DNA from: Nemertoderma westbladi
Lineage: Eukaryota; Animalia; Xenacoelomorpha
Assembly: GCA_032718475.1 (NCBI GenBank)
Contig: JAUCBJ010002753.1
Span: forward strand, 28,499 to 92,498
Direction of reading: 5' to 3'
Length of the DNA stretch: 64,000 nucleotides
Position 1 is the stretch's first letter. Each line of letters begins with the position of its first letter. Shown here in pieces: positions 1 through 64,000 of this stretch. A program made the translations under genes and the position numbers. The notes beneath the pieces were generated by a model, which saw only the letters and a program-made list of their open reading frames with translations, had not been told where the DNA came from and did no database searches.

Positions 1-3000
1 GGTGTTAGCACCAACGTGGCTCGATTCTAAACACAGGTAGGGGTGTTAGCACCAACATGGCTCGATTCTAAAAATAGGTAGAGGTGTTAGCACTACTTGG
101 CTCGATTCTAAACACAGGTAGGGGTGTTAGCACCAACGTGGCTCGATTCTAAACACAGGTAGGGGTGTTAGAACCACGTGGCTCCTTTTTAGCACCACTT
201 AGCTCGATTCTAAACACAGGTAGGTGTGTTAGCACCATTTGGCTCGATTCTAAAAATAGGTAGGGGTGTTAGCACCACGTGGCTCCTTTCTAGCACCACT
301 TGCCTCGATTCTAAATACAGGTAGGGGTGTTAGCACCACTTAGCTCGATTCTAAACACAGGTAGGGGTGTTAGCACCACTTGACTCGATTCTAAACACAG
401 GTAGAGGTGTTAGCACCAACGTGGCTCGATTCTAAACACAGGTAGGGGTGTTAGAACCACGTGGCTCCTTTCTAGCACCACTTGGCTCGATTCTAAACAC
501 AGGTAGGGGTGTTAGCACCAACGTGGCTCGATTCTAAACACAGGTAGGGGTGTTAGAACCACGTGGCTCCTTTCTAGCACCACTTGGCTCGATTATAAAC
601 ACAGGTAGGTGTGTTAGCACCACTTGGCTCGATTCTAAACACAGGTAGGGGTGTTAGCATCAACGTGGCTCGATTCTAAACACAGGTAGGGGTGTTAGCA
701 CCAACATGGCTCGATTCTAAAAATAGGTAGAGGTGTTAGCACCAACGTGGCTCGATTCCAAACACAGGTAGGGGTGTTAGAACCACGTGGCTCCTTTCTA
801 GCACCACTTGGCTCGATTCTAAACACTGGTAGGGGTGTTAGCACCATTTGGCTCGATTCTAAAAATAGGTAGGGGTGTTAGCACCACGTGGCTCCTTTCT
901 AGCACCACTTGGCTCGATTCTAAACACTGGTAGGGGTGTTAGCACCACTTGGCTCGATTCTAAACACAGGTAGGGGTGTTAGCACCAACGTGGCTCGATT
1001 CCAAACACAGGTAGGGGTGTTAGAACCACGTGGCTCCTTTCTAGCACCACTTGGCTCGATTCTAAACACTGGTAGGGGTGTTAGCACCATTTGGCTCGAT
1101 TCTAAAAATAGGTAGGGGTGTTAGAACCACGTGGCTCCTTTCTAGCACCACTTGGCTCGATTCTAAACACTGGTAGGGGTGTTAGCACCATTTGGCTCGA
1201 TTCTAAAAATAGGTAGGGGTGTTAGAACCACGTGGCTCCTTTCTTGCACCACTTGGCTCGATTATAAACACAGGTAGGTGTGTTAGCACCACTTGGCTCG
1301 ATTCTAAACACAGGTAGGGGTGTTAGCATCAACGTGGCTCGATTCTAAACACAGGTAGGGGTGTTAGCACCAACATGGCTCGATTCTAAAAATAGGTAGA
1401 GGTGTTAGCACCAACGTGGCTCGATTCCAAACACAGGTAGGGGTGTTAGAACCACGTGGCTCCTTTCTAGCACCACTTGGCTCGATTCTAAACACTGGTA
1501 GGGGTGTTAGCACCATTTGGCTCGATTCTAAAAATAGGTAGGGGTGTTAGCACCACGTGGCTCCTTTCTAGCACCACTTGGCTCGATTCTAAACACTGGT
1601 AGGGGTGTTAGCACCACTTGGCTCGATTCTAAACACAGGTAGGGGTGTTAGCACCAACGTGGCTCGATTCTAAACACAGGTAGGGGTGTTAGCACCAACA
1701 TGGCTCGATTCTAAAAATAGGTAGAGGTGTTAGCACCACTTGGCTCGATTCTAAACACAGGTAGGGGTGTTAGCACCAACGTGGCTCGATTCTAAACACA
1801 GGTAGGGGTGTTAGCACCACGTGGCTCCCTTCTAGCACCACTTGGCTCGATTCTAAACACAGGTAGGAGTGTTAGCACCACTTGGCTCGATTCTAAACAC
1901 AGGTAGGGGTGTTAGCACCAACGTGGCTCGATTCCAAACACAGGTAGGGGTGTTAGTGTTAGAACCACGTGGCTCCTTTCTAGCACCACTTGGCTCGATT
2001 CTAAACACAGGTAGGGGTATTAGCACCACTTGGCTCGATTCTAAAAATAGGTAGGGGTGTTAGCACCACGTGGCTCCTTTCTAGCACCACTTGGCTCGAT
2101 TCTAAACACTGGTAGGGGTGTTAGCACCACTTGGCTCGATTCTAATCACAGGTAGGGGTGTTAGCACCAACGTGGCTCGATTCTAAACACAGGTAGGGGT
2201 GTTAGCACCAACATGGCTCGATTCTAAAAATAGGTAGAGGTGTTAGCACCACTTGGCTCGATTCTAAACACAGGTAGGGGTGTTAGCACCAACGTGGCTC
2301 GATTCTAAACACAGGTAGGGGTGTTAGCACCACGTGGCTCCTTTCTAGCACCCCTTGGCTCGATTATAAACACAGGTAGGAGTGTTAGCACCACTTGTCT
2401 CGATTCTAAACACAGGTAGGGGTGTTAGCACCAACGTGGCTCGATTCTAAACACAGGTAGGGGTGTTAGAACCACGTGGCTCCTTTCTAGCACCACTTGG
2501 CTCGATTCTAAACACAGGTATGGGTGTTAGCACCACTTGGCTCGATTCTAAAAATAGGTAGGGGTGTTAGCACCAACGTGGCTCGATTCTAAACACAGGT
2601 AGGGGTGTTAGAACCACGTGGCTCCTTTCTAGCACCACTTGGCTTGATTCTAAACACAGGTAGGTGTGTTAGCACCACTTGGCTCGATTCTAAACACAGG
2701 TAGGGGTGTTAGCACCAACGTGGCTCGATTCCAAACACAGGTAGGGGTGTTAGCACCACGTGGCTCCTTTCTAGCACCACTTGGCTCGATTCTAAACACA
2801 GGTAGGGGTGTTAGCACCAACGTGGCTCGATTCTAAACACAGGTAGGGGTGTTAGCACCAACGTGGCTCGATTCTAAACACAGGTAGGGGTGTTAGCACC
2901 ACTTGGCTCGATTCTAAACACAGGTAGGGGTGTTAGCTCCACGTGGCTCCTTTCTAGCACCACTTGGCTCGATTCTAAACACAGGTAGGGGTGTTAGCAC

Positions 3001-3495
3001 CAACGTGGCTCGATTCTAAACACAGGTAGGGGTGTTAGCACCAACGTGGCTCGATTCTAAACACAGGTAGGGGTGTTAGCACCAACGTGGCTCGATTCTA
3101 AACACAGGTAGGGGTGTTAGCACCACTTGGCTCGATTCTAAACACAGGTAGGTGTGTTAGCACCAATGTGGCTCGATTCTAAACACAGGTAGGTGTGTTA
3201 GCACCAACGTGGCTCGATTCTAAGGACAGGTAGGGGTGTTAGCACCACTTGGCTCGATTCTAAACACAGGTAGGTGTGTTAGCACCAACATGGCTCGATT
3301 CTAAACACAGGTAGGTGTGTTAGCACCAACGTGGCTCGATTCTAAACACAGGTAAGGGTGTTAGAACCAAAGTGGCTCGATTCTAAACACAGGTAGGGGT
3401 GTTAGCACCACTTGGCTCGATTCTAAACACAGGTAGGTGTGTTAGCACCAACGTGGCTCGATTCTAAGCAAAGGTGGGGGTGTTAGCACCAATGT
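1..3495. repeat. Minisatellite, 40-41 bp unit (GGTGTTAGCACCA[AC/CT]..TGGCTCGATTCTAAACACAGGTAGG) interleaved with a ~21 bp sub-unit; truncated by window start
   Basis: Unit starts at 1 and again at 42; continues with variants to ~3495. Confidence 0.97.
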
Positions 3496-3736
3496 GATGT
3501 CACATATCTCCAGTGCCACAACAAATTTTGTAACACTTCCATTGAATCTCAGTTTCTGAGATTATTGTCGAAAATTCATGTTATGTAGTGTGAATTATAA
3601 TCAGAGGTTAATGTGAATTATTTATTAATAATTTTGTTGATAATATGGTTTATTATAAGTGTATAAGCTTAAAACTTCAGTTTATATAATTTCCTAAATA
3701 TTATTTTTTAATAATTAGTAATTATGCGTTAATTAG

Positions 3737-3952
3737 GTATAATGATACATATGACCCTTGTGAACTCGGTGCGGGTCAGGTTCATGAGATGCTCAAATCT
3801 AAAGCTAGAGGGCGCTTCCATGATTTGTCACGTGCGTTCGGAGCACTGGTCGCACGTGATGGTGGTTACATCACGAAGAAACACTTCCAGCGGATGTTGT
3901 GGCAGTTCAACTTGCCTATGACTCCGGGCGAATTCGATAAGCTCTGGAGGCG
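3737..3952 (+). CDS. EFCAB6: EFCAB6-like coding exon A (YNDTYDPCELGAGQVHEMLKSK...FDKLWR)
   Basis: Open frame; donor CG|gtgagt at 3953; phase joins exon B (R-YDADGAG). Acceptor aattag|g at 3736 is less certain; cag|g at 3779 is an alternative. Confidence 0.75.
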
Positions 3953-5314
3953 GTGAGTTTAATATGGTTGGCTATTTGAAAATATGTCGCGAAATCTATG
4001 TAATTATTTTACATAATTACAAATAGCCAACCTGCGTCAACGGATTGGTTCTGTGTGCAGGCAGGTAATGCTGCTTGTATCAAGGAATCGTTTGGCCCAG
4101 GCATGGGAGTCTTACAGAGATAATTATGGGCCCTAGATTCGGCATCCATTGTCATTTGTCATTTCCATAGTATTTCCTTACCAGTTTTAATGTGATAATT
4201 TTTTTTTATTATTATTTTAATTTTTTTTTATTTTTTTCTTTCAGTTTGTGATATCTGCAAATTCTTACTCGTCCTATTAACGCTTTACCTTTATATTCTC
4301 TTATATCTTACTGTGGTTTTTAAAATTTAATATTAATTTGTGTAATTTATAGGCCTATTTGGTTTCGTAATATTTTGGTATAATTTAGTGTATTTTAACC
4401 ATTCATCTTTCCTAATATGTTGATTAAAATTTGTGTAATTTAGACAAACGTGTATGAAATTGTGCTGTACACTTTGTGAACTGTATGTATTATTATTATT
4501 TATTCATTTATTAATTCACAACGATTAACAAATACAAAAATTAATACTGACATTATTTTTATTCTTAAATTGTTACTTTTTCGCTCGAATATACTAGTGG
4601 TTAAACGGGATCAGACTCTTCGGGATTTCCGGGATCGGGACCGGGATTATCACTCTCGGGATCCCGATTTTCGGCATCGGGATTCGAATTTTGAATTCGA
4701 TTTTCTTAAAGTTTTCAGTATATTATATTACTGTGTTCGTATAAAACGGATTTTTGGCGAAATTATATCACTTTATTTCATACTGCTGAAATATTTTGTC
4801 TGATAAAATATAATAAAATTTATTTATAGTTGATTACTGGAATCCAGTAATCCGACAATTCGATGTAATCAATAGATTTCTCTTCATCGCGATTCTCTCG
4901 TCCCTTTATTAACCTCGCTGGCGTTCGTTAAATTAAATGCCTCGGGAATAATGAAAAAAAGTTCTACCTTTTTTTTTTTTTTTAATAAAGATTCTTATTT
5001 CCAGTAAAATAATGCAATTTAGCTATCAGCATTAGGAATTATTGTTGAAAGGGAAATTTTGTGAAATAAGATTTTGTATTGCAGGAAAGATTCTTCCCCT
5101 ATTGAACTCTTGATAATTAACCTAGCTCGCTTCGCAAAGACTACATCACAGTGTCAGGGGGAAAATACCCCTTTGTTTTCCGTGTAATAATAACTAATTA
5201 TTTATCTTTTATCTTTCAACGTATAATAGATAAATATCGATGTATTTGGAGAAAGTTTCTCACAATTTTGTTTATCGTTTACTTCATATATTCGCATTTT
5301 GTTTCTCCGTTTAG

Positions 5315-5545
5315 CTACGATGCGGACGGGGCTGGTAAACTTTCCTTCAAGGCTTTCCAACAGCTCCTCGGGCTGGAGTTCTCGCCTGGGGACAACCACG
5401 GCGTGTCTCGTCGGATAGCCGAAGGTAGTGCGGAGGCGTTCACGGTCCATCTAGCTGGGCAGGAGGAGCGCCAGGAAGGAATGGCGGTCCAACAGATGAG
5501 AGCGACAAGTATACTCACCGCCCGGGAGGTAGAGGAACACCTCAA
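5315..5545 (+). CDS. EFCAB6: EFCAB6-like exon B (YDADGAGKLSFKAFQ...EEHL)
   Basis: Pyrimidine tract + ttag acceptor, AA|gtgagt donor, EF-hand-like loop DADGAGKLSFKAF, phase consistent with both neighbours. Confidence 0.88.
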
Positions 5546-5695
5546 GTGAGTTGCATATTGTCCTCATATTGTCCTGGACCTTATAGTCTTTATTATCCGC
5601 ACTTTGCGGACACTACAGGGGATATTTTAAAGAAAGAAAATTATGATAATTTTTTTTATCAAACATAATAATTTATTCGTTTAATATTATCGCAG

Positions 5696-5851
5696 GGATC
5701 GTTTTAGAGATAATTACCAGGACCTCCACGCCGCCTTTAGGAAGGTCGACCTCAATAAAGACGGATTCTTGTCAGTGCAAGAATTCCAGAAAGTTCTCGC
5801 GGATATGAATTACATTATGGATATGGAGACCTTCATCGAATTACTCGAAAG
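5696..5851 (+). CDS. EFCAB6: EFCAB6-like exon C with canonical EF-hand DLNKDGFLSVQE
   Basis: cgcag acceptor, AG|gtatgt donor, EF-hand loop. Confidence 0.9.
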
Positions 5852-6334
5852 GTATGTTACCGTGCTTTATGCGAACAGCTCTTTGTACACCAGATATTCC
5901 AAGATATTCAATAGTGTTATGGTTATTGTCATGGAACCAGAGGCTCTTGGATTTTATTCTAGAATATATTTTAATAAACACAATTTAGATATTTTCTACA
6001 GTAGGCCTTTCTGATATTCGAATTGCTAATATAATATTAATCACATTGAATCGGTAATAGTTAATTTTAGAGGTTGTTAAATTTATATTTTCAGTCTCGG
6101 ATCATTAATTCAATAATTATCAATTAATTTATCGAGCTGAATTTTTCAGAGTAGATACCTAAGATCCGAGGAATAACATCGAATTCTACACTCATCATCA
6201 TTCTCATCAGTTATATGGCTATAGTACTCTATGCTGATTGCCTGTATATATTTTATAACATATAACATAATAACACTTAGTGTTATATGTCATGAGCAAA
6301 AAGTCTCAAAGACTACTTACTACATTGGTTCAAG

Positions 6335-6525
6335 GCATTCTAGAACCGTGGAAAATGTCCTAGAACATTGCAAAATATTATAGAACAGTGCTAAATGTTC
6401 TAGAACAGTTCAAAAGCTTCTAGAATAGTGCACAATCTTCTATAGCAGTTCAAAGGGTTCTATATAGTGCCAATTGTTTTATAAAAGTTCAAAAGGTTCT
6501 AGAATAGTGCAAAATGTTCTAGTGC
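6335..6525. repeat. Diverged ~20-21 bp tandem repeat with TTCTAGAA core
   Basis: Recurring ttctagaa(c/t)agt(g/t)caaaa units. Confidence 0.65.
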
Positions 6526-7224
6526 AGGGTAAATGATATTTTTAATTCTATTTATCCGGTTTAGTTTGTATTTATGAATGTGCATGTAGTATATCTACCA
6601 ATTACAAAAAGTAATTACTATTATTATGATGTAGTGCAGGGAGACCTCAAGTGACAATATTATAATATATAAACCACAGTTTTAGCAAGCTTTCACACAC
6701 AGGGCTTCTTCCGGCTAAGAGTACAATAAAATTGAGCACCGAAAAAGCTTGGAAAATCTACGTGAAAGCTAGCTAGAACTGTGGGCTATTTATTTGTAGT
6801 CATTTGAGGTCTCCCCGCATTAGTAATAGTAATCACGATCACACTAGTGGCGAGAGCGGGTCGGTATTTGTATACTGATTACTAAAAGCAGTGTATGAAT
6901 TCATGGTTTCCTGTGTCACATGTTATTCCTGTAGGACCTAGGCAAGTACTTACTCTGAGTAATTCAACTTTATAAACATTTACTTGATATATTTCACTAT
7001 ACATTTTTGGGATTAATCTGCGATAAGTTTATTCTCAACAGCTGTAACTTTTTGAGTCGGTAAGTTTAGATTTTGCTTGAATTGTGTGACATTATTTCCT
7101 TAACTGGATCTTAAACATTTTATAGGAAAAAGCTCAGTCTGATCAATGAAATCAAACTTTAATAATGTATTACGGTAAATTGTTTATATGTTTTAAATAT
7201 TTTACGGTAAATATTTTAGTCTTA

Positions 7225-9082
7225 TATAGAAATATTTGACCGTTACAGGCTAGGTTTATAGAAACATTTGTCCGTTACAGGCTAGGTTTATAAAAACATT
7301 TGTCCGTTACAGGCTAGGTTTATAGAAACATTTGTCCGTTACAGGCTAGGTTTATAAAAACATTTGTCCGTTACAGGCTAGGTTTATAGAAGCATTTGTC
7401 CATTACATGCTAGGTTTATAGAAACATTTGTCCGTTACAGGCTAGGTTTATAGAAACATTTGTCCATTACAGGCTAGGTTTATAAAGACATTTGTCCGTT
7501 ACAGGCTAGGTTTATAGAAGCATTTGTCCGTTACAGGCTAGGTTTATATAAACATTTGTCCGTTACAGGCTAGGTTTATAGAAACATTTGTCCATTACAG
7601 GCTAGGTTTATAAAGACATTTATCCGTTACAGGCTAGGTTTATAAAAACATTTGTCCGTTACAGGCTAGGTTTATAGAAGCATTTGTCCATTACATGCTA
7701 GGTTTATAGAAACATTTGTCCGTTACAGGCTAGGTTTATAGAAACATTTGTCCATTACAGGCTAGGTTTATAAAGACATTTGTCCGTTACAGGCTAGGTT
7801 TATAGAAGCATTTGTCCGTTACAGGCTAGGTTTATATAAACATTTGTCCGTTACAGGCTAGGTTTATAGAAACATTTGTCCATTACAGGCTAGGTTTATA
7901 AAGACATTTATCCGTTACAGGCTAGGTTTATAGAAACATTTGTCGGTTACAGGCTAGGTTTATATAAACATTTGTCCGTTACAGGCTAGGTTTATAGAAG
8001 CATTTGTCCATTACATGCTAGGTTTATAAAGACATTTGTCCGTTACAGGCTAGGTTTATAGAAACATTTGTCCGTTACAGGCTAGGTTTATATAAACATT
8101 TGTCCGTTACAGGCTAGGTTTATAGAAGCATTTGTCCATTACATGCTAGGTTTATAAAGACATTTGTCCGTTACAGGCTAGGTTTATAGAAACATTTGTC
8201 CGTTACAGGCTAGGTTTATAGAAGCATTTGTCCATTACAGGCTAGGTTTATAGAAGCATTTGTCCATTACATGCTAGGTTTATAAAGACATTTGTCCGTT
8301 ACAGGCTAGGTTTATAGAAACATTTGTCCGTTACAGGCTAGGTTTATAGAAGCATTTGTCCATTACAGGCTAGGTTTATAAAGACATTTGTCCGTTACAG
8401 GCTAGGTTTATAGAAACATTTGTCCGTTACAGGCTAGGTTTATAGAAACATTTGTCCGTTACAGGCTAGGTTTATATAAACATTTGTCCGTTACAGGCTA
8501 GGTTTATAGAAGCATTTGTCCATTACAGGCTAGGTTTATAAAGACATTTGTCCGTTACAGGCTAGGTTTATAGAAACATTTGTCCGTTACAGGCTAGGTT
8601 TATAGAAACATTTGTCCGTTACAGGCTAGGTTTATATAAACATTTGTCCGTTACAGGCTAGGTTTATAGAAACATTTGTCCGTTACAGGCTAGGTTTATA
8701 GAAGCATTTGTCCATTACAGGCTAGGTTTATAAAGACACTTGTCCGTTACAGGCTAGGTTTATAGAAACATTTGTCCGTTACAGGCTAGGTTTATAGAAG
8801 CATTTGTCCATTACAGGCTAGGTTTATAAAGACATTTGTCCGTTACAGGCTAGGTTTATAGAAGCATTTGTCCATTACAGGCTAGGTTTATAAAGACATT
8901 TGTCCGTTACAGGCTAGGTTTATAGAAACATTTATCCGTTACAGGCTAGGTTTATATAAACATTTGTCCGTTACAGGCTAGGTTTATAGAATCATTTATC
9001 CGTTACAGGCTAGGTTTATAGAAACATTTGTCCGTTACAGGCTAGGTTTATATAAACATTTGTCCGTTACAGGCTAGGTTTA
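7225..9082. repeat. 32 bp minisatellite (TAGAAACATTTGTCCGTTACAG|GCTAGGTTTA), ~58 copies, spanning the exon D acceptor
   Basis: First CAG ends at 7248, last at 9072 = 57 x 32 bp. Confidence 0.97.
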
Positions 9083-9268
9083 CCAACAAACGAATCTCGC
9101 TTTTCCTACACTCGTTTTCTGGAGGCTATAGACGAAGGAATGCATCCGCGGTTCAAACGCCAAGCCGTTTTCGCAGAAGGTCCTGAACATTTTGAACATA
9201 TGAGTGTCAGCAATGCGATGGCGAAGCTCGCTGAGAGAACTACGAACAACATGAAAGCTATCGTTTCT
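9073..9268 (+). CDS. EFCAB6: EFCAB6-like exon D (LGLPTNESRFSYTRFLEAIDEG...NMKAIVS)
   Basis: AG from exon C + G gives Arg; frame is open to TCT|gtgagt and joins exon E in phase 0. Confidence 0.85.
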
Positions 9269-10007
9269 GTGAGTTTCCGTTACTTAGTCCCGGACTTATT
9301 GTTTATTGTTCTGAAACGTTATTTGTTTTTTGCTTTCTAGTAATTATTTAGTAGGCTGTGTTCGTTATATTTCTCGCAACAGTAGGAGTCGGTTTACTAG
9401 CGGAGCGCAAAGAGGCAAGTGAAGTAGACAAGAAGTACTTTTATCAACGGGATTTATGTAATTATATTCAAAAATTGAAACATATATTTCCGACTTTCCG
9501 ATGAGGCACTGTTTAAAATAAAATTAATTAAATATAAATAATTTCATTTACAGGTACCGTACAGTGTTTATCGCCAATACTACTGTTTGATATGCTGATT
9601 GATACCGGAACAACAGCACAGTATATATTGTATATGAATCTGAAACTAAAATTTTACAATAGCTGTAGTACCGGTACCTTGGTTCACTTATTGTAATAAT
9701 TTGAGTGTGAGCGGCAGATAAGGGGATATTTTCGACGCAATAAAAATTCATATTAATTCGCCGGATATTAATTTGCCAACATGGGATTTGCGTCCAGTTT
9801 CCCCCCGGACATAAAATATAAACTTTTTTGACGTTGTTGAAACTGACAGAGGTAATAAATGTTTCAACTTTTTAATAAATAATATTAATAATAATGCTTA
9901 AAATTGGACCTCTTCAATCACATCCCTACTTCATTAGGACTATATACACATAAATTCTCCCTTGGTTTAACACAACTGGTCTGGCCGTTTACTATTTATT
10001 TATTTAG

Positions 10008-10199
10008 GCTTTCCATTCGTTTGATAAAACTGGAGTGGGACGCGTAAAGGGCCAGGATTTCCGACGAATCCTCGATAACTTCTGTTTCCGTCTCAATGAC
10101 TCCCAATGGAACGGTCTGCTCTCTCATCTACACGTCTTTGACGATCTCACACTCAACTACAACGATTTCCTCGAAACATTTGTGTCTGAAGATTCAGTT
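10008..10199 (+). CDS. EFCAB6: EFCAB6-like exon E (AFHSFDKTGVGRVKGQDFRRILDNFCF...SEDSV)
   Basis: tttag acceptor, GTT|gtaagt donor, EF-hand-like helix-loop-helix. Confidence 0.9.
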
Positions 10200-10394
10200 G
10201 TAAGTAATCTGTGTAAGAATAGGTATCAGGTAACCCAGAATATATGTTGTAATTCGAGTAAAGTATTGTCGATGTTTAATAATCTAACTCGAGCACTAAG
10301 GCCCCTGATGAACATTATACGATACACCATATATAGTCATCATCAATAAACTAAATACAATTATAGTGAAACTGCACTTAATTCAAAGCATTAT

Positions 10395-10549
10395 TTACAG
10401 GTACATCATTGTGTGCAAATTAGCAGCACTTTGCAGCGTTATGACTCGAGTATATTTATGTACCGAGCGAGCGCAGCGAGGGAGGTTTACATAAATAAAA
10501 AGTGTCTTTAACGCTGAAAAGTGACCTTTGCAAGCAATGATTTATGTAA
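10395..10549. mobile_element. ~155 bp imperfect palindrome (MITE/foldback-like) with central CGAGCGAGCGCAGCGAGG
   Basis: Left arm atcattgtgtgcaaa..cactttgcagcgtta pairs with right arm taacgctgaaaagtg..tttgcaagcaatgat; inner tatttatgta/tacataaata. Confidence 0.6.
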
Positions 10550-10789
10550 TTTTGTTACATTATGTCAACTTATCAGCGTTCGGTACGCGGAGAAAGTATT
10601 TACTATCATTCATTACCGTTTGGGAATTTAAATTGGGTTCATTATCGTACCTTGTTTTACTTTAATGTAACAAAGTTTAGTAGTCGAACTTTGTTGCACT
10701 TGTTGTGGTTCGAATGGAGGCACAGAATTAGTCCCACGGCTTGGGCACACTCGGACAGCCAAGCCAAGGATGCAGTTTAAGGCTGCATT

Positions 10790-12400
10790 TAGGCCCCTGA
10801 TCAGGCAGAACTCGGATAATCTGGATGAGCTTATTAATAAGCAGGGTGAGGCCATCTACAATGCCGATGCCAAGAGGCAGGTAATCGCTCAACCTGGTAA
10901 GAAAAGCCAATAAACCATCAATGACCAGGCTGAATCTCTAGCTGACCGCCTCAACGGAAGGGCCCAGGCTGAATCTCCAGCTGACCGCCTCAACGGAAGG
11001 GCCCAGGCTGAATCTCCAGCTGACCGCCTCAACGGAAGGGCCCAGGCTGAATCTCCAGCTGACCGCCTCAACGGAAGGGCCCAGGCTGAATCTCCAGCTG
11101 ACCGCCTCAACGGAAGGGCCCAGGCTGAATCTCCAGCTGACCGCCTCAACGGAAGGGCCCAGGTTGAATCTCCAGCTGACCGCCTCAACGGAAGGGCCAA
11201 GGTTGAATCTCCAGCTGACCGCCTCAACGGAAGGACCCAGGCTGAATCTCCAGCTGACCGCCTCAACGGAAGGGCCCAGGTTGAATCTCCAGCTGACCGC
11301 CTCAACGGTAGGGCCCAGGCTGAATCTCCAGCTGACCGCCTCAACGGAAGGACCCAGGCTGAATCTCCAGCTGACCGCCTCAACGGAAGGGCCCAGGTTG
11401 AATCTCCAGCTGACCGCCTCAACGGAAGGACCCAGGCTGAATCTCCAGCTGACCGCCTCAACGGAAGGGCCCAGGTTGAATCTCCAGCTGACCGCCTCTA
11501 CGGGAGGGTCCAGGCTGAATCTCCAGCTGACCGCCTCAACGGAAGGACCCAGGCTGAATCTCCAGCTGACCGCCTCAACGGAAGGACCCAGGCTGAATCT
11601 CCAGCTGACCGCCTCAACGGAAGGGCCTAGGCTGAATCTCCAGCTGACCGCCTCAACTTAAGGGCCCAGGCTGAATCTCCAGCTGACCGCCTCAACGGAA
11701 GGGCCCAGGCTGAATCTCCAGCTGACCGCCTCAACGGAAGGGCCCAGGCTGAATCTCCAGCTGACCGCCTCAATGGAAGGGCCACTTTGAGAAGCTCCTA
11801 AACAATTATTGCCTGATAACTTTGTGATACATTGTCTGCTTATGTCTGTACTCCCAAATATTCCCATTGGCGACATCTCCTTTGCTGAAGTCAAGGCTGC
11901 TTCGAAGAGCATCAACACCAATTGTGCCAGTGGATTAGATTACGTATATCCTGAGGTCTTTAAAATACCTGATATAGCGAGTATAGATATAACTAAGAGA
12001 GTCCCACAAGAAATGAAAACAAATAAGTTGGTGCCAGTTCTCAAGAAGGGCAACCTAACACTCTATGGTTCTTTTCGGGGAATCTCGTCGATCTCGATTG
12101 CTGCAAAGCTATACAATATAATTCTATTAAATCGCATCAGGGATCCCATTGGGAGACTGCTCCGTGGAAATCGGAATGGGTTCCGTAAAGGTCGTGGGAC
12201 CATGGAGCCCATTTAGGGAAGGATAATTGAAGAGTTATTTGAAGAAAAAGAAAGATAAACAGACATCTGGTTGCTATGTTTGGTGAATTCTTCAAGGCCT
12301 TAGATTTTCGATTAAGTTTCTCGCTCACGTATGTTCATCATACTTGATTATATGGGATTCCTGGGAAAATTATTGCTACTCTATCAGAACACTACAATAA
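10790..12400 (+). mobile_element. Decayed RTE-clade LINE fragment in an intron, interrupted by a 39 bp array
   Basis: ASGLD..PEVFK, LVPVLKKGNL, FRGISSISIAAKLYN..LLNRIR, NGFRKGR motifs; stops and frameshifts; left boundary approximate. Confidence 0.85.
10925..11785. repeat. 39 bp minisatellite (GGCCCAGGCTGAATCTCCAGCTGACCGCCTCAACGGAAG), ~22 copies
   Basis: Period 39, giving 13-aa repeats in the ORF track. Confidence 0.96.
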
Positions 12401-12687
12401 TGGTTCTACTATGGCATCTGATTAGTATCAAAGCCCAATATTTTTAAACATATTGAATTTTCATCACATAAATTCAATCAATATTGTGCAATTATTGATT
12501 CAATATTGAATTAATGTGTTGGCAGGTTGGGCAAATATTGAATCAATATGTTAACATGGTGGCGGGTCTGTCAATTACCGACCGAACCTGGGAAAGGACG
12601 AGTTGAAATAAGGTGAACATTGGAACATCCGACCGACCAGGCTAGCAGTAAGAAAAAGCCACAAAATAATATCGTACCAAAATCCCA

Positions 12688-12915
12688 TCTTGACGTAGTG
12701 GTTAAATCATATATCTTTAATTCACATATCTCCCCGGAGGTCGTGAGTTCGATCCCCGTATGGGGGCCAGGGTAGTTTTCGTACGAATGCTTTAAAGGTA
12801 CTAACCAGGGAGCATCTTTGTATTGCATCCTTAAATGGTAGCTAAATGAGTACTGGAGTTTCCTCTTGGGAGTATAGTTCTGGGGGGACCGCACTGGAAA
12901 TACGTCGCCAGTTTT
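12688..12915 (+). mobile_element. Degenerate tRNA-derived SINE
   Basis: A-box-like gacgtagtggtt (~12692), B-box-like gagttcgatccc (~12745), downstream taaatgagtactgg core-like motif. Confidence 0.5.
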
Positions 12916-13280
12916 TGTGGGTTATCTTTTTTTTTTAATTCGATTAAAGTAAGGGGATTGGGGTGTTAAATATTAAGGGCGATGGTATACAAACATGCTC
13001 TATATCACTCTTATCTTGGAATCACAATTCATTCATGTGATTCGATTATTCCAGAGGAAATAATTGTTTCTTAAAACTGTAACATAATTATTAACGGAAT
13101 TAATTCAGATTTATTTATTATATTGAAAAAAAAATAATTATCAATCTGCGAACACATGAATAGGATAAAATCTTTTTATTTTAAACTCATTATCTACATT
13201 AATAAATTATACTAAATCTTTATGTATATTTACGTGAGGTTTATTATATATAAAGCCAAAATATCTCGTTACATTACCAG

Positions 13281-13517
13281 GAGAAACGGGAATGGAGGGG
13301 CGAGTGCTACAGAAGTAGAGAGGGTCCGGCTAATCGCATGTCGACAATGATGCCTATGGATCAGGTTGAAGGTCGGTTAAGGGAGTCCGTGACCGCCCGC
13401 TTCTATAACTTCGTGCAGGCCTTCAACACTGTCGACTACGGCAGACTCGGTGTTGTCACCAGAGACGACTTCAGGGATGTCGTCAATAAAGTCGCTTTCC
13501 GAATCAGCGATGAACAG
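13281..13517 (+). CDS. EFCAB6: EFCAB6-like exon F (EKREWRG...AFNTVDYGRLGVVTRDDFR...ISDEQ)
   Basis: ccag acceptor, CAG|gtaaat donor, phase 0/0. Confidence 0.9.
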
Positions 13518-13732
13518 GTAAATCGTTTGAACTCACTTAGTGTGCGGAAAGTCCTGGTGCACTACCGGTATCAGTTGCACAGTAGGGAAACATAAACTAT
13601 TTATGTATTTTAATCCGACGTTCTATATTTCAGTTTGGGACATTCTATATTTTAATTCAAATTTTGCATTTTATTCTGACGTTTTGTATTTTAATACACG
13701 TTTGGTATTTTAATCTGGCGTTTTCTTTTCAG

Positions 13733-13936
13733 TTCGACGTTCTGTATTCCAAATTGCCGGTTAACGAGTTTGGTAATGTTGATTACATGGACTTCCTAAA
13801 GAGTTTCACAAACCGACCGCAAAGTTCCGCGTCGTCAGCAGCAGACAGTCGCCGGGTGGATAGCAGACAGTCCGGCCCTAGTAGGGGGCCGGACGAGCGG
13901 CCGAAAACGGCACAGGGATTAGTTAAACATGAAGAG
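13733..13936 (+). CDS. EFCAB6: EFCAB6-like exon G (FDVLYSKLPVNEFGNVDYMDFLKSF...KHEE)
   Basis: ttttcttttcag acceptor, GAG|gttagt donor. Confidence 0.88.
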
Positions 13937-14670
13937 GTTAGTTTGGTACGTGATCCTAGAGTTCAAATAGGGTGGAGCAATTCGATCACGAGTTAATGAT
14001 CTCGAGAAATTGGAATGAGGAAATTCATTGGATACACAATATAGAGTTGAGCGAGCATAAGCACTGAGCAGCCATTACATCTGATGTGCATTTTCCATAG
14101 AAATAATTACTCTTCCTGGTTTTTAACGTTGTGTATGATGATGTAATTAACAAGTGAGGTAATAACAAATTATTATTTTTATTTAAATAGTTATATCTAA
14201 TGGCCTAAGCCTATATCTCATTAGTTGTTTAGAATTAGTTCAAGCTGATACTTGGCAGAAATATTCTTACATTACTGCACCATGACCCGTAATATAGTGT
14301 CATTTTCTGATGATACGGACATCCCCCCCCCAAAAAAAAAAATTTATACAGATCTTTATCGTATTGCTTGAAATGTGAAACACAATAATCAATTTAGCAA
14401 CCACAATGTGACTACTCAAAATAGAATAACAATTTATAATTTATAATAATAATATTTATACACATATAGGAGATAAGATAAATAAAGCACAGGGCTAAAA
14501 AGTTAGTGGCTGAAAATGGACAAACAGACAGACAGACCGACATATAGCAAACCCTTGAATCTACTGACAAGTCAGTAAAGTGCACTGTCCAGACCCGGCC
14601 GCGCTGCCTTGCTCTGTCTCCAAGACCAAGTTACATGTATCTGAAATATCATTTCCATTTGCTTCTCTAG

Positions 14671-14953
14671 AATGGAACGGCTTTACCTGAACGACCGGAG
14701 ACGGCTGCTTCTAGCAGCTCGCGGCCACACACAGCGGGACTTCGTCCCAGTGCTGGGCCCTGTCCCTGCACCGGGTCCCGTCCCAGTAAAGGTTACCGTC
14801 CCGTATCCCACGCCACAGATACGTTAGTGGATGCGGAGAATACAGAGTCGGCGCTAAAGGAGAAAGTATGTAAGAACTGGAAAGCGATCAAGGCTCAGTG
14901 TCGCAACCACGACGTAGATGTTACTGGGGAGATCGATGTGAAACAATTCCAAG
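14671..14953 (+). CDS. EFCAB6: EFCAB6-like exon H (NGTALPERPETA...NWKAIKAQCRNHDVDVTGEIDVKQFQ); not in ORF track
   Basis: cttctctag acceptor, open frame translated by hand, G|gtttgt donor, phase 1 matches exon I. Confidence 0.85.
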
Positions 14954-14995
14954 GTTTGTATTAATTTATAATAGTTATATAATTACAGTAATTGG

Positions 14996-17900
14996 CAAAC
15001 AGCGCTATGTAGCAGGATCAAACAGCGCTATGTAGCAGGATCAAACAGCGCTATGTAGCAGGATCAAACAGCGCATGTAGCAGGATCAAACAGCGCTATG
15101 TAGCAGGATCAAACAGCGCATGTAGCAAGATCAAACAGCGCTACGTAGCAGCATCCAACAGCGCATGTAGCCGGATCAAACAACGCTATGTAGCAGGATC
15201 AAACAGCGCTATGTAGCAGGATCAAACAGCGCTATGTAGTAGAATCCAACAGCGCATGTAGCAGGATCAAACAGCGCATGTAGCAGGATCAAACAGCGCT
15301 ATGTAGCAGGATCAAACAGCGCTATGTAGCAGGATCAAACAGCGCTATGTAGCAGGGTCAAACAGCGCATGTAGCAGGATCAAACAGCGCATGTAGCAAG
15401 ATCAAACAGCGCTACGTAGCAGCATCCAACAGCGCATGTAGCAGGATCAAACAACGCTATGTAGCAGGATCAAACAGCGCTATGTAGCAGGATCAAACAG
15501 CGCTATGTAGTAGAATCCAACAGCGCATGTAGCAGGATCAAACAGCGCATGTAGCAGGATCAAACAGCGCTATGTAGCAGGATCAAACAGCGCTATGTAG
15601 CAGGATCAAACAGCGCTATGTAGCAGGATCCAACAGCGCATGTAGCAGGATCAAACAACGCTATGTAGCAGGATCAAACAGCGCTATGTAGCAGGATCAA
15701 ACAGCGCTATGTAGTAGAATCCAACAGCGCATGTAGCAGGATCAAACATCGCATGTAGCAGGATCAAACAGCGCTATGTAGCAGGATCAAACAGCGCCAT
15801 GTAGCAGGATCAAACTGCGCATGTAGCAGGATCAAACAGCGCTATGTAGCAGGATCAAACAACGCTATGTAGCAGGATCAAACAGCGCTATGTAGCAGGA
15901 TCAAACAGCGCTATGTAGTAGAATCCAACAGCGCGTTGTAGCAGGATCAAACAGCGCATGTAGCAGGATCAAACAGCGCTATGTAGCAGGATCAAACAGC
16001 GCTATGTAGCAGGATCAAACAGCGCTATGTAGCAGGATCAAACACCGCTATGTAGCAGGATCAAACAGCGCTATGTAGCAGGATCAAACAGCGCATGTAG
16101 CAGGATCAAACAGCGCTATGTAGCAGGATCAAACAGCGCTATGTAGCAGGATCAAACAGCGCTATGTAGCAGGATCAAAGAGCGCATGTAGCAAGATCAA
16201 ACAGCGCAATGTAGCAGGATCCAACAGCGCATGTAGCAGGATCAAACAACGCTATGTAGCAGGATCAAACAGCGCTAATTAGCAGGATCAAACAGCGCTA
16301 TGTAGTAGAATCCAACAGCGCATGTAGCAGGATCAAACAGCGCATGTAGCAGGATCAAACAGCGCTATGTAGCAGGATCAAACAGCACTATGTAGCAGGA
16401 TCAAACAGCGCTATGTAGCAGGATCAAACAGCGCTATGTAGCAGGATCAAACAGCGTTATGTAGCAGGATCAAACAGCGTTATGTAGCAGGATCAAACAG
16501 CGCTATGTAGCAGGATCAAACAGCGCTATGTAGCAGGATCAAACAGCGCTATGTAGCAGGATCAAACAGCGCTATGTAGCAGGATCAAACAGCGCTATGT
16601 AGTAGGATCAAACAGCGCTATGTAGCAGGATCAAACAGCGCTATGTAGCAGAATCAAACAGCGTTATGTAGCAGGATCAAACAGCGCTATGTAGCAGGAT
16701 CAAACAGCGTTATGTAGCAGGATCAAACAGCGTTATGTAGCAGGATCAAACAGCGCTATGTAGCAGGATCAAACAGCGCTATGTAGCAGGATCAAACAGC
16801 GTTATGTAGCAGGATCAAACAGCGTTATGTAGCAGGATCAAACAGCGCTATGTAGCAGGATCAAACAGCGCTATGTAGCAGGATCAAACAGCGCTATGTA
16901 GCAGGATCAAACAGCGCTATGTAGCAGGATCAAACAGCGCTATGTAGCAGGATCAAACAGCGCTATGTAGCAGGATCAAACAGCGCTATGTAGCAGGATC
17001 AAACAGCGCTATGTAGCAGGATCAAACAGCGCTATGTAGCAGGATCAAACAGCGCTATGTAGCAGGATCAAACAGCGCTATGTAGCAGGATCAAACAGCG
17101 CTATGTAGTAGAATCCAACAGCGCATGTAGCAGGATCAAACAGCGTTATGTAGCAGGATCAAACAGCGTTATGTAGCAGGATCAAACAGCGCTATGTAGC
17201 AGGATCAAACAGCGCTATGTAGCAGGATCAAACAGCGCTATGTAGCAGGATCAAACAGCGCTATGTAGCAGGATCAAACAGCGCTATGTAGCAGGATCAA
17301 ACAGCGCTATGTAGCAGGATCAAACAGCGCTATGTAGCAGGATCAAACAGCGCTATGTAGCAGGAGCAAACAGCGCTATGTAGCAGGATCAAACAGCGTT
17401 ATGTAGCAGGATCAAACAGCGTTATGTAGCAGGATCAAACAGCGCTATGTAGCAGGATCAAACAGCGCTATGTAGCAGGATCAAACAGCGCTATGTAGCA
17501 GGATCAAACAGCGCTATGTAGTAGGATCAAACACCGCTATGTAGCAGGATCAAACAGCGCTATGTAGCAGGATCAAACAGCGCTATGTAGTAGGATCAAA
17601 CACCGCTATGTAGCAGGATCAAACAGCGCTATGTAGCAGGATCAAACAGCGCTATGTAGCAGGATCAAACAGCGCTATGTAGTAGGATCAAACAGCGCTA
17701 TGTAGTAGGATCAAACAGCGCTATGTAGCAGGATCAAACAGCGTTATGTAGCAGGATCAAACAGCGTTATGTAGCAGGATCAAACAGCGCTATGTAGCAG
17801 GATCAAACAGCGCTATGTAGCAGAATCAAACAGCGTTATGTAGCAGGATCAAACAGCGCTATGTAGCAGGATCAAACAGCGCTATGTAGTAGGATCAAAC

Positions 17901-19243
17901 AGCGCTATGTAGCAGGATCAAACAGCGCTATGTAGCAGGATCAAACAGCGCTATGTAGCAGGATCAAACAGCGCTATGTAGCAGGATCAAACAGCGCTAT
18001 GTAGTAGGATCAAACAGCGCTATGTAGCAGGATCAAACAGCGCTATGTAGCAGAATCAAACAGCGTTATGTAGCAGGATCAAACAGCGCTATGTAGCAGG
18101 ATCAAACAGCGCTATGTAGCAGGATCAAACAGCGCTATGTAGCAGAATCAAACAGCGTTATGTAGCAGGATCAAACAGCGCTATGTAGCAGGATCAAACA
18201 GCGCTATGTAGTAGGATCAAACAGCGCTATGTAGCAGGATCAAACAGCGCTATGTAGCAGGATCAAACAGCGCTATGTAGCAGGATCAAACAGCGCTATG
18301 TAGCAGGATGAAACAGCGCTATGTAGCAGGATCAAACAGCGCTATGTAGCAGGATCAAACAGCGCTATGTAGCAGAATCAAACAGCGTTATGTAGCAGGA
18401 TCAAACAGCGCTATGTAGCAGGATCAAACAGCGCTATGTAGCAGGATCAAACAGCGCTATGTAGCAGGATCAAACAGCGCTATATAGCAGGATCAAACAG
18501 CGCTATGTAGTAGGATCAAACAGCGCTATGTAGCAGGATCAAACAGCGCTATGTAGCAGGATCAAACAGCGCTATGTAGCAGGATCAAACAGCGCTATGT
18601 AGCAGGATCAAACAGCGCTATGTAGCAGAATCAAACAGCGCTATGTAGCAGGATCAAACAGCGCTATGTAGCAGGATCAAACAGCGCTATGTAGCAGGAT
18701 CAAACAGCGCTATGTAGCAGGATCAAACAGCGCTATGTAGCAGGATCAAACAGCGCTATGTAGCAGGATCAAACAGCGCTATGTAGCAGGATCAAACAGC
18801 GCTATGTAGCAGGATCAAACAGCGCTATGTAGCAGGATCAAACAGCGCTATGTAGCAGGATCAAACAGCGCTATGTAGCACGATACAACAGCGCTATGTA
18901 GCAGGATCAAACAGCGCTATGTAGCAGGATCAAACAGCGCTATGTAGCAGGATCAAACAGCGCTATGTAGCAGGATCAAACAGCGCTATGTAGCAGGATC
19001 AAACAGCGCTATGTAGCAGGATCAAACAGCGCTATGTAGCAGGATACAACAGCGCTATGTAGCAGGATCAAACAGCGCTATGTAGCAGGATCAAACAGCG
19101 CTATGTAGCAGGATCAAACAGCGTTATGTAGCAGGATCAAACAGCGCTATATAGCAGGATCAAACAGCGCTATGTAGCAGGATCAAACAGCGCTATGTAG
19201 CAGGATCAAGCAGCGTTATGTAGCAGGATCAAACAGCGCTATA
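14996..19243. repeat. 23 bp minisatellite (CAAACAGCGCTATGTAGCAGGAT), ~185 copies, filling most of an intron
   Basis: Direct periodicity; 22 bp variants mainly in the 5' part. Confidence 0.97.
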
Positions 19244-19465
19244 TAGTATAATGTGTAGCATAATGAATATTTTGTGGATGATTATGTTGGTATAGCAATA
19301 AAACTGTGAGAACTAAAAATAAAGTTAATTTTAAATAATATAATTTTTTTCTATGTTTTTTGTCTAATAATTAATTATAGTTTAATTAATAGGTTTATGA
19401 TATTATTATAATTTTATTTTTTATGTTGTTAAATTTTCTTGCACGTTTATTTTTGCAATTGGTAG

Positions 19466-19653
19466 ATATTATGGAATCTTTCAACGTTTATCTGCCACGA
19501 GATGAGTACAGCCGTTTATCCGATATGTACGATGTTAACTCTACCGGTAGGTTCAACTACCTCAACTTCCTCAAACACTTTGTTATTCATCTGAAGGAGA
19601 AGGAATGGAAGTCGCACCCAACCCGTGGGAAACTTTATACACCGAAAGAAAAG
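19466..19653 (+). CDS. EFCAB6: EFCAB6-like exon I (DIMESFNVYL...YDVNSTGRFNYLNFLKHF...KEK)
   Basis: gtag acceptor, AAG|gtgaga donor, EF-hand-like loop. Confidence 0.88.
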
Positions 19654-19853
19654 GTGAGACTTTAATTATCTGTTGTTGTTTGTTTGTTACAATGTCAGCT
19701 TGTTTCGGCTAAGTATTTAAAGTAATGTATTTCAGCTTTATTTAACTGTGAACTGTATTCACCTCTAAGTATTTAAATTTTATCTGCGATCGAGCTATGT
19801 ATTTAATTCCTAATTTTATTTCAGATAAGTATTTAACTTTTTATTTGTTTCAG

Positions 19854-20135
19854 TTGACCTCAGGCGGCCCCGACTCTGATGAGTTATATGACGTGATGGT
19901 GCGGCTGCGGGAATCGGTGGTCGGACAGTGGAAGCGAATGAGACGGACTTTCCGAACGCACGACGTTCGCGTAACGGGATACGTTACCGGGACACAATTC
20001 CGTAACGTTATGAAACAGTACGGGGTTAACCTGACCGAAGACGAACTCTTTCATCTGATGACGTACTACGACAACGACCTCAGTGGTAGACTGCCTTACA
20101 ACGACTTTCTGCGAGCATTCCTAGCTAATACTTAG
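19854..20135 (+). CDS. EFCAB6: EFCAB6-like terminal coding exon ending YNDFLRAFLANT*
   Basis: tttcag acceptor; C-terminal EF-hand pair; YNDFLRAFL matches the EFCAB6 C-terminus as I recall it. Confidence 0.9.
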   Translation: MTSGGPDSDELYDVMVRLRESVVGQWKRMRRTFRTHDVRVTGYVTGTQFRNVMKQYGVNLTEDELFHLMTYYDNDLSGRLPYNDFLRAFLANT

Positions 20136-20990
20136 TTTATCGCCAGTCTGCATTATCTACCCCACATGGTAAAACTTACGATACGCACGTTTCTAATTGG
20201 GGTGCGACCGCGGCCGATTTTAATAGTAAATAATTAGTACCTGGGTTAACAAATTTACTGCAAACTATTTTCCTTAAAACAACTTAAATTTGTTGTTTTG
20301 GTTAGCCCGCAATTTCTTTTTCCACCAGCTCCTTTTCCCTTGATAGTTACTATAAATAGTGATTAACGGAAGTGAGAATTGAGAAACGGAATTCAATTGA
20401 ACCAGAAGTCAATTGAACCCGAAGTTGCACCCCAATTGGAAAGTTGCTTACCGTACATCATATGACTCAATAACTCATTTCCGTTTTTGGTGGATTGTTT
20501 TTGTGTTTAAAAAATGTAGTTAATTCTTTACCCAATTTGAATTTAATAATTTTATCATTTGAGTCTATCCATGTCAACGCTTGTTGTTTTGGTTTTGTTT
20601 GTCAAATTATATTTTGAATATTTAAAGTGATAGTTGAATTTAAAACCACATTGTATAACTGATAATTTCTCAAATTTCCCTTAAACGACCCCAACCACTC
20701 AATCCACAAAGTTACTTTATTTAAACTTTATAATCTTATTTTTTATAAAACAACCCAAAACGGATTATTGAGTCATAATTAATGTCTATCATTTCGTACT
20801 TCTTTCTTATTTTTTTTTAGATGAACAAATTTAACTTACAGTACTTGATAAAACTCATCAATCATTGACTGTCTATTAATTAATTAAGTTATAATATTTT
20901 AACTTTGATTTATATTTTTATTTAATTGTTATTTTGTTTTTATAATTTTAGGAAGTTATCTTGATGCTACTTTGACATAAAAGGGCTGTC

Positions 20991-20996
20991 AATAAA
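20991..20996 (+). promoter_or_regulatory. Candidate polyadenylation signal AATAAA for the EFCAB6-like gene
   Basis: AATAAA ~860 nt after the stop, followed by T-rich sequence. Confidence 0.4.
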
Positions 20997-21090
20997 TATA
21001 TAAGTTATTCATGTAAAATCTATTCTTTTTATATAAGTTTCGTGATTCGAATACATACCATATTACTTATCGTTCACGATTCGTACCGCT

Positions 21091-23381
21091 GACAGTGTAT
21101 CCTTGTGGCTGTATCCAGGTACAGTGTATCCTCGGCCCTGTGCCTGTGTCCATGTACAGTGTATCCTTGGGCCTGTGTCCATGTCCAATGTATCCTTAGG
21201 TCTGTGTCCAGGTACAGTGTATGCTTGGGCCTGTGTCCATGTCTAGTGTATCCTTAACCTTGAATCCAGGTTCAGTGTATCCTTGTACCTGTATCCACGT
21301 ACAGTGTATCCTTTGGCCTTTGTCCAGGTACAGTGTATCCTTGGTCCTGTGTCCAGGTCCAGTGTATGCTGGGGCCAATGTTCAGGTACAGTGTATCCTT
21401 GGGCCTGTGTTCAGGTACAGTGTATCCTTGGGCCAGAGTCCAGATACAGTGTATCCTTGGGCAGAGTCCAGGTACAGTGTATCCTTGGGCCAATGTCCAG
21501 TTACAGTGTATCATTGGGCCTGAGGTCAGGTACAGTGTATCCTTGTGCCTGTATCCACGTACGGTGTATCCTTGGGCATGTGTCCCGGTACAGTGTATAC
21601 TTGTGCCTGTGTTCAGGTACAGTGTATCTTTGTTCCTGTGTCCAGGTACAGTGTATCCTTGGGCCTGAGTCCAGGTACAGTGTATACTTGTGCCGGTGTC
21701 CAGGTACAGTGTATCCGTGTGCCTGTGTCCAGATACAGTGTATCCTTGGGCCTGTGTCCAGGTACAGTGTATCCTTGGGCCAATGTTCAGGTACAGTGTA
21801 TCCCTGTGCCTGTGTCCAGGTTCAGTGTATCCCCCTTATGCCTGTGTCCAGGTACAGTGTATACTTGTGCCTGTGTCCAGGTACCGATACAATGTATCCT
21901 TGGGTCTGTGTCCAGGTACAGTGTATCCTTGTGCATGTGTCCAGGTACAGTGTATCCTTGTACCTGTGTCCAGGTACCGATACAATGTATCCTTGGGCCT
22001 GTGTCAGGTACAGTGTATCCTTGGGCCTGTGTACAGGTACAGTGTATCCTTGGGCGTGTCCAGGTACAGTGTATCCTTGTGCCTGTGTCCAGGTACAGTG
22101 TATCCCCCTTGTGCCTGTGTCCAGGTACAGTGTATCCTTGTGCCTGTGTCCAGGTACCGATACAATGTATCCTTGGGCCTGTGTCCAGGTACAGTGTATC
22201 CTTGTGCCCTGTGCCTGTGTCCAGGTTCAGTGTATCCCCCTTGTGCCTGTGTCCAGGTACAGTGTATACTTGTGACTGTGTCCAGGTACCGATACAATGT
22301 ATCCTTGGGCCTGTGTCCAGGTACAGTGTATCCTTGTGCCTGTGTCCAGGTACAGTGTATCCTTGTGCCTGTCTCCAGGTACCGATACAATGTATCCTTG
22401 GGCCTGTGTCAGGTACAGTGTATCCTTGGGCCTGTGTCCAGGTACAGGTTATCCTTGTGCCTGTGTCCAGGTATAGTGTATCCTTGGGCCTTTGTCCAGG
22501 TACAGTGTATCCTTGTGCCTGTGTCCAGGTACAGTGTATCCGTGTGCCTGTGTCCAGGTACCGGTACAATGTATCCTTGGGCCTGTGTCCAGGTACAATG
22601 TATCCTTGGGCGTGTGTCCAGGTACAGTGTATCCTTAGGCCTGTGTCCAGGTACAGTGTATCCTTGTGCCTGTGTCCAGGTACAGTGTATCCTTGTGCCT
22701 GTGTCCAGGTACAGTGTATCCTTGGGACTGTGTCCAGGTACAGTGTATCCTTGTGCCTGTGTTCAGGTACAGTGTATCCTTAGGCCTGTGTCCAGGTACA
22801 GTGTATCCTTGTGCCTGTGTCCAGGTACAGTGTATCCTTGGGCCTGTGTCCAGGTACAGTGTATCCTTGTGCCTGTGTCCAGGTACAGTGTATCCTCGGA
22901 CCTGTGTCCAGGTACAGTGTATCCTTGTGCCTGTGTCTAGGTACAGTGTATCCTTGTGCCTGTGTCCAGGTACCGGTACAGTGTATCCTTGGGCCTGTGT
23001 CCAGGTACAGTGTATCCTTGTGCCTGTGTCCAGGTACAGTGTATCCTTGTGCCTGTGTCCAGGTACAGTGTATCCTTGGGACTGTGTCCAGGTACAGTGT
23101 ATCCTTGTGCCTGTGTTCAGGTACAGTGTATCCTTAGGCCTGTGTCCAGGTACAGTGTATCCTTGTGCCTGTGTCCAGGTACAGTGTATCCTTGGGCCTG
23201 TGTCCAGGTACAGTGTATCCTTGTGCCTGTGTCCAGGTACAGTGTATCCTCGGACCTGTGTCCAGGTACAGTGTATCCTTGTGCCTGTGTCTAGGTACAG
23301 TGTATCCTTGTGCCTGTGTCCAGGTACCGGTACAGTGTATCCTTGGGCCTGTGTCCAGGTACAGTGTATCCTTGGGCCTGT
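21091..23381. repeat. 29 bp minisatellite (CCAGGTACAGTGTATCCTTG[T/G]GCCTGTGT), ~78 copies
   Basis: Period 29; more diverged at the 5' end; source of the Cys/Val-rich spurious ORFs. Confidence 0.97.
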
Positions 23382-24039
23382 AACTAGGTTTTTAGTGTAT
23401 CATTGGGAAAGGGTTAAGGTAATGAAGAGCCAAAGGCGGTTCTCTAGTTTGCAGAAATGTGGACAACCAGGAAAGTTTCCTTTCAATTTGGGTTTAATGG
23501 CTTTGAATAACGCCTCTTTCATTATCTATATAACAATCAATGTCTATTCATATCAATGGCCGTAAGGCCAACACTATTTCCCGTCATTATGAGTGAAAGG
23601 AAAACCAACCCCATGCGAGGGAGTGCCGCATACATTAGGGCCGGCCAACCCAGTATAACACAATGGCTTGGGGCTGCGTTACAAACCCTATGCAACCGCG
23701 TGGATCCACTTTCAATAGATGTGCCGTTATAGTATTGTTGAGCTGATAATGAGATCCAGCCCCATGATCCACTAATGGAAGTGAGATCAATGAACCATCC
23801 CTATCAGAAAGGCCTTTAATGTAGTCCAATATGCCTATTTTTTATCGGTTATAGATATTATTGCTAATAATGTAGCTTAGCGTAATTAATGGTTTTCTTT
23901 TGGCGACCCCCCCCATGCTGCGTTGAGAGTATATCACTAATTATTGTCAAGTTGGCGTAAAATAAGTCGTGAAATAAAGTATTTAATGTGTTCCTATTGT
24001 TTTGCATTGTAGACTAACGGCGAGTTATATGTCATGGAT

Positions 24040-25860
24040 CATTAAAACCGAACAAACCAACAACCGAAAAAATTAACAAGGTTGAGAAAGCTAAGGACGA
24101 TCTTAAATTGGCCTACAACATCAGCCAGGAAAAGTACATACAGGATAAAATTGAAGCAATTACAACTGCTCACATACAGCAACAATCAAAACTTACCCGG
24201 CAAACTGTAAATGAGGTATCTGGTCGGAAAAGTTGTGCAAAGGGGCGCCTCAAAACCGATAGTCCTGAAGAACGTGTTGGGAAGTGGAAAAATCACTTCA
24301 GCAACTTGCTTGGGCAGCCACCAAACTTCGAGGTCAGCCCTACAAGGAAAATATATGACAAGACACTACCTATAGAAACAGGGGACTTCACACCTGCCGA
24401 ACTCCAAAGAAGCATTAAAAGCATGTCCAATAATAAAGCGAGTGGATTAGATGAAATCCCAGCGGAGGTATGGAAAACCGGAGTGCTAAACAGACCATTA
24501 TTGAATGTCTGCAACCGGATGTGAAAAGGGGAAAAGCCTCCACCAATTTGGACTAAAGGTCAACTAAAGCCTCTCCCCAAGAAAGGAGACCTCGGTATAC
24601 CAACAAACTATCGTGGGGTCTGTCTGCTTGTGGTAGCTGCCTAAATATACAATAAAATGATTCTATATAGGATTAGGCCTCACATGAGAAACTACTGCGT
24701 AAGAGCCAAAACGGATTTCTACCAAATAGATCAACAATAGCTCAGATACTTGCACTACGGAGACTGATTGAAGGAATTAAGTCAAAGAATCTCCCCGCAG
24801 TCTTGATTTCAAGAAGGCATTCGACACCATCCATAGAGGTAAAATGCTTGAAATCCTAAGAGCTTATGGAATACCAGAAGTAGTTATTGCTGGCATTGGA
24901 TTGTTATATTGTGACACAGAAGCGCAGGTACTCTCACCAGAGGCTGAAACTGAGTTTTTCTCAATCCTGGCTGGGGTACTGCAAGGTGACACATTAACAC
25001 CATTACTATTTGTATTTGTGCTGGATTACGCAATGAGGACGGCCACAAAGGGTGAAGATCTGGGATTCACACTTCAAGAACGCAGAAGTAGTAGATATCC
25101 GGCAACTACAGTCACAGACACTGACTTTGCGGATGACATCGCCCTGCTCTCTAATACGCTAGCAGATGCACAGCTTCTACTAAATAAAGTGGAGAGGGCT
25201 GCTGAGGAGGTTGGATTGCATATAAATGCTACCAAGACCGAATGCATGACCTTTAATGTTGATGGAAACTTGACAACCATTGATAATAATCAACTAAGGA
25301 AGGTCGACGACTTCCAGTACCTTGGATCATGAATAGAGAGTAGCAACAAGGACATAGAAGTTAGGAAAGCAGAGGCTTGGGTAGCTCTATCAAAAATGGA
25401 TACCATCTGGAAATCAGATCTCTCCAGGCACCTGAAGACTAAGTTATTTCTAGTCACAGGGGAAAGTGTATTTTTATACGGGGGTGAGACCTGGACACTG
25501 CCTAAATCACTACGCAAGACTACTAAGGGCAGCCCTAAACATCAGCTGGAGACAACACATGACAAACGCCGAGCTTTATGGTACAATACCACCTGTATCA
25601 ACCACACTCCGTGAACGCAGATTAAGATTCAGTGGGCACTGCTGGCGAAGTAAAGACGAGGTCATACCAGATCTACTTCGCTGGCAACCAACTCAAGGAA
25701 AGCGTAGTCGTGGACGACCGGCCATAACATATATAGATCAACTTGAAAGGGATACTGAACTTGGGAGAAACGAAATTGCGACAACTATGGAGAATCGGGA
25801 AGCCTGGAAGATCTCATTTCCACTGTCCGAGTTCGCTCGACCTAGTAGTAGTAGTAGTAT
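24040..25860 (+). mobile_element. 5'-truncated, inactivated RTE-clade LINE with (AGT)n tail
   Basis: KASGLDEIPAEVWK, GVLQGDTLTPLLF, FADD, FQYLGS, RRLRFSGHCWR, RGRP motifs over several frames with stops; tagtagtagtagtagt at ~25843-25858. Confidence 0.93.
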
Positions 25861-27498
25861 GGTTACTAACTAAATACTATGGTTACAGCTACTGTAGTAT
25901 GATTTGGTATGTGTGTATATGCCAATGCCAGGTTCCCCCCAGGTTAGAACCCCTCTAATGGAAGATGTCAGGAGATTACAGGTGTGTGCGTGCCGGTGAT
26001 ATAAATAAACTTAAATAAAAGACACATATATTTTACATAGAATAACCGTATTTCACTTTACGATCTATATAATGAATATTTCAATCACTCAATTCCACTC
26101 GTACGTTTAAATATTGCCACGTGGCACGGCGTAAAATACGGTCATATTTAACTAAATATAGATGATAATACTTATATACGTTCCGCTTTCATCTCAGATC
26201 ATGAGTCACTCACCACCCAAAAATTGTAGACCCACACAGGTAGGCAGTTAGTTACACGTGTATGGTGCGTGTCATTGATTACATGCATAAATTAAACTCC
26301 TGTCATATCCTCCTGTGTTGGGAGTAGGGGGATTAGCAAATTCGGCAATGACGTCCAGGTGGGATCGAAATGGTGACCTCCAGCATATTTCTTGTAAAAA
26401 CCGCAATCTTTCTCTCAGAAGCCAGAAAGCTCCTAAACTATAGCAATTAGTAAATGATTTGTTTCCTCGCCCTTTTCCCGGAAAAATAATTAACCTATGT
26501 TTACCAAAGTACTGGAACTTCACATAGGACGATAGAACGGCACCTTAAAACATTTAATACTTATAAATGAAAATTGATATAGAATTGATATAGGTTTTTG
26601 TTTATTTATTTATGTTTATTGCATTGTACCCAGCAGACCCACCAGCAGATATGGTGATGGGTTGGATTAATACGCATTGAGCACTGAACTATACACTAGT
26701 TTTACCAAAGAGTTTACCAAAGAGTATTGAACTGAAGTTTATTTAAAATAAATGAAGCAATCGATTAGAACAAGCGGGAAACGGCGCTTTAGAAGAGACG
26801 ATCAATTAAATAAATGACCCTCCCTCAGAGACAGAACTAATGATTGGACACAGTTACACTCTTACTCAATTAGAATTTATGCAGACCCTCTCTATCTTTA
26901 CTTTACTGCAATGTTCCACAGCCCCTATTCTACCAACTGTACAGTTATGCACTGCATGCAAACTACAATGTTAAGAAATCATTGACTCTGATTGGTTGGT
27001 TGACTAGGGCCCAAAGGCGGGAAGCCAATGGAATAAGGTTCCCTCTGTGTTTAGGCATATGATCTGGTTCTGTTTGGTTCTGAAGGCTTGTGAGATATAA
27101 GGGCCCTTCCTTTAAATATGTCATATGTTTAATACTGACACTTATAATAGTAAAACCTGTAAGCAGAAGGCTTCGTATTATTTTTGGTTCCATCTCATCT
27201 CTAGTTTTGTTTGTTGCGTTTGTTTTCCTTAATTTATTTAAATATTGAAGAAGATATTTACAATATTTGATGTGGATGTGATTAACTCAAGGATAAACTT
27301 TTAATAGTAAGTTAAATAAAGTCCAGTATTATTTATCAATATTAATTATACTTGCGTTTTAAATAAAATAATTGTAAAATTGTTTTTCTGAAATATTATT
27401 GTATAATGTAATTAGTACAATATGACCACCATGTGATTCACATTATTATTTCGGCAGGGGTCAAATGCAATACACTTAATTCTCATTTGTGTTACATT

Positions 27499-27712
27499 GA
27501 GGTGAAAAGGAAATAAAGGGGAGGTGGAAAGGAAATAAAGGGGAGGTGAAAAGGAAATAAAGGGGAGGAAAAGTTAATAAAGGGGAGGTGAAAAGGAAAT
27601 AAAGGGGTGGTGGAAAGGTAATAAAGGGGAGGTGAAAAGGAAATAAAGGGGAGGTGAAAAGGAAATAAAGGGGAGGTGGAAAGGAAATAAAGCGGAGGTG
27701 AAAAGGAAATAA
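27499..27712. repeat. 22 bp purine-rich tandem repeat (GAGGTGAAAAGGAAATAAAGGG), ~10 copies
   Basis: Unit starts at 27499, 27521, 27543... Confidence 0.92.
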
Positions 27713-30700
27713 ACAGCATTTTTCCATTAGGAACCTTTCCTAACACTCGCATGGTAAATTAAACTTTTAGGGGTCAGTGTGACTGAAGCCTATTTGCTTT
27801 TCCATGTAATAAATAGTTATGTTGACATTCGTTATTTTAATTGCCGGGCCAGTAACCGCAAATAATTATTACAACCTAACCTCAATTACCATTTGTGATT
27901 GACAAACAATGCTTTTCGCGTACTAATTTAATCCATTATTATCTATTCACATTTGTTTAAAGTGCTTTTATTATCGACCCCGGGCAGCGAGCATTCTTAA
28001 CAGCAAAGTGCTTCAGCTGCGAATTAACGACTTAACATACATTAATCAAAGCCATTTTATATCCAAAGTCAAAGCTCATTTGCACAGCAAAGGGTTTTTA
28101 GATCCTAAAGGGAAAATTCCAATTATTCACGTCTGCAACAGATGCCATCAGAAATGATTTTTTTGCTTCGAAGCCAATTAATTACTGTATTAATAATATA
28201 TTTTTGTAAGTTTTGCCATTATTCATTCAGAGTTTCCATAAATTGTAATGGATTTATTAGGAAATGCACTGACACTTTACACCTCATATATTATTATTAA
28301 AACTGTCGATTTATAATTTTAGTTAATTTACAAGATTCTTGTTGTTTTATCGATGTTATCTGAGGTCGTTGACACATTTTCCATTCTCAGAAAATGATGC
28401 CATGTTTCAACCTAGTTAGATACAGTAACATGACAATGTTATTTTGTTGCATTTTTCCCATGATAAGAGATAAGTCTTCTGTGACCTTAGTATTTGGCGT
28501 GCTGGTGTGTTGGTTGAGCAAATTTGCTCAAGGTTGGTTCGCCTTGTGTGTTGGTACACTAGTATCCCATGGGGAGAGAGGCCTATAAGACCCCGAATAT
28601 GATCACTCAGTAATACTCAGTGTCCTTATCTTAGTTGAACAAACTTTTACGGTATTGTTTGACTACAATAATGGCGGCCTTAATTTGTAATAATATTGGG
28701 GGTGTAACTCCTACTAAACTCCAATACATGTGCCATTAAATATTTGGAAACGATTGTTCAGTGTTTGGTAAAGATAGCGAGAGTCACCTAAGACATATAA
28801 TATAGTAGGGAAGAAGGTACAAGCCTATTAATATAATAGTTCACCTTGCTTGTTAACTTCTAGTTAATATTTTATCGTTATTATGTTTTAACTTGTCAGT
28901 TATATTGCATTTGTATACAATAATACCATTCCTACTATACCAGTTTTGATTTTAATCAGGCTGTGCATTTTGTTTCGGTTAGTCTTTCGACAATATAATA
29001 TATGTCTTGTTTATAACTTTGTGGAGCTGTTGTATTCGTGTATTTGAAGACTTTATTTGACTTCCATCATCCCATGTCTTTAGTATGCATTTTTTTCAAC
29101 TTAGTCTGAAATTGCCGCCAAAATTTGTAAATATTCAAACTGTTAAATTAGGTAGGCTAACAATTATTTTATCTTATATAGTAAGTAGTCTACAAATCTA
29201 AGTGAATTACATTAACTACATACTACGACGTCGTAAATGCGGGTACAGTAGCTTGCAAGGGCTTTGTCGTATTATTGTCAAGTATTACTGTCGTATCAAG
29301 GGACCGTCGATTTGATAAATCTATTGAAATTCGGCAATTTAAGTCATAAAATTGGGAATAGGACGGCACGGGCTAGATTTCTTGATATAGAGTTTGATAT
29401 AAAAGGGTATAAGGGTCGCGACCTCCAATTAGAGTTACTACTTAGGCCCCCAGAATCTTAGGGATTCTTATTCTACTAGATGTAGCCTATATCGGGCCTC
29501 AGAAAGACCCATTAAACCCTTTCTTTACCCTGGACCTATTGTTCGGTGTTCGGTCAGCTGCATCGAAGCCGCATCAGATATAACTTGTTGTTGATTTCAT
29601 CCGGGAAATTAATCTATATATGTGGCCCCATTAGGGGTTCTCTTTCAATTGGTATCTACCCGTAACGCGGGGGGTAGAATAGGGTAGAGGTTGTTGAAAT
29701 AGGGCCACAGCATTGTGTCCGATTCCTCTGGTAGGTGGTAGTGGGCACCAAATGCTGTTTAATCGCTCCACTAACTTCGTCCAACAATAGGTAAGCACGG
29801 GCAGATGTTCGTCGTGGTTTTTATCGCATTGCGCTCAGGTCCTTAATTTGACGTTGTCGTTTCGGGGGCCTTATTGCTCCGGGCGAGATTGTGGCTTTGA
29901 TAAAAACCCTGACTAGATATTTAGTCATTACCTTTGCCATCATGCGATAAAAAATGCGAATACATTTAGAAAAATTCTTGCATATGTTTCACCTGGACTA
30001 CCTACCTACCCGCTATGCCGGTAACTGCACCTCGAAACATTCAACCAAGGTGTTGTTTGAATTCCTGTTCGCTAGGTTTCGTATAGTAGTAGGTCCTCCG
30101 AGCCCCTGTATGTAGTTTCTTGAAGGGCCTTTTGGGCACCTATTTCGTTTCTCCCTGAGCTTTATGGAATTAACGAAACAAACAATGCGTAATTCCTGAA
30201 TTGGTGATACCAAAACGAAACTACCCTTTCGTTTATATTTCAACGTATATCAGTGCCATATTTGGTTTTGAAAGCCGGGGGGGGGGGGGGGGGGGGGGCA
30301 TCTTCAATTAAGTCAGTAAATTTAATAAACAAAGAAATGCTGTCTAAGTAAGCATTTTTGAGTTTAAAATTTGTGAATTTTAGAATTGTACTTTTATGGA
30401 CAGTGGTTGTTGTTACGGACAGTGGTTTATTGGTAGGAAGGAGGTTGGAGGTTGGTGATTTAGCTCACCTCTCTAAGTTGGTTGATATGGGCGTGTAAAG
30501 CAATAGCAGAAACAAAGAGAGCATAAGGAATCAGGAACAGTATTTTAACGATTTATCGTTCGGTTACCTAACTCACTGTATCCTGCGGGCGGTACTCACA
30601 ATGTTGCCCCTCCCTGCTCAAACAAAATAAATCTACTGCTAAATAAAATACTACAGAATGCCAAGGTACACCCCAGAGTAGCCCACTTACACAGAGGCTT

Positions 30701-32533
30701 TTGTGAAGGTTCATTGCATGCGAACCGCTTTTTGCTTGTCTGAAATCTCAGATGCGCTGTTTTTTCTCATTGAAATGTATTGTTGTTGTCGGTTTGTGGT
30801 ATATACAGTATATTCGGTGTTAACAATACATTTGTGTAAAACCTATCAATCAGGTACGCCATGTTTGTTTGGTCGACTTCTGTGAAGGGGAGGGAGACGA
30901 TTGAAGGTTACATAATAGGTAATACATAATACATAATGGGATTTATTTGGTTTTTTTGCTAATTTGAGAGGCGGTAATAAGTTTAGCAGCCATTTGTTAA
31001 TTTTTATTATATTTATTACCTTTTGCGCATTTCATGCACTTTCGAATCCTCTTTTACACTTATCTTTAGACCATCAACTTATTTTATAGCTCTAACATTA
31101 TTTTGCATGGGACGACGTTGGGTGACTTTATTGTAAACTGACTTGAAAGAACCGTACTTCAGATGCGACACCGGGGAGGTATACACACTAATTTTCCTAC
31201 AAATATTAATGTTGAAATTTGAACCATTTAGTTTGCAAACTCATCCTGTGTGTGAGTCAGAATATTGAATTTCGTTTTCAAACTTTTTTTACAGGCGCCA
31301 TTAATACACATCAATAATGCGCGCCAGTCCCACCATCGCCACATGTATTTGCGAATCTATTTTCCAGCACAGTTACATAAGGTGGCTCTTGAATTTTCGC
31401 AACAACAGCATATCGCAGAAAGGAAGATGAATGGTGCAATATTGGTTAGACTCTTTTCAAAATGCTTTTATGAAAGTTTTAGGAATGAATATTGAAGTTC
31501 AGACTTTTCCTTATTAAACTATAATTTAAAATTCTCATTTCATGCGATATAACATGATCATTAAGAATAATCATTTTCACAAAAAATCATTAAGATTTGT
31601 AAAGACACCATAGTAGAGGTAACATTGTGCAATTGGAGTTGTCTTCCATGCCCCGGGGATATGTTGGGCGGGGGTTGTTGTTTAATTCCAGCTTCTAGGG
31701 CAAATACCAATGTTCTAAGATGCCTCCAGGACTTATATGGGTTAACGGGAAGGTTTGGTACGAGGGCATTCATCATTAATTGTTGGAAATATAGATTCCA
31801 GGATTATATTTGTGGTGATTACAAAGGGACAATCGATTGGTCTGCAGGCTATTACTGTATAGGATGACATATCTTTGGTAGTGAAATAATTTAGATGTTT
31901 GTGTATAAATAGTTGGATACTTGGCATAAATGTGATCCTAAGTAATTATTTCTTACAAAGAACTATCCTATAATATGTTGGCGTTTTGTAATAATATTTT
32001 CCAGGGTCTAGTCCAGTCAACATAATCTTACATAACTATAACCCTATTTTTTCTGTTCATTGTGTATTCCTAAAGATTGTATAGTGAGTGCCAATTCTAT
32101 TGAGGGGTTTGTCTAAGTAAGAGCTTAGCCTTCAGTTGATAAACTTAGTATGGCCCTGAACCCCCCCCCCCCCCCCCCCCACCCCCATCCCCCCTCCCAT
32201 CTCGTATTAAGTAGTGGCCCAAAGTATAAGTAGTCCTAGAATCGTGTAGATAACGCATTTCCCCAAATTTATTTTGTAACAAATTTATTGTTAAAAATTA
32301 ACCAAAATTCGGAATATTACTATAAAATAAATAATGTGTTAGTTGTAGTATTTAGATAGTTAAAATGCAATTATCTAAATTTTAAGTAATATTTAGTTTT
32401 CTAAATATCAATATTTTTGTATTTTAGAATGAAGTTATATGTTGATGCGATAAATTCTCTCCAATCCATATAATTACATCATATCGTATTTCATTGGCGA
32501 ACTCATTACGGAATAAAACCTTGTCGATCAACC

Positions 32534-35218
32534 ATGTCGGATGCTAAGATATTATTTGGCTCGGAGATGTCTTTCCCGCCGGCATTGATTCCCCGGTGCG
32601 ATACTGGTCACGTGATCCAGGGCACTGTGGCTTCCGAGACATTCGGTCGGACACCCATGCGGACGGACCCCTCCCAGCAGACAGACCTGTCCTGCCTCTC
32701 CACCGAATCCTTGTCCCCATTCTACAAAGCGTCTCCCAAGTCCCCCAACCATGAATCTTTCGTATCCAACTCAGATAATCTCAGTAATAGTGCGGTTAAT
32801 GTCTCTTCCTTAGCGAATCTGTCAGCTTTCTCTAAAGTCGTTTCATCTTCAGGAATTTTGCCGAATCATTTATCACCTGATGGTGTCGTTGTTCCACCCA
32901 GTAACAATAATTCATCCTCAAACAACTTCGGTATTACACCGCATCCCGGATTATTGATGACGTCACCACAGAAAGACAGTACCATGTTCAATCGAAGCGT
33001 GTTGTTACCACCGCCGAATCTGCCATTGAGTCATCAGATAAATAACTTGCCCTCTACATTCTCGAACCCATTTATGCCCATGATGCCCTTCGCACCAGGG
33101 TTCATGATGCCCCCTCGTGTCCCTCCTCAGCCTTCTTACTCTACCTCTAACCACCAACTTATTTCTTGCACATATTGCGTCTTTCAAACCCATGACACTT
33201 TAATTATGAACGTTCACGAGCAACTACACCGTAGTCAGGCTGCCAGCGCGCTCCGTCCATTCTCTCAGCCAGTGTCAACATGCGTGGTCTGCGGCGACAC
33301 CTTCTACAACACCCACCATCTCATGCAACATATAGACATACACCACAAAGAGTCAGGACTGTACAAGTGCGACCTGTGTCCCTTTACCAGTCTAGATCTT
33401 CTCAAACTATCGACCCATACCAGCGAAAAACACAGTATCATAGGGGGTCGTCTTTACCAGTGTACATATTGCGGATTTAGCACGAAAATGCGGGAATTTT
33501 TCGTCAGTCATATGGAGAGTCACGTGCAGAGAGGGGGAGTGATTCACTCTCCAACCAGTCCCTTCGGCAGTGAAAGTGCTTTCAATAGCTCTATAAGCAT
33601 TGATAATAAGCGTTTTAGTTGTCCCGAGTGCAGTTATTCTTGCGAAGCTCGTCAAACGCTAGAAAAGCACTTGTTCTACCACCAAATAACTCGAGTAAGG
33701 GATGTTGGTAGTGTGAAAAGTTCCGGTGATGAAGTAGTTGCTAAACCTGAGCATATGAACATAGCTCTTTTCAAATGCGATCAATGTGATTTTACATCAT
33801 CTGCTATGAGTGGCATTGTCAGTCACCAGAAGAACCACCAATACACCAGCCATGAGTGCAAGATATGTCACTTCGTGGTGCACTCGCGAGACGCATTGGA
33901 GGATCACATGAAGGTGCACAAGATAGATGGGGAGTTTGTGTGCGATATCTGCGGGACAATGCTGCGAACGCTGCAGAAAATCGTTCAACACCGACGCACT
34001 CACACAGGCGAGAAACCGTTCCAGTGTCCGCACTGCAGTTACCGGTGTTCTCGCAAGGACAACCTTAAACTCCACGCTAGACGCCACGCCCTGCGCAAAT
34101 TCCATTGTCCCCAGTGCAAGTTTGTCACGGACAACGAGCCCCACCTCCAGAAACATGTGATACGCAAACACCTCACAGTGCCAAGCCAGTTGGCAATCAC
34201 TAATGGCTCTCCCCCATCCGCTTTGCACAACAGCATGAACAATTTTACTACAAGCCATAACGACATGGAGCAAAGATCAAATGCAATCTCCACACACTTT
34301 CAACTATCTCATGAAGATTATGAAACTGAATTCATTGAACCTTTAGATTTCTCAAAGCATGACTCAGACTCATCAAGGAACTCTTTTGGTGACAATAACA
34401 ACTCGATAAAACCGTATATTTGCACAATGTGCGGTTACATCGGTATGTCAGCCTACAAACTCAACGAACACATGCGGATCCACACGGGCGAGAAACCATT
34501 CAAGTGTTCCATCTGCGAGTTCCGTTGCGCACGTAAAGGGAATCTGGCTTTGCACATGCGCCGTCATTCTGTGGACGGGTTGGTCCCGGGTCGCAATATA
34601 TTCCAGTTGAGACGCCAGCTACCGGGCCCCTTCCTGGCGCTGGGAGCGCCCACCGAGTCCGTGTCCGGTCCGCATTCCGCACCGGATCTCAGCGCCTCGT
34701 CCGAGTCCTTCGACGAATATTCCCCGGTGCGTTCCACCACTCCCTTCAACGATTCCCTCCTAATGAACAGCCGAGAATACGAATCCTTCGACGAATCCCC
34801 GAGCGCTAAGAGAAGGAAACTCTTATCAGCAGCGATGGGAACGTCTACCTTTTTGTCAGACCTCCAGCTTCACAACCAATCGCGATCGAATTATTCCTTG
34901 TCCTCCGAGTCGGATAACAGCCAATGTGCGACGAGTAGCCATGACGTCACGGATGAGGTTGATGAAGAAAAGAATCCAATCGAGAACGGTGTCATCAATC
35001 TCAGCCTCAAAGACCAACGTAAACGACGGGTAGTCATAGAAACCGAGGTGCTTGATCTTTGCACGAGTGGCAAACCAGTGGAGAACGGAGTGGCAATGAA
35101 ACCCTTCGTGGATAAGGTTCCCATGTTCACGCCGAAAAAACGTCTGTTGGGGAAATATCAGGCCGAGATGAGGAACTCTTTGGTAGTGGAACACGCCGGA
35201 CTGAAAGCCGGGGCCTAA
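32534..35218 (+). CDS. C2H2 zinc-finger transcription factor, 894 aa, 12 fingers, uninterrupted CDS
   Basis: 12 CxxC..HxxxH(H) motifs, two HTGEKPF linkers, caaccATG start context, PSAKRRK NLS-like motif, PLDFS motif; acceptor-like ttttag at 32427 suggests a 5' UTR intron. Confidence 0.93.
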   Translation: MSDAKILFGSEMSFPPALIPRCDTGHVIQGTVASETFGRTPMRTDPSQQTDLSCLSTESLSPFYKASPKSPNHESFVSNSDNLSNSAVNVSSLANLSAFSKVVSSSGILPNHLSPDGVVVPPSNNNSSSNNFGITPHPGLLMTSPQKDSTMFNRSVLLPPPNLPLSHQINNLPSTFSNPFMPMMPFAPGFMMPPRVPPQPSYSTSNHQLISCTYCVFQTHDTLIMNVHEQLHRSQAASALRPFSQPVSTCVVCGDTFYNTHHLMQHIDIHHKESGLYKCDLCPFTSLDLLKLSTHTSEKHSIIGGRLYQCTYCGFSTKMREFFVSHMESHVQRGGVIHSPTSPFGSESAFNSSISIDNKRFSCPECSYSCEARQTLEKHLFYHQITRVRDVGSVKSSGDEVVAKPEHMNIALFKCDQCDFTSSAMSGIVSHQKNHQYTSHECKICHFVVHSRDALEDHMKVHKIDGEFVCDICGTMLRTLQKIVQHRRTHTGEKPFQCPHCSYRCSRKDNLKLHARRHALRKFHCPQCKFVTDNEPHLQKHVIRKHLTVPSQLAITNGSPPSALHNSMNNFTTSHNDMEQRSNAISTHFQLSHEDYETEFIEPLDFSKHDSDSSRNSFGDNNNSIKPYICTMCGYIGMSAYKLNEHMRIHTGEKPFKCSICEFRCARKGNLALHMRRHSVDGLVPGRNIFQLRRQLPGPFLALGAPTESVSGPHSAPDLSASSESFDEYSPVRSTTPFNDSLLMNSREYESFDESPSAKRRKLLSAAMGTSTFLSDLQLHNQSRSNYSLSSESDNSQCATSSHDVTDEVDEEKNPIENGVINLSLKDQRKRRVVIETEVLDLCTSGKPVENGVAMKPFVDKVPMFTPKKRLLGKYQAEMRNSLVVEHAGLKAGA

Positions 35219-36881
35219 TCATGAGCTACTCTGGTGTTGCTATGTTGCATTAATTTATAAATAATTTCCTTAAATAATTATACTTTTGCCCGACAACAAC
35301 TAAAATACAACTTTCGTAGATTTAAGTAAAAATTACTGAGTCCTATTTTTACTTCGAGAATGGCCATTACAAATAATAAGAACCAATTACAACGTAATGT
35401 TTTTGCTATTGATTTGTTGGCCATTGTTGTAACACTCATTGAATACGGATTGACTACGGATTCAATTCAATTATTAACGTCAAAAATACAATTTCCAGAT
35501 TTCAGTAAAAAATAATTATAATTTCTTATTTATTTATCAAAAGGAAAGTATTAAGTAAAAACCGTAGGTTACAATAATAAATAATAATAGAAACATAAGT
35601 TAAAAACATAGACTTAAATTTAGTAAAGAATTATTACCAAAACTATTAACATTGTTCATATATGTTCAAATTGACTACCTCATTCTATATTTCACACAGG
35701 AGTTTTTTTTTTAATAATTTACCCCAATCATTATTTGTGTCATTTAATATGCCAATATGTGTTGTTGCCAATATGTCTTGTTGCCAATATGTGTCACTTT
35801 TATCTTTCCATCCAGGTGTAGTGCAATTCTAACTAACTATATAAATTATGAACTGATATTTCTTGAGTTTTTGGCTCTCACACTTTTAACTTTGTAGAAT
35901 TTCAAGCTAATTATTGATGATCTAATTTGTTGCTTATATTTATTATTTTATATGGGTGCGGTGACGGGAATGACATAAAGTACTTTATAACGTATGATTA
36001 TTTTTTACTTTGCAAATTCAAAGATTTTAGTTTTCATTAATAGAACCATTACCTACTAAAGATTAGTGTCACTACATTTAGTAGGTCATGATAGACCATT
36101 GAGGCCTTAAAATATTGGAAAACATGGGTATACTAATTATTGTGAGTTCATTTACTGTCATCGCCTATTTAATTATTTGATTTTGTGTTAACCAAGTATA
36201 ACCGATAATTATTCGTAATAATATACATTATGCTATAATATACATTTAATATTAAAAAGTTTATAGTTCGCCTTATTACTGATATTAATAATTTGGAGAA
36301 AAATTCTACATGTTTTTGTAAAACTTCCCAATTAATTGTTTGTGTTTTGTTGTATAGGGTAGTTTGGTTGTTATGACTTTGTTCTTGTAGCATATGTAAG
36401 TAGAATGCATCATTTTTTGTGCATCTTAGGCCATTTTTTGTAGACACAATTTTTTAAAGTGCTTTACCTAATTAATACCTAACTAAGTAGACCTATGTAA
36501 AATTTTTACCATTCCCAATTATGCAGTATATTTTAGTTCTTTTGATTTCTTAATCGCTATTGATGGAGGGTAGGATATATTGTTTATGCTATTTAGTTAT
36601 TTGGAATAATTAACAATTATGTATTGTAAAATTGCTTTAATATAAACACATCGTAAAACCATAACAGATATAATATCATTTTTACCACTTGGGACTAGTT
36701 TATATGTTACCGGTAGGCTTTTACAGTAAAAAAAACCTGAGAACTCAAATTAAGTAGCTTTCGAAGCTAGCCGCTCATTACATGTCCATTTCTACTTAGA
36801 CCCCACAGTAATAAACCCACAATATTGAATAAAAGATTAAAAGCGCAATAATAGGACCATGCAGCGATGCACGACTGGGGT

Positions 36882-39052
36882 GGTTGGTGCAACCTTGCCC
36901 GCGTACAACCATTGCCCGCGTCCAACCTTCGCCCGCGTACAACATTCGCCCGCGTCCAACCTTCGCCTGCGTACATCCTTCGCCCGCGTCCAACCTTCGT
37001 TCGCGTACAACCATCACCCACGTCCAACCTTCGCCCGCGTACAACCTTCGCCCGCGTCCAACCTTCGCCCACTTACATCCTTCGCCCGCGTCCAACCTTC
37101 GTTCGCGTACAACCATCACCCACGTCCAACCTTCGCCCGCGTACAACCTTCGCCCGCGTCCAACCTTCGCCCACTTACATCCTTCGCCCGCGTCCAACCT
37201 TCGTTCGCGTACAACCATCACCCGCGTCCAAGCTTCGCCTGCGTCCAACCTTCGCCCGCGTCCAACCTTCGCCCGCGTACATCAGAGCGCACGGAGGCGC
37301 ATCATCCGGACAAGCCGGCATTTATTTGTGTTAATTTAAAAGGGAAGTACAAAATAAAATCAAATAGCAGAAGTATATAAAATAGCACTGTTAGTAAAAT
37401 AATTGATATGACATTTGAGGATAATTAAAACAGACTGCTACTACTAAGCCATTCATAATAAAAGAATAAAAACAGGATCATCTAAAAGAGCTCTATGTTC
37501 GTAAGTTCAGGTAAAATTACTGATTGTATTCGGTTCATTAAAGACTCAATAATTACTAGTTCATACATGATAAATCAAAATAGGATACGATCCAGCAATC
37601 AAGTCACCCTAACTTTATTTATCCAGTTAAAATATTGTTCTATCCTATGATGACGCGTTTTGAAAGGCAACGACTGCGAATAGAACTGTAAAATAAAATC
37701 ACGGTCGGATTCCTCCGCCATTGTGAGTGCTGCAGGTTCTAAAAGCTTATAGTGAGCATTCACTATATTTATAGCGAGCATTTACTATATTTATAGCGCA
37801 AAATTGACCTCAAACTGGGGATAGCATACTTTTGAGAACATTTTTCAAAAACTGAGCCCAGTCCTAGTAGTAGTATTTTATTGACATTGATAATATTGTT
37901 AATAATATAAAGCACAGCACAATCACAAATAATAAGCGAAATAGGAAATGAGGGAACTGTTAAACCGTATTCAAAAAATAGTACCTAATTATAATGTCCA
38001 AAACATTCAAATGATATAAACAACGATAGTTCAACTAATATAATAATTACTGTATATATATATAAGTACTAATCGCGGAAGACCTGTATTACTTCATATA
38101 TATATTTACATAGAGACCCTAAATTATTATTATTACCATAGAATATAATACATTAACGTTATCAAAATCCAAATTTTGATATTTATTCCGTAATTTTGTG
38201 GTTAAAACCTACATAAAGGTTATTTGTTGTCCCAGACAAGTAATGCAATACGCAGGATGGACTGTAATAAAACATTTGGGCACTTATTTACTCTGGTTAA
38301 TGTTCCGACACAAAGTCTATACATTTCCACGCTAAAATCGTTGCATCCGAGTAATGCAAGGGTTACGTTGTTGCTTGAATAAGGACCCACGAAAAGTAAA
38401 CCTCGCAGAGTCTTCCGGTAATAAGAGTCAAGTTCAGCGATTTCTTTTGAACATAGCGAACCAATAAGATACCGCGATGAGTAGGATATTGTTGGTACAG
38501 CTATGGACCGCCACAGGTATCCCAGTGTGCTGCCAGCGCGCATTCCAACCATTTCGATGAAATAAATCCGACATTATGGCTATCGAGCGGATGAAATCCT
38601 GGAGGCTGTTGCAACCTTCGCCCGCGTCCAACCTTCGCACGCGTACATCCTTCGCCCGCGTCCAAACTTCGTACGCGTACAACCTTCGCCCGCGTCCAAC
38701 CTTCGCCCGTAAGGCAATCTTCGCCCGTGAGCAACCTTCTCCCAATAAGATTTGTGTTAGTAACCATTTTAGTTAGCAATTGAGGGAAAGGAGCAGGTTA
38801 CAGAGACCGCTTTTTCTAACCAAAACAATAAACGATGTTGTTATCAATTGAGGGAAAGGAGCAGGTTACAGAGACGGCTTTTTCTAACCAAAAAAATCAT
38901 TGTTTAGTGGGCGAAGGTTGCTCGCGGGCGATCATTGACTGTGGGCGAAGGTTTCCGCTGGGCGATAGTTGCTCATTTTGAGGGCGAAGATTGCTCCGGG
39001 CGAAGATTGGACTTGGGCGAAGCTTTCTTGCGGGCGATGTTTGCTGCGTACC
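36882..39052. mobile_element. Non-autonomous Mutator/foldback-like element whose ends are arrays of a 17 bp unit (CAACCTTCGCCCGCGT[C/A]); 8 bp TSD ACTGGGGT
   Basis: Forward arrays at ~36889-37280 and ~38611-38742, inverted array at ~38908-39040, GG...CC termini, ACTGGGGT at 36874-36881 and 39053-39060. Confidence 0.7.
38220..38552 (-). mobile_element. Fragment resembling the post-RT region of a non-LTR retrotransposon ORF2
   Basis: LWRSIAVPTISY...LDSYYRKTLRGLL....SSN.....LLG pattern; recognised by eye only. Confidence 0.45.
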
Positions 39053-42000
39053 ACTGGGGTTACAGACAAATAGGTTGTCTAATTTCGGTCGATAATGAGA
39101 TCCCAAAATTATTTAATAATGAACGAGATGTATTAACGTGTTGTAAGAATCGTGGTAGACCGTGGTCGTATGGTACCGTCCTGCAACTTATTTGTTGCCA
39201 TTCCGAAGGGCAAGAGCTTATTTCTCGATTTCCACCCTGTATCGCCTGCTGTAGAGTGTAGAACCCTGTAGAGCTTAAATAATGCAAAAACAATGTTAAC
39301 AATATACGTAAATATAAACAATATAACAATATACTAAAACAATAAATTTTATTCTTAAATTGTTACATTTTCGCTCGAATATACCCCACAATCGGGAGAA
39401 AAGGTTTTACTTTTTTCCCTAGAGATAGGATTTCATTGATATATTTTTTTCCCGGTAAAAAAGTAAAATAAAATAATTTTTGGCGGAATTTCTGACATTT
39501 TATTATATATTACGTTGAAAGAGCAACGAATGCACGTAATTCCAGAATATATCATCGAGAATAATGTAGGGGTCAACCGCTCCCTATGTTAAAATGTAGC
39601 TACAGATAATTAAATGTAGCTGCCTCCCGTATAATTTATCTAAAATCATGGGTCGCAATTGTCCGGGTCGCAGTTGTCCGGACACCAAGGGAAGATATGT
39701 TGCTGGGTCCGCCGGCACTGCACCTTAATGCCAGCCGATCATCATGTAAGTGTAAGGGATACATCGTGCAGCCAATGTGAACGCGAGGCAAGTCAAAATA
39801 TTTCAAGTAATCGAATAAAATTCAACAAACTTTTAATATTGATTCGACATGCTCCCGCGTTAAAATAATTTTGTTGCGATAAATTGGTCAAGGTAAATAA
39901 TTTACCGGTAGGTAATAAATGAAAATATTATGCACACATCATTCTGTGTTACAGGTAGTGGCGTAAATTTACCTCAAGTAAATAAACAAGTAATCTCCAG
40001 CGCAAATTTACTACACGTGGAGATTCTGTGGTGAAGTTTCGATTATTGTACTTGTTAGAAAACATTGTCACTGTAACCTGCTCATTCATTCCCCTTAATG
40101 TTTTAATTTAAATAAAATAAATTTTTTAAACCCTTCAAACACATAGTTGATGCTTGCTGTCATTTTGCGTATTCGTACAATAATAACATGATTTACGCAG
40201 AGCTTCGGGTTTGCCGCACTTTTGGGAACAATGAACCGGACCTTCTAATCTCAGGCCACACAGTTGGGTTTACTTTGTTAATAGCAAATACTAACATCAG
40301 TTCCCACGCAAGGAAAGGCCCCAGTACACTCCCATCACAGAAACATCATAGGTTAGGAAAGAGCTTTAGGGACGAGATCATCCCTAACTGGTAGTCGACC
40401 ACACAACAGTATCCCCGTTACCTATAGTCCTTAAATAGGGCCCAGAACAATGCCCTCACATAACAATAGACAGACCTATTTTACTACCAGCTGGCCTTGC
40501 TGTAATCTTATTCATCATGTCTTCAGTTCGTTCCCATAGAAATTACATAATGATCTTGGGTGGGGGATAGGCCGGCCATATAACTTATTCATGCGGTGTT
40601 TAGAGGAATAGGAAAGGCTCAACCTTGATTCGGTTTGGTAATTAAGTCCGAGTGCCCCCATAGACGCCATAAGAGCCACTACTTCGCACTGATGCGTGGG
40701 GTTCCCTTGCGTAAAGGCGTTGCTGGAATTGGTGTCAGCTATCAAACCCAATACCGATGACGTTCCAAGAAAGGCGATTCATTCCATTACATTAGTAGAT
40801 GGTGAGTCATTTTAGTCATGAAGCTTCTTTTAATGCTGAATGTAGTGGTCTCAAGATCTGGGCGCAAGTTGGTTCAGGCATTTGTGTCAGTGTGCCACCT
40901 CTCTGGATTAGTGTGCACAGTATCAGGACCTTCGGTCCAGAATATAGTACCGGTACAGTGAGCCACCAGTGGACGCAATTGGACCGCTTACAACTATCTG
41001 GATGTGCCCTGTGACTGGGCACAGAGCCAGAATCTTAAAGCAGTGGGCCATCTACCAGAACCATCTACCAGAGCCATATCCAGGCCCAGGAACTGGTGGG
41101 TTCCCGGTACGGTTGCATTATCTTTATAATCGCCATAGTTTCGCAACGTTCCAGCTGTTCCGTGATTTATATCCCCGATTTTTGAAAATAAAGTTACCGG
41201 GATTTTTATTAGTCAAAGTGTATCAAAACTCAAAAAAATCAGAAGAGTATTGAATATCAGAATTGCTTTGCACCGGTTAAAAACAGCACATTCGGTAGAG
41301 CTGCTACATGGATATTGGCATCATACTGGACGAACAGTCGAACAACCAACAAACAAACACCTTGTGAATGAATACGTAGATGCTACCATGTTCTATATAA
41401 AAAGCATGCCTCAACAAAGGGCTAAGCCTCCAACAAAATTTGTGTGCCACTATAGGCGAGTGTACACGGATTATAGGTAGCCACAACAATCGCCGTGTTT
41501 CATATCAAAACGGTTGAGTAACTACAACCCTACATTAGCGAAGGGTCTGGGATGTAATAAACGAACACAAAAACTTTGAATTGTTCGTATTGTTCGAATG
41601 GTAGGCCTAAAGGGCTACCCTTCCCTAATTTATAAACTGTAATGAGACGAGACAAGAAGATGCTATCCTGAGCCTATTGGGTTGGCTACCATTATTATTT
41701 GCATCGGACTTGAGGTCATAGATCGATGATCTGTAAGGTTCGCCAAATGTTGCTGACATTCCAGGAACCCGCGGCGCTAGTATGCCCCGTCCCCTAAAGC
41801 TTTGTTATACGTTGCCGGAATAGATGTAGAAACCCAACTATGATGAGGTATATGATAGAAGGCCTCGTCCAGGGATAACCATTTATAGGATGCGCTCGTG
41901 CTTTGACAATAGGCCTACATTAACCCTCTCCAGACGTTGGCACTGCGGGATCCAAAGAAGAGCGCTGCGGTTTATTGAAGCTTAATTCACCACACGGGTT

Positions 42001-43596
42001 TTCTTCGTGTTGCGATGGGCAGGAGTGGCTTTGTCATTGGCATGTGCGCATACAATAGGCACGCACTAAGGGATGAGCAGAATTTATATATAGAAACGAA
42101 GCGCTCATTAATTTCAGGGCCTCGATTAAGGCCGCGTTTTCTACCTAGGATGCCCCTATTGTCGAACAATGAAGGGCCTGACATTAAGAGCATCCGAAGA
42201 TGGGGATGCCTAGTGATGTTCGTTGTTCAATCTACATGAAATAAACCCGCCACAAATGATAAGGTACCCAATAATCACTAATATTATCTGGGGCACTAAC
42301 TCTTCTACTTGAAAGGCAACGACCACATGCCCCCATGGCGTGAGCTTCAGTATATACTGTATGTTGCATGACCCCCTATTTTTAGTAGTTTATTTTATTA
42401 TAATAAAACTGTTGAGTAAAGGTGATACTAAAATACAGCCGTTCCTTTGTTTGATGACCAAAGTTTAATAAGCTACGATTAAAATCAACATCTGTACAGT
42501 TGTATTTATAGGCTCCCAAAGGTTACCGACATACAATGTTACTGTAGTATGTACCGGTACCATAGTAAGAACTGAATATCGTATATATGACATGAGTTTG
42601 AATTACGATTCCTTAGACCCAGCCGAACAATAACACAAAGAAACTTACGATATTTTCGTAAGAATCGCTTTATTGCTTTCTATATCTTTCTGAAAGTCTA
42701 ATACCAGACTCTGGTTTCGTGTTTTGTCACAATCACTCCCGATGTGGATTTTTTATCACAATTAATTTACAGAACTGATACAGTAATAGTGTCGTTAATG
42801 CGTGGCAACATAAATGAGTTCTACTGTGCGTCGAGGCTATGCGGCGTCCAGTGGCGGAGCAAGGTGTTTTGCGCCCCGGGATAAACAACATATTTCACTT
42901 GTGATTTCCGATGAGCGCCAAATTCTTAGCTAACAGGTAATCGTCGGTGTCCAAGTGGGGTTTTCTACATTTTCTCGGTATAATGATTTCTTCTCCCACA
43001 TAAATTCCACAGGCCCGCCGTTATTTAAAAAATCCAAGGTGAGTAAGATAGAATATAGCAAGCGTGAGCGAAATTAAAAAGTTGCCGTTGCGTTGTCAGG
43101 ATCAGTGACGTTTCTGTCCAGGGACGAAAGTCTGCCTTCCTGGTAATTTCTTTCCGGTTTTATCGTCCTGGCCATTTCGTTTCGAACATTTCCTCACGGA
43201 CTTTTCACTCCCAAGCAGCACAACCACAAACAAAATCGGGAATATTCGGTTTCGAATATGAGTAAGAAATAATTTAGGAGTGGAATGAGATTATCCATGA
43301 ATAATAATTGTTGTTATCTAAGACTAGGCTTGCTTATAACATGAGGTTAGAAAAAACTTTGTGATTTATAATTTTATACTAGTTTATAGTTTTGCTTTAG
43401 CCATTAGATTTACATTACAGTAGTAGTGTGTCTCCATTTCAAGCTTCGTGGCGTTTGCGTTTGTCGTGTTTCGGCTAAGCGTAGACAGACGGACGACCTT
43501 TTTATAAAGTCTCGAAACTGCGCGCGTAAGTGATGATATTTGGCAGATAGTTTTTTTTAGATAAAGGCTGAAAAAAAGGGTAGCATTTTTATAAAC

Positions 43597-43893
43597 CTAT
43601 CTACTCCGTCATTTTTCAATCAATTCCTTTTAAATTTTCAGTGAATGGTGTTGACATATTGTCCAATAAAACATGTAGACATAATTTTCAAATTTTCATC
43701 AGTTAAGTGTAATATAAACTAAAAAATAAAATGTACTTTATTACGGGCCGATATTTTTTCACATTATCGGCCCAAAACATAACCTACACTGAAAATTTCA
43801 AAATTCTCTCTACATGTTTTATTGGTCAATATGTCAAGACCGATTCACTGAAAGTTTCAAACGAATTGAATAAAAAATGAAGGAGTAGATAGA
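43597..43893. repeat. Long inverted repeat, ~100 bp arms, with inner gggccgata/tatcggccc hairpin
   Basis: 43597-43699 is an imperfect reverse complement of 43790-43893. Confidence 0.85.
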
Positions 43894-43939
43894 TTTTGCG
43901 TGAAGCAAAAAACGAGAAAAAATATTCTGAGTAAAATGC

Positions 43940-44674
43940 GTTTAAAGTTTGAACCTTCCCGCGCAAGTTGGTCAGTCTCTATGTGACTGCCGATATTAAT
44001 TAAATAAAATAGTCATTTGTATGAATGATTTTAAGGAAGCAGACAGTTGAAATTTTCACTATGGGGGTTTTCGTAGTCGCTGATTTCAATTCTGATATCA
44101 GTTTTATCAAATTTGGACAAATCAACTCTGTCTGTCTGGCTGTCTGTAGGAATGTCTGTCTGTCTGTTGGTTTGTCCGTCACAATATAATAAAACACGCG
44201 AAATATGTAAAAGTTTCGCTTTGGGGGTTTTCCATGTCGCTGATTTCATTTCCGATGTCAGTTTTGATTTTTGGTTGAATTTTGTCTATCTATCTGTCAG
44301 TTGGCTGTCTGTCTTGTCGGTCTTTTTGTCTGTTAAAATGCCTGTCAACATACAAAAACACACATTCTAGCTAACATTTTCATTATGGGGGTTTTCGGAG
44401 TCGCTGATTTAATTTCCGGTGTCAGTTTTGATGTTCGGTAAAATCTAGTCTGTCTGTTTAAGTCGGGAAACACATATTTTGGGGAAAATAATGTTAATCA
44501 TATTTTTATGGAAACATTCCATAGCGAAATCGTCATATCTCCAAAACTAAACATGTTGATAATTTATAAGTCATAACTTATATATTCGGATTCGCCATTA
44601 AATTCTGCACCAACAGACGACAAAAAAAAGGTTTTTGCATTTTTTATCCTAAAAAAGGTAAAGCCCCCCTTAAG
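43940..44674. mobile_element. Dispersed non-autonomous repeat: AACCTTCCCGCGCAA, three GGGGGTTTTC..GTCGCTGATTT sub-repeats with (TCTG)n, ending CCCCC-TTAA
   Basis: Sub-repeats at ~44062, 44223, 44386; related copy at ~57320-57676. Confidence 0.65.
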
Positions 44675-46813
44675 AATATTATTCACAAACCGAGAAGAAT
44701 AATATGTACAAGTAGGTATTTTTTACTATTATTCTACATTTAGTTCGCAAAGGGCCAGTTAGTGACTGTTAAATTACAGTAATGTATCTTTGATTGCGTC
44801 CTACAGCTATTGAAGTAGAACAGCGTATCCCGAAACTAATTAAACACAACTCATTCGATTTGTAATCCTCTCTATTAAAAACAAGTTATTGTACCGGGAA
44901 CCCGGTGGTGCCTTGGTTGAGATGCTTTCCTTGTGGATTAGTCCGCCGGGCATTGTCGAGCAGTTAATGGGGCCTGCGAATAACCGGAGAAGATTGCGCT
45001 CCTAAATTAGGTGCCGATCCCGAGATTCTACCCTCGAAAACACAGCAGGACGGAACCCAGTAAAATGATTACTCAGTTAGGCTAAGTACTGTGGCCTTCT
45101 GGCTGTGCGACGCCCTCGATTCTAGTGTATTTCGTGAAGCTTAATGAAAAATTTGGGATGGTAAAGGTCCTGTTTATCTAACAATAGGAAGGGCCTGTCA
45201 GTTCGTACTGAGTGTAGGGGCCCAGCCAAGCGTGCCGATCCCGATCCAGAGAAATGAACAAAGGATGATATGAGGTGCAGCTCTTGCCTGTTTAATTGGT
45301 GGCCGAGCACGTGTGCATGCAGGCCACGTTCGCTATAACCTTATGAGTGTTGGGTAGGGGGACCTATGAATTGTTATTAGCGCCCTCGTTAATGTGGCCT
45401 AAAATCTAGAGCGGATGGGAACATCCTCCCAGAGTGAAAAGGAGTAACCGGCTTGGGCATGGCAATGACCAAACTTATTTTAAGGGAAATGGCACATTTT
45501 ATTTTACTTAATATTTATTTTAAATTGTATTTTATTTAATAGTCAAGTAGACAGTACCGACCACCGTTCAAATTGGGTATGACTGCAGTTTTTTTTGCTG
45601 AAAGTGTTAACTTGTATAAACCATTTGAAATTATGTTATATTTCACATAGTCCGCATTGAGCAATTTTTTCTAGAACACTATTTATCTTAACGACAGATG
45701 TTTTACATAGCAACAATAATGAATTAACACGCAGGGGTATATTTATCTATTTAGACACTGGTCAATCATAAACAAGGAGAAACCAAGCTCGAGAAAATAA
45801 AAATGTAAGGAATAAGGATTATGTTTGCAGTTATGAGTTACAAATTTTGTAACATTGCAGTGTTATGGCAAACACTGTTACTGGTAGTGAACTTGTAATA
45901 CATACAAGGCTCGGTGTGCAATTTGGAGCTTATCACTGTGGCCAAGTTATGCACCGACATACCAGCTGTCTGTCAGGAATATATGCTGTCAGCACCCTAA
46001 CTCTCGCTAGACATGTATCCTCAAGAACTGGTGGAAAATATGTTGGAAATATGTTAATTCGAATGTGGACTTTGTGGCCGACGCATTTATGGACAGAATG
46101 GCGCAGGTTTATTTTTCGAAGTACTGTAGCAGTGGTTACCCAAACTGGGATGTTGTTTCTGTAAGGTGATGTCCGGTATTACCAGTGGACTGTGAAATGA
46201 AAGGTGAAAGACTGTCGATGAAACAACTTCTGCATTTGCAGTAATTACTTTTAGTTGAATGTTTGATAATATATTTATTAACACGTTATCACAGTCCTTG
46301 TTCGCACACTTGCAATAAAAATTGAAAGCCCAATTCACAAATTGCTTCCACATCCAACCAAATTTGTAGGCTATAGTGGCGGCTGCCGTCTGCATATAAT
46401 CTACAGCCGCTCTCCAGAATAATACTTGCGAGCCCGCTCTTCTTATATTCATTCTTGACTGCTGCAGTTTCCTTTAATTCTAAATTTTACATCTGAAATA
46501 AATAATACTTTCATTATATTTTGTGCAAGATAATTCGCAATGCTAGGTTAGCTTTGCAGAAATTAAAAGTTCTAGGAATTCGAATAATATATCAATATCT
46601 GCATTATACAATAGTAAAAAAAGCCAATCAAACAGTCGGACTGAAGGCATCTCTTCGAAGATAGGGAGGGCCTTTAGTCGCAAGCAAAATTCATCCCTCT
46701 CCAGTGAAAAATCGACGCAAATAACAGCTGGTTACTCCCAAAAATAAAACTGTAACCTGTTCTATTGACTTTCGTTTATCTATTTGGTTAGAATAACGTG
46801 CCACTATAACATG

Positions 46814-47014
46814 TGTTATATGTGAATAATAATCAGTTTGATCGAGTTATTATATTACAGTTTAACCAATATATATAGTCAGACAGTTGAATCCAGTTAG
46901 ATATATAATCATGAACTGTAGCCTACTGATTACCGGTACGCGGTAACCATACTACCGTACCTATATCAGTAACCAACACATACCGTCATCCAGGTACTGT
47001 CTACAGTATTAACA
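46814..47014 (-). repeat. 3' LTR (201 bp)
   Basis: Matches 52091-52291 with one mismatch seen. Confidence 0.96.
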
Positions 47015-47036
47015 ATCTTCCGTTTCTTTCCTTTTT
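47015..47036 (-). promoter_or_regulatory. Polypurine tract
   Basis: Minus strand AAAAAGGAAAGAAACGGAAGAT abutting the 3' LTR. Confidence 0.85.
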
Positions 47037-47195
47037 AGTTTGTTCCACAAATAAATTCTAACTATAAAAAAAAACTATTCTGGCCATAAGTCAATTATGG
47101 TCTTAAGTTTCAACTTGTACAAATACAAATCGGATAGTCATTCAATTAGTTACTTTCAGTTTGTTACATTCATTGAAATTTATGCTATCGGCTTG

Positions 47196-50100
47196 TCAAA
47201 CATGACCAGTTAGATTTTCCAAAAGCTCATACATCACAAACGGGTCGTTCAATATGCGTTTTAATAAAACAACGGACTGACTTTTTGCTTTGGTCAGTGT
47301 ATCAGCAATCTGCAACTTTGTTGGAATCCATTTCAGTTTTTTAATATCAACCACGAGTTCTTTAATAAATGCAAAGTCAATTGCCAGTCGTTTCTCTATC
47401 GGAATCTTCCCATTATATAAATCCTGAACCAATCCTTTGTGATCGGAGTAAAAATGACAATCAATTAGATCAGATCGCAATATAGACTTCATAAACATCT
47501 GAATATATCGACCCATATCGACACCCTCTACCAGGGCAAACGTCTCGGCAGATAATGTACTTTTAGTAACACGCCGACAACAACGGCTAGCCCAATATAA
47601 CAAATAATGTCCCCAGAAAATATAGATAGCTAAGCGAGACGGGTTACCAAACGAAGAATCAACGAATATATAAAGATTAGGAATTGTTGAACGCACTGCT
47701 TCGGGAGGATCTGCGGTTTCTGGATGGTAATATTTCAATATAACCTTTTCAGACTTTATCTTCCTTACTGTTTTGTTTAATAACGCGATATCGTCCGCGT
47801 TTGGAGAGTTAATCTGAGATAAACTCCCTACAATAAATCCGATATCTGGTCTAGTGTTTGTTGAAACCCACATTAGCTTCCCCAATGTTGATTTGAAATA
47901 TGATTTGCACGATAACTCACTATCTTTGTCAATAACCTCAAAATCAATGCCTTCAATATACTGTTCTTGTGATATTTCATAACTACCATTATCTAGCTGG
48001 CGAATGCATACTCCCAGAAACTTAGTCCATGTATCTTTGATTCGCCGGACTTTACCCACTTTCAACAAATGTGCAATGCCTTCACGAACCTTAGGAAGAC
48101 CATTCACACCACCTATGAGAAGGTCATCAACGTGTGTTGCTATCATACCAACAAGTCTATCATGTTCATCATAATTTGTATACAACGCTGGATCAAATTG
48201 GTTTTGAAAGTTACCCAGTACAAACAGCTCTTCCTGCAACTTATGATACCAATACCTACAGGCATCCTGTAACCCATAGACGGCTTTATTTAATTTCCAG
48301 AATACATTCGCAGCTTTGATTTCTTTTGATTTGGTGCTTAATTTGTTTATGTACTCTGGAGGTGGTACAGCATAAATAACTCGATCACTTTCAAAGTTAT
48401 TACTCTGAAGAAAGGCCGTTTTAATATCAATGACCCACAAATCCCACTTAAATAAAGAAGCCATGGATAACAGAGTTCATATCGATGTCTTGTCACAAGT
48501 TGGCGAAAATGAGATTGGATCTTCTTTATCCTGAAATCCTTTAACTACCAAACGGGCCTTTGTAAATTTTATACCTTCCACATCTTTCTCCGTAATAACC
48601 CAGCGAGTCTGAACAATATTAGCTTTACTAGGAACTTCATAGACTTCCGTATATACATCATTCTGCAGCCAGTTTAACAGTTCCTGTTCCTTGGCTGCCT
48701 CAGTGTCTAGCAAAGGTGTAGGTCTTTGTTCGCCAAAATAACCATAGAACTCTGGCGGTTTGCGCTCTCTTGTAGGATATTTCGAAGAAACTTCCGAAAG
48801 AATTGGTTCTTCCATGACCTCACAATTATCAATACTAGTCGATTCCATAGACGGCATCATTGCGTCATCGTAATTAGCACTGGACGCATTCAAATCGTCA
48901 GAGTATGACTCAGAAGTTGAACCATTGGGATTGACTTGTTTGACTTTATTTATCGCCGGTAATTCTTCTGGATCAGAAGTGCCAACACTTCCTGAGTGGC
49001 TATAATCTTCAACTATCATGTCTGTGTCTTCGGTTTCTTTGAACTCACTTCCAAATCCCAGTTTGGCACTATCGTGTAGCTTAATTTTTGATCTATGACA
49101 ACGGATATAGCGAGAGCCATGACCAACAAGTATTTCCGAACCTTTAACAGCAACAACCTTCGCTGGACCACACCACTTGCCCGCAGTGTTATAATAATAT
49201 ACTGCATCTCCATTGACAACCTCACTATTAGATGGTCGTATGTTTCTTTGTAATGCTCTACGAACCCGACTAGAAGCATCCGATTTTGCAAATTGTTCCC
49301 TCACATCATTCAACAAAGCGATATGTTCAATAACAGATTTGCTAACTGATTGTGAATTATCTAAAGCACATAAGTTGTCCGTCAAAACTCCTCCTATATT
49401 CGGGCCCCTGCCAAACATTATTTGGTGTGGAGAAAAGCCATTATGATTTGGCCAAGCATTCTTTACAAACGTAGCCATAGTTAATATTTTATAATCAGAA
49501 TAGCTCTGATTATCCGATTTTATTCGACAATATATATCCTTAATTAAACCATTATGTCTCTCCGTTATTCCGTTGCTGAATGGAGAGTATGGTGCCGTAA
49601 CATCATGTGTCATATTAAGCTTATTGCACAACTCAGTAAAGCTTATAGCAACGAACTCGCCACCATTATCTGTGAAGACTGATTTGTTAGGTGGACCAAA
49701 AATAGAACACCATTTATCCAATAATGCACTCTGAACACTTGTGGACAATTTATTTGGCAGTATCATTGTCATACTATAGCGAGAGAATAAGTCTACAACG
49801 TGAAGAACAGGCTTACCATGGCTATAATTCAACTCTTCCATAAAAAATAAATCTAAACCGATAATATCGTTACATGTTTTGCCAAGAGGCAGTGAAACAA
49901 TTGGATTAGATGGTTTTCTTCTTCCATGTATTTTACATTCAGCACAATCCTTCATTACTTCATCAACAAAAGTTATATAGGACTCACCAACAAACAAGCC
50001 AGACTGTTCGATCAGCTTAATTAGCGTTTGTTTCGACGGATGAGCGAACTGTTTATGAAGTTTCAGAATCTCCTTATATGATAACTGCAATTGAGATTTC

Positions 50101-51611
50101 GGATTCTGCAATTTCCCACGTTCGGTTTCACTAGAATCGATGCGATTATCACCGTTGTCAGCTCTTTTATCAGCTGTATCTGTGATTAATGCAGTATTGA
50201 TAAGCCTTTCACCTGGAATTAGTGGAATTGCACAGTGACCAGATATTAACTCAACAAGTTGCACTGCTGATCCATTAATTGTTGCAATATTTGCCGAAAT
50301 ATCTAGCATTACCTGAAGTTTGGCCATTGTTGGTCGAGAGAGTAGTAGTGGCAATGATCCCTCTATAACGTCAACAGATATTTTATACGTAATATCATTA
50401 ACCGGAATATCAAGAATATAGTTCTGTTTTGCAATCTTTTCTTCTCCACCGCCGAATATATATACTGAATAAGTGGTACGAGAAGAAGGATTTACATTGA
50501 ATATAGCCTTATAAGTTTCAAGCCATTCAGTTCCAGAAACAGTCTTCGTGCAAGCAGTGTCCAAAATGGCATAAATGTCAGTTGTTTTTCTAATGAAGTT
50601 ATTAGTTTTCTTGGTCGGTTTTGCAAGAAACACGCTATTTTTAAACAGATGTTTAAGAAAGTAAACATTTCGTTCATTATCTCCAGAATCTTCTCTACAC
50701 CCAATGAGCATCTTTTCATTATCAGATTCTGATTCATTATGCGGACAGAGATCATCTGTATGGAGTACAGACTCACATACATTACATTGAGATTTATGGG
50801 GACAATCCCGTTGAAAGTGATATATCGAATCGCAGACTCGGCAGCGGTTGTTTTTATTAGGGCCCTTGACATTTGAATTAGTAAATGGTAAAGGTAGTTT
50901 GCTGGTGTTTATCGAGTTTGGCTTAAACGATCTACCGGTGCCAGTACCTAGGTTGGATTTGGATTGAAAACGTGACGGTTTCTTATTCCTAAAATTAGCC
51001 TCCAAAGCAATTTCAGTTTTTAGTTCTTCGGAATCAAATCTCGATTCATCGGTGCCTAACTTGGAATTACCAGATCCAATATCCGACATCATTCTCAAAA
51101 TATGTCGTTTCACGTCATTAAATTCAAGTTTAGCAGTTGCCAAAATCATTTTGCGCTCACTATTACTTAAATTGGATTTATGTATCAATTCGGCCGCCAA
51201 AATAGAATCGTCAAACGTAAGACCAAATTCTTTTAGGTTACTCACCATACTCTCGAATTTTATCACAAAGTCACGCACATTTTCATTGGAATTTCGACAA
51301 AAATTCCGAAATATAACAAAATTGTTGTAGGCATCTTCCTCTTTTTCTTTTAAAAACGTTTCATCCAATTGTCTAATAAGAGAAGCTAAACCGCCATCCA
51401 CCGCTAATGCGGGAACGTCTAAGTCCAAAGCTTTATCTTTGGCAACACCACGAAGATTAAGAATTACTGTAGCTGCTTGTTTCGCCGCTGAAGTTTCTGT
51501 TATCGATTCCCAAACTAAGATTTCTTTCTTCCACCGACGATAGTTTGGATTCTTTCCAGATGGATCAAATACGGGAGGTGGTATACGATTTGAATTATTA
51601 CCCATTGCCAT
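47196..51611 (-). pseudogene. Gag-Pol polyprotein, single frame interrupted by one TGA at 48477-48479
   Basis: Two CCHC knuckles, ILDTAC protease, HKQFAH..CAEC, DLF/TDNGGEF/ERHN integrase, KARLVVKGF, DIKTAFLQ, YGLQDA, HVDD RT, DSSF/SAET/YSDH/ADTLTK RNase H; the two listed ORFs are in frame (SI*TLLSMA). Confidence 0.92.
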
Positions 51612-52077
51612 ATTCTGATTACAGGATTGCCGTTAATCGTAGTATGTAACCAGAAACACCTTGTCTGCAGTCACCGGTACGGTAGGCCTAGCACCTAGGC
51701 CTATACAATCAGACGGTACGGATCAACTGGAACTGGCACTGTCGTTTCGTAGGAATTATCAGTGAGGTTGACAGGTTAAAATGTACCGGTACGGTACCGT
51801 AGGCTACCGTACAGAAGTTTCAGAATGCCAGAAATCCCTGCGAAAAATTGATTCTCACAATACCGATAGGCCTACCGGTAAATAATTAAGAAAGCGTCAT
51901 CACGCCAGATCCGCCATCATGGAATTGAGGTTAAACGTTAAATGTCGAACTGGAGCGCCATCACGCCTGCGCCATCACGCCTGCGCCATCACGCAGAATT
52001 CAAATGTACCGTCAGACCGTATAAACTTGCGCCGTCACGCCTGCGCCATCACGCATTTAAACCGTAATAAAGTGTAA

Positions 52078-52089
52078 GCTCTGCTACCA
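52078..52089 (-). promoter_or_regulatory. Primer-binding site complementary to the 3' end of initiator tRNA-Met
   Basis: Plus strand gctctgctacca = minus TGGTAGCAGAGC, 1 nt from the 5' LTR. Confidence 0.9.
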
Positions 52090-52090
52090 T

Positions 52091-52291
52091 TGTTATATGT
52101 GAATAATAATCAGTTTGATCGAGTTATTATATTACAGTTTAACCAATATATATAGTCAGACAGTTGAATCCAGTTAGTTATATAATCATGAACTGTAGCC
52201 TACTGATTACCGGTACGCGGTAACCATACTACCGTACCTATATCAGTAACCAACACATACCGTCATCCAGGTACTGTCTACAGTATTAACA
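52091..52291 (-). repeat. 5' LTR (201 bp)
   Basis: Near-identical to 46814-47014. Confidence 0.96.
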
Positions 52292-52339
52292 ACATGCATC
52301 TGTCTCCCTCTTCAGTAGCTGCTACCCGAAGGTATGACT

Positions 52340-52500
52340 GGTGCTACTCGTATCCCAAGGTTTGTTCCCAGTAATTCAACAGGTACTCATTTTATCGACC
52401 CCAGTGAATGAAAGAAGGTCGAGCAGAATGAGAACCAACCTGTTGAAACTTAGAAAGACACTAAATACTACAATGAACGCACGCACTCTGAAACTGCTTA
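52340..52500 (-). mobile_element. Degenerate SINE remnant with Nin/Deu-type core
   Basis: Minus strand ..ttctttcattcactggggtcgataaaatgagtacctg resembles the conserved SINE core as I recall it. Confidence 0.5.
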
Positions 52501-52756
52501 ACAAACATTATTATAGCTCTGGCAATGGAATATTACATCGACATCATTTGTATTCAAATTCAAATTCAAATTCAGATTAGTCATGAGCCATCAAGTATAA
52601 TGAATGACATTTGAAATGGACGTTTATAACGTCCATCCACTTCCAGTCTGCAAATTCAGCAGAAAGCAATTCGGTCAAAGTTTCAATTGGTTGAGTATGA
52701 ATTCTCCTAAGTCCATTTACACTTCTGACACTAAACCCCATCGAATATAAAAATTC

Positions 52757-53194
52757 CAGGATCATAAACTAATATAATGACATTTAACTGCGAGGCATAT
52801 AGTAGTCAGCTCGTTCAACCTAATTTGTTCGTACCAGATCAGACTGCAGAGCTCAGTCTCAGTTTGAGAGCCAGTAAACTCAGGACAAGCAAACGAATCA
52901 ACTATGACTGGGAGAAACTCAGAACTGAAAATGCAGTAAAGGAAGCTCACACAGTAAAAAGTTCAAAATTGCAAGAGAGAAGATGTTAAGATACTCCTAC
53001 TCCAAAGTAAAAACTAAAAGTAAAAAGGGGAAAATCCACCACCAATTTGGACTAAATGTCAACTAAAGCCTCTCCCCAAGAAAGAAAGGCGACCTCGGTA
53101 TACCAACAAACTATCGTGGGATCTGTCTGCTTGTGGTAGCTGCCAAAATATACAATAAAATGATTCTATATAGGATTAGGCCTCACATAGAGAA
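52757..53194 (+). mobile_element. Second fragment of the RTE family at 24-25.8 kb
   Basis: ~53024-53194 closely matches ~24524-24690; the upstream part (DHKLI, YDWEKL) may be endonuclease end/linker. Confidence 0.8.
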
Positions 53195-54413
53195 TGTTGC
53201 TCTTTTATGTTGCGTTTTATTCACATTTTTTTTTATATAGGCCTATGTTATAAACACGTAAAGTTGAAAAAATATTTCTATCATAACAAAAAAAATCTGC
53301 CATATTTTAAAATAAATAAATAAAATCTGAAATATTTAAAAAAAATACAATAATATTGTATAAATGTTGGGTAACGGCAATATGTTCCAGAACCTTTATA
53401 TGTATCAAAACTTAAAAATAGCTACATAAAAAGTATTATAAAATGATCAATAATGCTTGATAGGGCCGTGGTGATGGAGACGTTTTAAAATTATTTTCAA
53501 ACAACAATTGTAAAGCGAAAATACAAATCTTTTTAAATGTAAGTATTATACAATATTCTATATATTAAATGGTGGTGTACATTAAGTATATTACCTTTAA
53601 AATGGACGTAATAACTTCGATAGAATCGGGTTCCCAAAATAGTTAGGTCTTCAAGCTCACCATCTCCCAAATCCAACGGAATCTTCACATTTCCAGCCAA
53701 TTCTTCGTATCGTGGCAATCTTGTTTCGCAAATGCCAAAGTCCTTTCTCATATTGCTATCGCTGCATTTTTCTAGCGTTTCCAACTTTTGGATTTTTTGG
53801 ATCTAACGCCTTACATAAGGCGGTAGATCCAGATAAGACAATCTTTCTCAAAACTAAATGTCATTATTAATCACAATATTTTTTAATTATTTTAGTCAAA
53901 GCACTCGTCGCCTCCAACTCTCTTTAAGGTCATTTTCATTGCCTAAATGTACTTATTACTGCAGTGTTTTGAATCATAATAAATTTTCATTGCCTAACTA
54001 AATATAACTTATTACTGCAATGTTTTGAATCATAAAAACATAATATTCTAGAATGTTTAATGTTGTTGCTAACACATTCTCTACATAGATTAACATTTTT
54101 TTGGTAATTTTGTTATGATTTTATCCTCCAAACAAACGGCAATAAAAAAAATTGCTCAACCTTTCCCAAAGTCTTTATAGCGAAAATTTATTGTTATAAT
54201 GTTGAACAACATAATGAGCAAATAAAATTGCAGTCATACGCTGGAGAACGGTTCGTCAGTAAAATGTACCAAGCGTCTACTCGACTATAAGTTATTGTTC
54301 TCTGGCACATTTTTCAAGAATAGCATTAAATCTTTAATTAAAATTAACGTGACATATTTTAAAAAATATGCAAAAACAGGAAAATGGCAATGAATACAGA
54401 ATTCAATACTTCA

Positions 54414-56690
54414 TAATAGGTTGGCCTAATTATAATATATTAATTATTAATAGGTTGGCCTAATTATAATATATTAATTATTAATAGGTTGGCCTAATTA
54501 TAATATATTAATTATTAATAGGTTGGCCTAATTATAATATATTAATTATTAAGAGGTTGGCCTAATTATAATATATTAATTACTAATAGGTTGGCCTAAT
54601 TATAATATATTAATTATTAAGAGGTTGGCCTAATTATAATATATTAATTATTAATAGGTTGGCCTAATTATAATATATTAATTATTAATAGGTTGGCCTA
54701 ATTATAATATATTAATTATTAATAGGTTGGCCTAATTATAATATATTAATTATTAATAGGTTGGCCTAATTATAATATATTAATTATTAATAGGTTGGCC
54801 TAATTATAATATATTAATTATTAATAGGTTGGCCTAATTATAATATATTAATTATTAATAGGTTGGCCTAATTATAATATATTAATTATTAAGAGGTTGG
54901 CCTAATTATAATATATTAATTACTAATAGGTTGGCCTAATTATAATATATTAATTATTAAGAGGTTGGCCTAATTATAATATATTAATTATTAATAGGTT
55001 GGCCTAATTATAATATATTAATTATTAATAGGTTGGCCTAATTATAATATATTAATTATTAATAGGTTGGCCTAATTATAATATATTAATTATTAATAGG
55101 TTGGCCTAATTATAATATATTAATTATTAATAGGTTGGCCTAATTATAATATATTAATTATTAATAGGTTGGCCTAATTATAATATATTAATTATTAATA
55201 GGTTGGCCTAATTATAATATATTAATTATTAAGAGGTTGGCCTAATTATAATATATTAATTATTAATAGGTTGGCCTAATTATAATATATTAATTATTAA
55301 GAGGTTGGCCTAATTATAATATATTAATTATTAATAGGTTGGCCTAATTATAATATATTAATTATTAATAGGTTGGCCTAATTATAATATATTAATTATT
55401 AATAGGTTGGCCTAATTATAATATATTAATTATTAATAGGTTGGCCTAATTATAATATATTAATTATTAAGAGGTTGGCCTAATTATAATATATTAATTA
55501 TTAATAGGTTGGCCTAATTATAATATATTAATTATTAAGAGGTTGGCCTAATTATAATATATTAATTATTAAGAGGTTGGCCTAATTATAATATATTAAT
55601 TATTAAGAGGTTGGCCTAATTATAATATATTAATTATTAATAGGTTGGCCTAATTATAATATATTAATTATTAAGAGGTTGGCCTAATTATAATATATTA
55701 ATTATTAAGAGGTTGGCCTAATTATAATATATTAATTATTAATAGGTTGGCCTAATTATAATATATTAATTATTAATAGGTTGGCCTAATTATAATATAT
55801 TAATTATTAAGAGGTTGGCCTAATTATAATATATTAATTATTAAGAGGTTGGCCTAATTATAATATATTAATTATTAAGAGGTTGGCCTAATTATAATAT
55901 ATTAATTATTAAGAGGTTGGCCTAATTATAATATATTAATTATTAATAGGTTGGCCTAATTATAATATATTAATTATTAAGAGGTTGGCCTAATTATAAT
56001 ATATTAATTATTAATAGGTTGGCCTAATTATAATATATTAATTATTAATAGGTTGGCCTAATTATAATATATTAATTATTAAGAGGTTGGCCTAATTATA
56101 ATATATTAATTATTAATAGGTTGGCCTAATTATAATATATTAATTATTAAGAGGTTGGCCTAATTATAATATATTAATTATTAAGAGGTTGGCCTAATTA
56201 TAATATATTAATTATTAAGAGGTTGGCCTAATTATAATATATTAATTATTAATAGGTTGGCCTAATTATAATATATTAATTATTAAGAGGTTGGCCTAAT
56301 TATAATATATTAATTATTAAGAGGTTGGCCTAATTATAATATATTAATTATTAATAGGTTGGCCTAATTATAATATATTAATTATTAATAGGTTGGCCTA
56401 ATTATAATATATTAATTATTAAGAGGTTGGCCTAATTATAATATATTAATTATTAAGAGGTTGGCCTAATTATAATATATTAATTATTAAGAGGTTGGCC
56501 TAATTATAATATATTAATTATTAAGAGGTTGGCCTAATTATAATATATTAATTATTAATAGGTTGGCCTAATTATAATATATTAATTATTAAGAGGTTGG
56601 CCTAATTATAATATATTAATTATTAATAGGTTGGCCTAATTATAATATATTAATTATTAAGAGGTTGGCCTAATTATAATATATTAATTA
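54414..56690. repeat. 34 bp AT-rich minisatellite (TAA[T/G]AGGTTGGCCTAATTATAATATATTAATTAT), ~67 copies
   Basis: ttggcc at 54421 and 54455; nearly invariant units. Confidence 0.97.
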
Positions 56691-57319
56691 CTTTCATATA
56701 CTAATTGCTGTTCTACAGCACTACCAGATTTTTTTTCAATAACTCGAAATTTAATTCTTTTACAGATACACCAATTAAACAAATTAATTACTTTTGAAAA
56801 TAAAAATTAAATCATGGAAAATATAAAGGAGTTTGAATAATAAAGCACAAGATTACGTCACTACCGGATATATGTGCCAATCCTTTAAGTTTCGCATATA
56901 TGCCTGAAGAATATAATTAATTATGTAGGCCTACCACATATATTTTATTTATGTATCAATGTCAAAATTGTGCCAGAAACATTAAATGTGTGCCACAAAA
57001 TGTAATATGGGACGGAATTTATAAATATGTTTTTAAAAAAGTTGCCAAAAGTAAATCACAGCCGACGAAACAATTTTTTAGGAGGGGGGGGGGGGGGGGG
57101 GGGAATTTATGTAATTTTTCATTTAAAAAATGGGGAAATAATATTAAATAAAAAAAAATAATTAAAAATTAATTAATTAAAAAAAATATTAAATTAATAA
57201 AAGTGCGTGAAAATTTATTGAATCTTATGAAAGTAAAACTTGCAAAAAACGTTTATGAAATGGCGGAGGTGTGCTTAGTATTTTTCGTCCGAAAAAATGT
57301 CATTCTGAGATAATCGCAT

Positions 57320-57676
57320 GCAAAGTTGAAACCTTCCCGCGCAAAACTACCTGTACGGGGTCTGATTGGTTAATAGTGTCTGACAGGAAGGAAGCACAGA
57401 GCTAAAATTATATTTATGGGGGTTTTCGGGGTCGCTGATTTTATTGCCAACGTCATTTTTAATATTTGGTGGAATCTAGTCTGTCGGTTGACTGTCTTAC
57501 ATTGTGACAGACATATTGGCAGACAGATATTCCACGATAACTCGAGAACTGAAAGAGATCTCTCTAAGCCGTTTTCAGATTTGAAATCCCCATTAAATTC
57601 TGTTTTAGATGCAATAAAAAATAAATTTCTGAAATTTTTATTTTCGAAGGGGGTGGGGGGCTACCCCTCCCCTTAA
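57320..57676. mobile_element. Second copy of the AACCTTCCCGCGCAA / GGGGTTTTCGGGGTCGCTGATTT repeat family, ending in a G/C hairpin + TTAA
   Basis: Motifs shared with 43940-44674; aagggggtgggggg-cta-cccctcccctt hairpin. Confidence 0.6.
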
Positions 57677-58624
57677 TATAGGCCTAATAGGCAAAACCAC
57701 ACGGTCTTTCATGCAAAACCCAATACCAGTACCTTCATTAATTTTCATTTTGAGAAAACGCAAACGACTTTGGACATTCCGAGATTGGTCCCCCATAGGT
57801 TTGTTTTTGTAGTGTATGGTTATGGTTAACTTATCAAAAATCCGTTTTTGTTTCCCATAATTAAATAATTACTCTTAAGGGGGGGTGGGGGGGGGGGGGG
57901 GTGGGGGCACCATTATGAAAGTTTTTTTATATGATAGATCAAAGATGGGGCAACATAACTATCAGGCGAAATTTTGTGAAAATCATTTTGCACCGCTAGG
58001 TGGCGCTGCAAATTTATGCTAATTTTTTAGGTTTGTTATAAATAGTAGGCCTATTAATTTTTATAGTTGTCTTAGTTAATATAAATAAATAAAATAGTAG
58101 ATAGAAAAATAGATAGAATATAAAAAATAGTTAATTTCAAAAGTTGTCTGATAATTTTATGCAGGGTGGCTATGTAGACACCCACATAAATTTTCAGACT
58201 AATTGCTCAAAAATTGTAGACTTTTGGGGTTTTGAAGTTGACAATTTCAAAAAAAAAATATTTGGAGATAATCGACCTTTCATTATACATAGTACTTTTC
58301 TGAGATACTGTGCTTTGTTTGTCATGTAACTTTTTGGAGATGATGGGTTCTGTGATACAAATTTCTTAATTAGTATATCCTTGACTGGTCGATAAATGGG
58401 AACCAGCCATCTTGGAAAACAAAATGAAAGGGTTTACTGTGGCATTCATTGGCCTAACCAGCCTAAAAGATTATCCCATTCAACTTAATTCGTATAATAT
58501 GTATTTTGTATACGATGTGCTACAATAATGTTGTGGTGATTCAAGATTTGGCAATTTCAAAACCCAGTATATCTCCATCGAGGTTCATTTAGGGAAGGTG
58601 TAAATATTATGGATATCGCATGAT

Positions 58625-59790
58625 TGATGACCCCATCAATAAACTCTCACAAATACTTGCCAGTACGTAGATAAGCTATTGTTTTAACTACCTAAGTAAT
58701 AAAAATATGAATTTGCTAACCATAATATATTATGTAATATAATAGTTCTGTAAACTCCAATAAGACCCAACCAGTACCTGTAAACTCCAATAGGATAAGA
58801 CTCAACCAGATCTGTAAACTCCAATAAGACCCAACCAGTTCTGTAAACACCAATAAGACCCAACCAGTAACTGTAAATTCCAATAAGACCCAAACTGTAA
58901 CTGTAAACTCTAATAAAACCCAACCAGTTCTGTAAACTCCAATAAGACCCAACAAGTTCTGTAAACACCAATAAGACCCAACCAGTAACTGTAAATTCCA
59001 ATAAGACCCAAACTGTAACTGTAAACTCTAATAAGACCCAACCAGTTCTGTAAACTCCAATAAGACCCAACCAGTAACTGTAAACTCCAATAAGACCCAA
59101 ACGGTAACTGTAAACTCTAATAAGACCCGCAGCAGTTCTGTAAACTCTAATAAGACCCGCAGCAGTTCTGTAAACTCCAATAAGATTCAACCAGTTCTAT
59201 AAACTGATGACCCCATATTGATGACCCCATCAATAAACTCTCACAAATACTTGCCAGTACGTAGATAAGCTATTGTTTTAACTACCTAAGTAATAAAAAT
59301 ATGAATTTGCTAACCATAATATATTATATAATATAATAGTTCTGTAAACTCCAATAAGACCCAACCAGTAACTGTAAACACCAATAAGACCCAACCAGTA
59401 CCAGTAAAACTCCAATAGGATAAGACCCAACCAGTACCAGTAAAACTCCAATAGGATAAGACCCAACCAGATCTGCAAACTCCAATAAGACCCAACCAGT
59501 TCTGGATACACCAATAAGACCCAACCAGTAACTGTAAATTCCAACAAGACCCAAACTGTAACTGTAAACTCTAATAAGACCCAACCAGTAACTGTAAACT
59601 CCAATAAGACCCAACCAGTAACTGTAAACTCCAATAAGACCCAAACTGTAACTGTGTAAGCGGATTCAATTCCGTGCATTACCCACCCAAAATGGGACTA
59701 GTGGCATTTTACCAATATAGTTGTGGATGTGAGATTACAAATAATAAGTAAACTCCAATAAGACCCAACCAGTACCAGTAAAACTCAAAT
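58625..59790. repeat. Composite duplication: ~120 bp unique head + 29-30 bp array (CTGTAAACTCCAATAAGACCCAACCAGT..), present twice
   Basis: Head at ~58625 and ~59219, each followed by the array. Confidence 0.9.
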
Positions 59791-60539
59791 AAACTCCCTA
59801 TTAATTAATACCGGGTTATAAAATAATGTTGTACCGAATACCGCGAGGGGGGCCATATTACCCCCCCCCCCCCCCCACTCTAAAATCCAAATTTTTTTTT
59901 ACGAAAACGTCTCATTTTTCGTTGGTACTACTTGTTTGGTTCGTTGGTTCACGAGACTATCATCAGAACAAAAAAATATTTTCGAAAACATTTACCGGGG
60001 TGGTTTTTTTCCAGCACCAAAATTTCGATTAGATAACAATTTTCAAAAAATATGAAAGTTACAATTTTCACCTAATCTTTTCTCAATAATGTTTTCAGAG
60101 GCGCTGAAATCAGTGGAATACATTTCTAATTCTTCAGATCATAGCTACTCGTATCTTTCAATGAAATAATGGCAAATTTTGGTGCAGACCGAAAAAAAAT
60201 TTGGAAAAAAGTACTGGGGTCGTTATTTTGACACACCAAAATACAAGTAGTGAACAATTTTCATAAAATTTGAAAGTTACAATTTTCGATTAATTGTTTT
60301 TCAATGCAGATTTTCTGGGGCCCAAAATCCATTGAAAAATATTTAAAAATAATCTGATTACTATAAATGGCTGTTTTAGTCCTTTACGTAGGCATAAAAT
60401 GAAAAAAACAAGTAACAGTAACCAGCACTTTTCAGTTTGAACACAAAATTTCTAATTCACTTATATGATGCTATAAATTCACATTTTCAGGTGAAATACA
60501 TTTCTAATTTGCCAGATCCTAGCTACTCGTATTTTTCGG

Positions 60540-61340
60540 CGTAATATGGCAAATTTTGGTGCTAGCACCACATTTCGTACCCATCACCAAAAAGTACAAG
60601 TTTGAGATGTCCAGTGCAGTTTTTATTGATTCCATCGGATTCAGGACGCTCATAAACCCTTATAACGCAAGAAACAAGATGAAACTATCTATTTGATCAA
60701 TTTGCTTACTTTTAAAAATTTGGTGCTGCCACAACAATTTTCATCCACCGGCGAATAATACAAGTTTGAAAACTCTTATCCAATTTTTTCTTATTCCATT
60801 GAATTCAGACCCTCACAAACCCTTATAACGCAAGAAACAAGGTGACACAATCAATTGATAGGCCCTACATTTGATGGAAATAAAAATTTGGTCCAAATTT
60901 TGCGCCCACTTCCGTAAAATACAAGTTTGAGATGTCTAGTTAGTTAATTATTAATTCCATTGAATTCAGAACCGCCATAAACCTCTGCAACGCGAGAAAT
61001 AGGTTGCCACAATCAATTGCACAATTGAATGTATTTTCAAAATTTCGTGCGGGCACCAAATTTTGCATACAGCACCGTAAAATACAAGTTTGAGACCCCT
61101 GGGGCAACTCGTATACAGTATATTCCATCGAAACCATAACCCCAAAAACCCCTAATGCGCAAAAAACAGGTTCAAACAATCTATTTACAAAATTGACATA
61201 TTTCAAAATTTGGTGTGGCACCAAAATTTGGCAACGGCCGAAAAAAAACAAGTTTGAAATTTCTAAATTAATTTATATGAATTCCGTCTAATTGCAAACA
61301 CCAAAAAAACGGTGTAAATCAAAAATAGAGATGTTACAAA
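60540..61340. repeat. Diverged ~160 bp tandem sub-repeats (TACAAGTTTGA...ATTCCAT...AAACCC), 5 copies, probably inside a larger DNA element (~59800-61550)
   Basis: acaagtttga anchors at ~60596, 60760, 60921, 61084, 61248. Confidence 0.75.
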
Positions 61341-61555
61341 TCATATTTCATCAATGTAATTTTCAAAAAACGTCTCAAAAAAGTGCTAAAAGTAGGGTTA
61401 AAACATGGTGCTATAACTCAAAACTTCTCAATATTTTTGAAAACCGTTTTCACTATTAGGAAGACAATCGATTTTTATGAAAAGCCATACAATTTCAGAT
61501 TCCCAACTCTAAGGAATTCAGAGTTATAAAAAAAAACCAGGGTTTAATTGGGTTA

Positions 61556-61735
61556 GGCCGCGTTCACACTCCCGAGTCAAAGTCAAAATGTAAATCATAA
61601 TCACATGAAATTAAATATTTTCTAGAATGCCCGGTTATGTATTATATTGGGCCTATATAATGTATTATTATTTATTATTGCTAGCTAGCTGTATTTATTT
61701 TCTTTCGACTTTGACTCGGAAGTGTGAACGCGGCC
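61556..61735. mobile_element. 180 bp MITE, PIF/Harbinger-like TIR GGCCGCGTTCACACT(C/T)CCGAGTCAAAGTC
   Basis: ~29 bp near-perfect TIRs, flanked by TTA and TAA. Confidence 0.85.
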
Positions 61736-63294
61736 TAAAAGAAAAAGGCCGCACATAGGAATAATAATAAATTGTATAAATAGACCGACCATTGTTTATT
61801 TATGTTTATGTACTATGTTTATGTTTTTAAGTTCTTCCGCCTACTAAGTAATTCGCATATTGATCTTGATACTGACTTAGGAGTCAGTTGTTGTGCCTGC
61901 TGGTGTCGGTCTATTGTTGTCTGTGTTTAGGTATTATACCGGCAGCCTTGACAAAGACATGTACGTGTAATTATATTATATCGGTCGAAATATTGGCAAT
62001 AATAAAGATTTAGGTTACTGAATTAGATCATTCACTACTTATTTAGAACTAAATATTTAATAAAAGATAAAACTAAAAAGTGTTATATAAGAGTGTTATA
62101 TACAAAATATAGTGAACTGTAGTATTTTACTACACTATATAATGCTTCCATATTAACTACATAAACCAATATTGGATATTGAGTTCCGCTTTTGAGTAGG
62201 CCTACAACGGCCCTACGCCTTAAATGTTCTAGAACAAAAAACTTTCTTATAGAACACGAATATTTAATTACTAAATATCTATCGTATAGAGTAATCTTCT
62301 TTTATGGTCTTGTAACCCCGTGATCTACTATAACAGTTATGGATGATCCCGAAAATAGTAAAATAATTCTAAAATTGGTGGTAATTCATAGTCATTTTTG
62401 TTGCAAAATTATGAAAATGAGAAAGTTTCAAATTTTTGTGGAAAGCTATTAGATACGGTTTCATCATTCAACTTTTTACACTTCTGTTATCCGCATATAA
62501 GAAATAATCTCGAATTTTTCAGAAGCTCAACAAGTCCTTATAGCCATTGAAGAATTATCAACTCCGGTCGTATTATTTATTACTTATTATCCTATTCCCG
62601 GAGTGTAAACCTGTAACACATTTTTCATTATGAAATGCTTATATTTAATTTTAACAATTTGTAGGCCTACAATGTTTCAATGAGGATTTTAAACGTAACT
62701 GTAACTTCTAAGTAAGAGTCAAGCTGGACCTGACGATGCGTGCAAGTTCGAGCGAATAAAATAAATATGTAACTATGCTCCTAAAATTAATGAGAATTTC
62801 ATCAAAAACTATATGTTACAGGAATTAAAATTATTGTCACTCCAAAAACGTATTCAACACCAAATAACATAAAGTGACCCAAAATAAAATTAGTCAAACA
62901 GCAAAATTAGGGATGTCCCGGAAACTATATTTTGATTCAGGAATTTTGTATAATTAGTGAAAAACACTAAATAACCCGATGAAACTTTATACCATTAACT
63001 TTATAGCTCTACGTTGACCTAAAACCTATGGCTTAACGCCATTAGGGTACTTTGGTACAATATCATTATCTCATTAAGTGACATGAGCAGGCTACAGTAC
63101 AGTTATTCAAACCAAAATATTACTCGAATTAATTAAAAGATTAAACAGTTTAATAGAAATAAAACTACTGTATTATGCAGTACCTAACGCTAACGACACA
63201 GGACCTAATGTTACAGGTCATAATGTCGCAGGACCTGTATGTAGTGTAATTACGTTTATATTAGTTTTAGCAGGTTGGAAAGTCCAATTTAATT

Positions 63295-64000
63295 AAATTA
63301 CTACTTTTTGCGGATGATACAAATATTTTTATCTCTGGGAAAAATATTAATAACTTGTTCGACATTCTTAACCATGAATTATCTTAAGTATCTGATTGGC
63401 TCGCATTGAATAGATTATCAATCAATATCTCAAAAACAACATTTGTTATTTTTACTTCACGGCCAAATAAATCGCGCCATGCTGTTCTAGTACTAAACAT
63501 TGGAGAGTCTGCAATAAAAGAAGTTGATAATATAAAATTCTTAGGCCTATTTATTTCCAACTCACTCTCTTGGAAACCTCATATTGACTACGTAAGACTA
63601 AAGGTTGCAAAAAACTTTGGCATAATTAACAAATCAAACATTTCGTCCCTGAATCGGTCCGAATTACTCTGTACCACACATTAATATCTTATTATCTTTC
63701 TTACGGCCTTGAATTGTGGGGAAACTGTAGTGTACGTATTATACTTTTATAACCATACAAATATCATACTGCCGATCTATTTTTCAAGCTGAACATTTTA
63801 AAATTAAAATTCCTATTCCGTTTTAAATCCATTCAATTTTTATATAAATATAGAATGGGTTGTTCTCGCTTACCGACCACGCTTACTTGTAAACGAATTT
63901 TGAACAAACAAATTCACAGTCGAAACACTAGATCAAAAAATGATTATCATTTGCCATTATATAGAACTAACATTGCAAAATCATCTTCTCTCTATCAGTG
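63295..64000 (+). mobile_element. Decayed CR1/L2-type LINE 3' fragment
   Basis: LLFADDTNIF, WLALNRLSINISKT, KFLGL, LSWKPHI, later NTRSK; frameshifted. Confidence 0.85.

What the first reader, a model, noticed from the sequence alone, without database searches (positions are those of the whole stretch)
7225..9082. A splice acceptor amplified ~58 times; only the last copy is productive
Seen: the 32 bp unit is the last ~22 nt of the intron plus the first 10 nt of exon D (..TTTGTCCGTTACAG|GCTAGGTTTA). Only the final copy continues into coding sequence (G CTA GGT TTA CCA ACA). Upstream copies read G CTA GGT TTA then TAG or TAA, or reach TAG in the next unit for the TAT variant, so using them creates a premature stop. 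About 5 copies have CAG>CAT. Inference: the spliceosome must pass ~50 near-identical acceptors, so the choice depends on exon definition, or the array acts as a copy-number-tunable NMD sink.
Basis: partly seen in the sequence, partly recalled or inferred. Interest (0 to 1): 0.85.

Follow-up and report, generated by a model that had tools for sequence, protein, structure and literature searches.

The report
Splice-acceptor "mirage" repeat in EFCAB6
A 32-base piece covering the end of an intron and the start of the next exon of an animal's EFCAB6 gene is repeated 58 times and only the last copy leads into the rest of the exon; the spare copies are likely skipped, which would make this an ordinary new example of a repeat type already known from lancelets ("mirage").

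Summary
There are 58 units at strict 32-bp spacing (22 intron + 10 exon bases), 53 with CAG and 5 with CAT, and all 57 upstream copies hit a stop within 3 or 11 codons. The host is an EFCAB6 orthologue. Splicing to the last copy gives an open 727-residue frame that aligns without a gap across the junction (R-L-G-L-P exact in sea cucumber and Ciona); skipping the exon frameshifts. A second, donor-side array of the same kind (at least 66 copies) lies in the same gene at 1-3496. This is a "mirage", a minisatellite spanning an exon-intron border, described in amphioxus Adh3, globin, troponin C and PGBD5, with human parallels (F7, CBS 844ins68), where normal mRNA is reported. Best reading: a tolerated replication by-product, last copy likely chosen by exon definition, leakage likely cleared by NMD. 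No RNA, reads or second allele were available, so acceptor use is inferred. A tuned NMD sink is untested and not needed. One oddity: the 10 exon-derived bases never vary (post hoc p about 0.01). The scan's earlier notes report many such arrays in this genome (up to 63 kb) and in other animals; this one is small.

The parts
7225..9082 (+). 32-bp minisatellite, 58 copies; each unit = last 22 nt of intron + first 10 nt of exon D of EFCAB6; 14 unit variants
7227..9050 (+). 57 upstream copies: 52 decoy CAG acceptors and 5 with CAG changed to CAT; each leads to a premature stop if used
9051..9082 (+). Copy 58: the only productive acceptor (AG at 9071-9072) and the first 10 nt of exon D
5696..5851 (+). 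Exon C of EFCAB6 (156 nt), ends in phase 2; donor at 5852
   Evidence: borders set by GT-AG and homology, not by RNA
5852..9072 (+). Intron C-D, 3221 nt; 1397 nt without the 57 extra units
9073..9268 (+). Exon D of EFCAB6 (196 nt, not a multiple of 3); donor at 9269
3737..20135 (+). Ten 3' coding exons of the EFCAB6 orthologue (3737-3952, 5315-5545, 5696-5851, 9073-9268, 10008-10199, 13281-13517, 13733-13936, 14671-14953, 19466-19653, 19854-20135); open 727-aa frame to the stop
1..3496 (+). Second boundary-spanning array in the same gene: 40/41-bp unit = end of the preceding exon + its donor; at least 66 donor copies; runs off the left end of the window, so the authentic first copy is not seen

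Best explanation
The array is a minisatellite made of the EFCAB6 intron end and the first 10 bases of exon D, likely grown by replication slippage and unequal exchange, and the spliceosome likely joins exon C to the last copy so that the spare copies leave with the intron. Shown: the anatomy, the stops after every upstream copy, the open and conserved frame through copy 58, and the variant structure of the array. Inferred: (1) origin by a first small duplication followed by block-wise expansion; (2) choice of copy 58 because it alone is followed by the full exon and lies nearest the exon D donor (196 nt across the exon, against 228 to 2020 nt for the others), while no donor as strong as the gene's own lies inside the array; (3) the fraction that splices to an upstream copy, probably mostly copies 55-57, carries a stop far upstream of later junctions and would be removed by nonsense-mediated decay, a cost rather than a control device.
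For: Frame: exons 3737-20135 joined through copy 58 translate to 727 aa with the only stop at the end. Conservation: in 36 chosen orthologues of the 102 proteins then held, the alignment has no gap at the junction; the junction residue is R or K in 33 of 36, glycine at +2 in 32 of 36, and R-L-G-L-P is exact in 2 of 36 (Apostichopus, Ciona). Exon D aligns collinearly to Asterias residues 1061-1127, directly after exon C. Skipping exon D gives a stop 13 codons on, so no productive alternative was found. History: 14 variants, mean pairwise difference 2.1 of 32 bases, and a 9-unit block present twice (longest block in 2000 shuffles was 6). Acceptor sequence cannot do the choosing: 7 upstream copies equal copy 58, and all 7 copies scored carry a branch-point-like motif at about -23. 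Folding does not single out the last copy (z 0.40; 22 of 57 upstream copies at least as accessible). Precedent: amphioxus BflGb6 has tandem copies of an intron 3' end plus exon start, and RT-PCR suggests mirages do not disturb splicing (PMC3087553); Adh and troponin C mirages give no aberrant mRNAs as cited in PMC3902484; the 68-bp duplication of the CBS intron 7/exon 8 junction is spliced to the distal site (PMC2630376); an exon-centric proximity rule is reported for exon-defined exons (PMC9225289), and both flanking introns here exceed 250 nt. About 26% of the window is large tandem arrays, most not at splice sites, so the genome makes minisatellites freely.
Against: No transcript of this gene was seen, so use of copy 58 and the size of any leak are not measured. 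For 3' splice sites PMC9225289 reports an overall preference for the upstream site that is 'significantly reduced' under exon definition, which is weaker than a rule for the last site; those data are human. The exon D donor is at the weak end of this gene's donors (6.0 on a crude U1-pairing count, range 6 to 8), and the donor-like AG|GT in each unit scores 5.5, not far below. The 10 exon-derived bases are invariant in 58 of 58 copies while 10 of 22 intron-derived positions vary (Fisher p 0.013, post hoc), which pure neutrality does not predict.
Confidence: 0.78

Rival explanations
1. Copy-number-tuned NMD sink: upstream acceptors compete in earnest, so longer arrays send more transcripts to decay and set EFCAB6 dosage.
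For: All 57 upstream copies give a stop at least 191 nt before the exon D donor, with six more introns downstream. 52 keep CAG and 7 are identical to the real site. An intronic VNTR whose expansion goes with exon skipping and lower expression is known for ABCA7 (review table in PMC13196383).
Against: Stops are expected by default when AT-rich intron sequence is read in frame, so they show no design (inference). Published boundary arrays are reported to splice normally. If choice depends on distance to the exon D donor, adding far-upstream copies changes little. The same gene has a second array, and the scan's unchecked notes list such arrays in many housekeeping genes of this genome, which fits a mutational habit better than gene-by-gene control.
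Confidence: 0.07
2. Two-step rescue: exon C joins an upstream copy, the 5 exon bases before the unit's AG|GT act as a micro-exon, and a second splice from that GT to the AG at 9076-9077 rebuilds the identical mRNA (duplication-born intron or ratchet).
For: Each unit holds AG|GT five bases into its exon part, these bases never vary, and the product would equal the normal mRNA (follows from the sequence). A potato gene gained an intron from a duplication across an intron-exon border, with the donor taken from the duplicated exon piece (PMC4974935 abstract); PMC3087553 proposes a similar route for mirages.
Against: The donor lacks purines at +3/+4 and G at +5 and scores below all nine donors of this gene (5.5 against 6 to 8). 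The second step needs the AG at 9077 to beat the CAG five bases upstream, whereas close acceptors strongly favour the upstream one (PMC9225289); using the CAG would add 5 bases and shift the frame.
Confidence: 0.06
3. Assembly artefact: the array is real in kind but its length is wrong, or it was made by the assembler.
For: No reads, second allele or whole genome could be examined. PMC3087553 notes that one mirage was mis-assembled in a draft genome.
Against: 14 variants with regional clustering (CAT type only in copies 6-33, another type only from copy 32 on), exact 32-bp phase, clean unique flanks and no N in the window are what real minisatellite turnover gives; an assembler would not invent the variants.
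Confidence: 0.04
4. The allele is effectively broken: the first acceptor met wins (intron-centric choice) and most transcripts are non-productive, so this EFCAB6 copy is hypomorphic or decaying.
For: Upstream 3' splice sites are generally preferred (PMC9225289). The protein sits on a long branch (1.14) in the tree.
Against: All ten exons keep an open frame with GT-AG borders and 35-40% identity to invertebrate orthologues over about 730 columns, which argues for continuing selection; the long branch could be lineage-wide, and an array this young (about 4% from consensus) would not yet have left decay either way.
Confidence: 0.05

Closest known systems
Amphioxus 'mirage' minisatellites: globin BflGb6 (acceptor side) and BflGb9, Adh3, troponin C, PGBD5 (PMC3087553, PMC3902484; passages read)
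   Same: Head-to-tail copies spanning an exon-intron border; BflGb6 has the same polarity (intron 3' end plus exon start); many but not all units keep the AG; several arrays can occur in one gene (PGBD5 there, EFCAB6 here); unit length 32 bp lies in the 10-72 bp range given for Adh3.
   Different: 58 copies against 3-6 for BflGb6 and 2-7 for PGBD5; host protein does not group closely with the one amphioxus sequence in my tree (about 40% identity); allelic and somatic length instability and normal splicing are reported there and untested here.
Human CBS 844ins68 (PMC2630376, introduction passage read)
   Same: Duplication of an intron/exon junction; the distal site is strongly favoured and normal mRNA results.
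   Different: Two sites rather than 58; 68-bp unit. That paper's text calls the sites 'donor' although the duplicated junction is an acceptor and the study it cites is titled on 3' splice site selection.
Human F7 intron 7 37-bp VNTR (PMC1557585; abstract and discussion read)
   Same: Minisatellite whose end unit spans the exon border; five to nine identical splice sites, only the one next to the exon is used although the others are functional.
   Different: Donor side, so it matches the array at 1-3496 rather than this one; the authors explain it by oriented scanning, not by exon definition alone.
Intron gain by tandem duplication across an intron-exon border, potato RdRp (PMC4974935; abstract read)
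   Same: Duplicated segment crosses an intron/exon border and the upstream exon piece holds a possible donor.
   Different: A single duplication with a new intron detected; here 57 extra units, a weak in-unit donor and no evidence of use.

Membership tests
Mirage minisatellite (amphioxus type) | Tandem, minisatellite-sized repeat | tested here: met
   58 copies of 32 bp, 92% matches
Mirage minisatellite (amphioxus type) | Unit spans an exon-intron border of the host gene, and the end unit is the authentic border | tested here: met
   22 intron + 10 exon bases; copy 58 continues into the conserved exon. Border inferred from homology and frame, not from RNA.
Mirage minisatellite (amphioxus type) | Many but not all units keep the splice dinucleotide | tested here: met
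   53 of 58 CAG, 5 of 58 CAT
Mirage minisatellite (amphioxus type) | Signs of tandem-repeat turnover (local homogenisation, block duplication) | tested here: met
   9-unit block present twice, shuffles reach at most 6 in 2000; variants cluster by region
Mirage minisatellite (amphioxus type) | Length differs between alleles or somatic cells | not testable with these tools
   No genome, reads or second allele
Mirage minisatellite (amphioxus type) | Mature mRNA is spliced normally | not testable with these tools
   No RNA run was listed and no same-species protein came up
Regulated unproductive splicing (AS-NMD switch) | Alternative site creates a premature stop well upstream of a later junction | tested here: met
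   57 of 57 upstream copies stop early; at least 191 nt before the next donor for the copies computed
Regulated unproductive splicing (AS-NMD switch) | Alternative site is used at a measurable, regulated rate and is conserved in relatives | not testable with these tools
   No RNA and no related genomic locus
Recursive splicing / duplication-born micro-exon | AG|GT juxtaposition in the unit | tested here: met
   One per unit, five bases into the exon part
Recursive splicing / duplication-born micro-exon | The GT forms a donor as strong as the gene's own | tested here: inconclusive
   5.5 against 6 to 8 for 9 authentic donors on a crude U1-pairing count whose consensus was recalled
Recursive splicing / duplication-born micro-exon | Intermediates or lariats seen in nascent RNA | not testable with these tools
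   No RNA

The most novel reading that the evidence does not exclude
The spare copies are not inert: the 10 exon-derived bases, invariant in all 58 copies, are kept because each unit supplies the branch point for the next acceptor and an AG|GT re-splicing point, so the array works as a ladder or as a length-dependent valve that sends part of the EFCAB6 message to decay, in an animal whose genome grows satellites out of its own splice junctions gene after gene.
Probability: 0.1. Interest if true: 0.75.

Novelty: new member of a known kind. Interest (0 to 1): 0.27.

Why it matters
As a single locus it adds one more, larger example to a published class and probably does not change the protein. 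Its use is as a test piece: 52 spare CAG acceptors, 7 identical to the real one, at a fixed 32-base step and short enough (1.86 kb) for PCR and a minigene, let one measure directly how 3' splice-site choice falls off with distance from the downstream donor, which the human data I read leave unsettled (PMC9225289). The more interesting question is genome-wide: the same gene carries a donor-side array too, and the scan's unchecked notes list dozens of far larger ones in this genome, so why splice junctions seed satellites here, and at what cost, deserves one joint study rather than locus-by-locus reports.

Tried and rejected
No whole genome is held. The RNA run search for 5300-10250 listed none; that blank is no evidence either way, and no reads could be laid. 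An exact 24-mer of the unit found 0 stretches in metagenome contigs. Searches for a same-species spliced product were blank: exon D against 1.84 billion representatives gave 1 hit at 26% identity, and exon D against longer proteins gave 0 of 24 candidates at E<=1; weak evidence. RNA structure as the selector was rejected (z 0.40; 22 of 57 upstream copies at least as accessible). A stronger last acceptor was rejected as sufficient: copy 58 has the best pyrimidine share (0.59) and longest AG-free zone (25 nt) among the 7 copies scored, but 7 upstream copies have the same sequence. In-frame exon skipping was rejected (stop after 13 codons). Enrichment of arrays at junctions could not be shown from this window: leaving out the index array, 1 clear case among 5 arrays has a rough chance of 0.34-0.43; 1 of 19 junctions in view has near-identical self copies. 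Invariance of the exon part does not recur in the donor-side array (9 of 22 exon and 4 of 10 intron positions vary, with a pattern that fixes some positions). The organism was not identified: in a quick tree of 35 rows (34 of the 36 aligned orthologues; Holothuria and one unnamed row dropped as poorly matching; careful search unfinished) the protein is a long branch outside the well-supported echinoderm+hemichordate, spiralian and cnidarian sets, so my first guess of an echinoderm is not supported; no xenacoelomorph was among the rows. The original mirage paper (Canestro et al. 2002, PMC117041) is not held and is known to me only through the papers citing it. Nine literature searches; the one for EFCAB6 with tandem repeat and splice found 0 papers; subscription journals are mostly outside the library.

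Full report
Observation. The array is as described. Tandem Repeats Finder gives 7225-9082, period 32, 58.1 copies, 92% matches and no indels. A script found 58 anchors at exact 32-base spacing, from 7249 to 9073; 53 follow CAG and 5 follow CAT. A 17-mer across the junction occurs 58 times in the window, only inside the array, against 0.01 expected. In the phase set by the upstream exon, 49 of the 57 upstream copies stop after three codons and 8 after eleven; copy 58 alone reads on.

Host gene. The last exon's translation found three proteins, all named EF-hand calcium-binding domain-containing protein 6 (Asterias, grey seal, Apostichopus). tblastn places them collinearly on ten exons between 3737 and 20135. 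With borders that I set by GT-AG and homology, the exons joined through copy 58 give 727 residues with the only stop at the end. Of 102 proteins then held I aligned 36, the invertebrates and a sample of vertebrates. None has a gap at the exon C/D junction; the junction residue is R or K in 33 of 36, glycine follows at +2 in 32 of 36, and R-L-G-L-P is exact in Apostichopus and Ciona. Exon D is 196 bases long, and skipping it brings a stop after 13 codons. So copy 58 is the only productive acceptor found. The animal is not identified: identity is 35-40% to the best invertebrate orthologues, and a quick tree leaves the protein as a long branch outside the supported echinoderm+hemichordate, spiralian and cnidarian sets, with its place unsure.

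Anatomy and history. The unit is 22 intron bases plus 10 exon bases. There are 14 variants, differing on average at 2.1 of 32 bases; copies 5-13 and 14-22 repeat the same nine-unit string, where 2000 shuffles reach at most six; the CAT type is confined to copies 6-33. This is the pattern of a young minisatellite turned over by block duplication (inference from established minisatellite behaviour) and argues against an assembler's invention, though copy number is unverified without reads. Without the 57 extra units the intron would be 1397 bases, within the 150-4512 range of this gene's introns. About 26% of the window is large tandem arrays, most of them not at a splice site.

A second case in the same gene. 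The 40/41-base array at 1-3496 is the donor-side counterpart: its unit ends the preceding exon and includes the donor, and its translation joins the next exon in phase and matches Asterias residues 853 onward without a gap. At least 66 donor copies lie in the window and the array runs off the left edge. A degenerate 19-base repeat overlaps the acceptor at 13733 and may be an old third case, but its best self match is only 14 of 20. Among the 19 junctions in view only the exon D acceptor has near-identical copies, and this window alone does not show that arrays favour junctions.

How the last copy is likely chosen. Local sequence cannot decide: seven upstream copies equal copy 58 over all 32 bases, and all seven copies scored have a branch-point-like motif near -23, supplied by the exon-derived bases of the unit before (motif recalled). 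Folding does not expose the last copy. What distinguishes copy 58 is that the whole exon follows it and that it is nearest to the exon D donor: 196 bases, against 228, 260 and 292 for the next three and 2020 for the first. Both flanking introns exceed 250 bases, the size above which exon definition is reported to take over, and under exon definition the sites closest across the exon are reported to be favoured (PMC9225289, passages). The support is incomplete: for 3' sites that paper finds the upstream preference reduced rather than clearly reversed (section 9), the data are human, and exon D's donor is among the weakest of the gene on my crude score. Some leak to the nearest upstream copies is therefore likely. 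Such transcripts would carry a stop at least 191 bases before the next donor with six introns still to come, which by the exon-junction rule for NMD (recalled, untested in this animal) marks them for decay. That makes NMD a likely clean-up; nothing here shows it is a control.

Rivals. A tuned sink has a loose precedent in the ABCA7 VNTR (review table, PMC13196383) but no test here, and stops arise by default in AT-rich intron sequence. A two-step route through the AG|GT five bases into each unit would rebuild the same mRNA and has a precedent in potato (PMC4974935 abstract), but the donor scores 5.5 against 6 to 8 for the nine real ones and the second step must pass over a CAG five bases upstream, which close acceptors disfavour. 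One observation remains unexplained: the ten exon-derived bases do not vary in any of 58 copies while 10 of 22 intron-derived positions do (Fisher p 0.013, noticed after the fact). Exchange with the selected last copy, a branch-point role or chance could each give this, and the donor-side array does not show it.

What is known. [quoted passage not shown] PGBD5 and troponin C add cases (PMC3902484, passages). In humans the F7 intron 7 VNTR offers five to nine identical donors of which only the first is used (PMC1557585, abstract and discussion), and CBS 844ins68 duplicates an intron/exon junction and is spliced to the distal site (PMC2630376, passage). The original Adh3 paper was not available. 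This array meets the four structural features of a mirage that I could test; allele instability and normal mRNA could not be tested. A search for EFCAB6 with tandem repeat and splice found no paper in the held library.

Earlier notes of this scan. I reached the mirage reading from the papers before looking. The notes agree: 62 of 79 notes on this genome fit 'splice tandem', with arrays of 150 to about 2,100 copies and up to 63 kb among those shown, several reporting an assembled transcript that uses the authentic end copy and one (GALNS) reporting use of an inner variant copy. Similar arrays were noted in annelids, an abalone, octopods, a shark and a comb jelly. These are unchecked AI notes and I tested none of them; they are leads, not support.

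Verdict. Real, correctly described, and a new, fairly large member of a known kind; small beside others noted in this genome. Most likely a tolerated minisatellite spliced out with the intron (0.78). Interest 0.27, chiefly as a compact test of 3' splice-site choice.

Noticed in passing
window 1-3496 (+): Donor-side mirage of the same EFCAB6 gene: 40/41-bp unit = exon end + donor, at least 66 donor copies, with 61/101-bp higher-order spacing; runs off the window, so its true size and first copy are unseen.
   Followed up: partly
window 13604-13748 (+): Degenerate 19-bp repeat that overlaps the acceptor at 13733; possibly an old, decayed mirage (best junction self match 14 of 20).
   Followed up: partly
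window 7227-9082: The 10 exon-derived bases are invariant in 58 of 58 units while 10 of 22 intron-derived positions vary (post hoc p about 0.013); unexplained.
   Followed up: partly
window 14996-19246 (+): 23-bp satellite, about 186 copies, filling most of a 4.5-kb EFCAB6 intron; starts 42 bases after the donor and does not span a junction.
   Followed up: partly
window 10925-11783 and about 11800-12400 (+): 39-bp (13-codon) repeat, 22 copies, just before a decayed stretch that reads like a LINE reverse transcriptase, inside an EFCAB6 intron (by eye, not searched).
   Followed up: no
window 21092-23381 (+): 29-bp satellite, about 77 copies, each with a CAG|GT motif, 1 kb after the EFCAB6 stop; no adjacent exon recognised; its long ORFs are repeat-derived.
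   Followed up: no
window 32534-35218 (+): Single-exon ORF of 894 aa that looks like a multi-C2H2 zinc-finger protein (by eye, not searched).
   Followed up: no
window about 46740-52290 (-): Apparently near-intact LTR retrotransposon: ORFs 48477-51611 (1044 aa) and 47196-48464 (422 aa) on the minus strand, between direct repeats of roughly 200 bases near 46810-47010 and 52090-52290 (seen by eye).
   Followed up: no
window 24000-25850 (+) and about 53030-53200: Decayed LINE-like reverse transcriptase fragments; a stretch of the first recurs near 53040 (seen by eye).
   Followed up: no
window 54414-56690 and 58744-59655: A very homogeneous AT-rich 34-bp satellite (67 copies, 98% matches) and a 30-bp array interrupted by a duplicated unique block; no host exon recognised.
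   Followed up: no
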